In this document: piece by piece, positions 1 to 64,000 of the stretch | How the letters are laid out: the number at the start of each line of letters is the position of its first letter | Numbering within the stretch: the stretch's first letter is position 1 | NCBI GenBank assembly: GCA_021785065.1 | Contig: JAJYGQ010000003.1 | Location: forward strand, 2,470 to 66,469 | Direction: 5' to 3' | Length of the DNA stretch: 64,000 bases | Origin: a bacterium | Lineage (GTDB): Bacteria > Patescibacteriota > Minisyncoccia > Phycocordibacterales > JAKAEA01 | Translations under genes and position numbers: made by a program | Notes under the pieces: model-generated | The model's database searches: none | Told to the model about the DNA's origin: nothing | What the model saw: the letters and a program-made list of their open reading frames with translations, nothing else

Positions 1-199
1 TAGTCGGCCCAATGTGTGCGTTTCCGATATTGCCAAACGTCTCCATGTCCCCATTGCCACCGTGTCTCACCACCTTCGGGTGCTGGCCAGGGTGGGGATA
101 GTCAAAGCACAGCGAGAGGGAAAAGAGGTATGCTATATGTTCAACGTTACCAGTCGTACGCGTGACCTTAAAAAATTTATTTGTAAGTATAAAAAATAA
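1..199 (+). CDS. ArsR/SmtB-family HTH transcriptional regulator, C-terminal part (5' end outside window)
   Basis: ORF open to window edge; wHTH-like segment AKRLHVPIATVSHHLRVLARVGIV typical of ArsR recognition helix. Confidence 0.55.
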   Translation, partial: SRPNVCVSDIAKRLHVPIATVSHHLRVLARVGIVKAQREGKEVCYMFNVTSRTRDLKKFICKYKK

Positions 200-204
200 A
201 ATGT

Positions 205-540
205 ATGTCAAAAGTTATTAATGCAACACAAGAAGATTTTAAAAAAGTAGTCTTAGAATCAACCACGCCGGTACTTGTCGACTTTTGGGCGCCGTGGTGC
301 GGACCGTGTCGGATGATGGCGCCGGTTCTCGATGAACTTTCCGTTGACTTGGCGGATAAACTTAAGATTGTGAAGGTAAATATTGAGGAGGCGGAAAATC
401 GCGCCCTTGCCCAGCAGTATCAGATCATGAGCATTCCTAATATGAAATTATTTGAAAAGGGAAGTGCGGTGCACGATTTTGTAGGGTTTCGTCCTAAAGA
501 AACACTACAAACGGAACTCAAGCAGTTTATTGCTGCGTAA
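205..540 (+). CDS. trxA: thioredoxin
   Basis: 111 aa, WCGPC active-site motif, thioredoxin length and layout. Confidence 0.9.
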   Translation: MSKVINATQEDFKKVVLESTTPVLVDFWAPWCGPCRMMAPVLDELSVDLADKLKIVKVNIEEAENRALAQQYQIMSIPNMKLFEKGSAVHDFVGFRPKETLQTELKQFIAA

Positions 541-578
541 GCGCCTGCTGTTTCAAAAAGCTGTGTTAGAATAACAGA

Positions 579-1052
579 GTGAATACTCGTCGTTTTCAAG
601 TGGTAAGTTTATTTATTCTCCGTCTCGTTATCGGCGTCTATTTTCTAAATTTTGGTCTCTCGGCGATGTGGACGCGAGGTTGGTCGCTCGCCGCACTCAT
701 CTCAGGTGGGCAAACTTTTACGGCCTTCTATCAAGGACTGGTCGCGTCATCGCTCTTGCCGCTTGTGGCACTTGTCGTGAAGATTGGTTTTCTTATTATT
801 GGCATAGCTCTTTTGGCCGGTATTTTTGTGCGCATTTCGTCATTGGTTGGTATCGTGCTCATGCTTTTTCTTTATTTTCCTACGCTCGCTTTTCCGTATG
901 TATGTGGTACGGGATCAACGGGGGTTTTGTGTGGTGATCCATCTCTGTATTTAGTAAACAATTACCTACTCGTCGCGGCCGCCCTCTTCATTCTCTTTAC
1001 ATTTAAAGCAGGAAAACATTTTAGCTTGGGAAGCATGTTCCACTTCTTTTAA
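579..1052 (+). CDS. DoxX-family integral membrane protein
   Basis: 157 aa, 4 predicted TM helices, N-terminal LRLxxG pattern typical of DoxX. Confidence 0.5.
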   Translation: MNTRRFQVVSLFILRLVIGVYFLNFGLSAMWTRGWSLAALISGGQTFTAFYQGLVASSLLPLVALVVKIGFLIIGIALLAGIFVRISSLVGIVLMLFLYFPTLAFPYVCGTGSTGVLCGDPSLYLVNNYLLVAAALFILFTFKAGKHFSLGSMFHFF

Positions 1053-1127
1053 TATTTCCTATTTTTCTATATAGTATAGGCAAACTATGAGCGATTTCAC
1101 TCGTAGTATAGATGAGTAATATTTTTC

Positions 1128-2045
1128 ATGCATAAGGTTCGCATTACAATATACATGAGTGTGCTCGGGCTTCTGTTAGCGGGAGCAATTATGGCTCATT
1201 TTGAAGGTACGTCGATTGAAGACGTGCTCGCCTATGCTATTTTACTAAGTCATCCCGCCAGTTTTTCTTCGGCGCCACTTTCTACTTCGACGGTATCAAC
1301 TGAAGTGATGGCTACGAGTACTACAGCTACTACCAGCCCGTTTGTTTTTAGTAATACTACTGATAAGTCAAATATTATTTCTGCGACAGCAATTATTGAT
1401 CTCACTAATATGGAACGTGCAACGGTAGCAAACCTGCCGCCGCTCAAAGAAAATGTGTTACTTGATGCGGCGGCAGAAATGAAGTTAAACGATATGTTTA
1501 ACAACCAATACTTTGCTCACATATCGCCAAGTGGGGTGGGGCCGGGCGACTTGGCTTTGAAGGCTGGTTATAATTATGTGGTAGAGGGAGAAAATTTAGC
1601 AGAAGGAGATTTTACTAGTGCAACAAATCTTTTAAATGCGTGGATGGCGAGTCCGGGTCATCGGGCAAATATTCTTAATGTCCGCTACATAAATATCGGT
1701 GTGGCGGTGCGCCAGGGTATGTATCAGGGGCAGGAGGTGTGGATGGCGGTGCAGGAATTTGGTAAACCACTTTCTTCATGTCCAGTTATTAGTGCGGTCC
1801 TGCATCAGGAAATCATTACCAACCAAACCAAAGCAACAAGCCTTAGTCAACAGCTCAATACTATTAAACAAGAGCTCATGACTACGGCTACCGGCACTCC
1901 CGAAGAGAATAGTGTCTATAATCAAATTGCCCAGGATTATAATGGTGATGTGACTATTTATAATGCTGTGGTGGCCCGTCTTAAAGTAGAGATTCCCACG
2001 TATAATGACGAAGTGCAGGCATTTAATGCTTGCGTTAATAGTTAG
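1128..2045 (+). CDS. CAP/SCP/PR1-domain secreted protein with N-terminal TM anchor and Ser/Thr-rich linker
   Basis: Motif NAWMASPGHRANIL...IGVAV matches the CAP domain (YkwD-like). Confidence 0.7.
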   Translation: MHKVRITIYMSVLGLLLAGAIMAHFEGTSIEDVLAYAILLSHPASFSSAPLSTSTVSTEVMATSTTATTSPFVFSNTTDKSNIISATAIIDLTNMERATVANLPPLKENVLLDAAAEMKLNDMFNNQYFAHISPSGVGPGDLALKAGYNYVVEGENLAEGDFTSATNLLNAWMASPGHRANILNVRYINIGVAVRQGMYQGQEVWMAVQEFGKPLSSCPVISAVLHQEIITNQTKATSLSQQLNTIKQELMTTATGTPEENSVYNQIAQDYNGDVTIYNAVVARLKVEIPTYNDEVQAFNACVNS

Positions 2046-2066
2046 CTCGTGTAAGAATCTTATCGT

Positions 2067-2528
2067 ATGCAAAATAAAACTATTATTGTCTTTATTATTA
2101 TTTTGGTTGTTATTGTGGTGGGTATCGTAGCACTTACGAGTCTCAAACCAAGCGGGCCTAACTTAACTGCGTTCGCGCAGTGTATTGCAAAGAGTGGCGC
2201 TAAGTTTTACGGCGCGTTTTGGTGTCCGCATTGTGCAGCACAAAAGCAACTTTTTGGTGCCGCGGTTTCTTCGTTACCCTATGTCGAATGTTCAACGCCT
2301 GATGCTAACGGGCAAACAAAAGTATGTATTAATGAGGGAATAAAAGAGTACCCCACATGGATTTTTGCCGATGGAACTCGCGAGAGTGGCGTGCTGACGC
2401 TTGCTCAATTATCGGCAAAAACAGGCTGTGCGTTGCCGCAGGCGGCATCATCTACTGCTCCCGCGACGTCGCTCGGGATTGGACAGGCGACTATTGTTGG
2501 ATCTTCCACCTCGACCACAACTCCATAG
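2067..2528 (+). CDS. DsbA-like thiol:disulfide oxidoreductase (thioredoxin fold, CPHC), membrane anchored
   Basis: N-terminal TM, FWCPHC active site, S/T-rich tail. Confidence 0.7.
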   Translation: MQNKTIIVFIIILVVIVVGIVALTSLKPSGPNLTAFAQCIAKSGAKFYGAFWCPHCAAQKQLFGAAVSSLPYVECSTPDANGQTKVCINEGIKEYPTWIFADGTRESGVLTLAQLSAKTGCALPQAASSTAPATSLGIGQATIVGSSTSTTTP

Positions 2529-2554
2529 TGCCATTACTATAAAAATATCACGAC

Positions 2555-3154
2555 GTGATAAATTTCATTATAACTTTCTTTTCGCTCAGTACGCTCGTCG
2601 TCGATATAGCCATTGTGCTTTTTGTGGTGTGGTTGGGAGTGTGGTATCTAGGGTGGCGTTGGAATAGGGGAATGCAAGAATCTTCTCAAGCAGTTGATGC
2701 TCGAGTAGTTGAGCCGTTTCGTCCACTTGTGCGCTGGGTGAGCATTAATGCTGTGGGAATTGGTTTAATCGTCAGTGTACTTGCTGTTGTAGGCAGCCTC
2801 TTTTTCTCAAATGTTGTTGGTTTTGCTCCTTGTGAGCTTTGTTGGTGGCAACGAATTTGTATCTATCCGCAAGTAGTTATTTTTGCGTTGGCATTTTTCT
2901 ATGAATGTCGCGGTAAAGCTTTAGGGCCGGTATTTTCTATAAGCGGCGTGCTCTCATTGATTGCATTTGCCATTGGTGCCGTCCAATACTATAGCGCAAC
3001 ATTTAATACGAGTATTTTAGCAGCGTGCAGTGCGACGGGAGTTTCGTGTACAAAAACTTATTTTGTACAATTTGGGTATATCACTATTCCTATGATGTCA
3101 GTAACGTTGGCGGCTATACTACTTAGTATTGTTGCTGCACGTCGCTTCTCGTAA
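2555..3154 (+). CDS. disulfide bond formation protein B (DsbB/BdbC-like)
   Basis: Polytopic membrane protein with CELCWWQRICIYP (CxxC-QR-Y motif of DsbB) and a second Cys pair. Confidence 0.65.
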   Translation: MINFIITFFSLSTLVVDIAIVLFVVWLGVWYLGWRWNRGMQESSQAVDARVVEPFRPLVRWVSINAVGIGLIVSVLAVVGSLFFSNVVGFAPCELCWWQRICIYPQVVIFALAFFYECRGKALGPVFSISGVLSLIAFAIGAVQYYSATFNTSILAACSATGVSCTKTYFVQFGYITIPMMSVTLAAILLSIVAARRFS

Positions 3155-3776
3155 TGTAATGTCGTTACTGCTTTCTTTTATTTTGACCTTTGGTTACGTC
3201 GGTATTTTTATTGTCCTTTTTGCTGAGTCGGGATTTTTTTTAGGATTTTTCTTTCCGGGTGATTCATTACTTTTTACCGTTGGCTTGTTGGCGAGTGCCG
3301 GCCACCTCAGTCTCGCGGTCCTCCTGCCGGTGGCGGCGCTCGCCGCCATCTCTGGCGACTCATTTGGCTACTGGACCGGCGCGCGTCTCGGACGGTATTT
3401 TCTAGAACGTCATACTGGCCGGTTTCTCAAGCAGCGTTATCTCGACGACACCGAGAAATTCTTTGCTCGGTATGGTCGGGTGGCGGTGTTTCTTGCTCGT
3501 TTCATTCCCATTATCAGAACTTTTACCCCCATTTTCGCCGGTATTGGTGAAATGAACTACGGTATTTTTGTCATATATAATATTGTTGGTGGCTTATTTT
3601 GGACGGCTGGCTTACTGGTCCTTTCCTACTACCTTGGTCACATCTCGTTCGTACGGCACTACACATCATTTATTATTGCCGGTATCATAGTTGTATCACT
3701 CATTCCCGTTGCTCTCAGTTGGTTTCGAGTTTGGCGTCAGTACAAGCAAAAAAATCAATCACATGGACAACAATAA
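3129..3776 (+). CDS. DedA/TVP38-family membrane protein
   Basis: FFPGDSLLFTVGLLA ... typical DedA signature, multiple TM helices. Confidence 0.75.
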   Translation: MLLHVASRNVMSLLLSFILTFGYVGIFIVLFAESGFFLGFFFPGDSLLFTVGLLASAGHLSLAVLLPVAALAAISGDSFGYWTGARLGRYFLERHTGRFLKQRYLDDTEKFFARYGRVAVFLARFIPIIRTFTPIFAGIGEMNYGIFVIYNIVGGLFWTAGLLVLSYYLGHISFVRHYTSFIIAGIIVVSLIPVALSWFRVWRQYKQKNQSHGQQ

Positions 3777-4263
3777 CGCTCCTCAAAAATCGACCCGGGC
3801 TATTATATGGACAATAATTATTGTTCTTGTTGTAGTGGCGGCTATTTTTGCGGTACTGGTTAGTACGGGGGTACTTACTATTAACCATTCGTCGCCGGCC
3901 GCGCCAACAATCTCTCATTCTGTCTCAATGCCGAAGCAGGTTGCCACGCCATCTGCCCAAGCGAAACTTTCTCAGTGTCAAAGTGAGCTTGTAGCTCAGG
4001 CGAAAGCGAGTGCTGGCTCTATTGCTACAAATACTATTTTAGTAGTATTTACGCCAACGACGAGTTATAGTGCAGCGCAAAATATTTTAGCCTCTCTCGG
4101 CGCTTCGAGTACTGCCGTGGTAATGCCGAGCGTGTACGCGCGCAATCATCTCATTCAAGCGTCAGTGCTTTCTACCGATGAAATTTTAGATATTTGCACC
4201 CTTCGAGCAACTTCGACCGTACATTATGCAGGTTTCGACCAGCTTTTTTCATTACACCCATAA
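3763..4263 (+). CDS. hypothetical membrane-anchored protein
   Basis: ORF with internal start MDNNNAPQ followed by one TM helix; no recognisable domain. Confidence 0.4.
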   Translation: MDNNNAPQKSTRAIIWTIIIVLVVVAAIFAVLVSTGVLTINHSSPAAPTISHSVSMPKQVATPSAQAKLSQCQSELVAQAKASAGSIATNTILVVFTPTTSYSAAQNILASLGASSTAVVMPSVYARNHLIQASVLSTDEILDICTLRATSTVHYAGFDQLFSLHP

Positions 4264-4285
4264 TTTTTCTTAATCTATAAAAAAT

Positions 4286-5557
4286 ATGGACGAACAACAA
4301 AATATTCCCTCTCAAAATTTACCAACCAAACCACGTCAGCCTTTTTTCACACCTCGATTTTGGGCGATACTAGGTAGTAATGCCCTCGTAACGCTTATTA
4401 TTTTAGGCGCTATTGCCGGTATACTCTATGCTAAACGCGCCGCTATTGAAAACTATATTCATCCAGCTGCTACACCGCTTTCTCTAGCACAGGGCCATGA
4501 TCAAGCGGTGATAGCCGCTGTAAAAGAGGCTAATCCCGCGGTGGTTTCAATTATTATCACCAAGAATGTGCCGATAATGAAAGAGTATATACAAAATGAA
4601 CAAATTCCCAGTCCGTTTGGACTTTTTGGCAACGGCAGTTTCTCTATTCAGGTGCCGCAATACTATCAAGATGGCACACAACAACAACAAGTAGGTGGCG
4701 GATCAGGATTTTTTGTCTCATCTAATGGTCTTATCGTGACCAACGATCACGTGGTGTCCGATCCTAATGCCCAGTACACGGTCTATACCAATGATGGCCA
4801 GGAGCATACCGCTAAAGTAATAGCGCAAGACGCAACCGACGACATTGCATTTCTTAAAATTTCGGGTACTGGCTATCCGTATCTTACTTTCGATAATTCA
4901 AGCGCGTTGCAGCTTGGTCAGAGCGTGATCGCTATTGGTAATGCACTCGGTCAGTTTCGTAATACTGTTTCTGTGGGAGTTGTGTCCGGTCTCTCTCGTT
5001 CTATTGTGGCTGGTGATGTTGTTACTGGTGGCACGGAGTCATTGCCGCAAGTGATTCAAACTGATGCCGCTATCAACCCCGGTAATTCCGGCGGCCCACT
5101 TCTCGATCTTTTGGGTAAAGTGGTTGGTGTTAACGTCGCGGTAGCGCAGGGTTCGCAGGGTATTGGTTTTGCTCTTCCAGGAAATATGATCAAAGAAGCG
5201 GTGGCTTCGGTAGAAGCAAATGGTACGATAACCTTCCCGTTTCTTGGTGTGCGCTATATACCGATTACACCAACAGTGGCAAAAGATAAAAAACTTTCTG
5301 TAACCTATGGGGCCTTAATTGCCGCGGGAAGTGGTACGAGTCAACCGGCCGTTGTTGTTGGTTCGCCGGCGGCTAAAGCTGGTTTAGTAGCTGGTGATAT
5401 CATCTTAGATTTTAATGGTACGAAGTTGACTAATGACAATAATCTTACCGATCTCGTGCGGGCGCAAAAAGTTGGCGCTGTTGCGACCTTGACGGTGTTG
5501 CATAATGGCAAGCAAGAAACTGTTACAGTAACGCTCGGTAAAAAAGTAGAACACTAA
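4286..5557 (+). CDS. htrA: HtrA/DegP-family serine protease with PDZ domain
   Basis: Trypsin-like motifs (TNDHVV, GNSGGPL), C-terminal PDZ-like region, N-terminal TM. Confidence 0.85.
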   Translation: MDEQQNIPSQNLPTKPRQPFFTPRFWAILGSNALVTLIILGAIAGILYAKRAAIENYIHPAATPLSLAQGHDQAVIAAVKEANPAVVSIIITKNVPIMKEYIQNEQIPSPFGLFGNGSFSIQVPQYYQDGTQQQQVGGGSGFFVSSNGLIVTNDHVVSDPNAQYTVYTNDGQEHTAKVIAQDATDDIAFLKISGTGYPYLTFDNSSALQLGQSVIAIGNALGQFRNTVSVGVVSGLSRSIVAGDVVTGGTESLPQVIQTDAAINPGNSGGPLLDLLGKVVGVNVAVAQGSQGIGFALPGNMIKEAVASVEANGTITFPFLGVRYIPITPTVAKDKKLSVTYGALIAAGSGTSQPAVVVGSPAAKAGLVAGDIILDFNGTKLTNDNNLTDLVRAQKVGAVATLTVLHNGKQETVTVTLGKKVEH

Positions 5558-5593
5558 TTTTTGTGGTGAATTGTATATACTAGGTATATTGCT

Positions 5594-6457
5594 ATGGATA
5601 CACAGATAGTAAGTACATCAACTCAGGATGATTATGAACTCATCGATAGTGGGGAGGGAGAGAAGCTGGAACGGTTTGGAGAAATTGTGTTAGCTCGGCC
5701 AGATCCGCAGGCGCTCTGGCCGAAACGTTTGACTGCGGAGTGGGATCGTGCCACTGGTATTTTTAATGCCCACGAGCGTCAGTGGAAATTGAAAGCGGGT
5801 ATACCGCGGCAGTGGCCAATTACCTTTGCAGGTGCAAAATTTTTAATTCGGCCATCGGCCTTTAAGCACACAGGTCTCTTTCCTGAGCAGCGACCCAACT
5901 GGGAATGGATTTCGGAGAATATAAACGCGGCCGGTAAGCGCGATGTTTCCGTTTTGAATTTATTTGGCTATACCGGTGGAGCGACGCTCGCGGCGGCGCG
6001 AGCGGGTGCTGAGGTAACGCACCTTGATGGTTCGCGAGCGGCTATTGGGTGGGCGCGCGAGAATGCTGCCCTTTCCGATCTTGCTCGCGCCCCCATCCGC
6101 TGGATTCTTGATGATGCGCGAAGTTTTGTGCGGCGAGAAATTCGGCGTGGGCGACGCTACGACGGCATCATTCTCGACCCACCGGCATTTGGCCGCGGCC
6201 CGAAAGGGGAGGTTTGGAAAATTGAGGACGATTTTTTACAATTACTCGACTTGTGTCGCCAAGCTCTGTCTCCGCAGCCGCTATTCTTTTTGGTGAATGG
6301 CTATGCTGCCGGCTACTCGGCGATTTCTTATGCGAATGCTGTGGCTGGGTTGTTCCCGGATGGCACTATTACAGCGGGGGAGTTAGCCCTTACCGAATCG
6401 GGGCCAGCCGGCCGGCTCTTGCCGGCCGGCATCTTTAGTCGAGTATCGTGGCTATAA
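5594..6457 (+). CDS. class I SAM-dependent (rRNA) methyltransferase, RlmI/YwbD-like
   Basis: LNLFGYTGGATLAAARAGAEVTHLDGS Rossmann SAM-binding motif; DPPAF motif. Confidence 0.7.
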   Translation: MDTQIVSTSTQDDYELIDSGEGEKLERFGEIVLARPDPQALWPKRLTAEWDRATGIFNAHERQWKLKAGIPRQWPITFAGAKFLIRPSAFKHTGLFPEQRPNWEWISENINAAGKRDVSVLNLFGYTGGATLAAARAGAEVTHLDGSRAAIGWARENAALSDLARAPIRWILDDARSFVRREIRRGRRYDGIILDPPAFGRGPKGEVWKIEDDFLQLLDLCRQALSPQPLFFLVNGYAAGYSAISYANAVAGLFPDGTITAGELALTESGPAGRLLPAGIFSRVSWL

Positions 6458-6510
6458 GACCGGAGCATATTTTATGGTATACTACCTCCATACTAAGCTA
6501 AAGAATCATT

Positions 6511-7290
6511 ATGGAAATCTTTGCTAACAAAACTATTCGCACCGCACTCCTCATCCTGATGGTGTCTGCTTCACTTGCGCTTCTCGCTACGGCTGTCAAC
6601 TTGTTTTCTCAAGTGGGTGCACCATCTGATATTAACAAAATTCCTACCATTGCTGTTTCTGGTACTGGTAAGGCAACAGCTATTCCTGATGTCGCCGAAT
6701 TTTCTTTTACGGTAGATAAGACAGCGGCTACTGTCGCGGCAGCACAAAACGCGGCAAGCACCCTGACCAATAGAGCACTCACCACGCTTCAAAATGCTGG
6801 TGTTTCTAAAAATGATTTACAGACCACCAACTATTCTATCTCACCCCACTATACTTATAGTGCGCAACCGACAATTTGTCCTGTTGGTGGCTGCCCGCCA
6901 GTTCGCCAAGTGCTTGACGGCTATGAAGTATCCCAAACTATTAACGTAAAAGTAGAAACCGCCTCCACTACTGGCGCATTACTTCAAACGATTGGTCAGA
7001 TGGGTATTACTCAGGTGAGCGGCATTACCTTTACTGAAAATAATCCCCACACTGCCCAAGATGAGGCGCGAGCAAAAGCAATTGCTGATGCTGAGCAAAA
7101 AGCCCAAACACTAGCAAGTCAGCTCGGTGTACGTCTCGTGCGCATTGTCAGTTTCCAGGAATCAAATAATACTCCGCAGCCGATCTATCAGATGGCCACT
7201 TTTGCTACAGCCGCGTCAGCTGCCCCCTCTATTCCTACTGGTGAAAATACAGTGACTGAAAACGTTACTATTACCTACGAAATCGAGTAG
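6511..7290 (+). CDS. SIMPL-domain (DUF541) periplasmic protein
   Basis: Signal/TM then VSGTGKATAIPDVAEFSFTV pattern typical of SIMPL/26 kDa periplasmic immunogenic protein family. Confidence 0.6.
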   Translation: MEIFANKTIRTALLILMVSASLALLATAVNLFSQVGAPSDINKIPTIAVSGTGKATAIPDVAEFSFTVDKTAATVAAAQNAASTLTNRALTTLQNAGVSKNDLQTTNYSISPHYTYSAQPTICPVGGCPPVRQVLDGYEVSQTINVKVETASTTGALLQTIGQMGITQVSGITFTENNPHTAQDEARAKAIADAEQKAQTLASQLGVRLVRIVSFQESNNTPQPIYQMATFATAASAAPSIPTGENTVTENVTITYEIE

Positions 7291-7368
7291 TGATTGACAA
7301 TTTTTCTGAAGGTGCTACCATATTCGCAAGCGCCCGCGGGGCGGTTTTTAATAACAAAAATAACATCT

Positions 7369-7554
7369 ATGGGACTCGGAACATTTCTTAAGGAAACACA
7401 AGCTGAATTAAAACACGTCTCCTGGTTAACGCGCCGGCAAGCTATTATCTATACCACCATTGTGATTGCTATAACACTTGGTGTTGCTGCGTATCTCGGC
7501 GCGCTCGACTATATCTTTTCCAAAGCATTGCAATTTTTATTCGCCCATTTTTAA
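7369..7554 (+). CDS. secE: preprotein translocase subunit SecE
   Basis: 62 aa, FLKETQAELKHVSWLTRRQ + single TM helix, directly upstream of nusG. Confidence 0.8.
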   Translation: MGLGTFLKETQAELKHVSWLTRRQAIIYTTIVIAITLGVAAYLGALDYIFSKALQFLFAHF

Positions 7555-7563
7555 ACGTTCGTT

Positions 7564-8109
7564 ATGTCAAAACAAACTATCGGTGAAGGCCGAAACTGGT
7601 ACGTTATTCACACCTATGCTGGTTATGAAAATGCCGTAGCTCGCAACCTACGTCAACGCATTGAATCGCTCAACATGCAGGATAAGATTTTTAACGTTAT
7701 CGTGCCGACGGAAAAGAAAATTAAAGTAAAAGCGGGGAAGCGTACTGAAGAAGAAGAAAAAATATATCCTGGTTACATTATGGTGGAAATGGTTGTTACT
7801 GACGATAGTTGGTATGTGGTGCGCAACACCCCGCGTGTAACCGGTTTCGTTGGCTCTGGCGTCTATCCGGTACCTATTCCTAAATCAGAAGTGGAATCGC
7901 TCTTTGCTCGTATGAATGCTGATACACCGAAGCACGCTATCAATCTCGACATTGATGACCATGTCACTATCGTCGACGGTCCCTTCAAAGAGCTTGAAGG
8001 CCGGGTTAATGAAGTTGATGAAGAACGCGGTAAAATAAAAGTGCTGGTAAATATGTTTGGTCGCGAAACACCCGTGGAATTAGACTTCTTGCAAGTAAAG
8101 AAAATTTAA
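7564..8109 (+). CDS. nusG: transcription termination/antitermination factor NusG
   Basis: NWYVIHTYAGYEN NGN domain plus C-terminal KOW. Confidence 0.9.
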   Translation: MSKQTIGEGRNWYVIHTYAGYENAVARNLRQRIESLNMQDKIFNVIVPTEKKIKVKAGKRTEEEEKIYPGYIMVEMVVTDDSWYVVRNTPRVTGFVGSGVYPVPIPKSEVESLFARMNADTPKHAINLDIDDHVTIVDGPFKELEGRVNEVDEERGKIKVLVNMFGRETPVELDFLQVKKI

Positions 8110-8135
8110 GGTAGGCTGCTTGAGCAACAACTATT

Positions 8136-8558
8136 ATGGCTAAAAAAATCGTTAAACAATTAAAGCTTCAAATTCCAGGCGGTAAAGCTGTTCCTGGTCA
8201 ACAGCTCGGTCCGGCACTCGGCTCGGCGGGTATTAATATCGGTGAATTCGTAAAGCGTTTTAATGATGAAACGAAGGGACGTGTTGGCGAAACGGTGCCG
8301 ACAATCGTCTCTGTCTATGATGATCGCAGCTACTCACTCGCCTATAAAGTAGAACCCGCTTCAGCCCTTATCTTGAAAGCAATGGGCAAAGAAAAAGGTT
8401 CTGGTAAACCCAATACTGCTAAAATCGGCTCCATCACCAAAGCTCAGGCAAAAGAAATTGCTGAAAAGAAAATGCCTGATCTGAACGCCGCCTCAATCGA
8501 CGCCGCGGTACGTATCATCGAAGGCCAAGCCCGCTCTATGGGCGTGGAAGTAAAATAG
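8136..8558 (+). CDS. rplK: 50S ribosomal protein L11
   Basis: MAKKIVKQLKLQIPGGKAVPGQQLGPALG diagnostic of L11. Confidence 0.95.
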   Translation: MAKKIVKQLKLQIPGGKAVPGQQLGPALGSAGINIGEFVKRFNDETKGRVGETVPTIVSVYDDRSYSLAYKVEPASALILKAMGKEKGSGKPNTAKIGSITKAQAKEIAEKKMPDLNAASIDAAVRIIEGQARSMGVEVK

Positions 8559-8588
8559 TTTTTTCTAGGAAATTTTTCAAAAATAGTT

Positions 8589-8617
8589 TTGACACCAGCC
8601 GCTCGCGGGTGTACAAC
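8589..8617 (+). promoter_or_regulatory. sigma70-like promoter (TTGACA-17-TACAAC) for the downstream ORF
   Basis: Hexamers read directly; followed by AAAGGAG Shine-Dalgarno and ATG at 8660. Confidence 0.5.
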
Positions 8618-8659
8618 TACAACAGAAATCACAGTTCTTTTACAAGAAAGGAGTTTTGT

Positions 8660-9175
8660 ATGGCCGGTATTGATCCCAAAGAATTGTATGAGTGGTTTCA
8701 AAGAAAAGAATCACAACTTCTACATTACGAACATCTCACGAAGCGTTCTCAGACGTATCAACCTACAGAATCACGCCTTACCCGTGTAATGCATCGAATG
8801 TTCTGGGAATCGTTTTTTTCTACCTTTCAGGATCGGTTGCCTGGTATGTGTATAGAGTGGTACAAGGACGAAAAAAAATGTTTTGGTGAGAATAAGTTTC
8901 CTTGTGTTGTTACTACACGTTATTCTGGGATATGTGATCAGGTGCATTTTTGTTTGAGAGATGATCAAATCCAAATCAATTTTGATCAGGTTGCAATCTA
9001 CGGGTTATTTGGCGGCAATCAATGGTCTCTCTGTAAACCTGAGAGCATCACCCTCTCTTTTGCTCATTGTTTGTTTAATTGTGACGAAAGGAAAATTCAC
9101 TGCCTTGCGATTGGTGGAAATAGAAAATTTTTTACTATTTTCACTGATGGTTTGTGGCTTGGTGTTTTTAAGTAA
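8660..9175 (+). CDS. hypothetical Cys-rich protein (occupies the position normally held by rplA)
   Basis: Strong SD plus ATG; 171 aa with about 10 Cys; no recognisable family. Confidence 0.45.
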   Translation: MAGIDPKELYEWFQRKESQLLHYEHLTKRSQTYQPTESRLTRVMHRMFWESFFSTFQDRLPGMCIEWYKDEKKCFGENKFPCVVTTRYSGICDQVHFCLRDDQIQINFDQVAIYGLFGGNQWSLCKPESITLSFAHCLFNCDERKIHCLAIGGNRKFFTIFTDGLWLGVFK

Positions 9176-9192
9176 TGTCCAAATTTTTAAAA

Positions 9193-9225
9193 CCCCGCAT
9201 ATGGTGCGGGGTTTTACTTTTTTCG
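9193..9225 (+). terminator. rho-independent terminator
   Basis: CCCCGCA-tatgg-TGCGGGG hairpin followed by TTTTACTTTTTT. Confidence 0.75.
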
Positions 9226-9262
9226 ATTTATTTTTTATGATGGCGATATCGAAACATATCGT

Positions 9263-10387
9263 ATGAAAACAACATATTCAGCGGACGATAGAAAGGGGGC
9301 GTTACCGGCGGAAACACTTCACGAATTATGTGCTGCCGGGTTTATTAAAAGTGCTGATGTCGCCGCTCTGTCTAAAAATATTCGACCGTCGTCACTCGAT
9401 CTTTCAGTTTCTAATGAGGTGTATAAGGTAGAGGGAATTTTTCAGCCGAAAAGTCGTGAGACGGTGCGTCAAGTTCTAGACTGTATTCGTAAAACACGAC
9501 ACCCGATTTTACGACCATTGGAACGTAATCAAATGTACCTTATTCGTCTTAATGAAACGCTTGCGCTACCTGAAGTTGTCTATGGGCTTACCAATCCGAA
9601 ATCGACGAGCGGACGCATCGATGTGCATGTGCGTCTTTTGGCCGATGGCGTGTCTCGCTATGATTATTTGCCCGCCGGTTTTCGAGGGGAGCTCTGGATA
9701 TCTATTATGCCTAAATCATTTCCCGTCAAATTATACGAAGGGGTGACGCTAAATCAATTGCGACTCTTTAACGCCGATACGCGCCTTAATGACTTTGAGC
9801 TCGAGGTAGCTTTCAAGAAACATAAACTCCTGTGGCGTCGCACGGGGGAAGCCTATACCTACGAGGATATTTTAGTTCGTGATCACGACGGATCGGTGAT
9901 TCTCACGCTTGATCTTGAGGGAACAATATTAGGATGGGAAGGTGTACCCAATACGCATCTGGTGGATTTAGCAAAAATCTCTTTTTACGACGCCAAGAAA
10001 TTTTTTAAGCCGGTGAAGAAAAAAGGGGACTATGTGTATTTGAAAAAGGGCTCGTTTTATATTTTGTCGACGCACGAATATGTGCGTGTGCCGCCGGAGT
10101 TTGCCTGCGAAATGGTGCCGATGGATGAACGTTCTGGTGAGTTTCGCTCCCACTACGCCGGTTTTATTGACCCAGGCTGGGGTTGGGGTAAGGCCGGTGA
10201 AGGGAAGGGTCGGCCGCTGACGCTCGAGGTGCGACCATTTGAAGATTTGATTGTTCGTCAAGGTCAGCCTATTGCTAAAATTCGTTTTGAAAAAGTGACC
10301 GAGGCGCCGCGTGAGCCCTACGATACCCTCAATCCCAACTATGCTCGTCAAACCGGTCCCAAGCTCGCTAAACATTTTAAAAATTAG
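9263..10387 (+). CDS. dcd: 2'-deoxycytidine 5'-triphosphate deaminase, long (about 370 aa) form
   Basis: dCTP deaminase/dUTPase-fold motif GFIDPGWGWG (compare E. coli Dcd RIDPGW); length matches the long-form Dcd family; sits in a dTMP-pathway cluster. Confidence 0.6.
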   Translation: MKTTYSADDRKGALPAETLHELCAAGFIKSADVAALSKNIRPSSLDLSVSNEVYKVEGIFQPKSRETVRQVLDCIRKTRHPILRPLERNQMYLIRLNETLALPEVVYGLTNPKSTSGRIDVHVRLLADGVSRYDYLPAGFRGELWISIMPKSFPVKLYEGVTLNQLRLFNADTRLNDFELEVAFKKHKLLWRRTGEAYTYEDILVRDHDGSVILTLDLEGTILGWEGVPNTHLVDLAKISFYDAKKFFKPVKKKGDYVYLKKGSFYILSTHEYVRVPPEFACEMVPMDERSGEFRSHYAGFIDPGWGWGKAGEGKGRPLTLEVRPFEDLIVRQGQPIAKIRFEKVTEAPREPYDTLNPNYARQTGPKLAKHFKN

Positions 10388-10405
10388 AATTGCATTGTAA
10401 GAAAA

Positions 10406-10427
10406 AACCAACGCCGTCGCGTTGGTT
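10406..10427. terminator. bidirectional hairpin terminator between convergent dcd and folA
   Basis: AACCAACGC-cgtc-GCGTTGGTT 9-bp stem. Confidence 0.55.
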
Positions 10428-10430
10428 AGA

Positions 10431-10934
10431 TTACGAAATTCTCACGTAATCTTTAAAGACCATGCCATACTGATTCTTAGCGTCGGGTGGTTGTGCAGCT
10501 TCTCTTTCTAAAAGCCATTCATGCTTATTCCATGATGGAAAGAATGTGTCACCGGCGACGTGTGCGTCTACTTCTGTTAAATAGAGCCGAGAGGCAACAG
10601 GTAATGCTGCTTCGTACACTCTAGCACCACCAATAACAAAAACTTCTTCATCTGGACCAACATCACTGAGCGCTTCAAATAAAGAAGAGACAATAGTGCA
10701 TCCTGGCGCAGTGTAATCTGAACGACTGGTCAAAATAAAATTCTTACGATCCGGTAGAGGTTTACCCAAACGGGCTAGTATAGATTCGTAGGTCAGGCGT
10801 CCCATGAGCACCGCATTGCCGCGGGTGAGGTTTTTAAAGCGAGCCAGATCGGAAGGAAGGTGCCACGGCAAGTCGTTTTTGTTGCCAATGACACCATTTC
10901 GAGCGACGGCTGCAATAATCGACAAAGTCGCCAT
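10431..10934 (-). CDS. folA: dihydrofolate reductase
   Basis: IAAVARNGVIGNKNDLPWHLPSDLARFKNLT... classic DHFR N-terminus, 167 aa. Confidence 0.9.
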   Translation of the reverse strand: MATLSIIAAVARNGVIGNKNDLPWHLPSDLARFKNLTRGNAVLMGRLTYESILARLGKPLPDRKNFILTSRSDYTAPGCTIVSSLFEALSDVGPDEEVFVIGGARVYEAALPVASRLYLTEVDAHVAGDTFFPSWNKHEWLLEREAAQPPDAKNQYGMVFKDYVRIS

Positions 10935-10936
10935 AT

Positions 10937-11761
10937 TTACACGAGCATTTTTGCTTTTATGGCTGGCAGAGGATCGTAATTTTCGAGACGAATGTCATCC
11001 ATAGTGAAGCTGTCAATGTCTTTTATCTCCGGGTTGAGCCAGAGTTTTGGCAATGGACGCGGCTCCCGAGAAAGCTGCTCTTGTACAGCGTCGAAATGTT
11101 CATGGTAGATGTGTGCATCATTGAGAGTCAAGATACATTCATGCGGCTGCATGTCAACAACTTGCGCGACCATCGAAAGCAGAAGCGCATATGAGGATAT
11201 GTTGAAGGGTACACCTAAGAACATGTCGCAGCTGCGCTGGACCATGTGGAGAGAGAGTTTTCCATCAGCGGCGAAGAATTGAAAGAGCATATGGCACGGT
11301 GGCAAAGCCATCTGATCAAGCTCGCCAGGGTTCCAGGCGCTAACCACCAGTCTCCGATCGCTCGGATTTGTTTTGAGTTTTTCGATCACTTCTTTCAGTT
11401 GATCAACTTTGCCGTTAGGTCCTTGCCACGAGCGCCACTGGACACCGTAAATCCGGCCGAGGTCGCCGGGGAACTTCGCTTTCGGTTTCCAATAGGGCGC
11501 TTCGGCGTTGTCGGTCCAAATAGTTCGTTCGCTGCCATTTAGTTCCTTAAGGCGATTGTCGTCGCCGCTGCCTTCAATAAACCAGAGTAATTCGCTTGTT
11601 ACTGCTTTGAAAGCGAGCTTCTTCGTGGTCATGGCGGGAAAGCCGTCAGCCATGGGGAAGCGCATTTGCAAAGCAAAAAGCGCTCGTGTGTTACCGTTGC
11701 GACCCTCTCGGTCGATGCCAGAATCCATGATTTGACGAAGAACGTTTTGGTATGTTTTCAT
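10937..11761 (-). CDS. thyA: thymidylate synthase (ThyA)
   Basis: 274 aa from MKTYQNVLRQIMDSG; conserved ThyA blocks; abuts folA. Confidence 0.9.
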   Translation of the reverse strand: MKTYQNVLRQIMDSGIDREGRNGNTRALFALQMRFPMADGFPAMTTKKLAFKAVTSELLWFIEGSGDDNRLKELNGSERTIWTDNAEAPYWKPKAKFPGDLGRIYGVQWRSWQGPNGKVDQLKEVIEKLKTNPSDRRLVVSAWNPGELDQMALPPCHMLFQFFAADGKLSLHMVQRSCDMFLGVPFNISSYALLLSMVAQVVDMQPHECILTLNDAHIYHEHFDAVQEQLSREPRPLPKLWLNPEIKDIDSFTMDDIRLENYDPLPAIKAKMLV

Positions 11762-11860
11762 AACCTTTCCTTTTTTTAAGACCAGTATTATTGAGCACGC
11801 GCCCAATTCTCATGTAATACTACTTTTTACTTTCTCATTGTCAATGTTACTATAGTACCT

Positions 11861-13066
11861 ATGAAAGACAAACAGGTTGAAAAGCTGATCAAGGCGGAGC
11901 GGGGGCGACAGAAAAAAGTGGTGAATCTTATTGCTTCGGAAAATTATGTTTCTAATGATGTGCTGGCGGCGCTTGGCTCGGAGCTCACTAACAAGTACGC
12001 CGAGGGGTATTCTGGGCGGCGCTACTACGGTGGGCAGAAATTCATCGACAAAATTGAAGACTTGGCCAAAGTGCGCGCGCTCAAACTTTTCAAACTCTCG
12101 GCGGCGAAGTGGCATGTGAATGTGCAGCCCCTTTCCGGTTCGCCGGCCAACTTGGCGGTGTATTTGGCGCTCGTGCCGCCCGGCGGAAAAGTTATGGGCA
12201 TGTCGCTCGATAATGGCGGTCATCTCACGCACGGTCACAAAGTTTCAGCGACAGGAAAATTTTGGGTGCAGGTGCCCTATGGGGTGCGCGAGCAAACCGA
12301 GCAGCTCGATTACGACGACATTAAAAAAATTGCTATGGAGCAAAAGCCAGACGTGATTGTCGCCGGCTTCACTGCGTACCCGCGTCGCGTCGATTTCAAA
12401 AAGTTTCGTGCTATCGCCGACGCTGTGACGCCGCGCCCGATTTTGATGGTAGATATGTCGCACTTCGCTGGCTTGGTTGCTGGTGAGGCCTATCCATCAC
12501 CGTTTGAAGATGCCGATGTGGTGACCACGACAGTGCATAAAACCCTTCGCGGTCCGCGGTCCGCACTTATTTTTGCGCGTAACGACGAGCGCGAGCTTGG
12601 TAAAAAAATCGATAAAGCAGTATTTCCTGGTTTGCAGGGCGGGCCGCACATCAATCAAATTGCGGCGGTGGCGGTAACCCTGAAAGAGGCGGCGTCGCCG
12701 GCGTTTAAAAAATATGCTCACCAAGTTGTTAAGAATGCAAAAGTTTTAGCTGATGAACTCTCCAAGCGTGGCTGGCGCATTATCTCTGGCGGCACCGACA
12801 GCCACCTGGTCCTCGTGGATACCTGGCTCAATGGCCTTGGTCTTTCCGGTAAAGAGGCGAGTGAGGCGTTAGAAAAAGCTGATATTATTGTTAATAAAAA
12901 CACTATTCCAGGCGAAACGCGTTCGCCGATGGACCCGTCGGGTGTGCGCCTTGGCTCGGCTGCGGAAACGACACGCGGCCGCCGCGAATCTGATATGAAA
13001 AAAATTGCCGCGAAAATCGACGCAGTCTTACGCAAAGCACAAAAATCAAAAAAGAAAAATTCATGA
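11861..13066 (+). CDS. glyA: serine hydroxymethyltransferase
   Basis: 401 aa, PLP-binding block TTTVHKTLRGPRS, SHMT N-terminal NLIASENY. Confidence 0.95.
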   Translation: MKDKQVEKLIKAERGRQKKVVNLIASENYVSNDVLAALGSELTNKYAEGYSGRRYYGGQKFIDKIEDLAKVRALKLFKLSAAKWHVNVQPLSGSPANLAVYLALVPPGGKVMGMSLDNGGHLTHGHKVSATGKFWVQVPYGVREQTEQLDYDDIKKIAMEQKPDVIVAGFTAYPRRVDFKKFRAIADAVTPRPILMVDMSHFAGLVAGEAYPSPFEDADVVTTTVHKTLRGPRSALIFARNDERELGKKIDKAVFPGLQGGPHINQIAAVAVTLKEAASPAFKKYAHQVVKNAKVLADELSKRGWRIISGGTDSHLVLVDTWLNGLGLSGKEASEALEKADIIVNKNTIPGETRSPMDPSGVRLGSAAETTRGRRESDMKKIAAKIDAVLRKAQKSKKKNS

Positions 13067-13773
13067 AGCAGCGCGCCGCGAAAGGAAAATTTATAGTCAT
13101 CGATGGTATTGACGGCACGGGCAAAGCCACGCAAGCGGCGCTGCTCGTTGAACGGTTGCGAAAAGAAGGGAGAAAGGTTAAGGCCATCGATTTCCCTGGT
13201 TACTATCGCAATTTTTTCGGCAAACTCATTGGTGAATATCTTGCTGGAAAATATGGCGACTTCATCGAAGTCGATCCGCACATTGCTTCGGTGCTCTATG
13301 CCGCTGACCGCTTTGAGTCGGCGCCGATGATTCGAACGTGGCTCGATGAGGGGTATATTGTTGTTGCCGACCGCTATGTAAGCGCTAATCAAATTCACCA
13401 GGGTGCCAAAATCGATAGCCCCGCCGGCCGTAAAGAATTTCTCCATTGGCTCGATAAAATGGAATACGGCGTTTTCAAAATTCCCAAACCCGACCTCATT
13501 TTGTATCTCGATTTGCCGATTCGGCTCAGTCAAAAATTGCTGCGCACCAAACTTGCCTCATTTAAGAAACGTTACAACAAAGGCCGCAAAGTTGATGTTG
13601 CAGAAGATAATCTCGCCCATATGGACGCCTCGCGGCGCAGTGCGCTCGGCATGATTAAGAAAAGCAACAACTGGCAAAAAATAGATTGCGACGGTGACGG
13701 CGAAATCAAACCACGCCAGGTTATTCACGAGCGCATCTGGAGTATTGTTGCCCCTTTTCTCGCACGGCGATAA
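13063..13773 (+). CDS. tmk: thymidylate kinase
   Basis: P-loop VIDGIDGTGKATQ, DRY motif; 4-nt overlap with glyA. Confidence 0.9.
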   Translation: MKQRAAKGKFIVIDGIDGTGKATQAALLVERLRKEGRKVKAIDFPGYYRNFFGKLIGEYLAGKYGDFIEVDPHIASVLYAADRFESAPMIRTWLDEGYIVVADRYVSANQIHQGAKIDSPAGRKEFLHWLDKMEYGVFKIPKPDLILYLDLPIRLSQKLLRTKLASFKKRYNKGRKVDVAEDNLAHMDASRRSALGMIKKSNNWQKIDCDGDGEIKPRQVIHERIWSIVAPFLARR

Positions 13774-13825
13774 AAGTGAAAAAAAGCTCAAGAAATGATA
13801 AACTTTTTATAAAGTAAATTTTGCC

Positions 13826-14254
13826 ATGGCAATCACTATTAAAATTAAAAAATTGAGGCCTGATGCCAAGCTGCCAAGCTATGCGCATCCGGGTGATGTT
13901 GGTCTCGATCTCTACGCTATGGAGGAAAAAACCTTGGCGCCCGGCGAGCACTACCTTTTCAATATTGGTGTGGCTATCGAATTTCCGCACGGCTATGCGG
14001 GTATTGTGAAAGACAAAGGGAGCATCAGTAAAGCAAAACTACACACGATGGGCGGTGTCTATGATGCAGGCTATCGTGGCGAGTATAATGTGCATCTAGT
14101 GAATTTAGGTGATCAACCATACACTGTTGAAGTTGGTGACAAAATCGCTCAACTGGTAATCTTTCCCGTCGAAATTGCCAAAATAGAAGAAACTGATACG
14201 CTGTCCGAATCAGCCCGTGGCACTGGCCGCTTCGGCAGTACTGGCCGCAAATAA
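13826..14254 (+). CDS. dut: dUTP diphosphatase
   Basis: 142 aa, dUTPase motifs AHPGDVGLDLYA, GxIDxGYRG. Confidence 0.9.
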   Translation: MAITIKIKKLRPDAKLPSYAHPGDVGLDLYAMEEKTLAPGEHYLFNIGVAIEFPHGYAGIVKDKGSISKAKLHTMGGVYDAGYRGEYNVHLVNLGDQPYTVEVGDKIAQLVIFPVEIAKIEETDTLSESARGTGRFGSTGRK

Positions 14255-14255
14255 T

Positions 14256-16025
14256 ATGCAGATTCAAGAAACAATCACGACGCTCATCAAGCAAGCGCTA
14301 ATCGCTGTTGGTGCTGCTGCTGTTGACACAGAAATAACACTCGATCATCCGAGTGATTTAAAATTTGGTGACATTTCGACGAATGTGGCGCTCATGCTGG
14401 CAAAAAAACGCGGTGACAATCCCCAAGTGTTGGCAAAAAAAATCGCCGAAGCGATTGTGGCTGAGTTGGAAAGATCACCCAACGCATATTTAGAGAAGGT
14501 GAGCGTTGCCGGCGTCGGTTTTATAAATTTCTCTCTGTCGGAAAAATTTTTCCACGAATCGCTTGCGGAGATTTTGAAAAAAGGCGCCGACTTCGGCAAA
14601 AACGCCCAGCTCTTCAAGGAGAAAATTATCGTTGAATACACTGACCCCAATGCGTTTAAGCCCCTGCATATTGGCCACCTCATGAGCAATGCTATTGGCG
14701 AATCGCTCTCGCGCCTTACACAATTTGAAGGCGCCGAGGTGCGCCGCGCGACCTACGGTTCTGATGTGGGTCTCAATGTGGCTATGGCGGTGTGGGGTAT
14801 GCAAAAGCTCGCTGCGGAAAAATTTTCTGGCGCTCCCACCGCGCAAATATTGGCCGAGCTCCACAAACTGCCGCTCTCGGAAAAAATCGCCTTTGTCGGC
14901 GCGGCCTATGTGCACGGAGCGCAGACCTACGAGCAGGACGAATCGGCAAAAAAAGAAATCACCGAGCTTAATCATAAAATTTATACCCACGCCGACCCGG
15001 TCGCCAATGAATTTTACGTTTTCGGTAAGCGGGCCAGCGTCGATCATTTCAACGAAATGTTCGCGCTGCTCGGCTCAAAATTTGATCATCAAATCTGGGA
15101 GAGCGACATTGCCGCGTTTGGTGAAGAGATTGTCGCGCTTGGTTTGGAACGGGGCATTTTCGAGCGCAGCGACGGGGCAGTAATTTATCCCGGCGAGAAA
15201 AAACCTGACGCTAAAGCGCGCGGACTCCACAATCGTGTTTTCATCACCTCGCACAACATCCCGACCTACGAAGCCAAAGAGCTCGGTCTCACTAAGAAAA
15301 AATTCGAGCTACACGATTTCGACACGTCGGTAGTTATCACCGCCAACGAGCAAAATGATTATTTCAAAGTAGTGCTCGCGGCCCTTGCTGAAATATATCC
15401 GGAAATCGCGCGGCGCACGCGTCACCTCGGTCACGGCATGATGCGTTTTGCCGAAGGTAAGATGAGCTCGCGCACCGGCAACATTGTAACGGGCGAATCG
15501 CTCCTCGCCGAGCTCGCCGCGCGGGCCCTGGAAAAAATGGAAGCAAAAGATGAGAAGATTGCTAACCTTATAGCCGTTGCCGCGCTCAAGTATGCGGTGC
15601 TTAAGCAGTCTATCGGTCGCGATGTGGTTTTTGACAAAGAGCAATCCATTTCATTTGAAGGCGACTCAGGTCCCTATTTACAGTACACCTTCGTGCGCAC
15701 GCAAGCGTTGCTAGCTAAAGCTGAAGAGCAGGGGATTGAACCGGTACTTGGCGAGTTGCCGCAAAACGCAAGCACACTCACGCATCTTCTTTATCGTTTT
15801 CCGGAAATGGTGGAGCGCGCCGCCGCCGACTACGCGCCGCAGTATGTTGCGACATTTCTCACCACCATCGCCGGCGAATTCAACAGCTGGTACGCCGCTG
15901 AAAAGATTATCGACCCAAGCAACAAAAGTGCATCGCAAGCAAAACTCGCCCTCGCCGCCGCCGTCGGCCAGGTACTCCGCAACGGCCTCTGGCTCCTCGG
16001 CATCAGTGCGCCGGAGAGGATGTAA
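14256..16025 (+). CDS. argS: arginyl-tRNA synthetase
   Basis: Class I HIGH motif PLHIGHLMSNAIG, ArgRS-length, DALR anticodon-binding C-terminus. Confidence 0.9.
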   Translation: MQIQETITTLIKQALIAVGAAAVDTEITLDHPSDLKFGDISTNVALMLAKKRGDNPQVLAKKIAEAIVAELERSPNAYLEKVSVAGVGFINFSLSEKFFHESLAEILKKGADFGKNAQLFKEKIIVEYTDPNAFKPLHIGHLMSNAIGESLSRLTQFEGAEVRRATYGSDVGLNVAMAVWGMQKLAAEKFSGAPTAQILAELHKLPLSEKIAFVGAAYVHGAQTYEQDESAKKEITELNHKIYTHADPVANEFYVFGKRASVDHFNEMFALLGSKFDHQIWESDIAAFGEEIVALGLERGIFERSDGAVIYPGEKKPDAKARGLHNRVFITSHNIPTYEAKELGLTKKKFELHDFDTSVVITANEQNDYFKVVLAALAEIYPEIARRTRHLGHGMMRFAEGKMSSRTGNIVTGESLLAELAARALEKMEAKDEKIANLIAVAALKYAVLKQSIGRDVVFDKEQSISFEGDSGPYLQYTFVRTQALLAKAEEQGIEPVLGELPQNASTLTHLLYRFPEMVERAAADYAPQYVATFLTTIAGEFNSWYAAEKIIDPSNKSASQAKLALAAAVGQVLRNGLWLLGISAPERM

Positions 16026-16608
16026 AAAATTCTTGTTTAAGAAATTCGGTGAATTGGGTCATTTCAGCTTGAAACAATTTGAGGTCTCTCGATATTTTTT
16101 CAGGAGGTATTTTTTTGCGTATGTCATCTGGTTTACCACGTGGGGCCCGTTGAGGGAGAATACGTACACTACTCAAACCCTTCGCTTCCATACCTAATCG
16201 CACGTCTGATTTTCTCTGTTTGTAGAATTTTACCAATAACTCTTTTAATCTCCCGGTTTCTTTTCGGTTCTCTTTTTCGGCATCTAGTTCCTTTTGCCTA
16301 AGTTCTTTTTTCTCTGCGGCATTTAGGGTGTTTTCACCAGTTTCAAAATTAATTTTACGTTCTAATTCTTGATAGCGCGTGTCTTCATCTAACATCTCGC
16401 CTATATCTACCCACGGATATGGCAACCCCCAATCCTCGTGCCCTTCGCAAGAGGCATAGGTCTTAAAACCGTGTGCTTGTAAATATATAATAGTTTCGCG
16501 GATTCCGGGATCTATTTCCATACCTAAACCATCAGTAATTTGTTCTATTTTTTTACTAATAGTATCTAGCAGTTGCTGTTTGGGGTTTTTCCCTTGTGGA
16601 CCTTCCAT
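16003..16608 (-). CDS. hypothetical protein
   Basis: About 200 aa ORF starting MEGPQGK; Glu/Lys-rich coiled region; no family recognised. Confidence 0.4.
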   Translation of the reverse strand: MEGPQGKNPKQQLLDTISKKIEQITDGLGMEIDPGIRETIIYLQAHGFKTYASCEGHEDWGLPYPWVDIGEMLDEDTRYQELERKINFETGENTLNAAEKKELRQKELDAEKENRKETGRLKELLVKFYKQRKSDVRLGMEAKGLSSVRILPQRAPRGKPDDIRKKIPPEKISRDLKLFQAEMTQFTEFLKQEFFTSSPAH

Positions 16609-16640
16609 ACCTATAATTATACAGCAAAAATTCGTAAAAA

Positions 16641-19600
16641 ATGCTAGTATTTGAGCCACGTATGGCTCAGTCTGACGAACAGGATAAAAAAACAATAAAG
16701 AGCCCCATTGCCGAGCGCGAGGAGGCGACACTGGCGTTTTGGCGTGAGCGGGACATTTTTCAAAAGACGCTCGATAAAAAATCTCTCGTTAAAGACGGCA
16801 AAGAGTGGGAATTTATTTTTTACGATGGACCGCCGTTTGCTACGGGCGAGCCGCACTATGGGCACATTTTGGCGGGTACTATAAAGGACGTCATTCCGCG
16901 TTATAAAACGATGTGCGGCTTTCATGTGCCGCGCCGGTGGGGCTGGGATTGTCATGGTTTGCCAATTGAGAATTTGATTGAGAAAGAGCTCGGGCTTTCG
17001 ACGCGCAAAGACATTGAAATGTATGGCATAGAAAAATTTAATGCCGCGGCGCGGGCGAGCGTTCTGCGCTACGACACGCTCTGGAAAGAAATTATTCCGC
17101 GCACTGGCCGCTTCGTGGATATGGATCATTCCTACGTAACGATGGACTGGCGTTACACCGAAAGTATTTGGTGGTCGTTTAGCGAACTCAATAAAAAGGA
17201 ACTCGTCTATCAAGGTTTCAAGCCGATGCATTTGTGTCCGCGTTGCGAAACGACACTTTCTAATTTTGAAGTCGGTCTTAATTATAAAGAGGTGACGGAT
17301 ATTTCGGTGTATGTGAAGTTTGAGCTGGTTGATGAGCCCGGCACATTTTTGCTGGCCTGGACGACAACGCCGTGGACTTTGCCGGGCAACGTGGCGCTCG
17401 CGGTAAATCCGAAAATAAAATACGTGCGCGTAAAAATAGAAACAGAGAAGGGGACGACGCTGGCCATTGTAGCTAACGAGCGTCTAAGTGCAATAAAAGA
17501 AACGTACACAATCGAAGAAGAATTTTCCGGAAAAAAAATTGTCGGCAAAAAATACAAGCCAGTGTTTCCGTACTATGAGAACGCGGCAGAGATAGAGCAC
17601 AAGGAAAATTTTTATACGGTGCAGGCGGCCGACTTTGTAACGACTGAAGATGGGACGGGTGTTGTGCATATTGCGCCAGGGTTTGGCGAAGATGATTACA
17701 ACTTGTCGCAAACGGCTGGGCTGCCGTTTATTCAGCATGTTGGCGTGGATGGGCGCTTTAAAAAAGAGGTGACGGATTTTGCGGGCCAGCAGGTCAAGCC
17801 GCGGCCGACGGCCGAGGAGCCGAATGCCCACCAGCGAGCCGATGTTGAAATTATCAAATATTTGGCCGCACACGGAGCTCTTTTTGCGAAAGAAAAAATT
17901 ACTCACAGCTATCCGCACTGCTGGCGCTGCGACACGCCGCTTCTGAATTACGCGACGAGCTCATGGTTTGTGAAGGTGGCCGACATAAAAAAGAAGTTGG
18001 TGGCGGAGAATAAAAAGGTGCGCTGGGTGCCGGAGGAGATTGGCCAGGGCCGCTTCGGTATGTGGTTGGAAAACGCGCGCGACTGGGCGGTGTCGCGTTC
18101 GCGTTTTTGGGGCGCGCCGTTGCCGGTGTGGCGTTGCGAGGAGTGTGGCACGTTTGAATTTATCGACTCTGTTAAAACGCTTTCTGAAAAATTGAAGCGT
18201 AATGAGTATTTTTTAATGCGGCACGGTCAAGCAGAGAGTAATGTGGCGAACGTTATTGTTGCTGATGAAAAGGCGGAGGATCCGTTAACAGCTGAAGGAG
18301 AGCAGCAAGCGGCTGACGCGGCAAAAAAATTTTCCGAAACGCTCGCTGGCAAAAAAATTGATGCAATTTTCTCTTCGCCGTTTGAGCGGACACACCAAAC
18401 AGCGGAAATTGTGGCGCGTGAACTTGGCTTTGAGGGAAAAATTGAAATTGATGAGCGTCTACGGGAACTCGGGGCCTTCGCGTTTGAAGGGGAGAGTCGT
18501 GAGAAACGCAACGAAGCGTATCGCGAAGGACGCGTTCCATCTAACGACGAAACACAGACGCATGAAGAAAAACGCATCGCCGAATTTTTCCACGATATTG
18601 ACGCACGTTTCAAAGGTAAAACAATTTTAGTGGTGAGTCACGCCGCGCCGCTTGCGGCAGCATTGCGTCTCGTTGAACCGCTCGGTGAGAAGAGCGTGGG
18701 CTTTATGGACAATGCTGAAATTCGCCCACTCCCATTTGTTGCTCTGCCACACGATGCTCATTTTAATCTCGATTTGCATCGGCCCTACATCGACGCCGTG
18801 GAGTTTGCTTGCTCGAAAGAAAATTGCCGTGGCACGATGAAGCGCGTGCCGGATGTTTTCGACACCTGGTATGAATCCGGCTCGATGCCCTTTGCCTCGA
18901 TTCATTTTCCTTTTGAACAAAAGTCTTCGAAAAAACCACCGCGCTTTCCCGCTGACTTTATCGCCGAGGGTCAGGATCAAACGCGCGGTTGGTTTTACAC
19001 CCTGCTCATTTTAAATACGGCGCTGTTTGGCCACGCTCCGTACAAAAACGTGGTGGTTAACGGTATTATTCTCGCCGAAGACGGCCAAAAAATGTCGAAG
19101 CGTCTCAAAAATTATCCCGACATTCGTTTTGTGTTGGATAAGTATGGGGCCGACGCATTGCGCTATTATCTGCTATCGTCACCGGTTGTGGAGGCTGAAG
19201 ACTTGGCTTTTTCTGAAAAAGGTCTCGATGAAGTGGTCAAAAAAGTTATCAATCGGCTCGATAATGTGTACGCGTTCTATGCGCTCTATGCAGATAAAAA
19301 TATTGCGCCGAGCGCCAATTCGCCCCACGTTCTTGATCGTTGGATTTTGGCGGCTCTCTCTAATATGTTGGGTGAGGTGACAGGAGAATTAGATAATTAT
19401 CGCCTTGATGCCGCTGCACGACCATTTGCGCAGTTTGTTGACGATCTCTCAACTTGGTATATTCGCCGATCGCGCGATCGTTTCAAAAATACTGACACTG
19501 CTCGTGACGCTATCGCTACCACGCGTTTTGTGTTGCGCGAGCTTGCAAAAGGCCTTGCGCCTTTTATGCCCTTTCTCGCTGAGGATTTGTATCAGAAAGT

Positions 19601-20165
19601 AAAAATGGAAAATGATCAGGAGAGTGTGCACCTTGAACGGTGGTCAGATGTTTCGGGAGGCGATCAAAAACTACTAACAGCAATGAACGCAACCAGAACG
19701 CTCGTGTCGCTGGCGCTTGAAAAACGGGCGGCGGCAGGGATAAAAATTCGCCAGCCACTCGGCGAGCTTTCAGTGAACGATTCGTTTGCCGCGGTGGCCG
19801 ACGACGAGGGCCTGGCCGAATTGGTGCGCGATGAAGTGAATGTGAAGAAAATTTTCAAAAACACGGAGCAAGCGGAGCCGGTTGTGCTGAATACAGCCAT
19901 CACACCTGAGCTCAAAAATGAAGGGATCGCTCGCGAGTTTATCCGCTCGATTCAAGATCTGCGCAAAAACGCTGGCTTGCGACCCAATCAAGAAATTACA
20001 CTTATCGTTGAAACTGCATCAGCCGGCCGAAAAATTATCGAAACACATGCTGCGGATATTCGCCAGGTAATCCGCGCCAAGAAAATTCTCTTCAAAATCG
20101 CAGAATCCGCGACGAATGAATTTTCTATTGATGATTTTGTTTTTAAAGTACGTTGGGAATTGTAA
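16641..20165 (+). CDS. ileS: isoleucyl-tRNA synthetase (type 2) carrying an inserted histidine-phosphatase (PGAM-like) domain
   Basis: HYGHILAGTIKD (HIGH) and KMSKRLKN (KMSKS); CP1 editing domain; about 180-aa in-frame insert (about 18201..18740) with RHGQAESN and VSHAAPL motifs between WRCEECG and HRPYID. Confidence 0.9.
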   Translation: MLVFEPRMAQSDEQDKKTIKSPIAEREEATLAFWRERDIFQKTLDKKSLVKDGKEWEFIFYDGPPFATGEPHYGHILAGTIKDVIPRYKTMCGFHVPRRWGWDCHGLPIENLIEKELGLSTRKDIEMYGIEKFNAAARASVLRYDTLWKEIIPRTGRFVDMDHSYVTMDWRYTESIWWSFSELNKKELVYQGFKPMHLCPRCETTLSNFEVGLNYKEVTDISVYVKFELVDEPGTFLLAWTTTPWTLPGNVALAVNPKIKYVRVKIETEKGTTLAIVANERLSAIKETYTIEEEFSGKKIVGKKYKPVFPYYENAAEIEHKENFYTVQAADFVTTEDGTGVVHIAPGFGEDDYNLSQTAGLPFIQHVGVDGRFKKEVTDFAGQQVKPRPTAEEPNAHQRADVEIIKYLAAHGALFAKEKITHSYPHCWRCDTPLLNYATSSWFVKVADIKKKLVAENKKVRWVPEEIGQGRFGMWLENARDWAVSRSRFWGAPLPVWRCEECGTFEFIDSVKTLSEKLKRNEYFLMRHGQAESNVANVIVADEKAEDPLTAEGEQQAADAAKKFSETLAGKKIDAIFSSPFERTHQTAEIVARELGFEGKIEIDERLRELGAFAFEGESREKRNEAYREGRVPSNDETQTHEEKRIAEFFHDIDARFKGKTILVVSHAAPLAAALRLVEPLGEKSVGFMDNAEIRPLPFVALPHDAHFNLDLHRPYIDAVEFACSKENCRGTMKRVPDVFDTWYESGSMPFASIHFPFEQKSSKKPPRFPADFIAEGQDQTRGWFYTLLILNTALFGHAPYKNVVVNGIILAEDGQKMSKRLKNYPDIRFVLDKYGADALRYYLLSSPVVEAEDLAFSEKGLDEVVKKVINRLDNVYAFYALYADKNIAPSANSPHVLDRWILAALSNMLGEVTGELDNYRLDAAARPFAQFVDDLSTWYIRRSRDRFKNTDTARDAIATTRFVLRELAKGLAPFMPFLAEDLYQKVKMENDQESVHLERWSDVSGGDQKLLTAMNATRTLVSLALEKRAAAGIKIRQPLGELSVNDSFAAVADDEGLAELVRDEVNVKKIFKNTEQAEPVVLNTAITPELKNEGIAREFIRSIQDLRKNAGLRPNQEITLIVETASAGRKIIETHAADIRQVIRAKKILFKIAESATNEFSIDDFVFKVRWEL

Positions 20166-20755
20166 TGTCGCACCACATCTACACAACTCCGGCGGTGGTT
20201 CTCGCGAGCACACCTGCTCGCGAGGCGGATCGACGTTACACGCTCCTCACCGAACAATTCGGGATTATTTGGGCGAATGCACTTGGCGTTCGACGAAACA
20301 CTTCAAAATTGCGCTACGCGCTTCAAGATTTCTCGATGCTCTCGGTGTCGCTCGTACGGGGGAGAGAATACTGGCGTATCACCAATGCTCGTGCCGATCA
20401 AAATATATACTGGCGTCAACAAACCAATCAACAGCTTTTAGAAACGGTTGCTCGTATTTTTCGTCTGCTTACTCGCCTCGTACCAGGAGAAGAAAAAAAC
20501 GAGCAGCTCTACCAAGAGGTAGTAAATGCATTAGATTTTGTAAACAGCTGCAACCTTTCGGGTGACGATGTTGTCGCATTTGAACACATTATTGTTTTAA
20601 GAATTTTACGTGACCTCGGCTATAATTCAGCGTCCCATGAATTAATTCAATTTCTTAGTAGTCCCTGGAGCGCACATCTCATTACTGAAGCTTGTGATAA
20701 TCGAAAAAAAATTGTTACAGCAATTAATTTTTCCTTACAGCAATCACAACTGTAA
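20165..20755 (+). CDS. recO: DNA repair protein RecO
   Basis: RecO N-terminal OB-fold pattern (AVVLASTPAREADRRYTLLTEQFG...), start overlaps ileS stop. Confidence 0.75.
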   Translation: MSHHIYTTPAVVLASTPAREADRRYTLLTEQFGIIWANALGVRRNTSKLRYALQDFSMLSVSLVRGREYWRITNARADQNIYWRQQTNQQLLETVARIFRLLTRLVPGEEKNEQLYQEVVNALDFVNSCNLSGDDVVAFEHIIVLRILRDLGYNSASHELIQFLSSPWSAHLITEACDNRKKIVTAINFSLQQSQL

Positions 20756-20831
20756 ATTATACCCTTGATAAAAGTCTCTTATTGAAGTACACTACATCTA
20801 GATATAGAAATGATAGCTCCTTTTCTCTCCG

Positions 20832-20868
20832 TCCCCGACTACATACGTTGTGTAGTCGGGGATTTTTA
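20832..20868 (+). terminator. rho-independent terminator
   Basis: CCCCGACTACA-tacgttg-TGTAGTCGGGG followed by ATTTTTATT. Confidence 0.75.
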
Positions 20869-20920
20869 TTGTGTGTAATACCCCGTGCGTCCTTAGGGAA
20901 GAGCGTGTATACTTTTAACA

Positions 20921-22840
20921 ATGGCTGCATCAAAACCAGATTTTGACGGTTTAGAAAAACTTGGTCATAAGATTTATGATCGAGATTTTCCTGCTATTTC
21001 AAATTTTGCAAAACCTAAATTGCCGGATAATGCAAACAGCGCGCCAAAACGGTGGGACGATACAGAAAAACTCTTTGCCGATTCTACAAGCACCCAAGGC
21101 GGCCGTCGATTTCCCCTCAAGGCTGTTTTTATTGGGTCGATCATATTTTTTTTACTGTGTGTTGCCGTTGCGGGAGTAATTATCTATCGTGGTTTAAATA
21201 CAGTTTCAAATAGTAATGTTGACTTGTCATTTCTCGGTCCGGTGACTATTGCCGCCGGTACGCCACTTAATTTTTCAGTTGTTATAAAAAATAACAATCA
21301 AATTTCGCTCCAAAATACACAACTGTATTTAAGTTTTCCGAATGGTACGGTTGAGGCTTCACATACATCAGTACCGCTGCTCCACGAATCCGATGTCTTA
21401 GGAACGGTCGCATCGGGAACTTCGGTGACGCACGATGTACAGGCTGTAATTTATGGGGCTGAGCACGCTACCGAACAAATTACTGCAACGATTCAATACT
21501 CTCTTCCCAACAGTAATGCGCTTTATCAAAAAAAGGAAATATACACTATTGGCATTAGTTCCGCGCCACTTACGATGAGTGTTAATGCTCCCAACCAAAC
21601 ACCGCCGGGTGCCCCTGTTCATTTTGTACTGACGCTCGGTGCCAACTCAAGCAATCCGCCTGCTAATGTGTTAGTAACGGCGCGATATCCCTTTGGCTTT
21701 CAATTTGCAAGTTCTACACCAGCGCCAATATACGATAATTCAGAATGGTTGTTTCCCAGTATTTCAGCTAGCAGTACGCGAACCATTATTATTACGGGCT
21801 ACTTGCAAGGTCAAGAAAATGACCAAGAAACAACGCAATTTCTTGTTGGCACGCAAAGTCAAACTGACCCTAAGAAGCTCGACGTAATTTATCTTGCTCA
21901 AAATCAAACGCTCACGATTCAACAGTCGCCCATTGCACTTAACCTCGCTGTGGGTATTACGAGCGGTCAAAATATTGTCGTTCAACCTGGTATTTCAAAC
22001 GGCACGCTTACGATTACTAATAATTTACCTGTTGATTTGTTGAATGCTGAAACCACGCTAACGTTGAACGGTAATGCTCTCGATCCCACAAGTGTGAGCG
22101 CTGGTCAGAATGGTATCTATCGAGAACCCACGCAAGCTATTACCTGGGATCGTCTCTCGGATCCTGGCCTCGGCACCTTGAGCCCTGGACAATCAGTAAC
22201 GCTCAACTTTAATTTTTCAACGTTGCCAGCAAATGTTCTTGCTAACTTAGCAAATGGTGCAATTACTTTGAATGCCAATGTAACTGGTCAAGAATTTGGT
22301 GCCGCGCCGAATGCTGCTCCTATTTCTTCAACGTCTACTGTTACTGCGCGATTAGTATCAGCGGTCAATATACTGGCGCATGCTGTCTACTCTACTGGAC
22401 CGTTTTCTAATACTGGACCCGTACCACCTCGTGCTGATATGCCAACCACCTACACGATTCTCTGGACATTAACCAATAGTTCAAATACAGTGTTGGGGGA
22501 CACGGTTACTGCCACTTTGCCGCCGTACGTAAAATGGCTCAATAACATAAATCCCAGCACTGCCGCGGTAACATTCGATACTAATTCAAATACCATTACC
22601 TGGAATCCGGGGACGCTGCCGGCGGGTGGCGCGGCTCCTGTTGCCTCGGTGGCGTTTCAAGTTGAAGTCGATCCGACTATTGATCAGATAGGATCGGCGG
22701 CGCCCATCGTCAACAATATTTCATTTAGTGGCACAGACGGATTCGTTAATGTTCCAGTCTCGGCATCTGCCGGATCATTGACGACCGATATCTCTACCGA
22801 TCCGACGTACGGTTCGCAGAATGGTTTTGTCACCCAATAA
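20921..22840 (+). CDS. hypothetical membrane-anchored surface protein (N-in, single TM, large S/T/N-rich ectodomain)
   Basis: TM helix near residue 70, about 560-aa low-complexity beta-rich ectodomain. Confidence 0.5.
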   Translation: MAASKPDFDGLEKLGHKIYDRDFPAISNFAKPKLPDNANSAPKRWDDTEKLFADSTSTQGGRRFPLKAVFIGSIIFFLLCVAVAGVIIYRGLNTVSNSNVDLSFLGPVTIAAGTPLNFSVVIKNNNQISLQNTQLYLSFPNGTVEASHTSVPLLHESDVLGTVASGTSVTHDVQAVIYGAEHATEQITATIQYSLPNSNALYQKKEIYTIGISSAPLTMSVNAPNQTPPGAPVHFVLTLGANSSNPPANVLVTARYPFGFQFASSTPAPIYDNSEWLFPSISASSTRTIIITGYLQGQENDQETTQFLVGTQSQTDPKKLDVIYLAQNQTLTIQQSPIALNLAVGITSGQNIVVQPGISNGTLTITNNLPVDLLNAETTLTLNGNALDPTSVSAGQNGIYREPTQAITWDRLSDPGLGTLSPGQSVTLNFNFSTLPANVLANLANGAITLNANVTGQEFGAAPNAAPISSTSTVTARLVSAVNILAHAVYSTGPFSNTGPVPPRADMPTTYTILWTLTNSSNTVLGDTVTATLPPYVKWLNNINPSTAAVTFDTNSNTITWNPGTLPAGGAAPVASVAFQVEVDPTIDQIGSAAPIVNNISFSGTDGFVNVPVSASAGSLTTDISTDPTYGSQNGFVTQ

Positions 22841-22852
22841 TCACAATATTTT

Positions 22853-24172
22853 ATGGCACAAGAAAACAATATGGAAAAAGTTATTTCGCTGGCCAAGCGG
22901 CGCGGCTTCATCTATCAGGGGTCGGAAATTTATGGCGGCCTAGCCGGTACCTGGGATTACGGCCCACTTGGTGTAGCGTTGAAAAATAACTTAAAGACGC
23001 TCTGGTGGCAGATGTTTGTGGAAGAGCGCGAAGATATGTACGGCGTCGACGCGGCGATTTTGATGAATCAAAATGTGTGGAAGGCGAGCGGTCACGTTGG
23101 TGGTTTTTCCGATCCGCTGGTGGAGTGTTCTAAATGTCACCATCGTTTTCGGGCTGACCATTTGACCGATTTGAAAAAGTGTCCCGATTGCGGTGGGGCG
23201 CTTGGTGATGTTCGCCAATTTAATATGATGTTCAAGACGCACGTGGGGGCGGCCGAAGATGAAGGGGCGGTTTCGTATCTGCGACCGGAAACGGCGCAGG
23301 GTATGTTTGTGAATTTTAAAAATATCATCGATTCATTTCATCCCACCCTGCCGTTTGGTTTGGCGCAAATTGGCAAAGCGTTTCGTAATGAAATTGCGCC
23401 GCGCGATTTTCTGTTCCGGGCGCGCGAATTTGAGCAAATGGAAATTGAATATTTTGTGCGGCCGAATGATTGGGAGCGGTTTTTTGAGGAATTTCGCCAG
23501 CTTATGTGGCAGTGGGTGGAGCGTATTGGCCTACGGCGCGATCGTGTGTATGAGCTTGAGGTGTCGGCTGAAGATCGGGCTCACTATTCGAAGCGCACGA
23601 TTGATTTTGAATTTGAGTATCCGTTTGGGCGCAAGGAGCTCTATGGTTTGGCGTATCGCACCGACTACGACTTAGGCGCGCATCAAAAGGGGAGCGGTGC
23701 TTCGCTTGAATATTTTGATGAAGCGACGAAGGAAAAATTCGTGCCGCATGTTATCGAGCCATCGCTTGGCGTGGATCGCACAGTGCTCGCGATTTTAACT
23801 GATGCCTATACGGAAGACGAGCTCGGCGGCGAGCCGCGCAGTTTTTTGAAACTTTCGCCCGCCATCGCGCCGGTGACCGTTGCGGTATTTCCGCTTTTGA
23901 AAAATAAACCGCCGTTGGTAGAGAAGGCGAGGGAAGTATACGCGCTCTTGCGCGAAGCAAAAAAAACTGCCGGCGGCCGCGCTCGCATTGCTTTCGATGA
24001 TAACGGCAATATCGGCAAGCGTTACCGCCGCCAAGACGAAATTGGCACGCCGTGGTGCGTCACAATTGATTTTCAAACGCTTGAGGATGAAACGGTCACG
24101 CTACGCGACCGCGACAGTGGTAATCAAGAACGCCTGAAAATTTCCGAACTTTCTGGTAGACTCTTGGGATGA
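22853..24172 (+). CDS. glyQS: glycyl-tRNA synthetase (dimeric class II form)
   Basis: RRGFIYQGSEIYGGLAGTWDYGPLG diagnostic N-terminus; class II motifs. Confidence 0.9.
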   Translation: MAQENNMEKVISLAKRRGFIYQGSEIYGGLAGTWDYGPLGVALKNNLKTLWWQMFVEEREDMYGVDAAILMNQNVWKASGHVGGFSDPLVECSKCHHRFRADHLTDLKKCPDCGGALGDVRQFNMMFKTHVGAAEDEGAVSYLRPETAQGMFVNFKNIIDSFHPTLPFGLAQIGKAFRNEIAPRDFLFRAREFEQMEIEYFVRPNDWERFFEEFRQLMWQWVERIGLRRDRVYELEVSAEDRAHYSKRTIDFEFEYPFGRKELYGLAYRTDYDLGAHQKGSGASLEYFDEATKEKFVPHVIEPSLGVDRTVLAILTDAYTEDELGGEPRSFLKLSPAIAPVTVAVFPLLKNKPPLVEKAREVYALLREAKKTAGGRARIAFDDNGNIGKRYRRQDEIGTPWCVTIDFQTLEDETVTLRDRDSGNQERLKISELSGRLLG

Positions 24173-25437
24173 CATTCAAACGAACAATTTTGCCAAGTGG
24201 CTTGCGGATTATTACCGTGCCGATTGCCGATGCTCCAACGGTAACGGTGTTAACAATGGTTGAGACTGGCTCGAAATACGAAAATAAAAAAACGAGCGGT
24301 CTCTCGCATTTTCTGGAGCATATGTGTTTCAAAGGGACTACGAAGCGACCGACGGCCAAAGATATTTCGCTCGAGCTCGACGCGCTCGGGGCTCAGTACA
24401 ATGCCTTTACTTCTGATGAGTACACGGGCTACTGGGCAAAAGCGGCGCGTGATCACGTGGCGACGCTCGTTGATGTGGTGAGCGACATTTATCTTAATTC
24501 AACATTTCCCGCCGCTGAGATTGAAAAAGAAAAAGGGGTGATCGTGGAAGAGCTCAATATGTACCGCGACATTCCGCAGCGACACGTCCAGGAGCTCTTT
24601 ATGAAAGTGCTCTATGGTGATCAGCCGGCGGGTTGGAGTATTGTGGGCACGAAAGAAACAGTGCGGTCCTTTACCCAGAATGATTTTGTGCGTTACCACG
24701 GCGAACATTATGTAGCAAAGGCGACCACAGTTATTGTGGCGGGTGGTTTTTCGGAGCGGCAGGTGCTCGGGCAGCTCAAAAAAGTATTTAGTGGAATGAG
24801 TCGGGCGAAGAAGAGCACTAAACTGCCGGTTAAAGAAATGCAGAAAGCGCCGGCCGTGCTTGTTGAGCGGCGCCCAACTGATCAAAGTCATATTGTTATT
24901 GGTGTTCGCGCCTACAAAGCGGGGCACAAACATCAAATTGCCACTGAAATGCTCGCGGCAATTTTAGGCAGTGGTATGAGTTCGCGACTTTTTCAGCGGC
25001 TGCGTGAGGAGATGGGGATTGGCTATTACGTTCGAGCGGGCTACGACGCTATGACTGACCACGGTATTCTTGCGGTGTCGCTTGGCTGTGATGTGAAGCG
25101 GGTGGATGAAGCAATTGGGGCAATTTTAGCTGAATTTACTCGGCTCAAAGATGAGCTGGTGAGTGCTGAAGAATTAGCCAAGACCAAACAGCATGTTGCT
25201 GGAGGGATGCTTCTAGATTTAGAAACGTCCGATCGCATTGCCGAGTTTTACGCCCATCAGGAAATTCTGCGCCGGCCGTTGCTCAAACCTCAGCAGATTA
25301 TCGAGAAGGTACATAAAGTGACTGCGGCCGAAATCCGCCGTGTGGCTAATGACCTTTTTGTTGATGCTAAACTTAATTTTGCTGGCGTCGGGCCGCTCGC
25401 TGAAGACCGCGTGCTTAAGGATCGCTTTCATTTTTAA
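24169..25437 (+). CDS. M16-family zinc peptidase (pitrilysin-like)
   Basis: Inverted zinc motif HFLEH, M16 length. Confidence 0.8.
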   Translation: MTFKRTILPSGLRIITVPIADAPTVTVLTMVETGSKYENKKTSGLSHFLEHMCFKGTTKRPTAKDISLELDALGAQYNAFTSDEYTGYWAKAARDHVATLVDVVSDIYLNSTFPAAEIEKEKGVIVEELNMYRDIPQRHVQELFMKVLYGDQPAGWSIVGTKETVRSFTQNDFVRYHGEHYVAKATTVIVAGGFSERQVLGQLKKVFSGMSRAKKSTKLPVKEMQKAPAVLVERRPTDQSHIVIGVRAYKAGHKHQIATEMLAAILGSGMSSRLFQRLREEMGIGYYVRAGYDAMTDHGILAVSLGCDVKRVDEAIGAILAEFTRLKDELVSAEELAKTKQHVAGGMLLDLETSDRIAEFYAHQEILRRPLLKPQQIIEKVHKVTAAEIRRVANDLFVDAKLNFAGVGPLAEDRVLKDRFHF

Positions 25438-25441
25438 TTTG

Positions 25442-26950
25442 ATGACTGTCGCTCAATCTAAAAAAAAGTTTTATATCACCACGACGTTGCCCTACGTCAA
25501 CGCCGAGCCGCACATTGGTCATGCCGTAGAGCTGGTTCGCGCTGACACCGTGGCGCGTTTTCGAAAAGCCTGCGGCGATGAAGTGTTTTTTAACACCGGC
25601 ACCGATGAGCACGGCCTTAAAATTTATCAAGGGGCCGAAAAAGCAGGGCAGACGCCGGAAGAATACATCAAGCCGCATGTGCAGAAATTCAGAGATCTGA
25701 TTGCGGCGCTTGGTATCGATTCGGAAATAGTACATTTTACACGAACTACTGATCCGCATCACGTTGCCGCGGCGCAAGAATTTTGGCGACGATGTAAAGC
25801 CAATGGCGACATTTCTTTGAAGCAGCACAAAATAAAATATTGCGTCGGCTGTGAGCTCGAGAAAACAGATTCAGAACTTGTCGACGGTCACTGTCCACTC
25901 CATCCGAATCTAAAAATAGAAATCATAGATGAAGAAAATTACTTTTTTAATTTCAAAAAATATAAAGAGCGGCTGCTCGAACTCTATAGTCGATCGGAAC
26001 AGTTTGTAATTCCCGCGACGCGTCTCGTCGAGATCAAAACGTTCATCGAGCGCGGGCCGGAAGATTTCAGCATTTCTCGTTTGGCGGCGAAAATGCCGTG
26101 GGGCGTGCCGGTGCCCGATGATCCGCGGCATGTCATGTATGTCTGGTTTGAGGCTCTGGTAAGCTATATTTCTGCGCTTGGCTGGCCAGAAGATGAAAAA
26201 AAATTTGCCGAATTTTGGCAAGAGGGCACGCCAGTGCAATACTGCGGCAAGGATAATTTGCGCCAACAGGCGGCGATTTGGCAGGCCATGCTTATGTCGG
26301 CAGGTTTGCCGACGAGTCACCGTATTGTTATTGATGGATTCGTCACTGCCGCCGGTGGTGTCAAAATGTCAAAATCGCTTGGCAATACGGTGAGTCCGTT
26401 CGATATCGTTGCTGAATATGGCACCGATGCATTGCGCTATTTTGTTTTGGCCGAGCTTAGTCCCTTTGAAGACAGCCCGTTTACGCCGGAGCTTTTTAAA
26501 ACTGTGTACAATGCCAAACTTGCCAATGGTCTCGGCAATTTAGTAAATCGAGTGATGAAGATGGCAACGACGAATGATGTCGCGCTGTCACAAGAAGAAC
26601 TTGCCAATAATGAATTTTCTCACAGCGATACTGCGCTCATTGATGCTGTAGTACACGCCGGCCTCCATAATTATGCGTCAGATTTTGAAAAGTTTTCTCT
26701 ACAAGATGTTTGCTCAGCTATATGGGAACTGATACGTATGGATGATGAAATGATCCAGAATAAAAAACCTTTCGCGCTTATTAAGACTGATCCAGAGCAA
26801 GCTAGGAGTGTTATTGTGATACTTCTGCGACATCTTTTAAGAATTGGCAAAATACTCGAGCCGATTATGCCGGAGACGGCGGCGAAAATTCAGGGGCTGG
26901 TGCGCGAAAACAGGATGCCGGTGACCCCGCTTTTCCTGCGCAAAGAATAA
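25442..26950 (+). CDS. metG: methionyl-tRNA synthetase
   Basis: YITTTLPYVNAEPHIGH (HIGH) and KMSKSLGN. Confidence 0.9.
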   Translation: MTVAQSKKKFYITTTLPYVNAEPHIGHAVELVRADTVARFRKACGDEVFFNTGTDEHGLKIYQGAEKAGQTPEEYIKPHVQKFRDLIAALGIDSEIVHFTRTTDPHHVAAAQEFWRRCKANGDISLKQHKIKYCVGCELEKTDSELVDGHCPLHPNLKIEIIDEENYFFNFKKYKERLLELYSRSEQFVIPATRLVEIKTFIERGPEDFSISRLAAKMPWGVPVPDDPRHVMYVWFEALVSYISALGWPEDEKKFAEFWQEGTPVQYCGKDNLRQQAAIWQAMLMSAGLPTSHRIVIDGFVTAAGGVKMSKSLGNTVSPFDIVAEYGTDALRYFVLAELSPFEDSPFTPELFKTVYNAKLANGLGNLVNRVMKMATTNDVALSQEELANNEFSHSDTALIDAVVHAGLHNYASDFEKFSLQDVCSAIWELIRMDDEMIQNKKPFALIKTDPEQARSVIVILLRHLLRIGKILEPIMPETAAKIQGLVRENRMPVTPLFLRKE

Positions 26951-27751
26951 TTGTGTATGAAGCCCGACGACATTCGTTACTTTGACGTTCATTCGCATTT
27001 AAATTTTCCGCAGTTTGAGGCGGATAGGGAAGCGATTATTACCGAGATGGCCGCCGAGAAAATCGCTACGATTACGGTGGGAACGGGGTTAGCAACGTCG
27101 CGAGAAGCTGTTGTGTTGGCCGAGCGACACGAACATTTGTTTGCAGCAGTGGGCATTCATCCTCTCGAGGCGAAGCACTGGGCCGAAGAGCTCACGGGAC
27201 TCGCTGGGCACGAAAGGGTAGTAGCTATTGGTGAGTGCGGTTTGGATTATAGTCGAACGCTTACGAAAGATGACCAAAAGCTACAACGCAACATTTTCGA
27301 ACAGCATATCGATTTAGCTAGTGCGCTTGATAAACCACTTATTATTCATTGTCGTGATGCGTACGACGATGCTTTGGATATTCTACGTACGAAGCAGCAG
27401 GAGGTAGGCGAGCGGATGCGTGGCGACTTTCATTTTTTTACTTCACCGGTGGATACTGCAAAAAAGTGTTTAGATATAGGATTCAATCTTTCTTTTACCG
27501 GACCGATTACATTTACGAGCCAATATGATGAAGTGGTCAGGTATGTACCGCTTGAGCGAATGATGATAGAAACTGATGCGCCGTATGCGGCGCCGCGTAG
27601 TCATCGCGGCCAACGCAATAGTCCGCTCTATGTTGGTGAAGTCGCGGCAAAAATTTCCGCCCTAAAAGGAGTTGACCTTGACATTGTCGAAAAAACTCTG
27701 GTCAAAAATGCTTTTGAACTTTTTTTGAGAAAAAATGTGGCAAAATTTTAA
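26951..27751 (+). CDS. tatD: TatD-family metal-dependent hydrolase/DNase
   Basis: FDVHSHLNF start motif and conserved His/Glu/Asp positions. Confidence 0.8.
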   Translation: MCMKPDDIRYFDVHSHLNFPQFEADREAIITEMAAEKIATITVGTGLATSREAVVLAERHEHLFAAVGIHPLEAKHWAEELTGLAGHERVVAIGECGLDYSRTLTKDDQKLQRNIFEQHIDLASALDKPLIIHCRDAYDDALDILRTKQQEVGERMRGDFHFFTSPVDTAKKCLDIGFNLSFTGPITFTSQYDEVVRYVPLERMMIETDAPYAAPRSHRGQRNSPLYVGEVAAKISALKGVDLDIVEKTLVKNAFELFLRKNVAKF

Positions 27752-27828
27752 CCCTAGTCTGCTATATTCGAGGCTTGGTACGGAGGTATATTTTCCTGTT
27801 GCACTTGTAAGCCGCTTGTGGTACCCTG

Positions 27829-28335
27829 GTGGCTACTATGGCAACAGAACAAATGTCTGATACCAATAATAAAAAAATCTACGAACTCGGCTATCTTTTA
27901 GTCCCTACACTTACTGAAGAGCAAGTTCCTGCAGAAGTAGAGACAATAAAGGCAATACTTAAAAAGGCCGAAGTAGAGGTCATCTCTGAGGATTCTCCTA
28001 AGCTTATTCCTTTGGCATACCAGATGGTGCATGGCACGTCAGGTCAAAAGAAGAAGTTCGATAAGGCTTATTTTGGCTGGATTAAATTCCAAGGCCAAGC
28101 CGCTGCCGCTGAATTTATCAAGCAGAAATGCGATATATATGAGCATTTTCTACGTTTTATGATTATTAAAACGGTTAAAGATGAGCCGCAATCTTCGCCG
28201 CGTGTAAGCTTAAAAACCGTTGTAGCTAGCAGCCCTGTTGCTCGACCGGAATCAACCGAAACTTCTCCTGAAGCCTCTAAACAATCTGTTGATGAAGCTG
28301 AACTTGAAAAAACTCTTGAAAGCATTGTTGCCTAA
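27829..28335 (+). CDS. rpsF: 30S ribosomal protein S6 (with acidic C-terminal extension)
   Basis: YELGYLLVP...EE pattern; upstream of ssb-rpsR as in the canonical operon. Confidence 0.8.
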   Translation: MATMATEQMSDTNNKKIYELGYLLVPTLTEEQVPAEVETIKAILKKAEVEVISEDSPKLIPLAYQMVHGTSGQKKKFDKAYFGWIKFQGQAAAAEFIKQKCDIYEHFLRFMIIKTVKDEPQSSPRVSLKTVVASSPVARPESTETSPEASKQSVDEAELEKTLESIVA

Positions 28336-28396
28336 ATACCGATTTGCTGTCGCTTTTTTTCTCTCAAAATTATATTATTCATAACTTTGTTCGCCT

Positions 28397-28867
28397 ATGT
28401 ATCTCAATAAAGCATTTCTCATCGGTAACTTGACGCGGGATCCAGAATTACGCTCACTTCCTTCTGGAGTTCAAGTTGCGAGTTTTAGTGTTGCTACCAA
28501 CCGTGTTTTTAAGGATAAAAACGGTGCTCGCCAAGAGGCGACTGACTTTCATAACGTGGTAGTCTTTGGTCGCCAGGCTGAAACGGTCGCTCAGTATCTT
28601 AAAAAAGGCTCGTCGGTACTTGTTGAGGGTCGTATTCAAACTCGTTCCTGGGATGCTCAGGATGGTCAGAAAAAATACCGCACCGAGATTGTTGCTGATC
28701 GAGTGCAATTTGGTCCACGCTCGGGTGCCGCGAGTGGTAATCGGGGTGGGGAAGCAAATACCACATCATCAGATGCCGCCAACGCTGCTCCTGTTGACAA
28801 AGCGGCCGGAGTTGATACTATTGAGTACCCATCAGAAGAAATTAATCCCGACGATATTCCATTTTAA
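28397..28867 (+). CDS. ssb: single-stranded DNA-binding protein
   Basis: OB-fold N-terminus (NKAFLIGNLTRDPELR), Gly-rich linker, C-terminal DDIPF tail. Confidence 0.9.
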   Translation: MYLNKAFLIGNLTRDPELRSLPSGVQVASFSVATNRVFKDKNGARQEATDFHNVVVFGRQAETVAQYLKKGSSVLVEGRIQTRSWDAQDGQKKYRTEIVADRVQFGPRSGAASGNRGGEANTTSSDAANAAPVDKAAGVDTIEYPSEEINPDDIPF

Positions 28868-28870
28868 ATT

Positions 28871-29077
28871 ATGTCAAAAAAACAATCTTATTTTTCGCAA
28901 AATAATATTAAACACGTCGATTATAAAGACATTGAGCTTCTTAAGAAGTTTTTAAATCCGCATGCCCGTATCCTCAGCGGCGACCGCACTGGTGTGAGCG
29001 CAAAAGATCAGCGAAAATTAAGATCTGCCGTTAAACAAGCCCGTTTCCTCGGTCTGTTGCCCTACGTTTCTCGTTAA
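28871..29077 (+). CDS. rpsR: 30S ribosomal protein S18
   Basis: 68 aa, YKDIELLKKFL...RILS...LGLLPY typical S18. Confidence 0.9.
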   Translation: MSKKQSYFSQNNIKHVDYKDIELLKKFLNPHARILSGDRTGVSAKDQRKLRSAVKQARFLGLLPYVSR

Positions 29078-29113
29078 ATTCTAGCGGCGTATCCGGCGCC
29101 GATATATGTTGGA

Positions 29114-29692
29114 TTAAAACGCTTTACCGTTGGCGGCGCGTTCTACATATTCTCCAGTTTCTGTATTGATTCGAATAACCTCTCCTGCTTCAATAAAAAG
29201 AGGGGCATTTAAAACCGTACCATTTTCAAGTTTGATTTGTTTCGAGCCGCCTTTAGCGGTGTCGCCTTTAACTGCCGGCGGTGCTTCAACAACTTTAAGT
29301 TCAACTTTAATGGGAATCTCTACACCGAGCATTTTTTCGCCAAACATAAGAGCGGTAACCAGCGTGTTCGGCTTCAAGAAGCGAACTTTATTGCCCACAA
29401 GCGCTTCGGCAATGGGGAAGCGCTTCGAAGGGTCTTTAGCATCACAAAACCAGTGTTCACCACGGTGGGAGTAGAGATACTTTATCTCCTTTTTTTCAAT
29501 TTCTGCCTCATCGACTTTTTCCGATTGATGGAAAGAAATTTCTTTTATGTTGCCGGTAATAAGGTTGCGGAGTTTCGTAGCATTAACAGGTTTACGCTGT
29601 TGTTTACGGAACACGTGCGAATCAATAACCTCATACGGATCATTTTCATAAATGATAAATTTGCGAACGGTGATTTCGTTATATTCAAGCAT
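29114..29692 (-). CDS. efp: elongation factor P
   Basis: 192 aa, EF-P N-terminal KOW-like and two OB domains, KPGKG-equivalent region. Confidence 0.85.
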   Translation of the reverse strand: MLEYNEITVRKFIIYENDPYEVIDSHVFRKQQRKPVNATKLRNLITGNIKEISFHQSEKVDEAEIEKKEIKYLYSHRGEHWFCDAKDPSKRFPIAEALVGNKVRFLKPNTLVTALMFGEKMLGVEIPIKVELKVVEAPPAVKGDTAKGGSKQIKLENGTVLNAPLFIEAGEVIRINTETGEYVERAANGKAF

Positions 29693-29749
29693 AGTAGAAA
29701 GAGTCTACGGGAATTTTGCCAAAAAGGCAACCACTACGATGTCCGCGCG

Positions 29750-30829
29750 CTACTCGTCACTACCACTTTTAACCGCTGCTGCCGCTTGATCTGCTTTGAG
29801 ATTCTCGCGAATTTTTAACAAAATTTCTTCTTCTAGAGATGCGTTTTCTCGTAAGAATGTTCGGCTTGCATCATAGCCGCGGCCGAGTTTTACGTCGTTA
29901 TATTCATACGAAGAACCACTTTTCTTAATAAGCCCCATTTTTTCGCCGAGTGCTAAAATTTCGCCCTCTTTAGAAATACCTTCATTATAAATGAGGTCAA
30001 ATTCAGTCTGCCGGAAAGGCGCCGCAACTTTATTTTTCACTACTTTTACTCGGACGCGGCCGCCGACCACCTCGTCACCTTTTTTAATCTGAGCGATACG
30101 TCGAATATCCATTCGCACCGAAGAGTAGAACTTGAGCGCCTTGCCGCCCGGCGTTGTTTCAGGATTTCCAAACATCACACCGATCTGCATGCGAATCTGG
30201 TTTATAAAAATAACAATGGTTTTCGAGCGAGCGACGATACCGGTGAGTTTGCGTAGCGCTTGCGACATGAGCCGCGCTTGCTTACCTACGTGAATTGCTC
30301 CCATTTCGCCCTCAATCTCATCTTTGGGGGTTAGGGCGGCGACAGAGTCAATAACCACAACATCGAGCTTGCCCGTGCGGACCAGGCTTTCAGCGATTTC
30401 TAACCCTTGCTCGCCGGTATCTGGTTGCGAGATGAGTAGATCGCCGGTTTTAACCCCAAGTTTTGCGGCGTATTCAGGGTCCATAGCGTGTTCAGCGTCG
30501 ATATATGCGCAAACGCCACCTTTTTTTTGAGCTTCTGCGATAACGTGCAACGCCAGGGTCGTCTTACCCGATGATTCCGGTCCAAAAATCTCAACGATTC
30601 TGCCGCGGGGCAAACCTCCAATACCAAGCGCCGCATCAAGCCCAATAGAGCCGGTAGAAATAGCGTCGATATTGACCTTAGGCTTTGCCCCCAAGGTCAT
30701 AATGGCCTCATCGCCAAATTTTGTTTTTATTTGGTCAATGGCTTGGCTAATGGCGGCCGTTGCGTTTTTTGCGTTACTACCACTTTTGACTTCAGATTCG
30801 CGAACTTCTTTTTTACTGGTTTTGGGCAT
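29750..30829 (-). CDS. recA: recombinase RecA
   Basis: Walker [10 protein letters not shown], RecA L1/L2 loop region, 359 aa. Confidence 0.95.
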
Positions 30830-30901
30830 AATAGTGATTGCTATTTTATAATGTTTTCTGAACCATACTACAGAGCTGATAAAATACTCATTAATTTTTT
30901 C

Positions 30902-31261
30902 TTATGTTTTGTTAAAAATTAAATTAAAATGTTTTGAAACTGTTCGGCCAAATTTATCCTGGGCCGTAAGCGTCCAAGCATTATACCCGGGAGAGAGCAG
31001 GAGTTGCTCGTTAAAATTTCCTTGCTGATCGATAAAAATCGGTCTGTCGTTGAGGCTGATAAAAGACACGTTATTAGTTTTACCGGCAATAGTGACGAGG
31101 GGGGAGCCGGTGATGGTCGCGCCATTTTGGGGCGTTACCAAGGAAATTTGTGGCCCCATTAGGATATTTCTTGCTTGGAAGAAACCGTAGCCAACAATAG
31201 CGATGAGAAAAACAATTACAATGCCGGCAACAATTTTCTTTTTATGCAAAAAGATAGCCAT
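30902..31261 (-). CDS. hypothetical small membrane-anchored protein
   Basis: 119 aa, one N-terminal TM helix. Confidence 0.4.
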   Translation of the reverse strand: MAIFLHKKKIVAGIVIVFLIAIVGYGFFQARNILMGPQISLVTPQNGATITGSPLVTIAGKTNNVSFISLNDRPIFIDQQGNFNEQLLLSPGYNAWTLTAQDKFGRTVSKHFNLIFNKT

Positions 31262-31275
31262 AAAAATCTTCGAGA

Positions 31276-33561
31276 CTACGTTGCCATAGTAGCACGATTT
31301 TCACTTGCCGAGTCATTATCTTCAGGGTCTGCTGCTGCAGTTTCTGTGGCGCTGCTTGCTCCGAGGATTTCTCGTGGTTTGGCACCTTCGCCAGGGCCGA
31401 TAACGCCATGCTCTTCGAGGAGGTCAATGAGACGGGCCGCTCGGGCGTAGCCAATTCGCAGTTTTCGCTGGAGGTATGAAGTTGAGGCTTTTCCGGCCTG
31501 AACAACGGCTTCGCGCGCCTCTTCGTACAATGGATCGCTGTTTTCTTCATCATCGTTGCCGAATGTGGTATCGAAAATAGCGTTCTTATCGGCAGCTGTT
31601 TCGGTAAAGTTGATTTCGGACGGCGGCACGTCGCTATAGGTTTCGACAAAATAATTTACCACGTCCTTCAATTCTGTTTCGGAAATGAATGCTGATTGAA
31701 TACGCTGTGGCTTCGCCATTTCGCCAGACATAAAGAGCATATCTCCAGCGCCCAGCAGTTTTTCGGCGCCGCCAGTATCTAGAATAGTTCTTGAATCTAT
31801 TTGTGATGTAACCTGTAAAGCGACACGTGATGGAATGTTCGCTTTAATAAGACCAGTAATAACATTCACTGATGGTCGCTGCGTTGAAATAACAAGATGA
31901 ATACCCACCGCGCGACTCATTTGGGCTAGACGCACGATGGCTGCTTCTAGTTCACGCGGGTATGCCTGCATCAAATCCGCTAACTCATCAACGACAATAA
32001 CAAGATAGGGCATTGTTTCAGGCAGCTGCTGCTCGTCTTGGTCGTCGGCTTTACCGCTCAATTTTTTGAGCGCCGGGCCAAGGATGTTTTTGTGGTAGGA
32101 CTCAATATCGCGGACTTTTTCTGATTCCAAAACGTCATAACGGCGATCCATTTCTTTAGCGGCCCACTTGAGAGCTAAAATGGCTTTTTTGGGATCAGTA
32201 ATTACTGGCGTGAGGAGATGGGGGATATTGTTGTAGAGTGTTAATTCGACGCGTTTAGGGTCAATCATGATGAATTTCAGATTCTCAGGAGAATTTCGGT
32301 AAAGCAGGGAGGTGAGAATGGCATGAATGGTAACTGACTTTCCGGAACCAGTCGCGCCTGCTATCAAAAGGTGGGGCATCTTCGCCAGGTTTGCGAAGTG
32401 ACTTTTGCCGGATATACCCCGGCCAAGGGCCACCAGGAGGGGTTTGTCAGACGTTTGGAATTCCTCGCCCAATAGAAGGGTGCCGAGGCCAACGGTAGTT
32501 TTTGAACTATTAGGAATTTCGATACCTACCAGCGACTTGCCGGGAATAGGAGCTTCGATGCGCAGCGGGTGTGCGGCCAGAGCCAGGGCAAGATCGTTTT
32601 GTAGACCAACTATGCGCGACAGCTTCACGCCCTCAGCTGGTTTCAAGGCATAGCGAGTCACTGATGGTCCAATAGATATTTCATCCATTTCTACGTTAAT
32701 GCCAAAGTTCTGCAAGGTTCGCTTAATAATATTGGCATTCGCTTTAATATCTCCAACGCCTGGCTTGCCTTTATCTTCCTCAAGAAGGGAAAGAGGCGGG
32801 GGAGTAAAAGTCTTCCCGAGAAATTTTCTGGAACTAACAGCAAATTCATTCGTGTCGTTTTTGGCCATGCCAATAATCTTTTGCCCCTCTGACGGAGTTT
32901 TAGTTTTGGAAGTTTCTTTGGTGGAAATTGTTTCCTCTACCTCAGGCTTTTTCTTTTCAAGAAGGGGATCGGGGATTGCCTCGGCGACCAGTGAATCCAT
33001 CTGGTCTCCATCGTCGGTCATTTCTTTTTCCTCAGAGGTTTTTTTCCAAAAAATAAATTGTCGCCAACCGAGTTGGTTATCGGCGGTAATGATGAGGGCA
33101 ATAAAGGCAATGCCAAAAAGAAAAATGAGGGACGCCCACACGTCAAAAAGTTGAACAAGAGGGTGGGCAATAAGCGAACCGATATAGCCACCCGCTCCCA
33201 TCCCCACCCGATCGTTTTTAAAGATAATGCCGATAATGCCTAAAAAGGCGAGAAGGCTTATCGAGAATGAAACAAGACGAAGCCAGCCAATTCGCTGACG
33301 CCGCAGCGAACTTGCAAACACAATGCCAGTAAAAAAAAGGAATACTGGTACAAAAAAGTATCCAATGCCAAGGAGAAAGGTTAGGGCTATATAGGTTCTA
33401 TCGCCGACAACTCCAGCTTTACCTATAGCTGAAAGAATAAAGAAAAATCCAATAATAAAGCTGGCGATAGCGTAGATGATGCGTAATGTTTCTTGTTGAA
33501 GACCAATGGGTTGTTCTTTCGCGGTCTCGCGAGGAGAGCGTGTTTTTTTCTGTTTTTTCAT
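31276..33561 (-). CDS. ftsK: DNA translocase FtsK/SpoIIIE
   Basis: N-terminal 4-5 TM helices, motor domain with Walker A LLIAGATGSGKSV and FtsK gamma-like C-terminus. Confidence 0.9.
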   Translation of the reverse strand: MKKQKKTRSPRETAKEQPIGLQQETLRIIYAIASFIIGFFFILSAIGKAGVVGDRTYIALTFLLGIGYFFVPVFLFFTGIVFASSLRRQRIGWLRLVSFSISLLAFLGIIGIIFKNDRVGMGAGGYIGSLIAHPLVQLFDVWASLIFLFGIAFIALIITADNQLGWRQFIFWKKTSEEKEMTDDGDQMDSLVAEAIPDPLLEKKKPEVEETISTKETSKTKTPSEGQKIIGMAKNDTNEFAVSSRKFLGKTFTPPPLSLLEEDKGKPGVGDIKANANIIKRTLQNFGINVEMDEISIGPSVTRYALKPAEGVKLSRIVGLQNDLALALAAHPLRIEAPIPGKSLVGIEIPNSSKTTVGLGTLLLGEEFQTSDKPLLVALGRGISGKSHFANLAKMPHLLIAGATGSGKSVTIHAILTSLLYRNSPENLKFIMIDPKRVELTLYNNIPHLLTPVITDPKKAILALKWAAKEMDRRYDVLESEKVRDIESYHKNILGPALKKLSGKADDQDEQQLPETMPYLVIVVDELADLMQAYPRELEAAIVRLAQMSRAVGIHLVISTQRPSVNVITGLIKANIPSRVALQVTSQIDSRTILDTGGAEKLLGAGDMLFMSGEMAKPQRIQSAFISETELKDVVNYFVETYSDVPPSEINFTETAADKNAIFDTTFGNDDEENSDPLYEEAREAVVQAGKASTSYLQRKLRIGYARAARLIDLLEEHGVIGPGEGAKPREILGASSATETAAADPEDNDSASENRATMAT

Positions 33562-33617
33562 TCGGTTGCTTTAAATAACGTTTATTAAATTATAGCACAC
33601 TAATTTCATAAAGATTT

Positions 33618-34496
33618 TTGACAAAGAATATAGTAGGTATACTATGTAAAAGTCATAAAAGACACAGTGTCATTGGTTATAAAAGACACAAAAATATGAC
33701 TCACGACAAAAACATAGTTATAAGAGACAGTGTCTTTTATAACTCATCTTTTTTCCACAACGACCAAGATTTAATAGAACTTTATAAAAAAATAGAGAGA
33801 ATTTGCGGTGCCGTTTTTTTAGTAACAAGTTTTACGGGAGATACAAATATAATCAAAAAGACAATACAAGAGGCAGCATTGTTGACTTTTAAATCCTGCT
33901 CAAATCTAGTTTTGGGTACGAACATTAACTCTCAAAGGCTCAAGGAGGTGTACGTTAATCTCACCATTCTTTATGCACACCTAGATAGCGCCTTTTGGTC
34001 GGGAGTTTTATCTCAGATGAATACCTCAATTATTCAAAAAGAAATTCAAAATATTATTGCCCTAGTATCAAAATTAGATTCTAAATATAAAGATCAAAGT
34101 AATCCAAAAAATTCATTTCTTACCTTAGTTGAAAAAACAATTCCGAGCGCTACTGGGGAAAATGCCTTTTCTCAAAATATACCCAAAACAGAAGACCATA
34201 TAAAGGACAACATAAAGGACAATATAAAAGACACAACAAAAGACACAAAGGACACTATAAAAGACAAAAATAAAGGACATACTATAAAAAGTCCTTTAAG
34301 TATTAATCATAAGGATAGAACAGATAAGATTAAGTTTATTCTAAGGGATTTTAAGCAAAGAACTATAAAGGACATATCATCACTTTTTCCTGATGTGAGC
34401 GAAAAAACCATCCAACGAGAAATAAATCGCCTTATCGATGAAGGTATTGTTAAGAGGATCGGCGATAGGCGCTGGAGTAGCTATACTCTCGCTTAA
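33618..34496 (+). CDS. hypothetical DNA-binding protein with C-terminal DeoR-like winged HTH and a Lys/Asp (KDxIKD) repeat tract
   Basis: C-terminus TIKDISSLFPDVSEKTIQREINRLIDEGIVKRIG resembles a wHTH; internal KDNIKDNIKDTTKDTKDTIKDKNKG repeat; true start may be the internal Met at 33696. Confidence 0.4.
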   Translation: MTKNIVGILCKSHKRHSVIGYKRHKNMTHDKNIVIRDSVFYNSSFFHNDQDLIELYKKIERICGAVFLVTSFTGDTNIIKKTIQEAALLTFKSCSNLVLGTNINSQRLKEVYVNLTILYAHLDSAFWSGVLSQMNTSIIQKEIQNIIALVSKLDSKYKDQSNPKNSFLTLVEKTIPSATGENAFSQNIPKTEDHIKDNIKDNIKDTTKDTKDTIKDKNKGHTIKSPLSINHKDRTDKIKFILRDFKQRTIKDISSLFPDVSEKTIQREINRLIDEGIVKRIGDRRWSSYTLA

Positions 34497-35031
34497 TATT
34501 TTGCTTTAAATTCTGTTACTTTTGCATAGGTAAAACGTATTAATTTGTAGAGCAGCCTTCAAGGGAGAATGATTGACTTTTCCATATAAATATGGAAATA
34601 TGATGAGGTAACGGAGTTATCCCCAGAAATGCTGTTTTTTAAGGGTTTCCGTTGCGATATACTGCCGACAGTCGGAAAGATCTGGCGGCTTTTGTCTCAC
34701 CTACGCAGAACGATTGGCCATTGAAAATTTCATAGCGTTGCGTAAGTAAAATCAATTTCTGAATTCAGTAATTGTTCCGTCGGCGCTTCAGGCGCCCTTC
34801 TGTATTTTCTGAAACGCAGACCTACTCTTATTAACTATTTTTCATCTTGTGTCGATAAACAAAAGATGGAATATAGTGCAAAGAAAACCGACCACTCTTT
34901 TTCGACTTTTAGGAATGGTTGGTTAACGTCAATAGACTTTTAATGTCGATTAGAGTCTGTTGATGTAAACAAAGTCGAAATTATTAGTCGCATTTTGCGG
35001 TTATTAAAATAATATTATTTATTAAATTCTT

Positions 35032-37023
35032 ATGACTTCACGAAAAATTCTCGTTGGAGCTTTAGGTGTTGCGACAGTTTTGTCGCTCGTTGGCGTTGCT
35101 GCTATCACAGCTTCTGCTGCTACGACTTCCACCTACAACTTCACGCGAAACTTAACTGTTGGTTCAACCGGTGCTGATGTCACCGCGCTCCAGCAGTTTC
35201 TTGCTCAGGAGGGATTCCTCACAGTGACTCCGACCGGTTACTTCGGTCCTATCACTAAGAAGGCTGTTGCCGCTTGGCAAGCTAGCATTGGTTTACCATC
35301 ATATGGTTTCTTCGGTGCTATGTCTCGCGCTGCGATCGCCTCATCGGCTTCCGTAAGCACGACCTCAACACCTGGTTGCCCGGCCGGCGCTCTGTATAAC
35401 ACACAGACTGGCGCTCCGTGCACCGCCCCTGTTACCACTTCGACCCCTGGTTGCCCAGCTGGCGCTGTGTTCAATTACATGACTGGCGCTCGATGTGCTA
35501 CTACCACGACTTCTACAACTGGTTCTGGCTCTAACGTTGTTTGCCCAGTTGGCTGGACGTGTACAGGTCCTACTGGCGGCACAACCACCAGCATTAGCAC
35601 CCCAGGTCAAATTGGTAGCATTGCTATCACTGCTCAGTCTTCACCGAACAACACCACGGTCTACCAAGGCCAATCATATGATGTTGCTCGCTACAAGCTC
35701 CAAGCAATTGGCGCTTCAGACATGGGTGTCCAGGATCTTGTTCTCTACTTCAACAATCGACCTTGGCTCTATGCTAATTCGATCACCATTCACGATGATT
35801 CCGGTAATACTATCGCCCAAGTTAATAACTTGAGCGCCAGCAACTTTACTGAGATCACTGTCGGTAGCGATTACAGCATCGACATTCCTCTCAATAACTT
35901 TGTTGTACCGGCCGCTCAGACCAAGTACCTCACCGTTAATATGAGCTTCTCGCCTGTTTCTAACCAAACAAGCAATCTCGTAATCTCGGAAGCTCAAGTT
36001 CGTGCCGTTGATGGTACTGGCGTAGCTACTACAGTAGCTGACAATACAAATATTACGATTGACTATAGTACCAACAACGCTGGTTCAGTTATTGTGACCA
36101 CAGATAGCTCATCGCCACAAACTGGTAACGTTCAGATTTCTACGAGCAATACCACTACTGGTGTTCCTCTAGCTGTCTACGACATCAAGTCGCAGTCTGT
36201 TTCTTCAACGCTTAACGCGTTGACCATTGGTTTGCAGACGAGCAACAGTGCTCACACTGTCTCGCCATCAACTCTGTTTAACAACGTGAAGATGACAGTC
36301 AATGGTACGACATACAGTGCCAATGACTTCACAGCTAGTACGACTGGTACTAACGGTGTTTACAACGGTACTGCTGTATTCAACAACATATCAGTTCCGT
36401 TGCCTGCTGACACTTATGTACCAATTGTTATCTCGGGTGATGTTGCTGCTGACACCAACTCTACGCTTGATGGCACTCTCGCTTCCACGACCTTCGCCGT
36501 TGCTAGTGAATCTAACCCGTATGTTGTAAACTCAGCGTATAGCAAGCTCACATCCAACAACGCGGTGTTTACCAGCAATCCCCAGTTCTTCACAGCTTCA
36601 AGCGTGACAGCTGGTGGTTTGGCAACAGCGTACGGTACTAAGTCTGCTATCAATAGCAACTCTAGCACCTCTACACAGCAGTACACCTTTACCTTCAACC
36701 TTACTGCTGGTAACAATCCGATCTACATCTCGAAGACTGTCGGCACAGCTTTGACACTTTCGTCAATTCCGTCCGGCTTTACCAATTCGAGCGTTGTGTT
36801 CTCGGATAACAACACCAACGGTGATGGTTCGAGTTACTTCTACCTCTCACCAGGTCAAACAAAGACCTTCACCGCTACGTATCAGGCTACTGCTCTGACT
36901 ACGGACTCAGGTGTAATCCAGGTAAACGCTATCAACTACGGTACAGAGTCCACAGCTCTCAGCAGCGCTTCTCTATCCTCATCGGCTATCTCGAACGCTC
37001 TGCAAGCTGTTCTGTTCCACTAG
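35032..37023 (+). CDS. secreted/surface protein with peptidoglycan-binding (PG_binding_1-like) N-terminal domain, two Cys-containing tandem repeats and a long S/T/N-rich beta-rich region
   Basis: Signal peptide; LTVGSTGADVTALQQFLAQEGFL...GYFGPITKKAV motif; repeated STPGCPAGA(L/V)(Y/F)N..TGA.C. Confidence 0.6.
   Translation: MTSRKILVGALGVATVLSLVGVAAITASAATTSTYNFTRNLTVGSTGADVTALQQFLAQEGFLTVTPTGYFGPITKKAVAAWQASIGLPSYGFFGAMSRAAIASSASVSTTSTPGCPAGALYNTQTGAPCTAPVTTSTPGCPAGAVFNYMTGARCATTTTSTTGSGSNVVCPVGWTCTGPTGGTTTSISTPGQIGSIAITAQSSPNNTTVYQGQSYDVARYKLQAIGASDMGVQDLVLYFNNRPWLYANSITIHDDSGNTIAQVNNLSASNFTEITVGSDYSIDIPLNNFVVPAAQTKYLTVNMSFSPVSNQTSNLVISEAQVRAVDGTGVATTVADNTNITIDYSTNNAGSVIVTTDSSSPQTGNVQISTSNTTTGVPLAVYDIKSQSVSSTLNALTIGLQTSNSAHTVSPSTLFNNVKMTVNGTTYSANDFTASTTGTNGVYNGTAVFNNISVPLPADTYVPIVISGDVAADTNSTLDGTLASTTFAVASESNPYVVNSAYSKLTSNNAVFTSNPQFFTASSVTAGGLATAYGTKSAINSNSSTSTQQYTFTFNLTAGNNPIYISKTVGTALTLSSIPSGFTNSSVVFSDNNTNGDGSSYFYLSPGQTKTFTATYQATALTTDSGVIQVNAINYGTESTALSSASLSSSAISNALQAVLFH
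35368..35505 (+). repeat. about 75-bp tandem direct repeat (2 copies) inside the 35032 CDS
   Basis: cctggttgccc(g/a)gc(c/t)ggcgct...actggcgct repeated. Confidence 0.7.
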
Positions 37024-37088
37024 TTTGATCTAAGCCACTTGTGAACCTTGTTTAATTAGCTTCGGTTAGTTAAAGAGGTTGGCTAAAC

Positions 37089-37120
37089 AAAAGCCCGATC
37101 CAAAAGGTCGGGCTTTTGTG
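37089..37120. terminator. bidirectional hairpin terminator between convergent genes
   Basis: AAAAGCCCGA-tccaaaagg-TCGGGCTTTT with A-run upstream and T-run downstream. Confidence 0.7.
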
Positions 37121-37163
37121 TTGGTTGGATTTTGTTGGGGTAATCGGTTTTTACTTTTGCCGT

Positions 37164-37820
37164 CTATTTTTTTGCAGAGAAAATATAGCCGAGAGGATAG
37201 CGGGCGGCGGCGGCTGGGCGGAGTTTGAGAAATACTTTATCGAGGAGAGCGTAAAAGGGGAAAAGGATAACGCGGCAGAGGCGGGGCATAGAGAGAATAA
37301 TGTTATTGAAATTTACAAAAAAGGGTCCGCCGCCAACGCCCGCAACAGAAATATCACTAAAACCAGCCTCGGAGAGGATGAGCGGCAGAGATTCTTTGGT
37401 GTAGCGGAAGTAGTCGTGCGGGTCGGGGTGATAATTAACGAGAAATGGCACGAAGCCATATAGCTGTCCGCCTGGTTTTAGGATGCGACACATTTCACTG
37501 GTTAGAAAGTCGTGGTGATAGATATGCTCTAAGACATTGGCGCAGATAACTGTGTCAGCAGTGCCATCGGGGAAGGGTAGAGCGTCTTTTTCAAAATTAA
37601 TATTCGAAATTGAGCCGTCGATGGGTTTTATGGAAACCGCGCCCAGAGACTCGTCTTTTTTAAAGTAATTAAAATAGTCTGGCCGCCGGCCGCCGCCAAC
37701 GTCTACCACAGTGCCTCGTAAGGTGTAGTGCGAAAAAGCTTTGTCCATCAAAATGCGGGCGAGCGTTTGGCCGCGCCATATTCGTTTCAAGAAATAAGGA
37801 GCCATCATACGGTGCATCAT
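37164..37820 (-). CDS. class I SAM-dependent methyltransferase (Methyltransf_11-like)
   Basis: VVDVGGGRRPDY (motif I), ADTVICANVLEHI (motif II/III region). Confidence 0.7.
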   Translation of the reverse strand: MMHRMMAPYFLKRIWRGQTLARILMDKAFSHYTLRGTVVDVGGGRRPDYFNYFKKDESLGAVSIKPIDGSISNINFEKDALPFPDGTADTVICANVLEHIYHHDFLTSEMCRILKPGGQLYGFVPFLVNYHPDPHDYFRYTKESLPLILSEAGFSDISVAGVGGGPFFVNFNNIILSMPRLCRVILFPFYALLDKVFLKLRPAAAARYPLGYIFSAKK

Positions 37821-37964
37821 TTATACCAAATTGAGCGAGGTTTTTCTAGCGGCTTGTGCACCGGCGCTTGTGTTCTGAACAATCTTGTATTCTCGTGCTG
37901 GATTTTAAAGAAATTTTAATTTTACATAATGAGAATTTTAACAACGAGAGCGTAGACTGCGAGT

Positions 37965-40900
37965 ATGAAATTTTTGCAGCAGTGTGTGTTACTTGGTGTT
38001 GTGGCGGTGTGCGCTAGCGTGCTTGGTTGGTCACCGGCGTATGCGGCTGGCACGGTACCGGTTACGGGCGATATGGCTACTGACACCGTATGGACGGCCG
38101 ATGATGGCGTCTATGTGGTTTCCAGTGTCGTCACTATCGACCCGGGGGCGACGCTTTATATTGAACCAGGTACGATAGTAAAATTTTCTCAAGGCGCAAG
38201 TCTCAATGTCCTCGGGGCATTAAATGCCGCGGGCAATCCAGTAAATCCGGTGTACTTTACTTCGTTTGCCGACGACGCTGTTGGCGGTGACACAAATGCT
38301 GACGGTTCGAATTCGTTGCCATCAGCTTCCGATACTTGGGACATTAACTTTCTCCACGCTTCGTATTCAACGATTTCTGGCGCGGTACTCCGCTATAGTA
38401 GCGGCGGAATATTTAATCTGGATTCTCGTTTGTCGCTCGCCAGTACCAGCGTAGCCTTTATGGATAATCCAATTTCAGTTTCGCAGGGAAAACTCAATCT
38501 CAGCAATGTTCTCTTTTCTCATATGTCTCAGGGCGCGCTATGGATATATGCCACCAGTAGTGCGACGCTTGCTTCAACCACGGTTACCAACAGTACAACA
38601 GGGGCGGTGATGGTATACAACAATAGCAATCTTTCGGCGCGTCAGCTTTCTGTGGTAGGCGAGCAAAATGGTCCGGCCCTTTCGGTATACAATCTCTCGA
38701 CCGCTACCTGCGAGCGGTGCGCACTTTCCGATAACGCTACTTCGGTGGTGGTGTATTCGGGAAGTAATCTCGCGCTCAATCATTCGTCCATTGAAAATGC
38801 TACCGGCACCGCCGCTACCGATTTCGAGCTGTATGACCCGGCGTGGAATACGTCGCTACCCAGACATTCGCAGGCTACGTTGTCCGCGACAACGCTGCGC
38901 GGCGGCAAGGACGGCATCATTGTTTTTGGACCGGTAACGTTGCGCCTAGCCACTACAACTATAGAAAATTTTTCCGACGACGGTATTCAAGCTTACGATG
39001 GAGCAACGCTTGTGGGATCTTCGCTACGGGTGAGCAAAAATAAAAATGCTGGTTTAGAAATGTGGTCGACGGTTAACGGGTCGGTGCGCTACAGTGATAT
39101 TTCTGATAATGGTCAATTTGGCATATTGAGTCGGACGGCCACGCCTTTTGCCGCTGTGCAAAATTGGTGGGGAAGTGCTAGCGGGCCCCATCACGCCACG
39201 CTCAATACTAACGGTTCCGGTGACACTGTTTCGGATAACGTCACCTTTTCTCCGTGGCTTCAGGATAAAACGCCTCCGGACCCCGTGGACCCGCCGCCCT
39301 GTTGCTCAAGCGTTCTCTTTATTCCTGGTATTGAAGCGAGCCGATTGTATGCAACCTCAAGCACGCTACTTGGTCGCCTAACCAAAAGAGCGGGTACGAA
39401 AGAAATTCAACTTTGGGAACCAGGATTTACGACGCCCATTAATAAACTTATGCTCGATGAATCCGGTGCCAGTCTCAATTCGGTGTATACCAAAGATATT
39501 ATTACGACCACCAACGAACTGTTGCCAATGTCTAACATAGACATATATAAAACTTTTTCTGGCGTGCTCACCACTCTTGCTACTGAAGGGGCGATTGCGT
39601 CGTGGCAAGCTTACCCTTATGATTGGCGACTTGATCCGCAGTCGCTTGTCGAAAATGGCACACAACTCGCCGCAACGCTGTCTCGGTTAGAGCCGATGGT
39701 TGAGTCGCTGGCCGCGAGTTCAAAAACCGGGAAGGTGACTATTGTTGCCCATAGTAACGGTGGCATACTCGCAAAACTTTTATTGAGTAAGTTGCAAGCC
39801 GAGGGAAAAAGTCAGCTCGTGGATACATTAGTGTTCGTTGCGGTGCCGCAATTAGGGACACCGATAGCTATACCCGCTCTTCTTTCAGGGTATGGTCAGC
39901 AAATTGGCATGGGTTTTATTTTAAACGCCACCACCGCTCAGCATCTTGCTCAAAATATGCCTGCCGCATACAGCTTTATTCCTTCAGCGGCATATTTTCA
40001 TACCACGACATCACCTGTCATTTTTGATCCTTCGCTCAAGACGATTTCTGATTTGTATCAAAATTACGGTCCCGTTATTTCTGATGCTACGTCTCTCGCA
40101 AAATTTTTAACAGCAACAACAAACACAAAACGTTCCTCACCAATAGTGACCCCGGCAAATAGTACACTGCTGGCCGCGGCGACTAGGTTGCACGTCTCGC
40201 TTGATAGTTGGCAGGCACCATCTGGTGTCAATGTTATTACGGTGGCCGGTGTGGGTATTGATACACTTTCTGCTACACGTTATTACGCGCGCCCACCGTC
40301 GTTTTGGGGTAACTTATGGGGAGCTTCGGCTACTATAGACATGTCTCCCCAAATGACATCACTCGGCGACAATACCGTGGTAACACCAAGCGCCGCGGCT
40401 ACCATCCCCAAGTCGTTTACGTACTACATTGATTTAGCCGCGTACAACAATAAGAGCGGAAAAAATCGCGGGCATGCTGATATTTTAGAAGCCGAACCAA
40501 CCGACGAGCTTCTCATAGATATCATACGGGGTTCGGTGGGCACAGCGGCGTCACTCTCGCCAGTATTACCTCATTTTGTTTCCACAACTATTCCCGCCAA
40601 CTACCTTACCAATGCTAGTAATACAAAAACAGAAGAACAAATAAGCGTCCATTCACCGGTGGTGTTAAATGTATACGATGATCAAGGGCGACACACTGGT
40701 CCTGTTAAAAATATTACTGCGATAGATTCAGCGCTTATTCCCACCGAAAGCAAAATTCCCAATAGCTACTATCTACCCTTCGGGGAAGGGCAATACGTAG
40801 GGGTGCCTTTAGGAACGAAAGGAAAAATTGTCCTTTCGGGAACAGCGGCAGGATCAGCCACGCTTGATATTACAGCGTATGGTACGACCACGCAGTTTTC

Positions 40901-41207
40901 CGATATTCCCGTGATGAAAACATCTATTGCTACGGTAGATCTTGGCAGCACTACGCCATCACTTGATCTTGACTACGACGGCGACGGTACTATTGATGTC
41001 GTCTTTCCTCCAACGCCCGCCGGCGCTACAGCATATCCAGCCGCAGTTCAAAAACTTATCAGTGCGTTTTCTCGAAACCGAGCACATCATAAAAATATGC
41101 TAGGAAAATTAGAAAGCATCATTGAGACCATTAAAGAAAAATTTGACGATCATGTTGTTTCGTCTGACCATCCTGACCGCGCTGTTCCCACTACCTTGGA
41201 CCATTGA
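37965..41207 (+). CDS. large secreted protein: right-handed beta-helix (pectate-lyase-like) N-terminal region fused to an alpha/beta-hydrolase (lipase/esterase, GHSxG) domain
   Basis: Signal peptide; repeated NxxxS/Gxxx beta-helix-like repeats over about 450 aa; nucleophile elbow VTIVAHSNGGILAKLLL. Confidence 0.6.
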   Translation: MKFLQQCVLLGVVAVCASVLGWSPAYAAGTVPVTGDMATDTVWTADDGVYVVSSVVTIDPGATLYIEPGTIVKFSQGASLNVLGALNAAGNPVNPVYFTSFADDAVGGDTNADGSNSLPSASDTWDINFLHASYSTISGAVLRYSSGGIFNLDSRLSLASTSVAFMDNPISVSQGKLNLSNVLFSHMSQGALWIYATSSATLASTTVTNSTTGAVMVYNNSNLSARQLSVVGEQNGPALSVYNLSTATCERCALSDNATSVVVYSGSNLALNHSSIENATGTAATDFELYDPAWNTSLPRHSQATLSATTLRGGKDGIIVFGPVTLRLATTTIENFSDDGIQAYDGATLVGSSLRVSKNKNAGLEMWSTVNGSVRYSDISDNGQFGILSRTATPFAAVQNWWGSASGPHHATLNTNGSGDTVSDNVTFSPWLQDKTPPDPVDPPPCCSSVLFIPGIEASRLYATSSTLLGRLTKRAGTKEIQLWEPGFTTPINKLMLDESGASLNSVYTKDIITTTNELLPMSNIDIYKTFSGVLTTLATEGAIASWQAYPYDWRLDPQSLVENGTQLAATLSRLEPMVESLAASSKTGKVTIVAHSNGGILAKLLLSKLQAEGKSQLVDTLVFVAVPQLGTPIAIPALLSGYGQQIGMGFILNATTAQHLAQNMPAAYSFIPSAAYFHTTTSPVIFDPSLKTISDLYQNYGPVISDATSLAKFLTATTNTKRSSPIVTPANSTLLAAATRLHVSLDSWQAPSGVNVITVAGVGIDTLSATRYYARPPSFWGNLWGASATIDMSPQMTSLGDNTVVTPSAAATIPKSFTYYIDLAAYNNKSGKNRGHADILEAEPTDELLIDIIRGSVGTAASLSPVLPHFVSTTIPANYLTNASNTKTEEQISVHSPVVLNVYDDQGRHTGPVKNITAIDSALIPTESKIPNSYYLPFGEGQYVGVPLGTKGKIVLSGTAAGSATLDITAYGTTTQFSDIPVMKTSIATVDLGSTTPSLDLDYDGDGTIDVVFPPTPAGATAYPAAVQKLISAFSRNRAHHKNMLGKLESIIETIKEKFDDHVVSSDHPDRAVPTTLDH

Positions 41208-41339
41208 CATATCTTAAAAACGAGATAGTATAGGGCGACGTGTGCCAAAGACAAGAGGCATCCCATAAGCCCTCTCGAGGTTCTATTCTCACCACTTTGC
41301 CACGGGTCGATTAAGAATTTTACTCGTAGATTCGTATCT

Positions 41340-41843
41340 ATGGCTCTATCAAAAAGTAAGAAAAAGGAAGTTTTAGACAAGGTTTCGCAGATTGCTGCAA
41401 AATCAGCGTCTATGGTGTTTGTGAACTTTCATGGTTTGCCGGTAGCGGAAACCACCGAGCTGCGCCGCGATCTTCGCGCCCAGGGTGTTAGCTACACGGT
41501 TGCGAAGAAGACCCTAATGCGTCGAGCCCTCGCTAGTGATATTGGTAAAACAATAGCGGGCGAGATGCCCGAGCTCGGCGGTGAAGTGGCTATTGCCTAC
41601 AGCACCGACGACGCATTAGCGCCAGCTCGAGAAGTGTATGCTTTTGAAAAAAAGCATGAAGGAAAAATTTCCATTCTCGGTGCCGTCTTCGATAACGCCT
41701 ACATTGATCGCGATGCCACTATGGCAATTGCGAGCATCCCACCACGCCAAACGCTCTTGGGTATGCTGGTAAATGTTATCAATAGTCCTATTCAGCGAAC
41801 AGCGATAGCACTGAGTGAAATCGCAAAAACCAAAACAGCGTAA
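41340..41843 (+). CDS. rplJ: 50S ribosomal protein L10
   Basis: [15 protein letters not shown]... L10 N-terminus, followed by rplL. Confidence 0.9.
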
Positions 41844-41889
41844 GTTTCAGTCGTCGTCCGCAATATTATTATTTCAATCATTAATTATT

Positions 41890-42303
41890 ATGGCAGAAGA
41901 AACAACAGCCGCTCCCGCCGCCGAAAAGGTGGAGGTACCGGCTCAATTCAAAACAATTGTCGAAAGTATTGAAAAAATGTCAGTGTTAGAACTGAACGAA
42001 TTAGTAAAAGTGTTCGAGAAGCGCTTCGGTGTTTCAGCCGCTGCTGTCGCCGCCGCTCCCGCCGCTGGGGCCGCTCCCGCTGCCGAAGAGAAGAGCACCT
42101 ACAATGTGCACCTGGCCGATGCCGGTGCTGGCAAGATTGCTGTTATCAAGGCAGTGAAGGAGGTGCTCGGTCTCGGTCTTAAAGAAGCAAAAGATTTAGT
42201 AGATGCCGCTCCATCAGTGCTTAAGGAAGGCATGAAGAAAGAAGACGCAGAAGCTCTCAAAAAGAAAGTTGAAGAGGCCGGCGGAAAAGTTGAGCTCAAA
42301 TAA
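41890..42303 (+). CDS. rplL: 50S ribosomal protein L7/L12
   Basis: Ala-rich hinge, C-terminal domain [19 protein letters not shown]...KVELK. Confidence 0.9.
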
Positions 42304-42314
42304 TAGCAAAAATA

Positions 42315-42342
42315 TGCCCGCTCCAAGCGGGTATATTTTTAC
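42315..42342 (+). terminator. rho-independent terminator after rplL
   Basis: CCCGC-tccaa-GCGGG then TATATTTTTA. Confidence 0.6.
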
Positions 42343-42357
42343 GATATACTACATCCC

Positions 42358-42987
42358 ATGATTGAAATTCTAGAAAAATTATTTGGTTCGGGGGCCAAAG
42401 TAAAAATAATGCGATTATTTTTGTTTAATCCGCATGCCTCGTTTTCTCTGATAGATATTGCTGAACGTTCACAAGTTGCACCGGTTGAAGCAAAGCGCAC
42501 ACTTACACTCTTTGAAGATATTGGTCTCGTTAAACAGCGTCATAGTGTACGAAGCAGTAAAAAACATTCAGCTAAAAAAAGTCATAAAAAGGAAATCAAA
42601 TTTAATAACACTAGCAGTTGGAGTATCAATAAAGATTTCAGTTACCTTAGACAATTACGTGAATTATTGCTCTATCCGAGTCCGGTTCGCGATAAGGAAA
42701 TTCTCACTCGTCTTGCTCGATCAGTAAAATTGCGATTAGTAATTTTATCGGGTGTATTTCTACAAAATCTCGACGCTCGTATAGATATGCTTATTGTTGG
42801 TGATAATGTTAAAAAGACCACACTTAGTACGACGATTAAAAAAATAGAGTCTGAATTGGGTCGCGAAATAAAATATGCCGCTTTTGAGACGGCTGATTTC
42901 AAGTACCGAATGAATATGTACGACAAGCTTGTGCGCGATGTGCTTGATTATCCCCACGAGAAAATTCTTGACAAAATAGGCCTCTAG
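42358..42987 (+). CDS. hypothetical protein (N-terminal wHTH-like, C-terminal possible nucleotidyltransferase-like region)
   Basis: 209 aa; IMRLFLFNPHASFSLIDIAERSQV helix-turn-helix-like; weak similarity only. Confidence 0.35.
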   Translation: MIEILEKLFGSGAKVKIMRLFLFNPHASFSLIDIAERSQVAPVEAKRTLTLFEDIGLVKQRHSVRSSKKHSAKKSHKKEIKFNNTSSWSINKDFSYLRQLRELLLYPSPVRDKEILTRLARSVKLRLVILSGVFLQNLDARIDMLIVGDNVKKTTLSTTIKKIESELGREIKYAAFETADFKYRMNMYDKLVRDVLDYPHEKILDKIGL

Positions 42988-43019
42988 TTTCGCGTTTTGT
43001 AATCAGGCCCCCTATCTGC

Positions 43020-43047
43020 TTGACGCAAAAACCATTTCGAGTATAAT
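43020..43047 (+). promoter_or_regulatory. strong sigma70-like promoter (TTGACG-16-TATAAT) upstream of 23S rRNA
   Basis: Hexamers read directly about 270 nt upstream of the 23S 5' end. Confidence 0.6.
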
Positions 43048-43857
43048 AGCTCCTACCTGAATATGTTGATCAAAAAATTCCACTGCCGCTCGTAAAGGCC
43101 CTTAACAACGGCTTTTATGTCCGCGGCAACGCGGATTTTTTGTTTTCCGAACGATTGTTGCTTGAAAAATACATTCCGTCGCGGCACGACTTTCTAGCAT
43201 CGGCAACGATGTTAGAGGGGTCTTTATAGTGTCGTAGACGGGCAGGTAAAACAATACTGTTATTGAGAATCTTTGATTCCAGATAACAGAGTATATTAAT
43301 TGTGGTTCTTACATTTCCTGACGGGAATGTAAGGGCATATGGTGGATGCCTTGGCTTCAAAAGGCGATGAAGGACGTAGCATAACTGCGATAAGCTTCGG
43401 GGAGGTGTCGAGCAACCGTCAATCCGAAGATTTCCGAATGAGGAAACTCCCGCGTTTTAACGCGGACGTTTGCGCTTGACGCAAACGAGTATACCCAGGG
43501 AAGTAAAACATTTCAGTACCTGGAGGAATAGAGACCAATCGCGCAAGCGAATGGAATTTCCTAAGTAGCGGCGAGCGAAAAGGAATGAGCCCAAACCCGA
43601 TTCCACCTTTGCTGTTTGACGAGAGTCGAATAGCGGAGGTGCGATCGGGGGTTGTAAGGCGGTAACGTCACTTTTATAGTGAGAAGAGTTACAAAATGAG
43701 ATAGTAGCGGAACGTGCTGGAAAGCGCGGCCCCAGAGGGTAATGGCCCCGTACGCGAAACTAACTCATCTCTTTTGTTACCGTTCTTGAGTACCTCGAGA
43801 CACGAATGGCTCGGGGGAATCCAGCGGAACTAACCGCTAAGGCTAAATACTTTTGAA

Positions 43858-43897
<40 letters not shown>

Positions 43898-43967
43898 CAG
43901 CCCGGTGAGGGCGGTGAAATAGACCTGAAACCATATGCCTACAAGGAGTCAGAGCGGGGTACCACTT

Positions 43968-44385
43968 TGCGTGGTATGACGTTCTCAAAATAAAATTAAG
44001 AAAATTTATCTTTCATTCATCAAAATTTTATTGCTGAATATATACACTTTTATTGTGTACTATGTTTATGTAATACAAAGTTTGATGGATACAACCTTCT
44101 ACATAGGTTATACGAATTCAATTGATCGAAGATTGAAAGAACATAACTATAGTAAGGGTCGCTTTACCAGGAAACATATTCCCTGGAAACTTGTTTACTA
44201 TGAAGCATTTAACGACAAATTTCTAGCGAAACGTCGAGAAAAGATGCTCAAAGAAACCAGTAGGGCTTGGCAAGAATTACGAAAACGTCTCGGTGTTAAT
44301 TATCGAGAAAAAAAATCGCAAACAAATCCAGCCCAAGATATATTATTTTCTAAGTAAGTTTATAATTGAGGATGTCATAGTGCCT
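43968..44385 (+). mobile_element. about 415-nt AT-rich insertion in 23S helix-25 region (IVS-like or intron) carrying a GIY-YIG ORF
   Basis: Flanked by a perfect 13-bp helix GGGGTACCACTTT / AAAGTGGTACCCC; E. coli-equivalent position about 540-550, the classic IVS site. Confidence 0.6.
44031..44357 (+). CDS. GIY-YIG family nuclease (small stand-alone type) encoded inside the 23S insertion
   Basis: YVYVIQS...FYIGYTNSIDRRLKEHN plus downstream Arg/Glu catalytic residues. Confidence 0.75.
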   Translation: MLNIYTFIVYYVYVIQSLMDTTFYIGYTNSIDRRLKEHNYSKGRFTRKHIPWKLVYYEAFNDKFLAKRREKMLKETSRAWQELRKRLGVNYREKKSQTNPAQDILFSK

Positions 44386-46099
44386 AAAGTGGTACCCCGT
44401 CATGGCGTGCCTATTGAAGAATGAGCCAACGAGTTCTAGCATCCTGCGGGCTAAAGGCGCGAGCCTGGAGCCGCAGGGAAACCGAGTGTGAATAGCGCGT
44501 TTGTAGGATGCTAGAGACCCGAAGCCAGAGCGATCTACCCATGTGCAGGGTGAATGGTGCCGAAAGGCACCAGGAGGCCCGAACCGATAAGCCGTTCAAC
44601 ACTTTCGGATGACATGTGGGTCGAAGTGAAAAGCTAATCGAGCCTGGTAATAGCTGGTTCTCTCCGAAATAGCTTTTGGGTTAGCGTCGAATGTTCCCAG
44701 GGGGGGTAGAGCACTGGAAGGTCTCGACAGGGCGAAAGCTCGCGAGACCTATCAAACTCCGAATACTCTTGGTTAAAAGTTCGGCAGTTAGACTGTGGGG
44801 GCTAAGCTCCATTGGTCAAAAGGGAAACAGCCCAGATCTCCAGTTAAGGTCCCTAAATTTATGCTAAGTGCACTTAAGGTGGTAGAAATTCTCTAACAAT
44901 GAGGAGGTTGGCTTAGAAGCAGCCATCCTTTAAAGAAAGCGTAACAGCTCACTCATCGAGAGTTTCCGCGCCGAAGATAATCGGGGCTAAGCATAGTACC
45001 GAAACTGAGGACATTATTTTTCTTCGGAAAAATAGCGTGGTAGGAGAGTTTTCGTGTTGCGATGAAGGCGAAGGGGTGACCCACGCTGGAGCGTCACGAA
45101 GTAAGAATGTTGGCACAAGTAACCGCAATCAGTGTGAAAACCACTGACGCCGAAAGATCAAGGTTTCCTTGGCAATGACAATCAGCCAAGGGTTAGTCGG
45201 TCCTAAGGGGATGGCGAACGCCGCACCCGATGGATACATGGTTAATATTCCATGACTTTTGTGTTAGGCGATGAGAGGACGGAGTGCAGTATCCCGAGCA
45301 CCTTATTGGATTGGTGTTCGTGTCGTGAGAGTGGCGTGTAGGAAAATCCGCACGCGGCCGTAAGGCACATTCAAGCGAAGCGAAGCTGTTGAGGGCGACC
45401 TCGACCAATTCGGGAAAGCGCGCTTCCAAGAAAAGTCTCTAAGCTTACTAACACAGAAACCGTACCGCAAACCGACACAGGTGATCAGCTCGAGTAGAGC
45501 AAGGCGAACGAATGAGAAGTCCCCAAGGAACTCGGCAAAAAAGCGGCCGTAACTTCGGAATAAGGCCTGCCTATCGCAAGATAGGCCGCAGCTAAAGTAT
45601 GCTTGGCAACTGTTTACCAAAAACACAGCTCCCTGCGAACTCGAAAGAGGATGTATAGGGGGTGACACTTGACCAATGCCAGAAGGTCAACTATCGGCGG
45701 TGCGATTATATCAAGCTGACTGGTACAAGCCCTGGTGAATGTCGGTCGTAACTATAACGATCCTAAGGTAGCGAAATTCCTTGTCAGGTAAGTTCTGACG
45801 CGCACGAATAGTGTCATGACTGAGCAACTGTCTCGGGGACCCGTTCGGTGAAAATACAATACCGGTGAAGATGCCGGTTACCTGCAGCTAGACGAAAAGA
45901 CCCCGGAAGCTTTACTGCAACTTGGTATTGAGCGTACGTTGTTGATGCGTAGCATAGGTGGGAGAGGTTGAGGGCATGATCTCGGTTGTGCCGGACTCGT
46001 CAGTGAAATACCACTCTTCATAGGTGTACGTTCTAACCCGCGCGGCAAAAACGCGCGGAAACAGTACTAGGCGGGCAGTTTTAGTGGGGCGCTATCCTC

Positions 46100-47059
46100 A
46101 ACTTTGGGCGCCTCAGATTTGGTAAATGGTTCAAACGACCCTCCACCAAGTCAAATTATAAAATCAGGGGGACTTTAGTCCGTAAGGGCTATCGAAAAGT
46201 TAGCTATATGCTGGAACATCCGAGTATCTTTATGTACTCGCTCAAGTTTTTTGAGCAGTGAAAATCGTAAAGTGCGGACAATCAGCAGGAAATGCTCCTA
46301 TTCTAATATTTTTATTCAGCATAGAAGCAAATCCTCAGAGACTACACGCTAACCTCCGCGAAAGCGGATGATGATATAGTCCGATCTTTGTGGCGACACA
46401 AAGCTTACTACATATAGTAAGACCATTAATGAACACTAAGGAAATTCGGGAGTACAAAAACACTCTCAAACTTACTGACATTCAAAAATCTATTCTCGTC
46501 GGAACATTGTTGGGCGATGGACATTTAGAGACGCAAGATAACGGTAAAACGTATCGTCTCAAAATTGAACATCAGTTAGCCCAGCAAGACTACACGGAAT
46601 GGCTTCACAGCCACTTCAAAGAGTGGGTTAGAAATGGAATGTATAGAAAAGTAAAATCACAAGGTAAAGAATATGTCGGATTTACCACATATTCGCACGG
46701 CGCCTTCAGATTTTACGCTCAGCAATTTTACACTGAGAAAAAGAAACATATTCCCAGAATGATCAGTAAATTGCTAAATCCATTAGTTGTTGCGATCTGG
46801 TTTATGGATGATGGTTCGTGGAAATCAGAAAAACACGAAACCTTCATAATACATACGCTCGGATTCACAAAAGAAGATCTTACGTTGATACAAGATTCGT
46901 TTAGAAAATTGTTCAATATAGAAACTTCACTTCATCGACAAAAAGAAAGATATTGGAGGTTGTATATACGATCAAGTTCCGCAAAAGAATTTGAAAAACT
47001 AATACAACCTTACACATCACTCGTTGATTCTATGAAGAAAAAGATGGGTAACAATAAGC
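46100..47059 (+). mobile_element. group I intron in 23S rRNA (domain V, before CTAAAGAGTAACGGAGG) encoding a LAGLIDADG endonuclease
   Basis: Exon sequence resumes exactly at CTAAAGAGTAACGGAGGAG; intron contains AGAGACTACACG (P7/J8-7-like); ORF stop codon lies in the downstream exon. Confidence 0.7.
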
Positions 47060-47070
47060 CTAAAGAGTAA
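46390..47070 (+). CDS. double-motif LAGLIDADG homing endonuclease
   Basis: ILVGTLLGDGHL and VVAIWFMDDGS motifs about 100 aa apart. Confidence 0.85.
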   Translation: MATQSLLHIVRPLMNTKEIREYKNTLKLTDIQKSILVGTLLGDGHLETQDNGKTYRLKIEHQLAQQDYTEWLHSHFKEWVRNGMYRKVKSQGKEYVGFTTYSHGAFRFYAQQFYTEKKKHIPRMISKLLNPLVVAIWFMDDGSWKSEKHETFIIHTLGFTKEDLTLIQDSFRKLFNIETSLHRQKERYWRLYIRSSSAKEFEKLIQPYTSLVDSMKKKMGNNKPKE

Positions 47071-47392
47071 CGGAGGAGTCTATTAAGGTCGGCTAGGCGC
47101 GAATGGAAACCGTGCCGATAGGGCATTGCCACAAGCCGGCTTGACTGCAAGAGGTAAGTCTCGAGCAGGTGCGAAAGCAGAGCAAAGTGAACCGACCATC
47201 CGCATTAGATGCGGTGGAAGATTATCTGACAAAAGCTACTCCGGGGATAACAGGCTGGTACTGCCTAAGCGTCCATAGCGACGGCAGTGTTCGGCACCTC
47301 GATGTCGGCTCAAGATATCCTCCTGGTGGAGAAGCTAGGAAGGGTTTGGCTGTTCGCCAATTAAAATCTTACGCGAGCTGGGTTCAGACCGT

Positions 47393-47714
47393 TCAGCGCT
47401 CAAATCGGAATTTTGGAATTTTCTGAAATTTTTGACATTGAGCATTGAACCGTCTGAATCCCGAGGTTTAGTTTCAGTTCCACAACTATCTGTAACTTGT
47501 TCACGGCGGTCCCGTCGAGTAATCGGCGGTGACACAGTCAACTTATATCGGTGAAGCCCATATCGTGGGAACACGAGTGCTGGTGACACCTAGGGAATTT
47601 TGTAAATTTTTACAAATGCCCGTAGAGACTACACGTTGACTATCTTTCTCGGAGTTTATAGACCGAGTGAGATAAAAATATAGTCCATTGCACGGAGTGA
47701 TCCGTGGAAACAAG
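47393..47714 (+). mobile_element. ORF-less group I intron in 23S at the L2593-equivalent site (between GACCGT and CGTGAGACAG)
   Basis: Exon context GCGAGCTGGGTTCAGACCGT | ... | CGTGAGACAGGTTGGTC matches the I-CreI/L2593 homing site; contains AGAGACTACACG core-like element. Confidence 0.65.
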
Positions 47715-47856
47715 CGTGAGACAGGTTGGTCTCCTATCTGCTGCAGGCGTTGATTCTTGAAGAGATTTGACTCTAGTACGAGAGGACCGAGTTGAACTGA
47801 CCTCTGGTGTGGCAGCTCTGGCGCCAGCTGGACCGCTGCGTAGCTATGTCGGGAAC

Positions 47857-47889
<33 letters not shown>

Positions 47890-48072
47890 GACTCTAAGAT
47901 TAGGAATCGTTAAGACCCGTGGGAGATGACCACGTTGATAGGCACCAGGTGTACGCACAGTAATGTGTTGAGCCGAGGTGTACTAATTGGTCGATCTTGT
48001 CAGGAAATGTACGAAGCACAAAATATACTCTGTTACCTGGAATTACAAAGAAATTAAAACATTGAATGTTGT

Positions 48073-48186
48073 GTTCTGGTGGTTCGTCGCGGAGGTCACA
48101 CCTGATCTCATTCCGAACTCAGAAGTTAAGCTCCGTTGAGGCGATGGTACCGTCTATGGATGGGAGAGTAGCTCGCCGCCGGAACA
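48073..48186 (+). rRNA. rrf: 5S ribosomal RNA
   Basis: CCTGATCTCATTCCGAACTCAGAAGTTAAGC and GGGAGAGTAGCTCGCCGCC blocks. Confidence 0.9.
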
Positions 48187-48222
48187 GAGTATTCAATTTT
48201 TATATGATAGAATAGTAGTATT

Positions 48223-49056
48223 GTGTCGTGGTCAACGAAACGTAAGATTATTTACTTGGCTATTTTCATCGCCCTCGTTGCGGTGTTTTTAGGTTTTTTC
48301 CTATATTCTATAACCCGCCACACCGCGACTTGTTTCGATGGTATACAAGATGGCAACGAAACAGGTGTTGACTGTGGTGGGTCGTGTGTTCGACTTTGTT
48401 CTGATCAAGAGCAGCAGCCTATTGTGCTCTGGTCACGAATTTTTGCAATTGCTCCGGGGGTGTATTCGGCGGCGGCGTATGTTCAAAATCTTAATGCCAC
48501 CGCCCAAGCATTTTCTGTCCCGTACACGTTTACTTTTTGGAGCGCTACTGGGCAGTTACTCGGTAGCCGGTCGGGAACAACGTTTATCCCTGCTGGTCAA
48601 AATTTTACTGTCATTGAAAGTGATATTAGCGCCAGTCAACTTACCGCATCATCAACTCTTTCAGTTAACACGTCAGTAAAGGTGGGGCAGCAACTTCCCG
48701 CGAGAACCGATTTTCAGTTTGGGCCTATCCTCTGGGAGGTGGCACCAACAGCTACTCGCGATTTTAACGCTCTGCAAATAAGCAACCTGCAAACCTCGTT
48801 TTCTACGACGTCTACGCCGCGTGTTGAGGCCGATATCGCTAACGTTTCGTATACTGATTTGCCTCGCGTGGATATCTCCGCTATTCTGTACGATGCTTCT
48901 GGTAATGCTTTGGGCGTTTCTAAAACATATATTAGTAGCTTACCGCAGCAAGTTAGTAAACACATTGTCTTTACCTGGATTACACCGTTTGCAACGCCGC
49001 CAACACGCGTAGAATTGTTGCCTGTCGTTAATGAACCTCAACCTACCCCAAATTAA
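48223..49056 (+). CDS. hypothetical membrane-anchored protein
   Basis: 277 aa, N-terminal TM, Cys-rich juxtamembrane region; no family recognised. Confidence 0.45.
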   Translation: MSWSTKRKIIYLAIFIALVAVFLGFFLYSITRHTATCFDGIQDGNETGVDCGGSCVRLCSDQEQQPIVLWSRIFAIAPGVYSAAAYVQNLNATAQAFSVPYTFTFWSATGQLLGSRSGTTFIPAGQNFTVIESDISASQLTASSTLSVNTSVKVGQQLPARTDFQFGPILWEVAPTATRDFNALQISNLQTSFSTTSTPRVEADIANVSYTDLPRVDISAILYDASGNALGVSKTYISSLPQQVSKHIVFTWITPFATPPTRVELLPVVNEPQPTPN

Positions 49057-50185
49057 TTCTTTTTTTAGCCGTCTTTTTCAAGCCGTTGATCCTCTTTTGC
49101 TAGCTGCCATTATTCCTATTATGGCGGCTGGATTGGTGACCATGAACGCCTTTTCTGGTTCCAATCCGTTTTTTTTGCATCAAATCATTTGGATTTTTAT
49201 TGCTCTCGCTATATTTTTTGGTATTAGTTTTGTCGATGTTCGCTTTTTACGACGTCCGGCGGTAGTAACGACGCTTTTTATCGCGGTGGCAGCGCTGCTC
49301 GCTATGCTTTTTGTGATGGGACACATTTCTCGCGGGGCGGTGAGTTGGTTTCGACTCGGGCTCTTTTCCATCGAGCCGTCAGATCCCGCGCAAATTATTC
49401 TCGTGATTGTGTTGGCAAAATATTTTTCTCGGCGGCATGTTGAAATTGCCAATATCCGACACGTGATTGTGTCCGGGGTCTACGCCCTTATTATTGCGCT
49501 GCTTATTCTCGTCCAGCCGGATTTTGGCGTGTCTATTATCGTATTGTGCATATGGTTTGGTATGATACTTGTCTCGGGTATTTCTAAAAAACACCTCGCG
49601 ACGGTAATTATGATTGGCCTCGTTGCTTTCGCGGGGCTCTGGTTTTTTGGTTTTAAGGAGTACCAGCGTCAGCGCATTGAGATATTTCTTCATCCACTCA
49701 CCGATATTCAGGGGGCGGGATATAACGCGTATCAGTCTGCTATTGCGGTCGGTTCGGGCGGTCTCTTGGGAGAGGGAATTGGCTACGGTACACAGTCTCG
49801 TTTAAATTTTTTACCCGAGTATCAGACCGACTTTATCTTTGCTGCCTTTGCTGAAGAGTGGGGACTAATCGGTGTTGTTATTCTATTTGCTCTCTATGCA
49901 ATTATTATTACAAGAATATTACAAGCGGCCGTATCGGGCGTCTCTAATTTTGAAGTACTTTTTGGTCTTGGTTTAGCAATTTTCTTTCTTAGTCACATTA
50001 TTATTAATGTGGGTATGAATATTGGTCTACTGCCTGTAACTGGTGTCACCTTATCGTTTATGAGCTATGGCGGTTCACATCTTGTTACCGAATTTGCCGG
50101 CCTCGGCATTCTTATGAGTATGCGTCGCTACCGATTATTGGTTGGTCGGGAGGCGGCGAAGCAGGAAATTGTTGGCCTCTCCTAG
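49031..50185 (+). CDS. SEDS-family peptidoglycan glycosyltransferase (FtsW/RodA)
   Basis: 10-TM layout, conserved SEDS blocks (PDFGVSIIVL, LPEYQTDFIFAAFAEEWGLIGVV). Confidence 0.85.
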   Translation: MNLNLPQINSFFSRLFQAVDPLLLAAIIPIMAAGLVTMNAFSGSNPFFLHQIIWIFIALAIFFGISFVDVRFLRRPAVVTTLFIAVAALLAMLFVMGHISRGAVSWFRLGLFSIEPSDPAQIILVIVLAKYFSRRHVEIANIRHVIVSGVYALIIALLILVQPDFGVSIIVLCIWFGMILVSGISKKHLATVIMIGLVAFAGLWFFGFKEYQRQRIEIFLHPLTDIQGAGYNAYQSAIAVGSGGLLGEGIGYGTQSRLNFLPEYQTDFIFAAFAEEWGLIGVVILFALYAIIITRILQAAVSGVSNFEVLFGLGLAIFFLSHIIINVGMNIGLLPVTGVTLSFMSYGGSHLVTEFAGLGILMSMRRYRLLVGREAAKQEIVGLS

Positions 50186-50196
50186 CTTGTTTTTAG

Positions 50197-51573
50197 GTGG
50201 TTTTGTGCTACATTGGGCAACGTATGGCTTTTCGACGCGGTTATTTTTTTACTCTTTTTTTGGGCGATATTTTCGTTTTTTATATTTCGCTGTGGATGAC
50301 TCTTGTGGCGCGGTATGGTCAATGGCCCAATGCCGCTCTCCTCGAGTTGCACCTGGTGCCATTTTCGCTCGTGTTTATTGTGTGGTTTATTGTGTTTTAT
50401 ATTGGTGGTTTGTACGAAAAACGAACCTTAATTTTGCGCGATCGATTGCCGTGGGCCATTGTTCGCGTGCACCTTGTGAATAGTGCGTTGGCGGTGGCGT
50501 TCTTTTACCTTATTCCATACTTTATTATCACTCCCAAAACAAATTTATTTATTGATCTTGTTATCTCGCTCATTCTCCTTTTGGTGTGGCGTCTCTACGG
50601 TATTTCTGTGCTCGCTCCTCGCCAGCGCCAAAACGCGCTTTTAATTGCTAGTGGCGACGAAATGCGAGAATTGCGTGACGAAATTAATAATCATCCCCAT
50701 TACGCTATAACTTTTTTTTCTTCTGTTGATCTCGATCGATTAGCGGATATTGATTTTACGGAGGAAGTGGTGCAGCGGGTTTACAGTGAGCATATCTCTG
50801 TTATTGTGGCAGATTTTAAAGCTAATGAAGCCGAGCCGATTCTTGCTGCACTCTACAACCTCATTTTTTCAAAAGTGATTTTCATTGATATGCACAAGCT
50901 CTACGAGAGTGTTTTTGATCGTATCCCACTATCGCTTATTGAATACAGTTGGTTTTTGGAAAATATCTCGCTACGGCCCAAGGTAAGCTATGACTTATTC
51001 AAGCGGATTATGGATATTTTGCTTGCGGTGCCAACGGCGATACTGTCACTAGTACTCTACCCATTCATTATTGCCGCTATTAAACTCGATGATGGTGGCC
51101 CCGTATTTATTGTGCAGCAACGTATTGGTCGCGACGGCCGGCCTATTTCTATTTATAAATTTCGCTCAATGGATCGCAATGAAGTAGATGTGGCGGCGAC
51201 TGAAAAAAGTGATAATCATATTACCCGGGTCGGGGCTTTTTTACGACGTAGCCGTTTAGATGAACTGCCACAACTTTGGAATGTTATTCGTGGTGATCTC
51301 TCGCTTATTGGTCCGCGACCAGAGCTGCCTTCTGCGGTGGCGCACTACGAGCAAGAGATTCCTTACTACGGCACTCGGCACCTGATTAAGCCGGGCTTAT
51401 CTGGTTGGGCGCAGCTGTATCATGATGGTCACGCTCACCACACACTCGGCATTCAGTCGACCAAGCAAAAACTCTCCTATGATCTCTATTACATTAAGAA
51501 CCGCTCGTTTATGCTTGATATTCGCATCGCCCTCAAAACTATCAAGAAATTGTTAACCTTTGCTGGCGCCTGA
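50197..51573 (+). CDS. polyprenyl-phosphate glycosyl-1-phosphate transferase (bacterial sugar transferase, WbaP/EpsL-like)
   Basis: C-terminal catalytic domain KRIMDILLA...GGPVFIVQQRIG...KFRSM...DELPQLWNVIRGDLSLIGPRPE. Confidence 0.85.
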   Translation: MVLCYIGQRMAFRRGYFFTLFLGDIFVFYISLWMTLVARYGQWPNAALLELHLVPFSLVFIVWFIVFYIGGLYEKRTLILRDRLPWAIVRVHLVNSALAVAFFYLIPYFIITPKTNLFIDLVISLILLLVWRLYGISVLAPRQRQNALLIASGDEMRELRDEINNHPHYAITFFSSVDLDRLADIDFTEEVVQRVYSEHISVIVADFKANEAEPILAALYNLIFSKVIFIDMHKLYESVFDRIPLSLIEYSWFLENISLRPKVSYDLFKRIMDILLAVPTAILSLVLYPFIIAAIKLDDGGPVFIVQQRIGRDGRPISIYKFRSMDRNEVDVAATEKSDNHITRVGAFLRRSRLDELPQLWNVIRGDLSLIGPRPELPSAVAHYEQEIPYYGTRHLIKPGLSGWAQLYHDGHAHHTLGIQSTKQKLSYDLYYIKNRSFMLDIRIALKTIKKLLTFAGA

Positions 51574-51637
51574 TTGATTTTCTTGGCTATTTGGGGTAGG
51601 ATAGCCACGTTACCACTTCCATTATTTCTACACCCTC

Positions 51638-52987
51638 ATGTCGTTCTACCGTCTCTGGACTGTTATTATTCTTATCTGCGCGGCCCTGCTTGGGTGGTTT
51701 GTGGTTGCTTCACAGAGCACTGGTAATGGTCTTGTCTCTGATTTTCCTTTTAAATTAGGCCTTGATTTGGCTGGTGGGACTGAGCTTACCTATAGCGCCG
51801 ATGTTTCTCAAGTTCCGCCGTCACAAATTCCGGGAGCAATGGAGGCGCTCAAAGGTGTTATCGAGCGTCGCGTCAATCTTTTTGGTGTTTCGGAGCCAGT
51901 CGTGCAAACTGAAATTGCCGGCGGTCTCAACACCCAAAATCGTCTCATTGTTGATTTACCCGGTGTCACCAACGTTCAAGATGCTATTGCTCAAATTGGC
52001 AAGACACCAACGCTTGATTTTCGCTTGGCGACGAGCACAAAAATCGGCACCACCACGATTACTGGATTTATACCAACTGGTTTAACTGGACGCTTTCTTA
52101 CCAGTGCTATTCTAGAATTTGATAATACTACGGGGCAGCCCTACGTGGGTTTGCAATTCAATAGTCAGGGAGCAACGCTTTTTGATCAAATTACTAAAGA
52201 TAATGTTGGAAAAGTGCTCGGCATTTTCCTCGATAATAGCCCGATTTCTGAGCCGGTCATTGATCAAGAAATCAGTGGCGGCCAAGCCCAAATCACCGGC
52301 AGCTTTACTGTTAGCCAAGCCCAATCGCTCGTGCAGAATCTCAACTACGGCGCTCTGCCAATGCCTATTACGCTAGAAAATACCCAAACGATTGGTCCAT
52401 CGCTCGGCGCTTCGGCTATGGCAGCAGGGGTGAAGGCCGGTATTATTGGTTTCTTTGCTATCGTCATCTTCCTCGTTTTGTGGTACCGCTTACCAGGCCT
52501 CATCGCCTCTATCGCGCTCACCATTTACGTTGCATTATCGCTCGCTATTTTTAAACTTATTCCGGTAACGTTGACGGCTGCTGGTTTAGCTGGTTTCGTC
52601 TTGTCTATTGGTATGGCTGTTGATGCAAATATTCTTATTTTCGAACGAATGAAAGAAGAATTGCGTTGGGGCAAGCCGTTGGTGCAGGCAATTCATGAAG
52701 GCTTCCATCGCGCTTGGCTCTCTATTCGCGACTCAAATATTTCCAGCATCATCACCTCACTCGTGCTCTTTTGGATGGGTACCTCATCGGTGAAAGGATT
52801 CGCGCTAACCTTAGGTATTGGTGTGGTGGTGAGTATGCTTACGGCTATCACTATTTCTCGCACGTTTTTGTTTGCTCTCTCACTGGTCGATAAAAATCCA
52901 TTTATTAAATTCCTTTTTGGCTGTGGGTTTCGTAAAAATAACTCGCCACGACCGGCACCGGTGGTGAATCAGCCAAATAAATCATAA
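51638..52987 (+). CDS. secD: protein translocase subunit SecD
   Basis: LGLDLAGGTELTY motif, periplasmic domain then 6 TM helices. Confidence 0.9.
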   Translation: MSFYRLWTVIILICAALLGWFVVASQSTGNGLVSDFPFKLGLDLAGGTELTYSADVSQVPPSQIPGAMEALKGVIERRVNLFGVSEPVVQTEIAGGLNTQNRLIVDLPGVTNVQDAIAQIGKTPTLDFRLATSTKIGTTTITGFIPTGLTGRFLTSAILEFDNTTGQPYVGLQFNSQGATLFDQITKDNVGKVLGIFLDNSPISEPVIDQEISGGQAQITGSFTVSQAQSLVQNLNYGALPMPITLENTQTIGPSLGASAMAAGVKAGIIGFFAIVIFLVLWYRLPGLIASIALTIYVALSLAIFKLIPVTLTAAGLAGFVLSIGMAVDANILIFERMKEELRWGKPLVQAIHEGFHRAWLSIRDSNISSIITSLVLFWMGTSSVKGFALTLGIGVVVSMLTAITISRTFLFALSLVDKNPFIKFLFGCGFRKNNSPRPAPVVNQPNKS

Positions 52988-52997
52988 ATTTACTACT

Positions 52998-54014
52998 ATG
53001 TTTGTTGTCACTTACAGAAAACTTTTCTTTACTCTCTCCGCCGCGCTCGTCGCTCTTGCCGTAGTGGCAATGATCGTCTTTGGTTTCAATTTCGGCATTG
53101 ACTTTTTGGGGGGCACCTTGACGCAAGTAGAGTACACGGGGGCAACTGCGACATCTACGGCAAATGTGAGACCAGCAAGCATTGCGGGACCGTTGGTGTC
53201 AGTGAGCCACGCGGTGGCGACATCGTCGGCAGCAACGGTCACTCGTCCTTCTGTCGCCACGCTACAAGCTGCGCTGACCGCTTTACACTTTGCAAATTTC
53301 AGCGATACCCAGATTCAGCCGTCTGGTACGGCAAGTTACATAATTCGTTCTCGTCAGCTCTCCAATACCGAGAAAACTGAGTTTTTGAACGCGCTATCGC
53401 TCAATGGTAAAGCGCCCTATACATTACAGCAGTATGATTCGGTCGGTCCGGTTATTGGTGCTGAGTTGATTCAAAAATCATATATTGCTCTTTCAGTTGT
53501 GATTATTTGTATCGTGCTTTTTATCACGTTTGCGTTCCGCAAAGTTTCTGAGCCTGTCCCGAGCTGGAAGTATGGTCTCGCGACTATCATCGCGCTGGTG
53601 CACGACGTGGTGATTCCAACTGGTCTCTTTATTATCTATCTCCACTTTACCGGTGGGCAGCTCGACATCTTATTTGTCTCTGCCGTGCTAACGATTCTTG
53701 GTTATTCGGTGCATGATACTATCGTTGTTTTCGATCGTGTTCGCGAGCACCTTCGTGTTAATAAAGAGCAGCGTATTAAAGAAACATTTGAAACGACCGT
53801 GGGTAAAAGCGTTCGCGAGACCTTTGGCCGTTCCATCAATACCTCCTTCACCATTTTCCTTGTATTGCTCGTGCTCTATCTTATCGGCGGTTCTACGACT
53901 CGCGATTTTACCCTAATGTTGCTTATCGGTATTATTGTTGGTACCTACTCCTCGATTTTCGTCGCCTCGCCCCTCCTCGTTGTTTTTGAAAAGTGGCAGA
54001 AAAAGAAAGAATAA
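52998..54014 (+). CDS. secF: protein translocase subunit SecF (with about 80-aa S/T/A-rich insert)
   Basis: NFGIDFLGGT motif, C-terminal 5 TM helices. Confidence 0.85.
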   Translation: MFVVTYRKLFFTLSAALVALAVVAMIVFGFNFGIDFLGGTLTQVEYTGATATSTANVRPASIAGPLVSVSHAVATSSAATVTRPSVATLQAALTALHFANFSDTQIQPSGTASYIIRSRQLSNTEKTEFLNALSLNGKAPYTLQQYDSVGPVIGAELIQKSYIALSVVIICIVLFITFAFRKVSEPVPSWKYGLATIIALVHDVVIPTGLFIIYLHFTGGQLDILFVSAVLTILGYSVHDTIVVFDRVREHLRVNKEQRIKETFETTVGKSVRETFGRSINTSFTIFLVLLVLYLIGGSTTRDFTLMLLIGIIVGTYSSIFVASPLLVVFEKWQKKKE

Positions 54015-54643
54015 TATACCAGAGTATGCATGATCAGCCGACAAAAAAAGAAGTCGCGCAAAAACAAACAATATTTGTATTGTCGGCCGTTATTGTCGCT
54101 CTCGTCATTGTAATTATCGTATTGATCGTCTGGCTTCCTTTTCGATCGTCTGTAACACACACAAGTCAAACTCAGCCGACAGCGCCTGTAATTAACAATC
54201 AAGCTACCACGACATCCGCAGGATCCAATCAACTGCAATCGTTTATTAATACTGCTTATGGCTACGAATTACTCTATCCGTCGCCGATGTCGGTAACTGC
54301 CCCGCAAGGCGGTAGTAACCCCACTACAAGTGGTCTGGTTAGTTTTAATGGTGCTGCTGTCGGTATTCCTTCTTTTACCGTGAGCGCGAGCACAGACACG
54401 ACGCAGAGTAATAACAATGGCTCACTTGTTTGTGAGAAGTTTGTCGGAGGTAATTACACAGCGTTTCCGGTTGGGCCGAGCATTTTCTACTACGGTACCG
54501 TGGCAACACAGCAGGGATCATTTACTTCATACTGCACTATCCATCAAGGAATAAAATACTTGATATACAGCTCTAGTCCCGCCACACAAAATGGCAACGA
54601 ACTGCTCCGTAGCGCGGTAAGTACCTTTAAGTTCTTAAAATAA
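53993..54643 (+). CDS. hypothetical membrane-anchored protein
   Basis: 216 aa, one TM, T/S-rich; no family recognised. Confidence 0.4.
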   Translation: MAEKERIIYQSMHDQPTKKEVAQKQTIFVLSAVIVALVIVIIVLIVWLPFRSSVTHTSQTQPTAPVINNQATTTSAGSNQLQSFINTAYGYELLYPSPMSVTAPQGGSNPTTSGLVSFNGAAVGIPSFTVSASTDTTQSNNNGSLVCEKFVGGNYTAFPVGPSIFYYGTVATQQGSFTSYCTIHQGIKYLIYSSSPATQNGNELLRSAVSTFKFLK

Positions 54644-54650
54644 TAAAGAG

Positions 54651-54679
54651 TTGACATATACTGGCTCCCCGTATATACT
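54651..54679 (+). promoter_or_regulatory. sigma70-like promoter (TTGACA-17-TATACT) upstream of 16S rRNA
   Basis: Hexamers read directly about 280 nt upstream of the 16S 5' end. Confidence 0.55.
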
Positions 54680-54957
54680 GTCTCCTACTCTCTATAGGGG
54701 AGTTGGTTCTTTGAAACTTGAAATACTTGAGATGGGTGGAGCCGGTAAAAACGGCTGCATCCAGCAAGTACCCAAATTATTCTTACAAAAATAATTCCAA
54801 ATAAAATAAGTCAGTTTTATTCGAGCAATCAAACTCTACGAATCTAAATTATTGTTAGGCATAAGAACATATTAAAGCGATAGTTTTCACTAGCGTCTTT
54901 TATTTTGTTCCGTTTGACTCGTCAAGAATCTTATTCGATTCTTCGCGAGGATAATTT

Positions 54958-56555
<1,598 letters not shown>

Positions 56556-56783
56556 TTCAAGGTGAATTTCGTCAATCATCACTTGATGATTAGACTGACG
56601 GAGTCGATATTGTGGATCTCGTACGAGTCCATAATGGAACGCGAATTCCTAAAGCGCTGACCGCAGGGAAAGACCGCAAATAAACGGAACAAAATAAAGG
56701 ACGTCGCTTCTTTATTCGGAAAAATCGCCTTAATAGGGCGGTTTTTCTTTTATTAGGTCATATTTTTAGGGTACAGAAAAGTA

Positions 56784-56811
56784 TTGACAAATATTTTATA
56801 TATGCTATTAT
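56784..56811 (+). promoter_or_regulatory. sigma70-like promoter (TTGACA-16-TATTAT) for the lytic transglycosylase gene
   Basis: Hexamers read directly about 80 nt upstream of ATG 56893. Confidence 0.5.
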
Positions 56812-56892
56812 ACACCATGGCGCATACGGGATAGAGAGACAACGAACTTATTGTTTTGTTTTGTTGTTTTTCTTTTTTAGTGGGGTATTCTT

Positions 56893-57345
56893 ATGCGTCA
56901 GTTCTTTCTCATTTCGGGGATGGTGTTTCTCATTTCTCATGCAGCTGCTTTTGGTAGCTACAGTAGGAATCGATGGGAGATCATCCACAGGCTTATTCCT
57001 GCTTTGATACAAGTGGAATCGAGCGGGAATAATTGGAAGGTTGGAGACAAAAAACGCTTCTATAAGGCGTATGGTTGTCTCCAAATAAGGGAGCTGATGT
57101 GTATCGACGTTGACAAACGTTGGCACACACATTACAGGGCCTCTGATTGCTTAGGCAATCGGAAGCTCTCGATTCTCATCTGCCTGCGGTACTACCGTTT
57201 GTACGATACCGCCCGGGTGGTCGGTCACCGACCAACTCTTGAGGACTTGGCCCGCATGTGGAATGGCGGACCGTACGGTTTCAAAAAACGGAGTACTGTA
57301 GGCTACTGGAGGAAGGTCCGCAAAGTCCTTCACTCTCAGGGATGA
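56893..57345 (+). CDS. small secreted lysozyme-like/lytic transglycosylase (SLT-domain) protein
   Basis: Signal peptide; IQVESSGNNW...AYGCLQIRE matches the SLT catalytic Glu-Ser and GLMQ(I) motifs. Confidence 0.6.
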   Translation: MRQFFLISGMVFLISHAAAFGSYSRNRWEIIHRLIPALIQVESSGNNWKVGDKKRFYKAYGCLQIRELMCIDVDKRWHTHYRASDCLGNRKLSILICLRYYRLYDTARVVGHRPTLEDLARMWNGGPYGFKKRSTVGYWRKVRKVLHSQG

Positions 57346-57358
57346 GTTCTTGATATAG

Positions 57359-57392
57359 GCCGTGACTAGACCACACTAGTCACGGCTTTTTT
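57359..57392 (+). terminator. rho-independent terminator
   Basis: GCCGTGACTAG-accaca-CTAGTCACGGC followed by TTTTTT. Confidence 0.8.
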
Positions 57393-57458
57393 CTTGGTTG
57401 GTTTTTGAAAATCTTTTGCCAAGTGGCGTTTTTTCTGCTATATTTCTCCAGCGTAGAT

Positions 57459-57532
57459 GGGCGTATAGCTCAGGTGGTTAGAGCGCGTCACTGATAATGA
57501 CGAGGTCCCACGTTCGAGTCGTGGTACGCCCA
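57459..57532 (+). tRNA. tRNA-Ile (anticodon GAT)
   Basis: GGGCGTATAGCTCAGGTGGTTAGAGCGCGTCACTGATAATGACGAGGTCCCACGTTCGAGTCGTGGTACGCCCA; cloverleaf with anticodon loop cTGATAa. Confidence 0.9.
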
Positions 57533-58987
57533 CATTCCTCGGAAATCGATGTTTTTAGGCGCAGTGGCGAGTACTTGATAGACGCTTTTAAATTGAGCTG
57601 AAGCCACCGTTTGGTTTTTGATAGAAGCGTTCGAGAGTACTTTTCCGAGCATATTTCGCTTTTCTTCCTCGGTGTAGTTCAAATACGTTTCCGCGGCCTT
57701 GTTGCCCTCTAAAAGAACTTCTTTAATCTGTTCGAGAGTAAAAGGCGACACACCACCCCTAGCTTGGATTTCGGCGATTTGCTTCTTGATAATAACCCGC
57801 TTGTTTTCAATCTCCTGAAGCTTGATTTTGTAGACTTCTTCCCGGATTAATTGAGAACTGTAGCCATCGGCCAGAGTTAATTCTTTCTTGAGCAGATCGT
57901 CCAACTCCGCAGTCAGAGTTCCCGTTGAATTTTCAACATACGTGATTTTGCCTTTATTTTCTTCCTTATACATATCATAGGAGAATTCGATCAATTCTTC
58001 TCTGAATTTTAATTTGAGAAAAAGGTTGGATAGAAGAGCGTGAACATCATCGGATTTCAGATACTTTTTGTGTTCTTCGCAGTTACCCCTGCCATTGGTG
58101 CAGTAGTAATATTGGTGGCCCCGTTGGGTGTCCACGGTTAACGCGCAGCCGCAGGAGGCGCATTTCAGGAATCCCTGAGCGGCGTAGAAGTACTTTTTCG
58201 GGCGAGGGTGATTCCGGCCGGCGAGAACGTCTTGCACGGTGTCAAACAGTTTTTGAGATATGATCGGTGTATGTTTGCCGGGGTAAATTTTGCCGTCACG
58301 AGGCATGAGGCCGGTGTAGAAGCGGTTGAGGAGCAAGCGCTGTAACTGACCTTTTTCGATTTTGTTGCCGGTTTTGGTTCGTAAACCTTCTTTGTAGAGA
58401 ATGTCGCTGGTTTGCTTCAGCGTGTGAGTGCCTGTGGCGTAGAGCTCAAATGCGCGGGTGATAAACGGAGCATACTTTTTGTCCACGACGACGGTTTTGG
58501 TAGTCTTGTCGTTAAGATATCCCAGAGGCGCTTGATTGGGCCATTCACCACGTTCCAGTTTTGCTCGGTTGCCTCGTTTGACGTTGACGCTAAGGTCACG
58601 AATGTATTGATTGGCCATGGCCTGCTCAATGCTCATGACGATGACGTTGTCGTTAGGGTAGTAGCTTTTATCAAACGTCCGAATGCACTTAATCTGATTG
58701 TTTTGGAGGAGCCATTGAATCTGACCGCCATCCACTGGATTTCTCGTTAAACGGTCAATTTTCCAGCAGAGAATGGCATCGGCTTTGCCGGCGGTGATCA
58801 TTTTGATCATGTCATTGAAGATGGGCCGGCCGGGCTCTTTAGCCGATTTGCTTTCCTTGAGAATGGCAATTACGTCTAAGCCATTAGCTTTGACGATTTT
58901 CTGGAGCTCGTCTTCTTGCGATGCCAGCGACAAAACCTGTTTATCTTCAGTATCAGTGGATTTTCTACAATAGAGAATAAATTTCAT
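57488..58987 (-). CDS. large serine recombinase (integrase), C-terminus encoded on the complement of tRNA-Ile
   Basis: Catalytic YCRKSTDTEDKQ...SLASQ...DRLTRN resolvase domain, recombinase domain, zinc ribbon CASCGC...YYYC; last 15 codons and TGA stop overlap the tRNA anticodon and T arms. Confidence 0.85.
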   Translation of the reverse strand: MKFILYCRKSTDTEDKQVLSLASQEDELQKIVKANGLDVIAILKESKSAKEPGRPIFNDMIKMITAGKADAILCWKIDRLTRNPVDGGQIQWLLQNNQIKCIRTFDKSYYPNDNVIVMSIEQAMANQYIRDLSVNVKRGNRAKLERGEWPNQAPLGYLNDKTTKTVVVDKKYAPFITRAFELYATGTHTLKQTSDILYKEGLRTKTGNKIEKGQLQRLLLNRFYTGLMPRDGKIYPGKHTPIISQKLFDTVQDVLAGRNHPRPKKYFYAAQGFLKCASCGCALTVDTQRGHQYYYCTNGRGNCEEHKKYLKSDDVHALLSNLFLKLKFREELIEFSYDMYKEENKGKITYVENSTGTLTAELDDLLKKELTLADGYSSQLIREEVYKIKLQEIENKRVIIKKQIAEIQARGGVSPFTLEQIKEVLLEGNKAAETYLNYTEEEKRNMLGKVLSNASIKNQTVASAQFKSVYQVLATAPKNIDFRGMWAYHDSNVGPRHYQ

Positions 58988-59023
58988 AGGAGAATTTTAG
59001 AACAATATGGGAAAATGACTAGT

Positions 59024-59782
59024 TCAAATTTTGTAAATTCTGTGTCGTCCTGTGCCCAGGCGCATAGTGTCGTAGGATTTATCTATTTCCGGCTCACCGG
59101 CACCCAATTCTTGAAGCGCAGCATCTACAGCGGTGGCACTGATACCACCAACTATTTCCGGTCGTAGCAGATTTCTTGAGCAGGTATACGATTTTTGACC
59201 CATTAAGCGGTAATCGGTAAAAGATTTAGTCATATACTTAGCTAGATAGGAAGATAATCTTGGGCCACCATCACTTTGGATTACGTCAATGAAGCCGTGT
59301 CCCCAGAGTCCTTTAACCAATCGGGTATGTCGCTCTGTTTTAGCGAGGGTCTCGGGAAGACCCCAGAGCATAGCATGGAAATGAATGGCTCCACGGTCTT
59401 GAAATTCTGGGACTGCGATGTACCGAAATTGTTTGCCGAATTGATGGCGGAGAGTCTGGATAAAAGCATGGAAATCTTTGTATCCATGACTGAGAGACGT
59501 TTGGTTGTCTTGGTAGGTAAGAGTAAGCAGTAGAGGGTGGTCAACTCCTCCAAGGTTAGCAGAAACAAGCCGTCTAAAAGCCATTGCAGCGCGCCGTGCG
59601 TTATCTTGGCGTTTGCCCTCGTATTCGTGTCGCTGTAATGGATTTTCTCCACCAGGAGCCACACCCACGCCGCCATTTTTAACCGAAAAGCGTCTCTGTC
59701 TTGGGGGTCTATCTGGAAGGTCTCGTGAGTATTCATATGTTTCAATTGTGTGAGCGTATTTAATAATTTTGTTGTATCCCAT
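59024..59782 (-). CDS. rep: rolling-circle replication initiator, Rep_1 (pC194/pUB110-like) HUH endonuclease family
   Basis: Motif I LLLTLTY, motif II HFHAMLW (HUH), motif III YLAKYMTK (catalytic Tyr). Confidence 0.75.
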   Translation of the reverse strand: MGYNKIIKYAHTIETYEYSRDLPDRPPRQRRFSVKNGGVGVAPGGENPLQRHEYEGKRQDNARRAAMAFRRLVSANLGGVDHPLLLTLTYQDNQTSLSHGYKDFHAFIQTLRHQFGKQFRYIAVPEFQDRGAIHFHAMLWGLPETLAKTERHTRLVKGLWGHGFIDVIQSDGGPRLSSYLAKYMTKSFTDYRLMGQKSYTCSRNLLRPEIVGGISATAVDAALQELGAGEPEIDKSYDTMRLGTGRHRIYKI

Positions 59783-59814
59783 TTCTTTTTCTCTAGTTAC
59801 TTATGTGAGGTACT

Positions 59815-59844
59815 TATCAAGTCAGACAGCGGGGTCGTCCCCGC
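59815..59844 (-). promoter_or_regulatory. candidate double-strand origin: CTTGATA nick heptamer (minus strand) adjacent to GC-rich hairpins, 33 nt upstream of rep
   Basis: Minus-strand CTTGATA at 59815..59821 equals the pC194-family nick core; hairpin GCGGGG-tcgt-CCCCGC at 59829..59844 and a second GC palindrome to about 59870. Confidence 0.45.
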
Positions 59845-60013
59845 CGCCACTAAAGTGGCGCGGCGGCGACTGCCCGCTCTCGGCAATAACAGCAATTAAT
59901 CCAGCCAATGATTCTAAATATTCTTGGGCAGTCTCATCCGAAAGCTCCAAGCCGTAATACTTTTTGAAGTAGGCTTTGCACCTCTCTATGAGCAGTTGAT
60001 TTACAGTCCGCAT
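59822..60013 (-). CDS. small hypothetical protein (63 aa) upstream of rep; 3' end overlaps the GC hairpins
   Basis: ORF only; could instead be non-coding origin/leader. Confidence 0.25.
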   Translation of the reverse strand: MRTVNQLLIERCKAYFKKYYGLELSDETAQEYLESLAGLIAVIAESGQSPPRHFSGGGDDPAV

Positions 60014-60107
60014 TTCGCTAGAATAAACGGACTGTTTGGCAGAATTTCTCGCTCTCGGTACCCAACTGGCTAACTGAAGCCAAAAATTTCATAGAATTTT
60101 TAATAAA

Positions 60108-61052
60108 ATGCCCACTATTAAGCGGGAGTATGGAAAACTCAAAGCAAAACCAACCTTTTTCAAGAAAGGAACTGTCGTCTATTCAAATTCCGGCCACGCA
60201 TTACACCTTTCCAATGGCTACTATCGTTGCAGTCTAAATTGCAGAAAAGAGCTTGGCAGCAAAGAAAGCCAAGTTGAACAGGAGCGTCTGCACCGAGATT
60301 TTTCTCGAATAGCTAAACGTTTCGCGATTGGTGAGGACGATGTCAACGCTGTCTTGCGCCAATTGATGCAGAGGTATTTTGTGAATACGTTGTTTGATAT
60401 TGACGAAAAGACCGATAGCAAAGGAAGAATAATTAACGCCAATATCGTCAAAATGAAGGCTGATATTAAACGGGGTGAATTTGTCAAAAGAGACGTGACT
60501 GATTCTTTTGATCGATTCATGGAAATCAGTAAAGACGAATATCCATTTATCATGTTCTGTTACGCTTTTGGTGTTATTGGATCATTGTCGGCATTGCATG
60601 GGGAGCGTGAGATTGGGCAAGTCTTGGCCGCGATTACCAAACACGTCTATATATCAGATATTGGAATTGTAGAGAAAATTGAATTTGAACCATGGGGCTG
60701 GTACATCTTGAATTTCATGGAAAAACAGGTGCCGAACTATTTATGGAGTCTTAAAAAACATGGGGTAGATATCACCAATGACCACACCGATCAATTTTTG
60801 AAAAAAGATTTTTCGGCGGCAATCGCGTATTTTGAATCCGAAGGTTTTGAAGAAGCACTCCACAATGATATGACCCAAGTTCTCTACAAACTTTTTTCGT
60901 TGATGAGAGATTCAATACGAGTACTTTTAAAAGGCGATACAGCATCAATGCAAAAAGCCTACACGGATTTGGTTGAACGATTTAAGAAAGATCCAGTATT
61001 CAAAATGGCAATGATGTTGCCGGCATTAGGAAGTGGAAAGATCAAACTTTAA
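60108..61052 (+). CDS. hypothetical protein (314 aa) of the element
   Basis: Clean ORF, no recognisable motif. Confidence 0.45.
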   Translation: MPTIKREYGKLKAKPTFFKKGTVVYSNSGHALHLSNGYYRCSLNCRKELGSKESQVEQERLHRDFSRIAKRFAIGEDDVNAVLRQLMQRYFVNTLFDIDEKTDSKGRIINANIVKMKADIKRGEFVKRDVTDSFDRFMEISKDEYPFIMFCYAFGVIGSLSALHGEREIGQVLAAITKHVYISDIGIVEKIEFEPWGWYILNFMEKQVPNYLWSLKKHGVDITNDHTDQFLKKDFSAAIAYFESEGFEEALHNDMTQVLYKLFSLMRDSIRVLLKGDTASMQKAYTDLVERFKKDPVFKMAMMLPALGSGKIKL

Positions 61053-61053
61053 C

Positions 61054-61429
61054 AGAAATACCGTTCCGGCCGCTTAAGCCGGGCAGGTTCTCACACCGCC
61101 CGTGGGGTTTGCGGCTTCTTATTTTCGGGCACAATGGCGCGTCCTTGGCGCAGCATCGTAGTGAAGCACAAACGCTTACACCATAGAGCTTTCTAGCGCT
61201 ATGGAGATTTCCTCTCTTTTGGGAAAGGAAATAGTAGAAGCCAGAAAGTCCTATGGGCTGGCTTCACTACCATACTGCGCCGGTCGCGACAAACATTAAA
61301 GGAAATAGTAGAAGCCAGAAAGTCCTATGGGCTGGCTTCACTACCATACTGCGCCGGTCGCGACAAACATTAGTGGCTTGAAGCCCGAAACCTCCACGGG
61401 CTTACGAGAGCGGCCGGAACCGTATTTCT
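61054..61429. repeat. 376-bp structured non-coding block: 20-bp terminal inverted repeats (1 mismatch) enclosing a 74-bp direct repeat x2, each unit with an 8-bp-stem hairpin
   Basis: Left arm GAAATACCGTTCCGGCCGC (61055..61073) versus right arm GCGGCCGGAACCGTATTTC (61410..61428); repeat units 61225..61298 and 61299..61372; hairpin GAAGCCAG...CTGGCTTC. Confidence 0.8.
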
Positions 61430-61466
61430 TGAGAGAATATTTTGTGATATTCTATTAAAAATAAAC

Positions 61467-62009
61467 ATGGATTTTTATATCATTTTTGCCGGTATTATTG
61501 AACAGGGTTTTGCCAATAAACTTGTTGTAGCAATAAATAGGGCAGCCACTCTTAAAGTAAGAAAAATATTTATTTTTTTCTCATCTTTAGGCGGGAACAT
61601 TCAAGAAGGATTCACTATCGCGTCAGTTATCCAAAATTCCACAATTCCAATATCAATCCACGCTAATAACAATATTGATTCAATCGCTAATGTAATATAC
61701 TTATCAGCAAAAGAAAGGACCGCGGAATCTTACGCAAAATTTTATCTTCATGGCGCAACAGGTCCTCAAGTTGCATACGATGAAAAAGGTTTGAAAGAAC
61801 AACTTTTGGCAGTTAAAACAGAAAATACACGCATAGCACAGTTTGTATCTGAAAATTCGAATCTAAATTTCAAAAAAGTCCAAGCCATGATGCGGGCAGG
61901 AACAACGATGACTACCCAACAGGCGTTGCAGTATGGGATAGTTAAAGAAATCATCCACAAAGAAGTACCGATTGACGCGGTCAAGGAAGAGATTTTAATT
62001 GTTAATTAA
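61467..62009 (+). CDS. ClpP-like (S14 family) serine protease, short form (phage prohead-protease-like)
   Basis: ClpP-like blocks IFFSSLGGNIQEGFTIASVI (compare INSPGGVITAGMSIYDTM), Ser in DSIAN, His in YLHGATG. Confidence 0.55.
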   Translation: MDFYIIFAGIIEQGFANKLVVAINRAATLKVRKIFIFFSSLGGNIQEGFTIASVIQNSTIPISIHANNNIDSIANVIYLSAKERTAESYAKFYLHGATGPQVAYDEKGLKEQLLAVKTENTRIAQFVSENSNLNFKKVQAMMRAGTTMTTQQALQYGIVKEIIHKEVPIDAVKEEILIVN

Positions 62010-62011
62010 TT

Positions 62012-62245
62012 ATGAAAAATACAACAATGGAATATGTAAAAAAAATAGTTGAGGAATCATTAAAAAATATGGGTTGTACTGACGTGGCATTCCCTGACCC
62101 TAAAGAAGATCTTGTTATAGCCGTTTTTAACTGCAAAGAAATTACAAGTTTTGTTACTGAAATACCAGGATGGACACATTCGGGTATTCATTTAGATCCA
62201 ACTCACGAACATCAATACAAAATTGACTTTAAAAGATTAAGCTAA
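62012..62245 (+). CDS. hypothetical protein (77 aa)
   Basis: ORF immediately after the ClpP-like gene stop (ATG 3 nt downstream); no motif. Confidence 0.35.
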   Translation: MKNTTMEYVKKIVEESLKNMGCTDVAFPDPKEDLVIAVFNCKEITSFVTEIPGWTHSGIHLDPTHEHQYKIDFKRLS

Positions 62246-62337
62246 TATTGTTTAGGTATATTATTCGCAAAATGGGAATAATGAAAATGACGCAACAAAT
62301 TAAAAATTAAATCAGATTAATCTTCTAAAAACTTTTT

Positions 62338-62766
62338 ATGGAAAACGATCGAGAAATTATATATGGTATGGAAGGTAAAAAAGTGAAGGGATTGCCTCTG
62401 GATGACTTGGAAAAATTAATGCGCGAATGGCAGAAGAAACTTCTCATGGACAACTGGAAGCTCGATTTAAAGATTGTCGATTTTAAAAGGAAAAATAATT
62501 ACCGTCAAAGTGGCGATTTCATAGCCGATCCTGACAAGAAAAACGCTTCTATCTTGATGACTTGGGATCCGTGGCGCGGCGATGAAGAGTACACGCTTGT
62601 TCACGAAATGTTGCACGTCTTGGTATATGACTATGATAAATACAGCGAGGGTTTAATTCTTGGTCATTATAAAAAATTCGAAGGTGAACACGATGTGTAC
62701 ATGGATAAATTAGAAAATCTAGTTCATCATTTGACCAGGATGTTGCTCGGGCGGTCAGACAGGTAG
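62338..62766 (+). CDS. putative zinc metallopeptidase (HExxH; ImmA/IrrE-like size)
   Basis: TLVHEMLHVL HExxH motif in a 142-aa protein. Confidence 0.45.
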   Translation: MENDREIIYGMEGKKVKGLPLDDLEKLMREWQKKLLMDNWKLDLKIVDFKRKNNYRQSGDFIADPDKKNASILMTWDPWRGDEEYTLVHEMLHVLVYDYDKYSEGLILGHYKKFEGEHDVYMDKLENLVHHLTRMLLGRSDR

Positions 62767-62867
62767 TTTCTTAATTTTGTTAATCAAAAATAAAAATAAC
62801 AAATAAAAAAGCCCAGGATTCATGACGAGTCCGGGGCTTTGGCGCTGATAGCTTATACCTACCGGCA

Positions 62868-62948
62868 TTAGCTACCTCGACAGCATGGCGAGAACGCTGA
62901 TCGGGGCGTGCTGGCTTTTGTTGCCTGCGCCGTTTTGATGCGCTTCAT
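62868..62948 (-). CDS. candidate 26-aa peptide MKRIKTAQATKASTPRSAFSPCCRGS (possible RiPP precursor) downstream of the rSAM/SPASM gene
   Basis: Perfect SD AAAGGAGG 5 nt before ATG on the minus strand; C-terminal Cys-Cys; below the ORF-track length cutoff. Confidence 0.3.
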   Translation of the reverse strand: MKRIKTAQATKASTPRSAFSPCCRGS

Positions 62949-63008
62949 GGCTACCTCCTTTCTACGCTGATAAGCGCAAATCAATTGTAACGAACTAATG
63001 AGACTATG

Positions 63009-64000
63009 TCAATGGCTGCTAGCCGAACGAATGTTTTCTTCGTTTAAGACGAGAACCTCCAAAAATTCCGGCAAGTCGTGTTTCCAATCCAAGCAATAGT
63101 CGCAACCAGGCTTGTGATAGCGCTTCATGTTGCATCCGCCCATACATATTGGGAGCATGGGGCAGTCACGACATTCCGAGAATTGGAGAGGGTCTTTTTT
63201 GACCCACAAATCATTCGGCACAGTGTCGAGGTGGATTGTCCCATCGCTGCCCAAACGGCCAACTGACCCAGTCTCAAACATCTGACCGCAACGATACAGA
63301 TTGCCGTTAAGGTCGGTGATGAAGCGATTGGGATATTCTCCAACACAAAACCCAAGTGCTCTCATCTTTTCAGTCGGAGGAAGAACTACCCAACCGTCTT
63401 TCGCCGCCCTCTTGTAGATTGCTAACGCTCTGTGAGCAAAATCATATCCTGACAGGCAGTGTGATTCGCAAGGATTAGCTGGCGAAGACACTACTGCCTG
63501 AACATTGACCTCGATCTTGTTCTTGAGACCATGCTCAGCAAGTAGTGTATAGAGTTCTGGAATCTGATCCACATTTCTGGTTGTCGTGTTTACCCGGATT
63601 GAGACCTTGAGTCCCGAGGCCACGGCGTTCTTGATGTTTTTTAATATGGTCCAGAAGGTCGGGCCGCCTCCTTTAAGTGGCCGGCATGCGTCATGAATAT
63701 CTGGAGGGCCATCAAGGGTGATGGTGAGAACAGATAAGGGTGTTGTAGCAAGGTAGGTCACCACCTCTTCACTCAGGTGATAACCATTAGTAGTGATGGA
63801 ATGACAATATTCCACCTCCGACTGTTTTGCTAAGATCGTGAATTTGTCATTCATGGCGCACAGAGCGTCGAATGAAAGAAGCGGCTCACCACCAAACCAG
63901 TCCACCTCGACCCTTTTTGCCTTCTCGCAAATCTTGCGAAACATTGCCAGAACCTTATCCGACTCTTGCGGCGATAAATACTCGTTTCTGTGCTCCTCAA
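63009..64000 (-). CDS. radical SAM enzyme with C-terminal SPASM domain (peptide-modifying or anSME-like), N-terminus beyond window
   Basis: WFGGEPLL radical-SAM block; SPASM Cys cluster CRDCPMLPICMGGC plus CDYC; reading frame stays open upstream of the annotated Met to the window edge. Confidence 0.8.
   Translation of the reverse strand, partial: EEHRNEYLSPQESDKVLAMFRKICEKAKRVEVDWFGGEPLLSFDALCAMNDKFTILAKQSEVEYCHSITTNGYHLSEEVVTYLATTPLSVLTITLDGPPDIHDACRPLKGGGPTFWTILKNIKNAVASGLKVSIRVNTTTRNVDQIPELYTLLAEHGLKNKIEVNVQAVVSSPANPCESHCLSGYDFAHRALAIYKRAAKDGWVVLPPTEKMRALGFCVGEYPNRFITDLNGNLYRCGQMFETGSVGRLGSDGTIHLDTVPNDLWVKKDPLQFSECRDCPMLPICMGGCNMKRYHKPGCDYCLDWKHDLPEFLEVLVLNEENIRSASSH

Follow-up and report, generated by a model that had tools for sequence, protein, structure and literature searches.

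The window analysed here, a 64-kb (64,000-nt) stretch of DNA, very probably belongs to a member of the Parcubacteria that lack ribosomal protein L1 (OD1-L1, GTDB class Paceibacteria), and the small orphan gene that stands in the position of rplA, ORF X, would not be a substitute for L1. That this lineage of Parcubacteria has ribosomes without L1, and an rplKAJL cluster that is broken up, has been established since 2015, and the combination of missing L1 with a retained helix H78 of the 23S rRNA was described in 2025. With the loss of L1 and the retention of H78 both in the literature, the window serves as a consistent example of them and is of low novelty in this respect. What the locus adds is local, namely new gene neighbours that are stable lineage-wide (rplK leads into dNTP genes, and rplL into a winged-helix-like ORF and the 23S rRNA), an L1 stalk RNA that appears to be maintained through compensatory evolution without its protein, and a vacated rplA slot that in one narrow group holds a hypervariable orphan, apparently swapped by recombination. 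ORF X is new but minor.

The divided ribosomal protein gene cluster

The upstream block is formed by secE (7369..7554, + strand, 61 aa; Pfam SecE, E 1.4e-16), nusG (7564..8109, +, 181 aa; Pfam NusG, E 8e-29, and KOW; 43% identity to E. coli NusG) and rplK, encoding L11 (8136..8558, +, 140 aa; Pfam Ribosomal_L11_N and Ribosomal_L11; 48% identity to E. coli L11). It is followed by ORF X (8660..9175, +), a hypervariable ORF of 171 aa with 9 Cys that is confined to a narrow clade and occupies the rplA slot, and by an intrinsic terminator (9188..9226, +) with a 13-bp stem at 9188-9216, 6 GC pairs and a T-run, which closes the secE-nusG-rplK-X unit and is kept in each of the four loci with an X allele. 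The tail of this terminator overlaps the -35 of a candidate dcd promoter. Beyond it, dcd (9263..10387, +), a long-form dCTP deaminase gene (Pfam DCD_N, DCD, DCD_C), is the first of a pyrimidine dNTP cluster that continues with folA (10431-10934, -), thyA (10937-11761, -), the SHMT gene glyA (11861-13066, +), tmk (13063-13773, +) and dut (13826-14254, +), these five being assigned from precomputed Pfam matches of an identical contig (L002).

The downstream block lies 32.8 kb from rplK and consists of rplJ, encoding L10 (41340..41843, +; Pfam Ribosomal_L10), and rplL, encoding L7/L12 (41890..42303, +, 137 aa, with its true start at ATG 41890; Pfam L12_N and the L12 C-terminal domain). Next to it is a conserved ORF of 209 aa (42358..42987, +) with a weakly MarR-like winged-helix N-terminus, which in most relatives likewise stands between rplL and the 23S rRNA. 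The region upstream of rplJ showed neither an L10 leader nor any other cis-regulatory RNA, and none was found elsewhere in the 64-kb window at gathering thresholds. Compared with the canonical secE-nusG-rplK-rplA-rplJ-rplL-rpoBC cluster, as found in E. coli K-12 and in the distant contig L151, the window keeps two intact blocks, secE-nusG-rplK in the usual order and spacing and rplJ-rplL as a pair. However, rplA is missing, the blocks are far apart and rpoBC does not follow rplL; instead, rplK is succeeded by the orphan ORF and the dNTP genes, and rplL by the winged-helix-like ORF and the 23S rRNA. A preliminary description had placed rplJ-rplL at 41340..42303 and had reported secE-nusG-rplK without rplA after it, and both statements stand, with Pfam-confirmed neighbours and with ORF X and the terminator where rplA would be expected.

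The same description had found no L1 gene in the window, and each search agrees. With E. coli L1 as the query, tblastn against the window returned a best E of 0.42, whereas E. coli NusG, L11, L10 and L12 were easily found by the same method. A second L1, from L151, gave no match by tblastn, a two-sequence L1 HMM matched none of the six-frame ORFs of the window, and PF00687 was absent from every sizeable window ORF with a Pfam scan or precomputed Pfam matches. In addition, a der-like ORF was not found in the 64 kb.

Relatives were compared by a NusG-anchored scan with one genome per species, from which the best 80 loci (66-98% identity) were taken; nearly all of these are labelled as Parcubacteria group, Paceibacteria, Zambryskibacteria, Taylorbacteria or similar MAGs. 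In 79 of the 80, rplK directly follows nusG. Sequence downstream of rplK extends for at least 800 nt in 70 loci and at least 3 kb in 65, and L1, L10 or L12 follows rplK in none of those 70. By clustering and Pfam, the 3' neighbours of rplK are instead mostly genes of pyrimidine nucleotide metabolism, encoding dCMP deaminase, dCTP deaminase in its short or long form, a cytidylyltransferase-like protein, Tmk, ThyA, DHFR, HIT, NT5C and NDK. An L10-anchored scan of metagenome contigs provided a further 65 loci, 46 of them with at least 800 nt upstream. No L1, L11 or NusG was seen upstream of rplJ in 64 of the 65, and rplA preceded rplJ in none of 45 related loci (the 46 with sufficient upstream sequence, minus L151). 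Most of these loci carry rplJ, rplL, a homologue of the ORF at 42358-42987 and then the 23S rRNA. The exception, L151, is the most distant of the L10 loci (L10 38% identical) and has the canonical order nusG-rplK-rplA-rplJ; as its L1 was readily recovered (51% identical to E. coli L1, E 1e-69), it serves as a positive control that the search detects L1 where it is present. Because rplA is missing and the cluster is split throughout the relatives, both traits would be ancestral and lineage-wide, and not a rearrangement of this genome. The earlier wording that rplJ-rplL had been "relocated" is thus right as to their separation but not as to an event in this genome, the split being an ancient state of the lineage.

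The relatives support the placement of the window organism among the L1-less Parcubacteria, a placement made by best-match relatives and not by a tree. According to PMC5220378, which refers to Brown et al. (2015), OD1-L1 owes its name to the lack of rpL1 in all of its organisms, and the lack of rpL1 in a subgroup of Parcubacteria has been restated since (PMC7304191; Tsurumaki et al. preprint, bioRxiv 10.1101/2022.01.07.475337). More recently, der, rplA and H78 were analysed jointly, and Paceibacteria were reported to keep H78 while rplA and der are missing (PMC12641178, Mol Biol Evol 2025). The window resembles these organisms in that it and its relatives are without rplA at both canonical positions, in that its 23S rRNA keeps H78 and the remaining L1 stalk rRNA, and in its 23S insertions and introns and unlinked rRNA genes, which are hallmarks of the CPR; no feature of the window contradicts membership. 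The OD1-L1 reading offered in the preliminary description is therefore supported by the relatives, by both sites and by the literature.

The L1 stalk of the 23S rRNA

As the window holds its own 23S rRNA gene (43319-48004), the retention of H78 could be checked directly. The gene spans 4686 nt and carries three insertions, one with a GIY-YIG ORF, another being a group I intron that contains a LAGLIDADG ORF, and the third a sub-threshold group I intron; the 16S rRNA lies 6.8 kb downstream of the 5S rRNA. An Infernal alignment mapped to E. coli numbering places the L1 stalk, H76-H78 (E. coli 2093-2196), at 45930..46033 on the + strand. The stalk is intact and near consensus, with H78 at full length, and the window matches E. 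coli exactly at positions 2120-2126 (GGUGGGA) and 2166-2177 (UGAAAUACCAC). When five 23S sequences were compared (the window and four related contigs), H77 and the junction loops were invariant and H78 was 100% paired in all five, with six of its eight pairs changed on both sides. The covariation score of H78 was reached by none of 500 shuffles, and shifted registers scored far lower. This is modest evidence that the stalk RNA may be under selection without its protein; it comes from five sequences only and agrees with the published pattern. The rRNA of the L1 stalk contacts the elbow of the E-site tRNA, and this contact is the likely reason for the retention of the stalk RNA.

ORF X and its alleles

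A spacer of 101 nt separates the rplK stop from the start of ORF X. Within it lies a candidate sigma-70-like promoter, read from the sequence (TTGACA-17 nt-TACAAC, 8589..8617, +), whose -35 at 8589-8594 is a perfect TTGACA and which a consensus scan missed because the final base of the -10 is C. The candidate is kept in two of three related loci, L088 and L087 (where the -10 is TATAAA), and is absent in L007. It is followed by a 5' UTR and Shine-Dalgarno region (CAGTTCTTTTACAAGAAAGGAGTTT, 8630..8659, +), conserved in a four-locus alignment, with AAAGGAG as the Shine-Dalgarno sequence. The spacer contains no terminator, and read-through from nusG-rplK is therefore as possible a source of transcription as a promoter of its own. 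The preliminary description had a promoter-driven ORF and a strong terminator following rplK; the ORF and the terminator are as described, but the promoter is a candidate only.

ORF X does not belong to a known family. It gave no match in Pfam at E values up to 0.01, and a PDB sequence-profile search returned no match and no L1. Across all four members of the X family, PHROGs yielded nothing, and the sole PADLOC match was a weak one to Cas8g in one member (E 0.007). A word-indexed search of 5.8 billion proteins found only ORF X itself. An exhaustive phmmer search of 1.84 billion representatives added two small proteins, P0002 (34% identity) and P0004 (26%), and a fourth copy is present in the closest genome, L007 (25%); a profile search with the four-member alignment found no further members. 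The family thus numbers four among billions of proteins, all lying between rplK and dcd, with 25-34% identity, and the homology search that the preliminary description had suggested for this ORF produced these same-slot members and nothing from a known family. The phmmer search also matched 14 and 6 stretches of two giant T9SS Ig-repeat proteins, which were judged to be Cys-rich repeat artefacts. The members share aromatic and glycine positions, and Cys64 is the sole invariant Cys, so that Cys-richness is not a trait of the family; the label of a Cys-rich hypothetical protein fits the ORF of the window, with its nine Cys, but not its relatives. No N-terminal signal-like segment could be read from its sequence.

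The variability of X is best seen in the comparison with L088. While NusG and L11 are 99.4% and 99.3% identical between the two, the X proteins share 25%. At the DNA level, most shared genes differ by 20-30%, but identity rises to 91-100% from about 7680 to the X start codon (8660), falls to about 40% across X and is 70-78% from the terminator onward. Within nusG, differing codons number 26 among the first 46 and 7 among the remaining 136, which places a recombination breakpoint near 7700. Further, contig L005 combines a window-type backbone (99.7% over 1.5 kb) with an L088-type X allele, and the switch falls inside the conserved 25-nt 5' UTR before X, an apparent allele-swap crossover at 8630-8659. 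The end of L005 is an inverted chimera, and this recombinant is to be read with caution over assembly or amplification artefacts. A strain-switch assembly chimera is nevertheless an unlikely origin for L005, because identity at the switch extends over only about 25 nt, and k141 in the name of the contig indicates a 141-mer assembly. A diversity-generating retroelement was also considered as the cause of X variability and rejected, as the divergence runs over the full length of the coding sequence and there is no reverse transcriptase nearby. X thus appears to be a strain-variable gene whose alleles are swapped by homologous recombination in conserved flanks.

Such behaviour has a known parallel. 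Strain-variable orphan genes are found in small flexible genomic islets between conserved core flanks and are exchanged by homologous recombination. X is likewise hypervariable between conserved flanks, with an adjoining tract of recent recombination, and its locus likewise includes a recombinant haplotype with one backbone and the other allele. Unlike those islets, however, X is one gene within a transcription unit of ribosomal proteins, without a partner gene, and no defence, toxin, immunity, surface or mobile-element domain can be recognised in it.

Alternative readings and a model of the locus

The intact 23S rRNA might suggest that rplA has merely moved outside the window and that the ribosome still carries L1. 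Its L1-binding site (H77, the junction loops and H78) is preserved, with a core that matches E. coli, and is conserved among the relatives, and the DNA examined amounts to 64 kb of the genome. However, the contact with the E-site tRNA elbow can explain conservation of the stalk without L1, and no rplA occurs beside its canonical neighbours in the 70 loci after rplK or the 45 before rplJ. HMM surveys of hundreds of CPR genomes also report lineage-wide absence of rplA together with a kept H78 (PMC5220378, PMC7304191, PMC12641178), and a moved rplA is accordingly considered very unlikely. That the broken cluster is instead an artefact of assembly or binning, with a chimeric contig joined at the 3' end of rplK, has a probability close to nil. 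Two short contigs from one study do have inverted chimeric ends near the locus (L004, and L005 inside X), but the order secE-nusG-rplK-X-dcd is reproduced on five independent ENA and Logan assemblies, and dozens of relatives sequenced in other studies share the junction of rplK to dNTP genes.

ORF X itself could be proposed as a lineage-specific L1 substitute, or as a very diverged L1 remnant, acting on the L1 stalk. It does stand where rplA would be, closing the nusG-rplK transcription unit, and the top Foldseek matches of its model are to the ribosome-rescue factor Pelota/Dom34 (E 4e-3). This model is of low confidence, as AlphaFold2 gave a pLDDT of 41 from the single sequence and, from a 3-sequence alignment, a pLDDT of 56 with a pTM of 0.51. 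Both predictions are too poor to rely on, and the fold searches were uninformative. Against E. coli L1, hhalign assigns the X family a probability of 0.2%. Further, four members in one narrow group contrast with a class-wide loss of L1, such a gene after rplK is missing from most L1-less relatives, and an identity of 25-34% between alleles beside near-identical flanks is unlike a ribosomal protein. A substitute or remnant of L1 is therefore regarded as exceedingly improbable. A related scenario would make X a factor acting on the L1-less ribosome, at the protein-free L1 stalk or the E site, and diversified by conflict with phage, host or other strains. This too is very improbable, although, if true, it would add X, expressed with nusG-rplK, to a reduced ribosome as an accessory component that varies between strains. 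ORF X is linked to the ribosome by its position alone.

The reading preferred here, an L1-less member of the Parcubacteria with an unrelated gene in the rplA slot, allows the following model. An ancestor of the lineage would have lost rplA, and the secE-nusG-rplKAJL-rpoBC cluster would have broken into two blocks. The secE-nusG-rplK block would then have come to adjoin the pyrimidine deoxynucleotide cluster (dcd, folA, thyA, glyA, tmk, dut), and rplJ-rplL to sit just upstream of the winged-helix-like ORF and the 23S rRNA. The ribosome is proposed to work with a protein-free L1 stalk, its H76-H78 held under purifying selection, as their conservation suggests and in keeping with published work. 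Within a narrow group of roughly genus level that includes this organism, a small and presumably cytoplasmic orphan, X, stands between rplK and dcd. Its transcript may start at its own sigma-70-like promoter, result from nusG-rplK read-through, or arise in both ways, and would end at the strong terminator. Its coding sequence is hypervariable while the promoter/5' UTR and the terminator are conserved, and its alleles appear to be swapped by homologous recombination there. X is most likely a strain-variable accessory gene with a part in conflicts or interactions with other organisms or elements, as judged from this pattern alone, and it may serve as a marker of strain-level conflict in uncultured symbionts.

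In other relatives, unrelated small ORFs follow rplK, several of them without a Pfam match, and the 3' end of the nusG-rplK operon seems to be tolerant of gene insertions. A same-slot ORF from Taylorbacteria (L036 1152-1592) is colinear with X by hhalign (probability 17%, E 1.5e-3) and may be a very remote homologue; it is treated as a lead and is not counted as a member of the family.

Probable recombination around nusG, rplK and the orphan ORF

Window positions 7680-8660 and positions 5030-6000 of L088, a related locus with its own allele of the hypervariable orphan ORF X (8660-9175 in the window), are 91-100% identical, whereas the two genomes outside this tract differ by 20-30%. The tract, about 1 kb long, comprises rplK, the candidate promoter of X and the 3' portion of nusG. 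Such near-identity indicates a recent recombination between species, with the tract ending exactly at X. Two short contigs from one ENA study have ends that jump to the reverse complement: L005, with a window-type backbone and an L088-type X allele, passes at 1592-1694 into an inverted copy of a downstream part of its X allele, and L004 passes at 2428-2466 into rplK sequence (8126-8164) read on the opposite strand. Both inverted ends are probably chimeras that arose during amplification or assembly, although an inverted end may instead reflect a real inversion in X.

Flanks of the secE-nusG-rplK block

Upstream of secE, which starts at 7369, the stretch 7294-7353 holds a sequence that matches a sigma-70-like promoter well (TTGACA-16 nt-TACCAT, preceded by an upstream TG), and a short GC hairpin with a T-run (7331-7353) lies directly 3' of this match. 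The hairpin could be the terminator of the SIMPL gene upstream, or alternatively could serve as a leader or attenuator of secE-nusG-rplK. On the other flank, genes of pyrimidine deoxynucleotide metabolism (dcd or dCMP deaminase, thyA, folA, tmk, dut, NT5C and NDK) are often linked to secE-nusG-rplK across L1-less Parcubacteria, 3' of rplK in the NusG-anchored relative loci L007-L086. In roughly one quarter of these loci unrelated small ORFs separate rplK from the pyrimidine genes, and several of these small ORFs are without a Pfam match.

The rRNA genes and their insertions

The rRNA genes (43319-57533) are unlinked and unusual in order, with 23S-5S (5S, 48075-48184) first and 16S (54956-56562), followed by tRNA-Ile(GAT) (57459-57533), only after six protein genes, including those for FtsW, a sugar transferase, SecD and SecF. 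The 23S rRNA spans 4686 nt (43319-48004) because of three insertions. The first (about 43955-44467) encloses a GIY-YIG endonuclease ORF (44031-44357), and no intron RNA is recognisable in it; the second consists of an intron of group I (46133-46403), scoring 77.9 bits, and a subsequent LAGLIDADG ORF (46390-47070). The third (47405-47707) has no ORF and matches a group I intron at a sub-threshold 31.9 bits; its insertion site is at approximately E. coli position 2593/2594. Between rplL and 23S, a 209-aa ORF (42358-42987) keeps its place in most related contigs (L090-L145), at 33-71% identity to its homologues there. Its N-terminus has a weak winged-helix, MarR-like match, and it could be a regulator linked to the rRNA or r-protein unit.

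A putative mobile element at tRNA-Ile

The 3' end of tRNA-Ile is overlapped by the gene for a large serine recombinase (57488-58987, on the minus strand), beyond which lie an ORF2/G2P-type Rep gene (59024-59782, minus strand), ORFs without assigned identity and a ClpP-like protease (61467-62009). The region 57459-62100 has the appearance of a prophage or other integrated mobile element; no att repeat was found. A 74-nt unit is perfectly duplicated in tandem within it (61224-61371). Elsewhere in the window, the isoleucyl-tRNA synthetase (16641-20165; 1174 aa) carries, in precomputed Pfam matches, a His_Phos_1 (histidine-phosphatase) domain between two tRNA-synt_1 catalytic-domain matches.

What the first reader, a model, noticed from the sequence alone, without database searches (positions are those of the whole stretch)
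18201..18740. Histidine-phosphatase (PGAM-like) domain inserted in-frame into IleRS
Within ileS, between the zinc-knuckle WRCEECG and the HRPYID block, lies an in-frame module of about 180 aa. It carries the catalytic RHG motif (LMRHGQAESN) and the second-His motif (VSHAAPL) of the histidine phosphatase superfamily. It has no intein-like boundary residues, so it appears to be a genuine domain fusion in an essential synthetase.
Basis: partly seen in the sequence, partly recalled or inferred. Interest (0 to 1): 0.7.

Follow-up and report, generated by a model that had tools for sequence, protein, structure and literature searches.

The report
Histidine phosphatase nested inside IleRS
The isoleucyl-tRNA synthetase of this CPR (Patescibacteria) bacterium carries a complete histidine-phosphatase domain, with its catalytic residues intact, looped out of a peripheral subdomain; hundreds of related species share the fusion, and I found no published study of it and cannot say what it dephosphorylates.

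Summary
The ileS ORF (window 16641-20165, 1174 aa) contains an in-frame module of about 193 aa (aa 518-710, nt 18192-18770). It matches Pfam His_Phos_1 at E=1e-27. It sits in the CP3 subdomain between the WRCEECG zinc knuckle and HRPYID, where solved IleRS structures have about 7 residues.

It is not an assembly artefact or an intein. The identical protein lies on 3 contigs. The best 80 loci from species-representative genomes (Patescibacteria by record title, bar one 8-kb contig) include the insert. So do 119 of the 120 closest database homologs. The catalytic set R527/H528/N534/R583/E609/R645/H667 is unchanged in 72 of 75 orthologs. AlphaFold2 gives a confident model, and the insert resembles small phosphatases (PhoE, PspA, CobC, TIGAR), not true phosphoglycerate mutases. 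One close, syntenic ortholog lacks the insert precisely, so it is dispensable for the IleRS fold.

Related His_Phos domains also sit at three or more other loops of IleRS, in ValRS (up to 4 copies) and at the C-terminus of ArgRS.

I read it as a bifunctional IleRS-phosphatase, probably linked to aminoacylation. The substrate is unknown. I found no paper on it. Novelty: new variant of a known kind. Interest 0.6.

The parts
16641..20165 (+). ileS gene (type-2, eukaryote-like IleRS), 1174 aa including the nested domain. The true start is probably M8 at 16662.
   Evidence: ORF. TIGR00392 scores 861.8 bits. Solved IleRS structures match at E=1e-198 to 1e-218. The Foldseek TM-score normalised to the target is 0.81-0.89 against 8c8v, 8wnd and 1ile. 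Ortholog P0037 starts at the position equivalent to M8.
16854..16865 (+). HIGH signature (HYGH, aa 72-75) of the aminoacylation site
   Evidence: H72 and G74 are invariant and H75 is nearly invariant in 120 homologs.
17361..17384 (+). Editing-domain (CP1) threonine-rich motif TTTPWTLP, aa 241-248
   Evidence: W240 through W245 are invariant in 120 homologs, so the editing site is intact.
18075..18113 (+). CP2-CP3 linker ARDWAVSRSRFWG (aa 479-491). It is the equivalent of yeast 453-465, which lines the tRNA A76/reveromycin pocket.
   Evidence: Motif position. The homologous yeast segment and its role are described in PMC7955072.
18129..18149 (+). First half of the CP3 zinc knuckle (WRCEECG; C499, C502)
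   Evidence: All four Cys (C499/C502/C724/C729) are kept in 33 of 75 orthologs; the other 42 carry non-Cys patterns (most frequent ones listed). The T. thermophilus CP3 has a zinc motif (PMC7191050).
18192..18770 (+). Nested histidine-phosphatase (His_Phos_1) domain plus its linker, aa 518-710
   Evidence: Pfam PF00300 hits aa 524-681 at E=1e-27. Boundaries come from alignment to solved IleRS and to the insert-less ortholog P0037. The AF2 model of aa 514-715 has pLDDT 93.1 and pTM 0.90. Foldseek matches PhoE, PspA, CobC and TIGAR at E about 1e-11 and TM about 0.7.
18219..18227 (+). RHG motif: R527, catalytic nucleophile H528, G529
   Evidence: R and H are present in 75 of 75 orthologs; G in 72 (Ala in 3).
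18387..18389 (+). R583, the second phosphate-binding Arg (SSPFERT)
   Evidence: Present in 75 of 75 orthologs. It aligns with R59 of PhoE; the residue numbering is from my own count of the 1h2e sequence.
18465..18467 (+). E609, the proton-donor Glu (DERLRE)
   Evidence: Present in 74 of 75 orthologs, with Asp in one. It aligns with E83 of PhoE.
18639..18641 (+). H667, the second catalytic His (VSHAAPL)
   Evidence: Present in 75 of 75 orthologs.
18777..18827 (+). Resumption of CP3: HRPYID (aa 713-718) and the second zinc-knuckle pair C724/C729
   Evidence: H713, P715, Y716 and D718 are present in 75 of 75 orthologs.
19089..19103 (+). KMSKS signature (KMSKR, aa 817-821)
   Evidence: K817 and K820 are invariant in 120 homologs.

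Best explanation
The gene encodes a bifunctional enzyme. A normal type-2 IleRS has intact HIGH, KMSKS and editing motifs. An autonomous, catalytically competent histidine phosphatase is looped out of its peripheral, structurally variable CP3 subdomain.

**Shown**
- The domain is complete, folds confidently and keeps every catalytic residue across deep divergence.
- It can be removed without destroying the synthetase.
- The same His_Phos subfamily has been placed repeatedly into class Ia synthetases. These are four or more loops of IleRS, homologous loops of ValRS, and the C-terminus of ArgRS, sometimes in several copies.

**Inferred**
- The domain works as a phosphomonoesterase through a phospho-His528 intermediate. 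R527, R583 and H667 would bind the phosphate and E609 would act as the acid.
- Its activity is selected because it serves aminoacylation, not as an unrelated housekeeping enzyme.

**My specific guess (about 0.15-0.2 on its own).** The domain removes a terminal phosphate that blocks or perturbs charging. One candidate is a 2'/3'-phosphate on the tRNA 3' end. Another is a phosphorylated nucleotide by-product or inhibitor near the active site. The basis is that the insertion point lies one beta-hairpin after the CP2-CP3 linker that lines the A76 pocket. In addition, relatives in Gracilibacteria add P-loop kinase or HAD phosphatase modules at neighbouring loops.
For: **Domain identity and integrity**
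- Pfam E=1e-27.
- The heptad RHNRERH is unchanged in 72 of 75 species-level orthologs, with conservative changes in the other 3.
- Insert length is constrained to 172-218 aa. Mean pairwise identity is 37.6% in the insert against 49.9% in the IleRS body.
- AF2 full-length model: pLDDT 91.2, pTM 0.83, with insert blocks mostly 88-97 (one block at 77, aa 681-690).
- AF2 insert-only model: pLDDT 93.1. Its fold neighbours are PhoE, PspA, CobC, TIGAR and GpgP.

**IleRS integrity**
- TIGR00392 scores above cutoff.
- HIGH, KMSKS and the editing motifs are conserved.

**Real and ancient**
- The identical protein lies on 3 contigs.
The best 80 all include the insert.
- 119 of the 120 nearest homologs carry PF00300.

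**Recurrent recruitment to class Ia aaRS**
- IleRS sites A2, B and C.
- ValRS P0129 with 4 copies, and ValRS P0244.
- ArgRS P0267 with a C-terminal copy.
- Among the top 150 representatives, the only identified host proteins are class Ia aaRS. The rest are free-standing or tandem forms, apart from two proteins whose remainder has no family match.
- Convergent HAD phosphatase and P-loop kinase modules occur in Gracilibacteria IleRS.

**Position**
- The CP2-CP3 linker contributes to the tRNA-end pocket (PMC7955072).
Against: - No biochemical data exist, and the substrate is unknown.
- I could not obtain model coordinates. The distance and orientation of H528 relative to the A76 pocket are therefore untested.
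- The inserts are mostly mildly acidic (median net charge -4; window -10; only 14 of 75 basic). This gives no sign of an RNA-binding surface.
- The nearest fold relatives are metabolite phosphatases, with no single best match. I know of no histidine-phosphatase family member that acts on RNA ends.
- Unrelated domains also occupy loops of Gracilibacteria IleRS, and two were placed: an alpha/beta hydrolase at site B and DUF559 within CP1. GNAT sits in CP1 in a Paceibacteria-type IleRS. A Y1 transposase is listed in one protein but I did not locate it. These loops may simply be permissive landing sites.
- Free-standing homologs exist.
- A close ortholog lost the insert cleanly.
- CP3 is described as peripheral, and in humans it serves as a protein-docking surface.
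Confidence: 0.45

Rival explanations
1. Hosted but independent enzyme. The phosphatase is an ordinary small-metabolite phosphatase or mutase. Its gene became nested in a permissive loop of an essential, constitutively expressed gene. In these tiny genomes the fusion gives co-expression, not a functional link to tRNA charging.
For: - The fold neighbours are metabolite phosphatases: PhoE, phosphoserine phosphatases, CobC, TIGAR and glucosyl-3-phosphoglycerate phosphatase.
- The best NCBIfam hit is the small archaeal-type dPGM model.
- Free-standing homologs of about 190 aa, 37-44% identical, are interleaved with the inserts in the tree.
- Unrelated enzymes also sit in IleRS loops (alpha/beta hydrolase at site B, DUF559 and GNAT in CP1). 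This suggests general permissiveness.
- The insert was lost cleanly in P0037.
- The insert surface is acidic.
Against: - Among the 150 closest representatives, every identified host protein is a class Ia synthetase (IleRS, ValRS or ArgRS). No other essential protein appears.
- Several copies occur per synthetase, up to 4 in one ValRS. That is hard to explain by co-expression alone.
- A different phosphatase fold (HAD) has been recruited convergently into IleRS.
- All metabolic equivalog models score far below their cutoffs.
Confidence: 0.35
2. Non-catalytic module. The domain has been co-opted as a phosphate-ligand sensor, a docking surface or a structural buttress of CP3. This would resemble the protein-docking role of human CP3.
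For: - CP3 is a variable, peripheral subdomain. In human IARS1 it docks LARS1.
- Half of the orthologs have lost the CP3 zinc site. The insert might compensate structurally.
Against: The full catalytic set, including the nucleophile His and the acid Glu, is unchanged in 72 of 75 orthologs and in every copy of the multi-copy proteins I inspected. Pseudo-enzymes normally lose these residues. P0037 functions without the insert.
Confidence: 0.1
3. Selfish or mobile in-frame element: an intein-like or domain-level parasite that spreads between synthetase genes.
For: - Homologous domains sit at many different sites and in three different synthetases. Tandem intragenic copies also occur.
- Other cargo in Gracilibacteria IleRS includes nuclease-like DUF559 and, by precomputed Pfam only, a Y1 transposase.
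Against: - There is no Hint/intein or endonuclease signature in or next to the insert.
- The junction residues are not intein-like.
- There is no composition anomaly.
- Site-A inserts are orthologous and divergent (about 38% identity) across a whole class, with conserved synteny. That fits vertical inheritance.
- The catalytic residues are under purifying selection.
Confidence: 0.05
4. Assembly chimera or a frameshift-masked pair of genes.
For: None beyond the a priori possibility in metagenome assemblies. Some relatives on low-coverage long-read contigs are fragmented by frameshifts (L001, L002).
Against: - The ORF is continuous.
- The identical 1174-aa protein lies on 3 contigs.
- 71 of 80 species-representative loci yield one stop-free frame of at least 1000 aa with the same architecture, and most shorter ones end at a contig edge.
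- 119 of the 120 nearest homologs share it.
Confidence: 0.01

Closest known systems
Type-2 (eukaryote-like) bacterial IleRS, e.g. Thermus thermophilus IleRS (1ILE) and Priestia megaterium IleRS2 (8C8V)
   Same: The overall fold matches, with TM-score normalised to the target of 0.81-0.89. The HIGH and KMSKS motifs, the CP1 editing domain, the DUF5915 C-terminal domain and a CP3 zinc knuckle like that of T. thermophilus are shared.
   Different: No solved IleRS has a domain inside CP3; about 7 residues lie where this protein has about 193.
Small phosphatase-type members of the histidine phosphatase superfamily, branch 1: PhoE (1H2E), PspA phosphoserine phosphatase (4IJ5/6), CobC (6E4B), TIGAR (3E9D), Rv2419c GpgP (4PZ9)
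   Same: The fold matches (Foldseek E about 1e-11, TM about 0.7). The catalytic R-H-G, N, R, E and H residues are shared. The size is about 190-200 aa.
   Different: Identity is only 20-27%, and no equivalog model reaches its cutoff. Here the domain is nested in another enzyme, and the usual C-terminal tail is replaced by the return into CP3.
NCBIfam NF040702 'isoleucine--tRNA ligase, N-acetyltransferase domain-containing' (ileS_w_GNAT)
   Same: It is a precedent, already curated by NCBI, for a Patescibacteria IleRS carrying a nested accessory enzyme domain. Some proteins carry both GNAT and His_Phos (P0117).
   Different: In the protein I placed (P0117) the GNAT sits in the CP1/editing region (aa 285-415), not in CP3. 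The window protein has no GNAT and scores 319 bits against a cutoff of 1999.
Natural fusions of His_Phos_1 to other enzymes: RNase H/acid phosphatase (PRK07238, Rv2228c type) and 6-phosphofructo-2-kinase/fructose-2,6-bisphosphatase (from my own knowledge)
   Same: In each case a histidine phosphatase domain is covalently joined to a second catalytic domain. PRK07238 is the second-best NCBIfam hit. The kinase+His_Phos pairing recurs in Gracilibacteria IleRS.
   Different: Those are end-to-end fusions, whereas this is a domain nested in a loop. The partner enzyme is also different.
tRNA 3'-end healing activity attached to a tRNA enzyme: the HD domain of E. coli CCA-adding enzyme, and the kinase/phosphatase of T4 Pnkp (from my own knowledge; analogy only)
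   Same: The concept is a phosphoesterase tethered to an enzyme that needs a clean tRNA 3' end.
   Different: The protein folds differ (HD, HAD). No evidence here shows that the IleRS insert touches RNA.

Membership tests
Histidine phosphatase superfamily, branch 1 (Pfam PF00300) | Profile match above the curated gathering score | tested here: met
   97.4 bits in the whole protein and 102 bits in the excised segment, against a cutoff of 21.7. E=1e-27 and 4e-29.
Histidine phosphatase superfamily, branch 1 (Pfam PF00300) | Catalytic core: RHG nucleophile His, two phosphate-binding Arg, Glu proton donor, second His | tested here: met
   R527, H528, G529, N534, R583, E609 and H667 are present. They align with the PhoE catalytic residues. 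The set is unchanged in 72 of 75 orthologs.
Histidine phosphatase superfamily, branch 1 (Pfam PF00300) | Alpha/beta PGM-type fold | tested here: met
   The AF2 model has pLDDT 93.1. Foldseek hits to PhoE, PspA, CobC and TIGAR have probability 1.00 and TM 0.63-0.73.
Histidine phosphatase superfamily, branch 1 (Pfam PF00300) | Phosphatase or mutase activity through a phospho-histidine intermediate | not testable with these tools
   This requires an enzyme assay of the wild type against an H528A mutant.
Cofactor-dependent phosphoglycerate mutase proper (dPGM; TIGR01258, NF038349 and related equivalogs) | Equivalog model score above cutoff, covering the whole domain | tested here: not met
   dPGM_arch scores 79-80 bits against a cutoff of 225. 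pgm_1 scores 29 bits against 81.7 and covers only the first 70 residues or so. The segment after E609 follows the PhoE-like 'E-h-x-x-G-x-[FY]-E-G-K' pattern rather than the dPGM 'ERHYG' pattern (the dPGM motif is from my own knowledge).
Isoleucyl-tRNA synthetase (TIGR00392) | Equivalog score above cutoff; HIGH and KMSKS motifs; CP1 editing motifs | tested here: met
   861.8 bits against a cutoff of 621.4. HYGH at aa 72-75, KMSKR at aa 817-821, plus TTTPWTLP and GTGVVHIAP, all conserved in 120 homologs.
Mupirocin-resistance IleRS MupA/MupB (NF000257/NF000258) | Exception-model score above cutoff | tested here: not met
   675 and 708 bits against a cutoff of 1900. This shows general type-2 IleRS similarity only.
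ileS_w_GNAT (NF040702) | Model score above cutoff; GNAT domain present | tested here: not met
   319 bits against a cutoff of 1999. There is no GNAT Pfam hit in the window protein.
Inteins | Hint-fold splicing domain; N-terminal Cys/Ser/Thr; C-terminal His-Asn followed by Cys/Ser/Thr | tested here: not met
   There is no Hint/intein Pfam family at E<=0.01. The N-junction residues (K519, R520, N521) are not nucleophiles. The conserved 'PHN' at 703-705 is 'PHD' in the window and is followed by E/D/K/R in the most frequent residues listed, not C/S/T. The fold is PGM-type.

The most novel reading that the evidence does not exclude
Class Ia aminoacyl-tRNA synthetases of CPR bacteria have acquired a third catalytic centre. 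The nested phosphatase, joined in some lineages by P-loop kinase, HAD phosphatase or GNAT modules, would act on the tRNA acceptor end or on an aminoacylation-linked nucleotide. The synthetase would then be a combined charging and tRNA-repair or counter-toxin machine in these episymbiotic, genome-reduced organisms.
Probability: 0.15. Interest if true: 0.9.

Novelty: new variant of a known kind. Interest (0 to 1): 0.6.

Why it matters
Accessory domains on aminoacyl-tRNA synthetases are well known in eukaryotes. As far as I know they are uncommon in bacteria, and a second enzyme with its catalytic residues intact, nested inside the catalytic body, is unusual.

- **Scale.** The fusion is conserved across a large part of the Candidate Phyla Radiation. 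It occurs in at least 80 checked species-level genomes and probably in several hundred.
- **Recurrence.** It recurs at several loops of IleRS, ValRS and ArgRS, which argues for selection and not accident.
- **Research value.** If the phosphatase is coupled to charging, it would reveal an unrecognised step in tRNA or nucleotide quality control in organisms that cannot yet be cultured alone. If it is an unrelated metabolic enzyme, it may fill a 'missing' step in CPR metabolic reconstructions.
- **Annotation.** NCBI labels many of these proteins only as 'class I tRNA ligase family protein'. Both functions are therefore easy to miss in automated annotation.

Tried and rejected
- **Short homolog search.** The first search used the 252-aa junction segment and returned only 8 hits because of the word index. 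It greatly understated the distribution. The genome scan and the full-length search corrected this.
- **Intein.** Rejected: no Hint domain and no splice-junction residues.
- **Chimera or frameshift.** Rejected. The fragmented relatives L001 and L002 lie on low-coverage long-read contigs.
- **True phosphoglycerate mutase.** Rejected at equivalog level.
- **Domain tree.** A neighbour-joining tree of 163 domain copies is star-like with long branches. It supports only coarse statements: site-A2 copies cluster together, the ValRS copies cluster together, and free-standing forms are interleaved. I did not use it for dating or for counting events.
- **Geometry of the active sites.** I could not measure the position of the phosphatase pocket relative to the aminoacylation and editing sites, because model coordinates are not exposed to the scripting sandbox.
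- **AFDB search.** The afdb50 fold library was unavailable.
- **Charge analysis.** The inserts show no basic RNA-binding character. This is mildly negative for direct tRNA binding.
- **Second copy in the window.** A search for a second His_Phos gene in the window found none.
- **Stand-alone copy near P0037.** A search beside the insert-less ortholog found none within 10 kb downstream.
- **Literature.** Seven full-text searches aimed at this fusion found no paper on a histidine phosphatase in any aminoacyl-tRNA synthetase.
Full report
**1. The observation**

The window has one uninterrupted ORF at 16641-20165 (+), 1174 aa. It is an isoleucyl-tRNA synthetase. TIGR00392 scores 861.8 bits against a cutoff of 621.4, and solved IleRS structures match at E=1e-198 to 1e-218. 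The probable true start is M8 at nt 16662, because ortholog P0037 begins there.

- WRCEECG: aa 497-503
- RHG: aa 527-529 (nt 18219-18227)
- VSHAAPL: aa 665-671
- HRPYID: aa 713-718

Pfam His_Phos_1 (PF00300) matches aa 524-681 with E=1.1e-27, and with E=4e-29 on the excised segment. This is far beyond chance.

**2. Where the insert is**

In HMMER alignments to human and yeast cytoplasmic IleRS, the query breaks at residue 516 and resumes at 710/711. The reference goes from 490 to 498. About 193 residues therefore replace about 7.

A close ortholog without the insert is P0037 (973 aa; 72% identical in the N-terminal part and 58% in the C-terminal part). It has the 12-residue linker SGKEPKNRKGER at exactly this point. 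It lies in the same gene order: IleRS, RecO, DUF11/CLIPPER protein, GlyRS.

Published domain definitions place yeast residues 459-526 in the CP3 subdomain (PMC7955072).
- CP3 carries a zinc motif in Thermus thermophilus.
- Its topology differs between IleRS structures (PMC7191050).
- In human IARS1 it is a docking surface for LARS1 (PMC13439101).

The phosphatase is therefore nested in a peripheral, variable subdomain. The insertion point is about 25 residues after the CP2-CP3 linker (ARDWAVSRSRFWG here), which in yeast lines the tRNA A76/reveromycin pocket.

**3. Artefact, intein or real?**

- GC content is unremarkable across the insert.
- The identical 1174-aa protein is recorded on three contigs.
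- No Hint/intein family is detected.
- The junction residues are not intein-like.

The best 80 all cover the whole 252-aa junction query, so they include the insert. By record title they are Patescibacteria/CPR MAGs (Taylor-, Zambryski-, Nomura-, Yanofsky-, Adler-, Wolfe-, Colwell-, Doudna- and Gracilibacteria, and others). One is labelled Spirochaetia but lies on an 8-kb contig, so it is probably mis-binned.

71 of these loci give a single stop-free frame of 1000 to 1291 aa. A full-length protein search found PF00300 in 119 of the 120 closest homologs. The fusion is real and old.

**4. Is the phosphatase likely to be active?**

I aligned 75 full-length orthologs (window plus 74 loci).
- The catalytic set R527, H528, N534, R583, E609, R645, H667 reads RHNRERH in 72. 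The other three have single conservative changes.
- Insert length is constrained to 172-218 aa.
- Mean pairwise identity is 37.6% in the insert against 49.9% in the rest of the protein. The insert evolves faster, but under clear constraint.

Structure prediction agrees.
- The AlphaFold2 full-length model has mean pLDDT 91.2 and pTM 0.83, with the insert mostly at 88-97 (one 10-residue block at 77).
- The insert alone (aa 514-715) gives pLDDT 93.1 and pTM 0.90.
- Foldseek places the insert among small phosphatase-type members of the superfamily: TIGAR, PhoE, PspA-type phosphoserine phosphatases, CobC and glucosyl-3-phosphoglycerate phosphatase. E is about 1e-11 and TM about 0.7, with no single best match.

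All NCBIfam equivalog models (dPGM, CobC, PspA, SixA, GpmB) score far below their cutoffs. 'PGAM-like' therefore holds only at superfamily level, and the substrate cannot be read from homology.

The IleRS parts look fully functional. HIGH, KMSKS and the editing motifs are conserved in 120 homologs. The model superposes on type-2 IleRS structures with a TM-score normalised to the target of 0.81-0.89.

**5. A wider pattern**

I ran an exhaustive HMMER search with the insert alone against 1.84 billion cluster representatives. It gave 6117 hits at E<=1e-3 and 369 at E<=1e-10. Among the best 150:
- About 95 are IleRS or IleRS fragments with the domain at the same CP3 site.
- About 50 are free-standing proteins of about 170-220 aa, 37-44% identical.
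- Some are tandem two-domain proteins.
- Some are synthetases carrying the domain elsewhere.

Pfam and NCBIfam confirm the last group:
- IleRS with copies at a second CP3 position (after LHKxxVD).
- IleRS with copies after the WFESGSMPYA..HYPF motif.
- IleRS with copies just before the anticodon-binding domain (P0130, P0149, P0195, P0227, P0231, P0263).
- A ValRS with four copies (P0129). One is in the CP2 region and three are in tandem at the CP3-equivalent loop.
- A ValRS with one copy after its WFSSG motif (P0244).
- An ArgRS with a C-terminal copy (P0267; TIGR00456 scores 405 bits).

The multi-site IleRS proteins belong to Gracilibacteria, Peregrinibacteria and Peribacteria by source names. 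Other enzyme domains are nested in IleRS there:
- a HAD phosphatase after the WFESG motif (site B; P0345)
- P-loop kinases of the AAA_33/AAA_18/Zeta-toxin type at site B or before the anticodon-binding domain (site C) (P0346, P0361, P0369)
- a serine hydrolase at site B (P0335)
- DUF559 in CP1 (P0361)
- GNAT (listed in several; its position was not mapped in these proteins)

NCBI already curates a model for GNAT-bearing IleRS (NF040702). P0117 carries both GNAT and His_Phos.

A neighbour-joining tree of 163 domain copies is poorly resolved. It does group the second-CP3-site copies together, and the ValRS copies together, and it interleaves free-standing proteins with the IleRS inserts.

**6. 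Interpretation**

What is shown:
- The protein is a genuine, ancient, nested-domain bifunctional protein.
- The phosphatase's catalytic machinery is under purifying selection.
- The insert is dispensable for the IleRS fold (P0037).

What is inferred is that the phosphatase serves aminoacylation. I favour this, though only at about 0.45.

In favour:
- Every identified host protein among the closest 150 representatives is a class Ia synthetase.
- Several copies can occur in one synthetase.
- A different phosphatase fold has been recruited convergently.
- Kinase modules co-occur.
- The insertion point follows the linker that lines the tRNA-end pocket.

Against:
- The same or neighbouring loops also accept unrelated cargo.
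- Free-standing homologs exist.
- The nearest folds are metabolite phosphatases.
- The inserts are mostly mildly acidic (median net charge -4; window -10).

The main rival (0.35) is an independent housekeeping phosphatase that is merely hosted in a permissive loop. A non-catalytic role (0.1), a selfish element (0.05) and an artefact (0.01) are unlikely.

**7. Known or new?**

Seven full-text searches aimed at this fusion found no paper describing a histidine phosphatase in IleRS or in any other synthetase. Public databases hold hundreds of these proteins with automatic domain calls. JGI names one 'isoleucyl-tRNA synthetase/phosphohistidine phosphatase SixA/...GNAT'. NCBI often names them only 'class I tRNA ligase family protein'.

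The architecture is therefore visible but, as far as I can tell, unstudied. I rate it a new variant of a known kind (synthetases with accessory domains), interest 0.6. The decisive work is a structural model with tRNA and a phosphatase substrate screen with an H528A control.

Noticed in passing
window 43319-48004 (23S rRNA), 46133-46403 and 46390-47070: The 23S rRNA gene spans 4686 nt against a 2925-nt Rfam model. It contains a group I intron (RF00028, 77.9 bits), immediately followed by or overlapping a 226-aa LAGLIDADG_2 homing-endonuclease ORF (E=1.6e-43). Intron plus ORF account for about 1 kb. Roughly 700 further extra nucleotides are unexplained and may be a second insertion.
   Followed up: partly
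window 43319-48184 and 54956-56562: The rRNA genes are unlinked and in unusual order. 23S-5S comes first. About 6.8 kb of protein-coding ORFs follows (48223-54643), and then 16S.
   Followed up: no
window 18135-18146 and 18810-18827 (C499, C502, C724, C729); loci L004-L083: The four cysteines of the CP3 zinc knuckle are all present in 33 of 75 orthologs. The other 42 carry non-Cys patterns at these positions, and none of the most frequent ones retains a cysteine. The zinc site has therefore been lost repeatedly around the inserted domain.
   Followed up: partly
proteins P0285-P0369 (relatives of P0130; Gracilibacteria/Peregrinibacteria): IleRS proteins of 1200-1860 aa carry further nested enzyme domains. 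These include GNAT, P-loop kinase (AAA_33/AAA_18/Zeta_toxin), HAD phosphatase, serine hydrolase, DUF559 nuclease-like and, in one case, a Y1 transposase domain. The kinase, HAD and hydrolase modules I placed sit at sites B and C.
   Followed up: partly
proteins P0129, P0244 (ValRS) and P0267 (ArgRS): Other class Ia synthetases carry the same His_Phos subfamily. One ValRS has four copies, one ValRS has one copy, and one ArgRS has a C-terminal copy.
   Followed up: partly
L002 1937-4022: In a relative with the same ArgRS...IleRS...RecO synteny, two genes lie between ArgRS and the (frameshift-fragmented) IleRS. One is a 419-aa protein with a weak HTH_OrfB_IS605 (TnpB-like) hit. The other is a Cas1 gene.
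   Followed up: no
window 22853-24172 vs L085 5802-7370: GlyRS is 439 aa in the window but 522 aa in the close relative, where it carries a 'GlyRS_ins_1' Pfam hit. This is another synthetase with variable insertions in this lineage.
   Followed up: no
window 37965-41207: A 1080-aa protein combines right-handed beta-helix/NosD repeats with a lecithin:cholesterol acyltransferase-like (LCAT) lipase domain. It is possibly a surface or host-interaction enzyme.
   Followed up: no
window 16003-16731 (-): A minus-strand ORF of 201-242 aa with no Pfam match lies between ArgRS and IleRS. Its longest version overlaps the annotated IleRS start. This supports M8 (16662) as the true IleRS start.
   Followed up: no

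Follow-up and report, generated by a model that had tools for sequence, protein, structure and literature searches.

Architecture and predicted export of the protein

The window, i.e., the whole 64,000-nucleotide stretch of DNA that we analyzed, carries on its forward strand an open reading frame at 37965..41207 that starts with ATG and encodes a protein of 1080 aa, exactly as given in an earlier note on this DNA. With more than 1500 homologue clusters, this reading frame is far beyond what chance would produce. Public collections already hold an identical protein (P0001), no paralogue of it was found in the window, and a scan for promoters and terminators around the gene returned nothing above shuffled expectation. 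The protein consists, in order, of a signal peptide, a beta-helix, a Pro-rich linker, an alpha/beta-hydrolase, a beta-sandwich and a helical tail, located as follows:

37965..38045, + strand: Sec-type signal peptide, aa 1-27 (n-h-c pattern and A-x-A site, by inspection)
38046..39269, + strand: right-handed parallel beta-helix, aa 28-435 (Pfam Beta_helix, NosD, AF2 model, Foldseek)
38061..38399, + strand: N-terminal unit of about 113 aa within the helix, aa 33-145 (alignment to tandem copies in P0041 and P0025)
39270..39299, + strand: Pro-rich interdomain linker TPPDPVDPPP, aa 436-445 (pLDDT below 50 at aa 439-445)
39300..40544, + strand: LCAT/LPLA2-type alpha/beta-hydrolase, aa 446-860, 415 aa (Pfam LCAT, Foldseek, family profile)
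39615..39629, + strand: PYDWR motif, aa 551-555 (aligns with the PYDWR of LPLA2 and LCAT)
39753..39755, + strand: codon of the predicted nucleophile Ser597, in the elbow IVAHSNGG at 39741-39764 (invariant in 52 of 52 relatives)
40368..40370, + strand: codon of the predicted catalytic Asp802, in GDNTV (invariant in 52 of 52)
40473..40475, + strand: codon of the predicted catalytic His837, in RGHADIL (invariant in 52 of 52)
40626..41009, + strand: family-specific beta-sandwich, aa 888-1015, 128 aa
41031..41207, + strand: amphipathic helical tail, aa 1023-1080, and stop codon (AF2 model)

The protein is predicted, by inspection and hydropathy, to be exported by the Sec pathway and to be a substrate of signal peptidase I, in line with the signal peptide proposed previously. 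In the N-terminus (MKFLQQCVLLGVVAVCASVLGWSPAYA, followed by AG), K2 is the only basic residue; there is a hydrophobic core, an A-x-A motif stands at -3/-1, and cleavage is predicted after AYA. A hydropathy scan found only two strongly hydrophobic stretches, the signal peptide and one internal strand of the hydrolase, and in the AlphaFold model residues 1-27 are unstructured (pLDDT below 50), with the fold beginning at residue 30. Hydrophobic N-termini are also present in most complete relatives, which makes the signal peptide a conserved feature of the family. We rejected a lipoprotein reading because neither cysteine of the signal peptide lies in a lipobox context.

The protein had also been described as a candidate surface enzyme, a placement that the search for anchors does not support. 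Inspection and the hydropathy scan identified no C-terminal TM helix, LPXTG motif or lipobox in the protein, and none of the 81 relatives that we scanned has a sortase-type C-terminal anchor; the one LP.T[GAN] match among them is incidental and lacks a TM segment. The C-terminal tails of these 81 relatives lie mostly below the TM range, with a maximum hydropathy of up to 1.78 in three. With no anchor to the surface of the producer found, the enzyme may diffuse away.

The hydrolase domain and its predicted active site

The LCAT family of Pfam (PF02450), to which LCAT, LPLA2 and PDAT belong, matches aa 520-722 on profile positions 56-255 with 58.3 bits (E 1.1e-15), against a cut-off of 21 that is the curated gathering threshold, and an LCAT domain is present in the precomputed annotations of 50+ relatives. 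The Pfam matches below threshold are all to lipid esterase families, namely PGAP1 (18.5 vs 24.3 bits), Tle3 (16.4 bits vs a cut-off of 27), DUF900, DUF676 and Lipase_3. No carbohydrate-esterase family scored in Pfam, and a scan of NCBIfam gave no meaningful match. Of the HMMs that the earlier note had named, LCAT and Beta_helix pass their thresholds, PGAP1 remains below its own, and Lipase_2 and Pectate_lyase_3 found no match in the Pfam scan.

An alpha/beta-hydrolase fold is predicted with high confidence in the AlphaFold model, which has a pLDDT of 85.4 overall and mostly 85-98 in the region of the hydrolase triad. The best Foldseek matches in the PDB are whole chains of LPLA2 and LCAT (E 1e-9 to 1e-7, TM 0.61-0.66), with LPLA2 first (4x97 and 4x90, E about 1e-9, TM 0.63-0.66), then LCAT (5txf) and Tle4 (4r1d), and the alignment extends over about 445 columns against the whole 375-378-residue LPLA2 and LCAT chains. 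Identity to these two enzymes is only 14-18% (Foldseek), and a search of the PDB with the single sequence was not significant (E 0.075), so that a family profile was needed; this profile matched LPLA2 (E 1.3e-10) as well as LCAT and Tle4, and hhalign against LCAT gave a probability of 97.5%. The predicted structure has insertions at the expected places, one strand-rich (aa 459-512) and one helix-rich (aa 635-747), which in the model appear to correspond to the membrane-binding and cap subdomains of the LCAT fold. An alpha/beta-hydrolase core with these two subdomains is how LCAT/LPLA2 domains are defined (PMC6277198). The lipase/esterase-type domain proposed previously is thus predicted to be a hydrolase as described, and the lack of such a fold in the model, which the earlier note would have counted as a refutation, was not observed. 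Sequence and profile comparison places the domain not among generic lipases but in the LCAT/LPLA2 family, i.e., as a predicted phospholipase A or acyltransferase.

Examination of the predicted active site is consistent with this assignment. The nucleophile elbow IVAHSNGG that had been pointed out is present at aa 593-600. In an alignment of the family profile to LPLA2 and an hhalign alignment to LCAT, its serine (S597) aligns with S165 of LPLA2 and S181 of LCAT, D802 with D327 of LPLA2 (GDGDGTV) and D345 of LCAT, and H837 with H359 of LPLA2 (EHIEML) and H377 of LCAT. The LCAT sequence used in hhalign is one that we take to be correct, its numbering reproducing S181, D345 and H377. S597, D802 and H837 are therefore predicted to form a Ser-Asp-His triad at the homologous positions of the LCAT family. 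Conservation of the triad and motifs was scored over 52 aligned relatives, and Y552, W554 and R555 of the PYDWR motif, together with the PG loop, are likewise invariant in 52 of 52.

The closest known systems are thus lysosomal phospholipase A2 (LPLA2, PLA2G15; 4x90/4x97) and lecithin:cholesterol acyltransferase (LCAT; 5txf/4x96), whose whole enzyme chains gave the best matches by fold and which have the aligned triad, the PYDWR motif and an xHSxG elbow in common with the present hydrolase; the extra regions of the latter coincide in position with the membrane-binding and cap subdomains of these enzymes. LCAT is extracellular, as the present protein would be by its predicted signal peptide. 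Unlike these eukaryotic enzymes, the present protein is bacterial (Patescibacteria), and only it has a 405-aa beta-helix, an obligatory beta-sandwich and a helical tail. The only cysteines of its hydrolase domain are a vicinal pair, CC446/447, which is located at the start of the domain and conserved in the family, whereas no cysteines are found at the disulfide positions of LCAT. The absence of both LCAT disulfides counts against the reading that we favor below.

The beta-helix and the C-terminal modules

The N-terminal region was assigned to right-handed parallel beta-helix repeat proteins by HMM and by the coil fold of the model. Pfam Beta_helix (PF13229) matches at E 2e-14 (53.8 bits vs a cut-off of 25.9) and NosD at E 2e-5, also above its cut-off, and the AlphaFold model shows three-strand coils that begin at aa 30, are regularly E-E-E over aa 170 to 391 and end at about 391; a cap reaches 435, and pLDDT is mostly above 88 except in the loop at 147-166. 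The beta-helix of the earlier note is thereby borne out in its fold, with a length of about 405 aa in place of 450. The module includes an N-cap unit and a C-cap motif, N-x-WWGS-x-x-GP ... PWL. The N-terminal unit, which occurs elsewhere as a tandem repeat (P0025 and the matrixin fusion P0041 have 4-5 copies, to which it aligns at 42-48% identity), contains a DxNxDG-type loop (DDAVGGDTNADGS, 38271-38309), within which D103, D104, G107, G108 and D109 are kept across 28 helix-bearing relatives. No Pfam match was found for the N-terminal 124-aa unit; precomputed annotations of relatives list a PF28492 repeat.

Foldseek matches of the beta-helix include AlgG (TM 0.57, normalized to the target), AlgE4, GH87, Pel9A and phage tailspikes. 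This likeness does not extend to catalysis: the positions conserved at 85% or more in the 28 helix-bearing relatives are only Gly, Asn, cap and Ca-loop residues, with no conserved acidic or basic residues of the catalytic type (lyase, epimerase or hydrolase site), and the Pfam scan gave no match to any Pectate_lyase HMM. We therefore rejected a pectate lyase or other polysaccharide-active beta-helix enzyme, and the polymer attack that had been suggested on the strength of pectate-lyase likeness reduces, as far as the beta-helix is concerned, to a resemblance of fold. Other phyla combine the helix module with enzymes of the M23, matrixin and NlpC/P60 types, and since the module also lacks catalytic residues, it looks like a non-catalytic targeting or spacer module. 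The CASH/NosD-type helix modules of these fusions have the N-cap unit and NWWGS..GP C-cap in common with the present protein, in which, unlike in those fusions and in tailspikes, the helix precedes a lipid esterase.

Since beta-helices are typical of polysaccharide-active proteins, an acylated glycan is a possible substrate. The protein would then be a carbohydrate or polymer esterase, with the helix binding capsule, teichoic acid or acylated exopolysaccharide and the hydrolase removing acyl or acetyl groups, and both the matches of the helix to polysaccharide-active enzymes and tailspikes and a conserved upstream neighbor of the PG_binding_1 type would fit. We consider this very unlikely, because every one of the best matches to the catalytic domain, by sequence or by fold, is a lipid enzyme, with the match spanning the whole LPLA2 chain (about 445 columns vs 377 residues) including the membrane-binding and cap regions; in addition, carbohydrate-esterase families are absent from the Pfam results, and only about one in three members of the family has the helix, whereas the core of hydrolase and sandwich is constant.

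C-terminal to the hydrolase, the beta-rich region noted previously proved to be the beta-sandwich at aa 888-1015, and after it come about 58 aa of helices that the earlier note lacked. The sandwich carries a near-invariant motif, HSP..L..YD..G.HTG, and a DxDGDG loop, and Pfam has no match for the C-terminal 220 aa of the protein. It resembles the calcium-binding beta-sandwich of the TerD family (2qz7, 2kxt) at the level of the fold only, with 4-8% identity and no Pfam or Foldseek match, and the HSP...D..G.HTG motif is specific to the present family. The tail helices (1023-1035, 1039-1060 and 1070-1079) are modeled with pLDDT 72-79, which drops to about 43 in the last residues, and similar helical tails are found across the family.

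Family, gene neighborhood and proposed function

The core of hydrolase and sandwich defines a family of at least 1520 clusters at 50% identity, from at least 192 species genomes, nearly all of them Patescibacteria. The DNA of the window is itself assigned to this group of ultrasmall (CPR) bacteria, by the taxonomy of homologues and by rRNA features; the life as an episymbiont that the earlier note supposed for the organism is conjectural. Searching LCAT/PF02450 with Patescibacteria, CPR or Parcubacteria, and “LCAT-like” with bacteria, we found no published description of this family, which does not prove that there is none. In the window, the gene is accompanied by the PG_binding_1 protein, a methyltransferase and rplJ/rplL, and about 20 divergent genomes have it next to rplJ-rplL. 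Of 80 loci of relatives, 32 carry a gene for a small 4-TM membrane protein directly downstream (gap -10 to +40 bp); a six-frame search of the window for this partner was negative (best E 0.36), and the closest relatives of the window gene also lack it.

Taking these observations together, we propose that the protein is a multidomain member of the LCAT/LPLA2 family of serine hydrolases that is exported and releases or transfers acyl groups from foreign membranes, a reading to which we give a probability of about 0.7; most likely it works outside the cell, on such membranes, as a phospholipase A or acyltransferase. After Sec export and cleavage of the signal peptide, the mature protein would have about 1050 aa. 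The rigid beta-helix with its calcium-type loops would act in targeting or as a spacer and would probably bind glycans of the envelope of a neighboring cell, and the flexible proline linker would join it to the catalytic domain. There, Ser597, activated by His837 and Asp802, would attack the acyl ester of a glycerophospholipid to form an acyl-enzyme intermediate, which may react with water to give a free fatty acid and a lysolipid (phospholipase A activity) or with a lipid hydroxyl group in an LCAT-like transacylation. The obligatory beta-sandwich, with its calcium-binding-like fold, probably positions the enzyme on the membrane or envelope. In a Patescibacteria cell, the enzyme would thus be likely to release or transfer acyl chains of foreign membranes and so to damage them. 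That the 4-TM partner of 32 of 80 relatives is missing here counts against this proposal, and should the partner be an ether-lipid archaeon, an esterase would be of no use on its membrane.

Damage could also be the purpose. The protein may be an antibacterial or host-lysing phospholipase toxin like the Tle effectors of T6SS, serving mainly to breach the target membrane and let the cytoplasmic contents leak rather than to harvest lipid, in which case the 4-TM protein of many relatives would be a self-protection (immunity) factor. Tle4 (4r1d) is indeed among the best matches (Foldseek E 1.4e-8, profile E 8.3e-9), Pfam matched the Tle3 effector domain below threshold, the downstream gene of the 32 loci is tightly coupled, the beta-helix module is shared with the cell-wall hydrolases M23 and NlpC/P60, and it has been proposed that in Patescibacteria the envelopes of hosts are compromised by phospholipases (PMC11665869). 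We regard a toxin as possible and the less probable reading, given that the window gene and its closest relatives have no putative immunity gene and that no gene next to the window gene belongs to a secretion or injection apparatus; such a role would also be compatible with lipid harvesting, not exclusive of it. The Tli immunity proteins known to us are, moreover, periplasmic lipoproteins and not 4-TM proteins.

In the comparison with Tle4/TplE of Pseudomonas aeruginosa, a bacterial alpha/beta-hydrolase phospholipase with a cap that is used against other bacteria, the match is significant by profile and fold, yet the TM-score does not exceed 0.40; delivery of Tle4 is by a T6SS, whereas Sec export is predicted for the present protein; Tle4 has neither a beta-helix nor a C-terminal sandwich; and the present locus has no Tli4-type immunity gene. 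Membership among the T6SS Tle3/Tle4 effectors was rejected, since the Tle3 HMM is sub-threshold and no T6SS genes lie next to the window gene, which leaves a likeness at the level of fold or superfamily.

The target could instead be the membrane of the producer, whose outer-leaflet diacyl lipids would be converted to lysolipids or re-acylated in a cycle like that of Lands. Remodeling of this kind would account for lysolipid-rich CPR membranes, and it fits with the lysolipid enrichment in CPR-size fractions (PMC7242380), with the capacity of LCAT and LPLA2 both to deacylate and to transacylate (PMC6027918), and with the conserved housekeeping neighborhood at rplJ-rplL. This synteny may, however, reflect conserved gene order only, no membrane anchor holds the enzyme at the membrane of the producer, and with its 405-aa beta-helix and flexible linker the protein seems suited to reach an external target, so that we consider remodeling of the producer's own membrane unlikely.

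For an enzyme acting on foreign membranes, harvesting or scavenging of host lipids is a plausible role that fits published hypotheses (PMC8080830, PMC7242380). CPR bacteria are reported to have lysolipid-rich membranes and no lipid synthesis, and their mechanisms of lipid uptake and breakdown are unidentified (PMC7242380, PMC11665869); lysolipids are enriched in CPR-size fractions, lipidomics points to uptake from neighbors (PMC7242380), and in Vampirococcus a secreted phospholipase has been proposed to serve the same purpose of lipid acquisition (PMC8080830). At its furthest, the family might be the missing lipid-acquisition enzyme of Patescibacteria, a beta-helix-carried LCAT-type transacylase that docks on a neighbor and strips acyl chains from its phospholipids. 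The chains would pass to the symbiont as fatty acids or lysolipids or by direct transacylation, and in many lineages the co-transcribed 4-TM protein would be a membrane receiver or protector. We hold this extended version to be improbable; if true, it would explain both the absent fatty-acid synthesis and the reported lysolipid-rich membranes of CPR bacteria.

The Patescibacteria account for a large part of bacterial diversity. A large family that is nearly restricted to them, with a predicted signal peptide and an apparently intact active site of the LCAT/LPLA2 type, is a candidate for their missing step in lipid acquisition. Even if the protein is an ordinary secreted lipase, the LCAT family, which is best known from eukaryotes, would extend to a bacterial radiation with a new architecture.

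Predicted export, fold and active site

Checking key codons and motifs by re-translation bore out the previously noted gene (37965..41207, + strand, ATG start, 1080 aa). An identical sequence is already public, and relatives are automatically annotated as “right-handed parallel beta-helix repeat-containing protein” or “hypothetical”. By inspection, the N-terminus (MKFLQQCVLLGVVAVCASVLGWSPAYA/AG) is built like a signal peptidase I substrate, with basic, hydrophobic and A-x-A parts. Since residues 1-27 are also disordered in our model, and most complete relatives have hydrophobic N-termini, we predict that the protein is exported, as proposed in the earlier note. The sole other strongly hydrophobic 19-residue window (aa 618-640) falls on a strand inside the hydrolase core. 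Neither the protein nor its relatives were found to have a C-terminal TM helix or a sortase-type LPXTG anchor, and an amphipathic helical tail is common to many of these relatives.

The full-length protein was modelled by AlphaFold2 with an alignment of 52 homologues (mean pLDDT 85.4, pTM 0.66).

Regions of the protein in the AlphaFold2 model
aa 30 to ~391: beta-helix, with a cap to 435 and one disordered loop at 147-166
aa 436-445: Pro-rich linker TPPDPVDPPP, low confidence
aa 446 to ~860: alpha/beta-hydrolase, interrupted by one strand-rich (459-512) and one helical (635-747) insertion
aa 888-1015: beta-sandwich
aa 1023-1079: helices

The hydrolase fold suggested from sequence was thus recovered in the model. 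Foldseek against the PDB placed lysosomal phospholipase A2 (LPLA2) first (4x97, 4x92, 4x90, 4x95; E 1e-9 to 8e-9; target-normalised TM 0.63-0.66; ~445 alignment columns for chains of 375-377 residues), and also matched lecithin:cholesterol acyltransferase (LCAT; 5txf, 4x96, 4xx1, 5bv7, 6mvd) and the T6SS phospholipase Tle4 (4r1d, E 1.4e-8), with beta-helix proteins (AlgG, AlgE4, GH87 alpha-1,3-glucanase, Pel9A and phage tailspikes) at lower ranks. In Pfam, LCAT (PF02450) matched aa 520-722 (E 1.1e-15; 58.3 bits vs a cut-off of 21). Among the HMMs named in the earlier note, Beta_helix (PF13229, E 2.2e-14) exceeded its cut-off, PGAP1 fell below threshold on the nucleophile elbow together with DUF7379, Tle3, DUF900, DUF676 and Lipase_3, and no pectate-lyase HMM matched in the Pfam scan. 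NosD was marginally over its cut-off, and an NCBIfam scan returned nothing useful.

Three groups of catalytic-domain residues are invariant in all 52 aligned homologues: H596, S597, G599 and G600 (AHSNGG); G801, D802 and V805 (GDNTV) with H837; and Y552, W554 and R555 (PYDWR) with P454 and G455 (FIPGIEASRL). A family profile matched LPLA2 (E 1.3e-10), LCAT (about 4e-9) and Tle4 (8e-9) in the PDB, and placed the family AHS on LPLA2 Ser165, GDgTV on the GDGDGTV segment containing Asp327, and eHadil on the EHIEML segment containing His359. The second aligned stretch, weak alone (5.4 bits), is co-linear with the first and agrees with the fold match. Using hhalign, the family aligned to human LCAT (probability 97.5%, E 5e-12, 269 columns), with S597/D802/H837 paired with S181/D345/H377; the LCAT sequence used gives Ser181, Asp345 and His377 by its numbering. 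The nucleophile elbow first noticed therefore belongs to a predicted Ser-Asp-His triad aligned to those of both enzymes, and we consider it well supported, from sequence and model, that the protein is exported and is a serine hydrolase of the LCAT/LPLA2 family whose predicted triad is intact. The LCAT fold comprises a hydrolase core, with catalytic Ser181, a membrane-binding domain and a cap with a lid (PMC6277198).

The only cysteines of the catalytic domain form a vicinal pair at its very start (aa 446-447, 39300..39305); C446 is kept in 40 of 52 relatives and C447 in 31, and the pair is possibly a vicinal disulfide, metal or redox site.

A variable beta-helix and a constant sandwich

The earlier reading of the N-terminal repeats as pectate-lyase-like holds for the beta-helix fold but not for a catalytic site. 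Positions conserved at ≥85% in 28 helix-bearing relatives fall into three groups only: glycines with one asparagine; an N-cap unit, with W43, Y50 and the DDxxGGD loop at 103-109; and a C-cap, N400-x-W402-G403...G407-P408 with P430-W431-L432. No conserved lyase, epimerase or hydrolase-like site was found among these relatives. A ~113-aa N-terminal unit with a DxNxDG-type loop (aa 33-145; 38061..38399, +), which may be PF28492, a domain listed for relatives, has 42-48% identity to 4-5 tandem copies in the homologues P0041, a Chloroflexi matrixin fusion, and P0025; such 4-5-fold repeats are found in unrelated enzymes that other phyla secrete, matrixin and M23 fusions among them. The entire beta-helix aligns to an M23-peptidase fusion (P0029), and NlpC/P60 and other fusions were also matched. 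Being joined to such varied enzymes, the helix appears to be a portable extracellular module on envelope-active enzymes, probably for binding or as a spacer. That the hydrolase is instead an esterase acting on acylated glycans seems to us very improbable.

An exhaustive family search with the hydrolase and sandwich (aa 446-1020) gave 2941, 2287 and 1520 representatives at E ≤1e-3, ≤1e-10 and ≤1e-30. Nearly all of the best 150 matches span the entire query; their N-terminal extensions reach up to about 765 aa and are almost lacking in others, some of which look truncated. Hydrolase and sandwich thus form the constant unit, and about one member in three has the beta-helix, one of several alternatives at the N-terminus. 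Modelled alone, aa 866-1022 again form a beta-sandwich (pLDDT 87.4), for which Pfam gave no match and Foldseek against the PDB nothing significant (best E 0.08). Its motif H896-S897-P898...D905..G908 is near-invariant in the family, and a DxDGDG loop lies at 1003-1008.

Distribution and genomic neighborhood

With one genome per GTDB species, at least 192 genomes contain a relative. Nearly every one of the best 80 bears the label of a Patescibacteria, Parcubacteria or Paceibacteria lineage (Taylor-, Nomura-, Moran-, Kaiser- and Zambryskibacteria, Minisyncoccia and generic “Saccharibacteria”), and two exceptions are probably mis-binned. ORFs from these 80 loci and the window were clustered for comparison.

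Genes upstream in the window
31276..33561 (-) and 33618..34496 (+): genes upstream of the PG_binding_1 gene
35032..37023 (+): secreted PG_binding_1 protein, 663 aa, in which TSTPGCPAGA is repeated twice and a long beta region is rich in Ser and Thr
37164..37820 (-): class I SAM methyltransferase, between the PG_binding_1 gene and the hydrolase gene

A recurrent block comprises FtsK on the opposite strand, then a 263-aa wHTH protein, a ~620-aa secreted PG_binding_1 protein, the hydrolase, rplJ, rplL, a 209-aa protein and a membrane protein with an MS-channel helix; its core is found in about 16 loci and its single genes in 16-27. The PG_binding_1 gene is the conserved upstream neighbor (22 loci including the window); it is preceded in about 16 of these 22 by FtsK and by a 263-292-aa protein whose C-terminus resembles a winged helix. 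The recurrent block is also present in the two closest relatives (identity 65% and 53%); the methyltransferase gene, missing at this position in both, sets the window apart and is therefore probably a local insertion. A promoter-like TTGACA-16-TAGTAT (41204..41231, +) lies over the hydrolase stop codon, shortly before rplJ; sites of this kind are no commoner here than in shuffled sequence.

In 32 of the 80 loci, the LCAT-like gene is directly followed, with a gap of -10 to +40 bp in all but a few, by a gene for a four-TM protein of ~137 aa (e.g., 8856..9269 in locus L001), whose loops contain paired cysteines and whose only match, to DUF4418, is sub-threshold. This short gap in otherwise differing contexts suggests a functional partner, perhaps serving as an anchor, in immunity or in lipid handling; neither the window nor the closest relatives contain this gene. 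A possible though less likely reading of the enzyme is a dedicated toxin, paired with immunity in some lineages.

rRNA genes in the window
43319..48004: 23S rRNA, 4686 nt vs a 2925-nt model
44031..44357: GIY-YIG ORF in the 23S
46133..46403: group I intron in the 23S
46390..47070: LAGLIDADG ORF after this intron
48075..48184: 5S rRNA, directly after the 23S
54956..56562: 16S rRNA, about 6.8 kb downstream of the 5S

Since protein genes lie between 5S and 16S, the rRNA genes are unlinked and their order is unusual; a 4.7-kb 23S split by a group I intron and homing-endonuclease ORFs, and a 16S unlinked from the 23S-5S pair, are typical traits of Patescibacteria (CPR). Elsewhere, a 1174-aa class I aminoacyl-tRNA synthetase (16641..20165, +; tRNA-synt_1, Anticodon_1, DUF5915) has an unusual internal His_Phos_1 histidine-phosphatase domain (aa 524-681, E 1e-27), and a large serine recombinase (57488..58987, -; Resolvase, Recombinase, Zn_ribbon_recom) overlaps a tRNA gene (57459..57532, +), which may mark the edge of an integrated element.

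Candidate role in Patescibacteria

In this family, an acyl-serine intermediate arises from a glycerophospholipid and is resolved either by water, as in a phospholipase A, or by a lipid hydroxyl, as in an acyltransferase; LPLA2 has been described with both activities (PMC6027918). CPR bacteria largely lack lipid synthesis, and lysolipids, perhaps derived from neighbors via phospholipase A action, abound in CPR-size cell fractions (PMC7242380); in Vampirococcus, a secreted phospholipase has been proposed for host-membrane disruption and lipid supply (PMC8080830). Because of this lineage background, we favor deacylation of foreign membranes as the physiological role, in which lipid harvesting and membrane damage would be two sides of one activity; remodelling of the producer’s own membrane we regard as unlikely.

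The top-ranked literature on LCAT or PF02450 with Patescibacteria or CPR made no mention of LCAT or PF02450, and this family was not found described in the literature searched on LCAT-like proteins in bacteria. The kind of catalytic domain is known; new is its combination with a restriction to Patescibacteria, an obligatory sandwich, variable N-terminal modules and a frequent four-TM partner. According to one paper, the means by which CPR bacteria take up and break down lipids have yet to be identified (PMC11665869); this family, unsurprising in principle, yet opens the CPR lipid question to experiment.

What the first reader, a model, noticed from the sequence alone, without database searches (positions are those of the whole stretch)
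43968..44385. GIY-YIG nuclease ORF inside a helix-25 insertion of 23S rRNA
The insertion sits in the loop of a 13-bp perfect helix (GGGGTACCACTTT / AAAGTGGTACCCC) at the E. coli-equivalent helix-25 site. This is the classic intervening-sequence (IVS) position, normally cut out by RNase III without religation. Here it is AT-rich, about 415 nt, and encodes a 108-aa GIY-YIG nuclease rather than the usual IVS protein. No obvious group I core was seen. It is an unusual combination of an IVS-type site with a nuclease cargo.
Basis: partly seen in the sequence, partly recalled or inferred. Interest (0 to 1): 0.6.

Follow-up and report, generated by a model that had tools for sequence, protein, structure and literature searches.

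The report
Hairpin-bracketed nuclease gene inside 23S rRNA
A small, intact nuclease gene flanked by a long RNA hairpin sits at the tip of helix 25 of the 23S rRNA gene of a Saccharibacteria (CPR) bacterium; it is not an intron, and it belongs to a widespread but little-described family of such cassettes in the rRNA, tRNA and pilin genes of these bacteria.

Summary
A 443-nt segment (43956-44398) replaces the 12-nt tip of 23S helix 25 (E. coli 541-552). It starts and ends with a perfect 13-14-bp inverted repeat that extends into a predicted ~54-bp rod. It encodes a GIY-YIG protein (Pfam E=1.2e-15).

- **The gene.** The start is probably GTG 44055 (100 aa), not the 108-aa TTG ORF. The protein is a stand-alone UPF0213/Slx1-type catalytic domain with no DNA-binding domain. 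It is under strong purifying selection (dN/dS ~0.08) in syntenic relatives.
- **Not an intron.** Rfam finds no intron here even at E<=10. The same setting detects a weak group I intron elsewhere in this gene.
- **A family.** The host is a Candidatus Saccharibacteria MAG. Homologous ~300-nt cassettes (arm, -10 box 6 nt before the start codon, ORF, arm) occur across CPR bacteria at H25, 16S helix 6, other rRNA hairpins and spacers, and fused to pilin genes. A sister clade sits upstream of tRNA-Ser.

The most likely reading is an IVS-type insertion whose arms extend helix 25 in the pre-rRNA. RNase III excision is inferred, not shown. GIY-YIG ORFs in non-intron CPR rRNA insertions are already published, so this is a new member of a known kind. 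The cassette architecture was not found in the literature searched.

The parts
43319..48004 (+). 23S rRNA gene (4686 nt, about 1770 nt of insertions) that hosts the element
   Evidence: Rfam LSU_rRNA_bacteria, 2181 bits, model positions 1-2925. Insertion map against E. coli rrlB.
43956..43968 (+). 5' arm of the bracketing stem (GGGGTACCACTTT). C43955 also pairs.
   Evidence: Sequence. Pairs with 44386-44398. Across 12 H25 cassettes, 91% of cells are paired and 19 of 22 pairs show compensatory changes.
43969..44054 (+). AT-rich leader (GC 0.23). It contains the 5' strand of the second helix, TATGACGTTCTCAA (43975-43988), and further pairing to the trailer.
   Evidence: The second helix covaries in L004, L007 and L008.
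44043..44048 (+). -10-like hexamer TACACT ending 6 nt before the start codon (candidate promoter of a leaderless mRNA)
   Evidence: A -10-like hexamer ends exactly 6 nt before the start codon in 20 of 53 bracketed cassettes, against 0-6 at the other offsets. There is no SD enrichment. The window copy is a weak match. Inferred, not shown.
44055..44357 (+). GIY-YIG nuclease gene, 100 aa, GTG start, TAA stop (the mechanical ORF from TTG 44031 gives 108 aa)
   Evidence: Pfam PF01541 E = 1.2e-15. Start aligned to the ATG of all homologues. PDB 1ZG2 UPF0213 E = 1.6e-9. AF2 pLDDT 83 with Foldseek hits to 1ZG2 and Slx1. dN/dS about 0.08.
44358..44385 (+). Trailer with the 3' strand of the second helix, TTGAGGATGTCATA (44366-44379)
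44386..44398 (+). 3' arm of the bracketing stem (AAAGTGGTACCCC). G44399 also pairs.
   Evidence: In L004, L007 and L008 this arm carries G.U-forming changes (AAAGTGGTGCTCC).

Best explanation
The feature is an IVS-type (non-intron) insertion: a hairpin-bracketed gene cassette that replaces the tip of 23S helix 25 in a Candidatus Saccharibacteria genome.

**Shown**
- Its two terminal arms are complementary.
- It carries an intact gene under purifying selection for a stand-alone UPF0213/Slx1-type GIY-YIG nuclease.
- It is an enlarged, vertically inherited member of a CPR-wide family of ~300-nt cassettes. These have the order arm, -10 box 6 nt before the start codon, ~85-aa ORF, arm.
- The arms travel with the ORF between sites.

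**Inferred**
- When the 23S precursor is transcribed, the arms pair and stack on the base of helix 25. The two halves of the rRNA are then held in their normal geometry and the cassette protrudes from the ribosome surface as a long double-stranded rod.
- That rod (22 to more than 50 bp) is a typical RNase III substrate. The cassette is most probably cut out without religation, leaving a fragmented but functional 23S, as for the classical helix-25 IVS.
- The nuclease is probably made from a separate, nearly leaderless transcript started by the internal -10 box.
- The nuclease acts on DNA structures rather than on a specific sequence. It serves the spread or retention of the cassette, or some host function.
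For: - **Site and stem.**
- **No ribozyme.** No Rfam intron at gathering score or at E<=10. The same permissive setting finds a 31.9-bit group I intron in the 322-nt insert at 47393-47714.
- **Stem selection.** Twelve H25 cassettes from Saccharibacteria, Parcubacteria and Microgenomates give 91% paired cells. Nineteen of 22 pairs have compensatory changes, 0 of 500 shuffles reach this, and slid controls give 44-53%. G.U pairs recur at three positions.
- **Rod length.** Basal rods of 21-59 bp are predicted in all H25 copies.
- **Orientation.** Every rRNA-embedded copy seen (about 35 loci) is co-oriented with the rRNA.
- **Gene reality.** Pfam, PDB and AF2/Foldseek hits. The catalytic Y, Y, R, H/N and E residues are invariant. 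dN/dS is about 0.08 with saturated dS, in hosts whose flanking 23S is only 81-94% identical.
- **Family and arms.**. The same arm sequences occur at different sites: CCCCTCACCTTTTT in L014 domain I and in L020/L060 H25, and CCCGCACCTTTT at 23S, ITS and 16S sites.
- **-10 box.** Found at a fixed 6-nt distance in 20 of 53 cassettes.
- **Decay products.** An ORF-less H25 remnant with the same arms and leader in L014, and a premature stop in L060.
- **Literature.** CPR rRNA insertions are reported as absent from transcripts (PMC9698310, citing Brown 2015). GIY-YIG ORFs occur only in non-intron CPR insertions (PMC11270868).
Against: - No RNA data were available, so excision, fragmentation and the internal transcription start are all inferred.
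- No RNase III gene is visible in this 64-kb window (signature search negative). The rest of the genome was not available.
- The window copy has a GTG start and only a weak -10 match (TACACT). No full sigma-70 promoter is found in the insert.
- The excess of G.U over A.C mismatches in stems is modest (29 against 14 in 54 stems, not all independent). A DNA-level role of the inverted repeat is therefore not excluded.
- In pilin-fused copies the stem cannot serve productive RNA excision. The arms therefore have some role other than RNA processing in at least some contexts.
- Helix 25 is the eukaryotic ES7 site, so retention of the insert is sterically possible.
Confidence: 0.7

Rival explanations
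1. Retained expansion segment. The cassette is never cut out. The rod stays attached to helix 25 on the surface of the mature 50S subunit, as ES7 does in eukaryotes. The ORF is expressed only from its own promoter.
For: Helix 25 is a surface helix that tolerates very large expansions (established knowledge of ES7). The arms restore the helix geometry. An internal -10 box would make expression independent of processing.
Against: Long perfect dsRNA is normally cleaved by RNase III in bacteria. All characterised bacterial H25 and H45 insertions of this anatomy are excised. Metatranscriptomes reportedly lack CPR rRNA insertions (PMC9698310, citing Brown 2015). An AT-rich 417-nt loop carrying a translatable ORF on every ribosome would be costly.
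Confidence: 0.2
2. Active mobile DNA element. The inverted repeats are terminal repeats or cruciform-forming sites recognised by the encoded Slx1-like structure-specific nuclease. The nuclease moves or copies the cassette to new hairpin-tip sites. The RNA stem is a by-product that makes insertions harmless.
For: - The arms travel with the ORF to at least eight kinds of site, including protein-coding (pilin) contexts where RNA excision is useless.
- L014 holds a full cassette in domain I and a decayed one in H25 with near-identical arms.
- The fold is closest to UPF0213 and to Slx1, a branched-DNA nuclease.
- Decay products exist (L060, L014).
- The insert is AT-rich relative to the host.
Against: - No near-identical cassettes at different sites were found.
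- There are no target-site duplications.
- No relatives occur in 2.9 million viral contigs.
- In the window clade the cassette has stayed at one site under purifying selection while synonymous sites saturated. That looks like vertical inheritance.
- The protein tree roughly follows host groups for the H25 copies.
Confidence: 0.3
3. Unrecognised intron. The insert is removed and the 23S halves are religated, either by an unknown ribozyme or by a protein-dependent pathway, possibly using the encoded nuclease.
For: Other insertions in the same gene are group I introns. The ORF-in-a-loop layout resembles intron-encoded endonucleases.
Against: - There is no covariance-model hit even at E<=10, while a weak intron in the same gene is found.
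- The site is a variable hairpin tip, not a conserved core position.
- Compact relatives have only about 20-40 nt outside the arms and ORF, which leaves no room for a ribozyme.
- No bulge-helix-bulge motif is present in the stem.
- The TIGR01453 intron-endonuclease model scores 15.7 against a cut-off of 56.
Confidence: 0.05

Closest known systems
GIY-YIG ORFs in non-intron insertion sequences of CPR rRNA genes (Brown et al. 2015; Tsurumaki et al. 2024, PMC11270868)
   Same: The host group is CPR. The insertion is in an rRNA gene, has no group I or II signature, and encodes PF01541. That paper reports 15 such ORFs in 23S and 15 in 16S, and notes non-intron insertions at the classical IVS sites.
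   Different: - That paper reports almost no endonuclease-bearing insertions in Saccharibacteria (64 of 66 were short).
- It reports no preferred site for GIY-YIG ORFs.
- The text I searched does not mention inverted repeats.
- Here H25 and 16S helix 6 are recurrent sites.
- The ORF is bracketed by conserved arms and preceded by a fixed -10 box.
Classical 23S rRNA intervening sequences at helix 25 and helix 45 (Salmonella, Proteus, Yersinia, Campylobacter)
   Same: The helix-25 tip position is the same. A tetraloop is replaced by an extended, highly paired stem-loop. There is no ribozyme.
   Different: Classical H25 IVSs are about 90-150 nt and carry no ORF. Excision by RNase III is shown for them and only inferred here.
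ORF-bearing IVS of Leptospira and Coxiella (S23p / 23S_rRNA_IVP, PF05635)
   Same: It is an IVS with a long terminal stem and a small ORF in the loop.
   Different: Those sit in helix 45 and encode a four-helix-bundle protein. This one sits in helix 25 and encodes a nuclease domain.
GIY-YIG homing endonucleases of group I introns and free-standing phage genes (I-TevI, I-BmoI, SegA-G)
   Same: The catalytic superfamily is the same. The gene is embedded in a host gene in a way that avoids harm.
   Different: - Those enzymes are about 250 aa and have a linker and DNA-binding domains that confer site specificity.
- This protein is the catalytic domain alone.
- Its fold and sequence are closer to UPF0213 and Slx1.
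UPF0213 / YhbQ-YazA small GIY-YIG proteins and the Slx1 nuclease domain
   Same: Best sequence hit 1ZG2 at E = 1.6e-9 and best fold hits. The size is similar and the domain stands alone.
   Different: To my knowledge those are ordinary chromosomal genes, not embedded in stable-RNA genes and not bracketed by inverted repeats.
REP/RAYT and MITE-like palindromic elements
   Same: A small gene or remnant is associated with conserved palindromic arms. ORF-less derivatives exist.
   Different: The nuclease family differs (HUH tyrosine transposase against GIY-YIG). Those exist in many dispersed copies, whereas here there are one or a few copies per genome. This is an analogy only.

Membership tests
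RNase III-excised 23S rRNA intervening sequence (IVS) | Located at the tip of a variable helix (H9, H25 or H45), replacing the terminal loop | tested here: met
   Replaces E. coli nt 541-552, the tip of H25. The empty-site comparison is L073.
RNase III-excised 23S rRNA intervening sequence (IVS) | Ends are complementary and form an extended double-stranded stem | tested here: met
   14 bp perfect, and a 54-bp rod in the MFE fold with z = -10.3. Covariation across 12 copies.
RNase III-excised 23S rRNA intervening sequence (IVS) | Absent from mature rRNA, with the 23S left in fragments without religation | not testable with these tools
   No RNA data. Only a literature statement that CPR insertions are missing from transcripts (PMC9698310).
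RNase III-excised 23S rRNA intervening sequence (IVS) | Host encodes RNase III | tested here: inconclusive
   No RNase III signature in the 64-kb window. The rest of the genome was not examined.
Group I intron | Conserved catalytic core detectable by covariance model | tested here: not met
   No RF00028 hit at gathering score or at E<=10. Positive controls in the same gene score 77.9 and 31.9 bits.
Group I intron | Insertion in a conserved functional rRNA position | tested here: not met
   The site is a variable hairpin tip.
GIY-YIG nuclease superfamily (PF01541), UPF0213/Slx1 branch | Profile match above the curated cut-off | tested here: met
   58 bits against a cut-off of 22.6, E = 1.2e-15. 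1ZG2 E = 1.6e-9.
GIY-YIG nuclease superfamily (PF01541), UPF0213/Slx1 branch | Catalytic motif residues conserved (GIY Tyr, YIG Tyr, Arg, His/Asn, Glu) | tested here: met
   Y5, Y16, G18, R26, H30, N31, E50 and E62 are invariant in 13 homologues.
GIY-YIG nuclease superfamily (PF01541), UPF0213/Slx1 branch | Three-stranded sheet plus helices fold | tested here: met
   AF2 pLDDT 83 with element order E-E-H-E-H-H. Foldseek hits 1ZG2 and Slx1 at probability 1.0.
GIY-YIG nuclease superfamily (PF01541), UPF0213/Slx1 branch | Nuclease activity | not testable with these tools
   Needs biochemistry.
GIY-YIG homing endonucleases (I-TevI type) | Catalytic domain linked to a sequence-specific DNA-binding domain | tested here: not met
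   The protein is 100 aa. Residues 80-100 have low confidence and no domain. TIGR01453 scores 15.7 against a cut-off of 56.
CPR rRNA insertion sequences encoding GIY-YIG (Tsurumaki 2024) | CPR host; insertion of at least 100 bp relative to E. coli in an rRNA gene; not group I or II; ORF with PF01541 | tested here: met
   Host named Candidatus Saccharibacteria in the record titles of the syntenic relatives; the window's own ORF lies on MAG assembly GCA_027328845.1. Remaining criteria.

The most novel reading that the evidence does not exclude
The window element may belong to an undescribed class of minimal selfish element in CPR bacteria.

- The element is a ~300-nt cassette consisting only of two palindromic arms, a leaderless promoter and a stand-alone Slx1/UPF0213-type GIY-YIG nuclease.
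- It colonises positions where an insertion can be neutralised after expression: tips of rRNA hairpins (removed as dsRNA), pre-tRNA leaders, and prepilin leader peptides (removed by prepilin peptidase).
- Its nuclease would act on the cruciform or hairpin DNA formed by its own arms.
- Decay of such cassettes would be the origin of many short ORF-less IVSs. Candidates are the L014 H25 remnant and perhaps the window hairpin 43596-43649.
Probability: 0.3. Interest if true: 0.8.

Novelty: new member of a known kind. Interest (0 to 1): 0.5.

Why it matters
Classical rRNA intervening sequences have no known origin or means of spread. Here an IVS-type insertion carries a conserved nuclease gene, and its arms recur with the gene at many different sites. 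ORF-less remnants with the same arms sit at the same sites. Together these give a concrete, testable hypothesis for where IVSs come from.

The case also bears on how CPR bacteria, which have a single rRNA operon, tolerate heavily interrupted rRNA genes. It affects annotation and primer design for CPR rRNA as well. If the nuclease is structure-specific and tied to its own palindrome, it would be a new, very small type of mobile element.

Tried and rejected
- **Intron search.** Permissive Rfam search of the insert (E<=10) gave only two meaningless hits. The intron reading was rejected.
- **Intron-endonuclease model.** The NCBIfam model scored far below its cut-off.
- **Promoter scan.** The full sigma-70 promoter scan found nothing inside the insert. 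It found only the strong rRNA promoter-like site at 43020-43047.
- **Recent transposition.** All-against-all blastn of about 160 cassettes found every pair with >=80% identity at the same site or contig. There is no evidence of recent movement.
- **Other copies in the window.** tblastn for further GIY-YIG copies found none. An RNase III signature search in six frames found none. A crude search for solo cassette-like stems found none (all).
- **Viral carriage.** No relatives in IMG/VR viral contigs.
- **G.U against A.C asymmetry.** With symmetric scoring this was 13 against 5, then 29 against 14 with more loci. The result is suggestive only.
- **RNAduplex.** Runs on long flanks over-extended the stems and were replaced by an ungapped stem search.
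- **Pairwise alignment.** Alignment to E. coli failed downstream of the intron until the two big inserts were removed.
- **Assembly chimera.** Rejected on the evidence of independent contigs.

Full report
**1. What is there**

The window carries a 23S rRNA gene at 43319-48004 (Rfam, 2181 bits). It is followed by 5S, and by an unlinked 16S 6.8 kb downstream. The 23S is 4686 nt against a model length of 2925.

Alignment to E. coli rrlB (L089), made after removing the two largest inserts, maps the extra sequence:
- 12 nt at E. coli position 229;
- 89 nt near position 292;
- the element under study;
- a 959-nt group I intron at about position 2262;
- 322 nt at position 2593.

The element replaces E. 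coli nt 541-552 (ACGC-UUAG-GCGU), the terminal 4 bp and tetraloop of helix 25. Its arms are 43956-43968 and 44386-44398. The remaining rRNA has GC 0.51 and the whole window 0.46.

The helix does not stop at 13 bp. C43955-G44399 pair. A partly paired 6x6 internal loop follows, and then a 14-bp helix (43975-43988 with 44366-44379). The MFE structure is a 54-bp rod with z = -10.3.

**2. Host and reality**

- The identical protein (P0001) lies on an NCBI MAG contig and on two ENA contigs.
- Proteins 70-73% identical lie at the same place (L10, L7/L12, a 208-aa ORF, then 23S) in four other assemblies. Each lies inside the 23S gene.
- Record titles call the syntenic relatives Candidatus Saccharibacteria, a CPR/Patescibacteria lineage.
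- The flanking 23S of these relatives is only 81-94% identical to the window. The cassette has therefore been kept at this site across deep divergence.

**3. Not an intron**

Rfam finds no intron in the insert at gathering score or at E<=10. The same permissive setting recovers a full-length but sub-threshold group I match (31.9 bits, E = 1.8e-6) in the 322-nt insert at 47393-47714. The search was therefore sensitive enough in this very gene. Compact relatives have only 20-40 nt besides arms and ORF, which leaves no room for a ribozyme.

**4. The gene**

- Pfam GIY-YIG scores 58 bits.
- The nearest solved relatives are the UPF0213 proteins BH0048 (1ZG2, E = 1.6e-9) and EF2693, followed by Slx1.
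- An AF2 model (pLDDT 83) matches 1ZG2 and Slx1 nuclease domains, and matches I-TevI only weakly.
- The protein is the catalytic domain alone.
- All homologues begin MYYVYVI, which aligns with GTG 44055. The database gene call, which starts at a later ATG (90 aa), would lack the GIY strand.
- Y5, Y16, G18, R26, H30, N31, E50 and E62 are invariant.
- Against L004 and L008, dN/dS is about 0.08 with synonymous sites near saturation.

**5. The stem is selected**

Among the four clade members the second helix changes by compensatory substitutions: TATGAC/GTCATA, TATAG/CTATA and TATCGC/GCGATA. The 3' arm acquires G.U-forming changes.

Across 12 helix-25 copies from Saccharibacteria, Parcubacteria and Microgenomates, taken in register from the rRNA junctions:
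- 91% of cells pair;
- 19 of 22 pairs show changes on both sides;
- no shuffle out of 500 reaches this;
- slid registers give 44-53%;
- G.U pairs recur at three positions.

**6. A family of cassettes**

Protein-guided scans of one genome per species and of metagenomes returned 160 loci. BLAST against the window rRNAs and ARAGORN place them as follows.

| Site | Loci |
|---|---|
| 23S H25, same position as the window | L013, L018, L020, L038, L060, L096, L132 |
| 23S domain I hairpin | L014, L153 |
| Other 23S sites | L015, L073/76/81, L131, L155 |
| 16S helix 6 | nine loci |
| 16S near nt 440 | L107 |
| Spacer after 16S | five loci |

Further points:
- A separate protein clade (about 80 aa) lies directly upstream of tRNA-Ser or tRNA-Tyr.
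- In about 60 loci the ORF is tightly bracketed by a 12-32-bp inverted repeat (span 280-330 nt). The repeat has a shared core, CC-N-CAC(C)TTTT / AAAA(G)GTG-N-GG.
- The same arm sequences occur at different sites, so the arms belong to the cassette.
- Every rRNA-embedded copy is co-oriented with the rRNA.
- A -10-like hexamer ends exactly 6 nt before the start codon in 20 of 53 bracketed cassettes, against 0-6 at other offsets. No Shine-Dalgarno signal is present. This is the geometry of a leaderless mRNA.
- Decay products exist. L014 has an ORF-less 108-nt H25 insert with the same arms and leader. L060 has a premature stop.
- The window copy is an enlarged version (443 nt) with the same stem pattern as L018, L038 and L096.

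**7. Mechanism**

What is shown:
- position, pairing and covariation;
- absence of a ribozyme;
- an intact, selected nuclease gene;
- cassette architecture and its distribution.

What is inferred:
- The arms restore helix 25 in the precursor.
- The rod is cut by RNase III without religation. This rests on analogy with classical H25 IVSs and on the report that CPR insertions are missing from transcripts (PMC9698310, citing Brown 2015).
- The ORF is expressed from its own start.
- The nuclease is structure-specific.

I put 0.7 on the overall reading and about 0.55 on excision specifically.

**8. Rivals**

- *Retained expansion segment (0.2).* This cannot be excluded without RNA data.
- *Active mobile DNA element (0.3).* This reading is compatible with the main one and is supported by the arms travelling with the ORF. 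It is weakened by the absence of recent copies, of viral carriage and of target duplications.
- *Unknown intron (0.05).*

**9. Comparison with the literature**

Tsurumaki et al. 2024 (PMC11270868) found 30 GIY-YIG ORFs in CPR rRNA insertions, none in introns. They suggested these lie outside homing and found no preferred site. They reported that Saccharibacteria insertions are almost all short.

The present case is therefore a new member of a published kind. I did not find the following described in the searched literature:
- the arms;
- the fixed -10 box;
- the recurrent H25 and 16S helix-6 sites;
- the remnants;
- the tRNA and pilin contexts.

That library is incomplete, and Brown 2015 itself could not be read.

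**10. Limits**

- The loci were retrieved by similarity to the window protein, so site frequencies are biased.
- The neighbour-joining tree of 80-aa proteins is weakly resolved.
- The G.U excess over A.C is modest (29 against 14).
- All expression and processing claims are inferences.

Noticed in passing
window 46100-47058: A 959-nt group I intron (RF00028, 77.9 bits at 46133-46403) carries a 226-aa LAGLIDADG_2 ORF (46390-47070, Pfam E = 1.6e-43). It is inserted at about E. coli 23S nt 2262/2263. It is absent from the relative L004.
   Followed up: partly
window 47393-47714: A 322-nt ORF-less insertion lies at E. coli 23S nt 2593. It scores below the Rfam threshold as a full-length group I intron (31.9 bits, E = 1.8e-6).
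   Followed up: partly
window 43596-43649 (within the 89-nt insert 43616-43704): A 54-nt hairpin (dG -39.6) has the stem CCACCTTTGC/GCGGAGGTG, which resembles the cassette arms. It sits exactly where L014 and L153 carry complete GIY-YIG cassettes (after CCCAAACC, before GGGGTTGTAGG). It may be an ORF-less remnant.
   Followed up: partly
window 43319-48184 and 54956-57533: The rRNA genes are unlinked and in unusual order. 23S-5S comes first. Then, 6.8 kb downstream on the same strand, come 16S and tRNA-Ile(GAT), with no 23S after them. A strong promoter-like site (TTGACG-16-TATAAT) lies at 43020-43047.
   Followed up: no
L021, L024, L025, L027, L029 and about 27 more loci; for example L029 4940-5350: A sister clade of ~80-aa GIY-YIG ORFs ends 5-15 nt upstream of a tRNA-Ser gene on the same strand (tRNA-Tyr in two loci). 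In 22 of 32 loci the ORF is preceded by a duplicate of the tRNA's first 11 nt followed by two GC-rich palindromes. This looks like insertion into the 5' part of class II tRNA genes with regeneration of the gene.
   Followed up: partly
L011 5001-5759, L016 5010-5609, L030, L039, L054: The GIY-YIG domain is fused in frame to the N-terminus of type IV pilin-like proteins (Pfam GIY-YIG + N_methyl + T2SSG). The 3' cassette arm encodes the ..KSGKG|FTLIE prepilin cleavage motif. Prepilin peptidase could therefore release the nuclease as a giant leader peptide.
   Followed up: partly
L014 5547-5654: Helix 25 of this Patescibacteria 23S holds a 108-nt ORF-less insert. It has the same arms (TCCCTCACCTTTT/AAATGGTGAGGGA) and leader (GTGCATTTCAT) as full cassettes. 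The same gene carries a full cassette in domain I (4965-5259).
   Followed up: yes
L060 3386-3571: The H25 cassette ORF has a premature stop (61 aa; GAA to TAA relative to L020). This is either a decaying copy or a sequencing error.
   Followed up: no
L073, L076, L081 (4965-5281 in each): A MAG labelled Bacillota has three rRNA operons. Each has the same GIY-YIG cassette (32-bp stem, GTG start) at another 23S site, while its helix 25 is a short native hairpin. The family may therefore reach outside CPR, or the label may be wrong.
   Followed up: no
L004 7739-8089: This close relative lacks the window's LAGLIDADG intron. It has a 352-nt insertion at E. coli 23S nt 1931 that the window lacks. 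Intron content therefore turns over while the H25 cassette is kept.
   Followed up: no
L012 4977-5278, L041 407-710, L037, L040, L047, L092-L109 (several): Many bracketed cassettes lie outside any RNA gene recognised by Rfam or ARAGORN. In L012 the host sequence just outside the arms (CGAGTT / TGACTCG) is itself complementary. These cassettes may sit in hairpins of unannotated structured RNAs.
   Followed up: no
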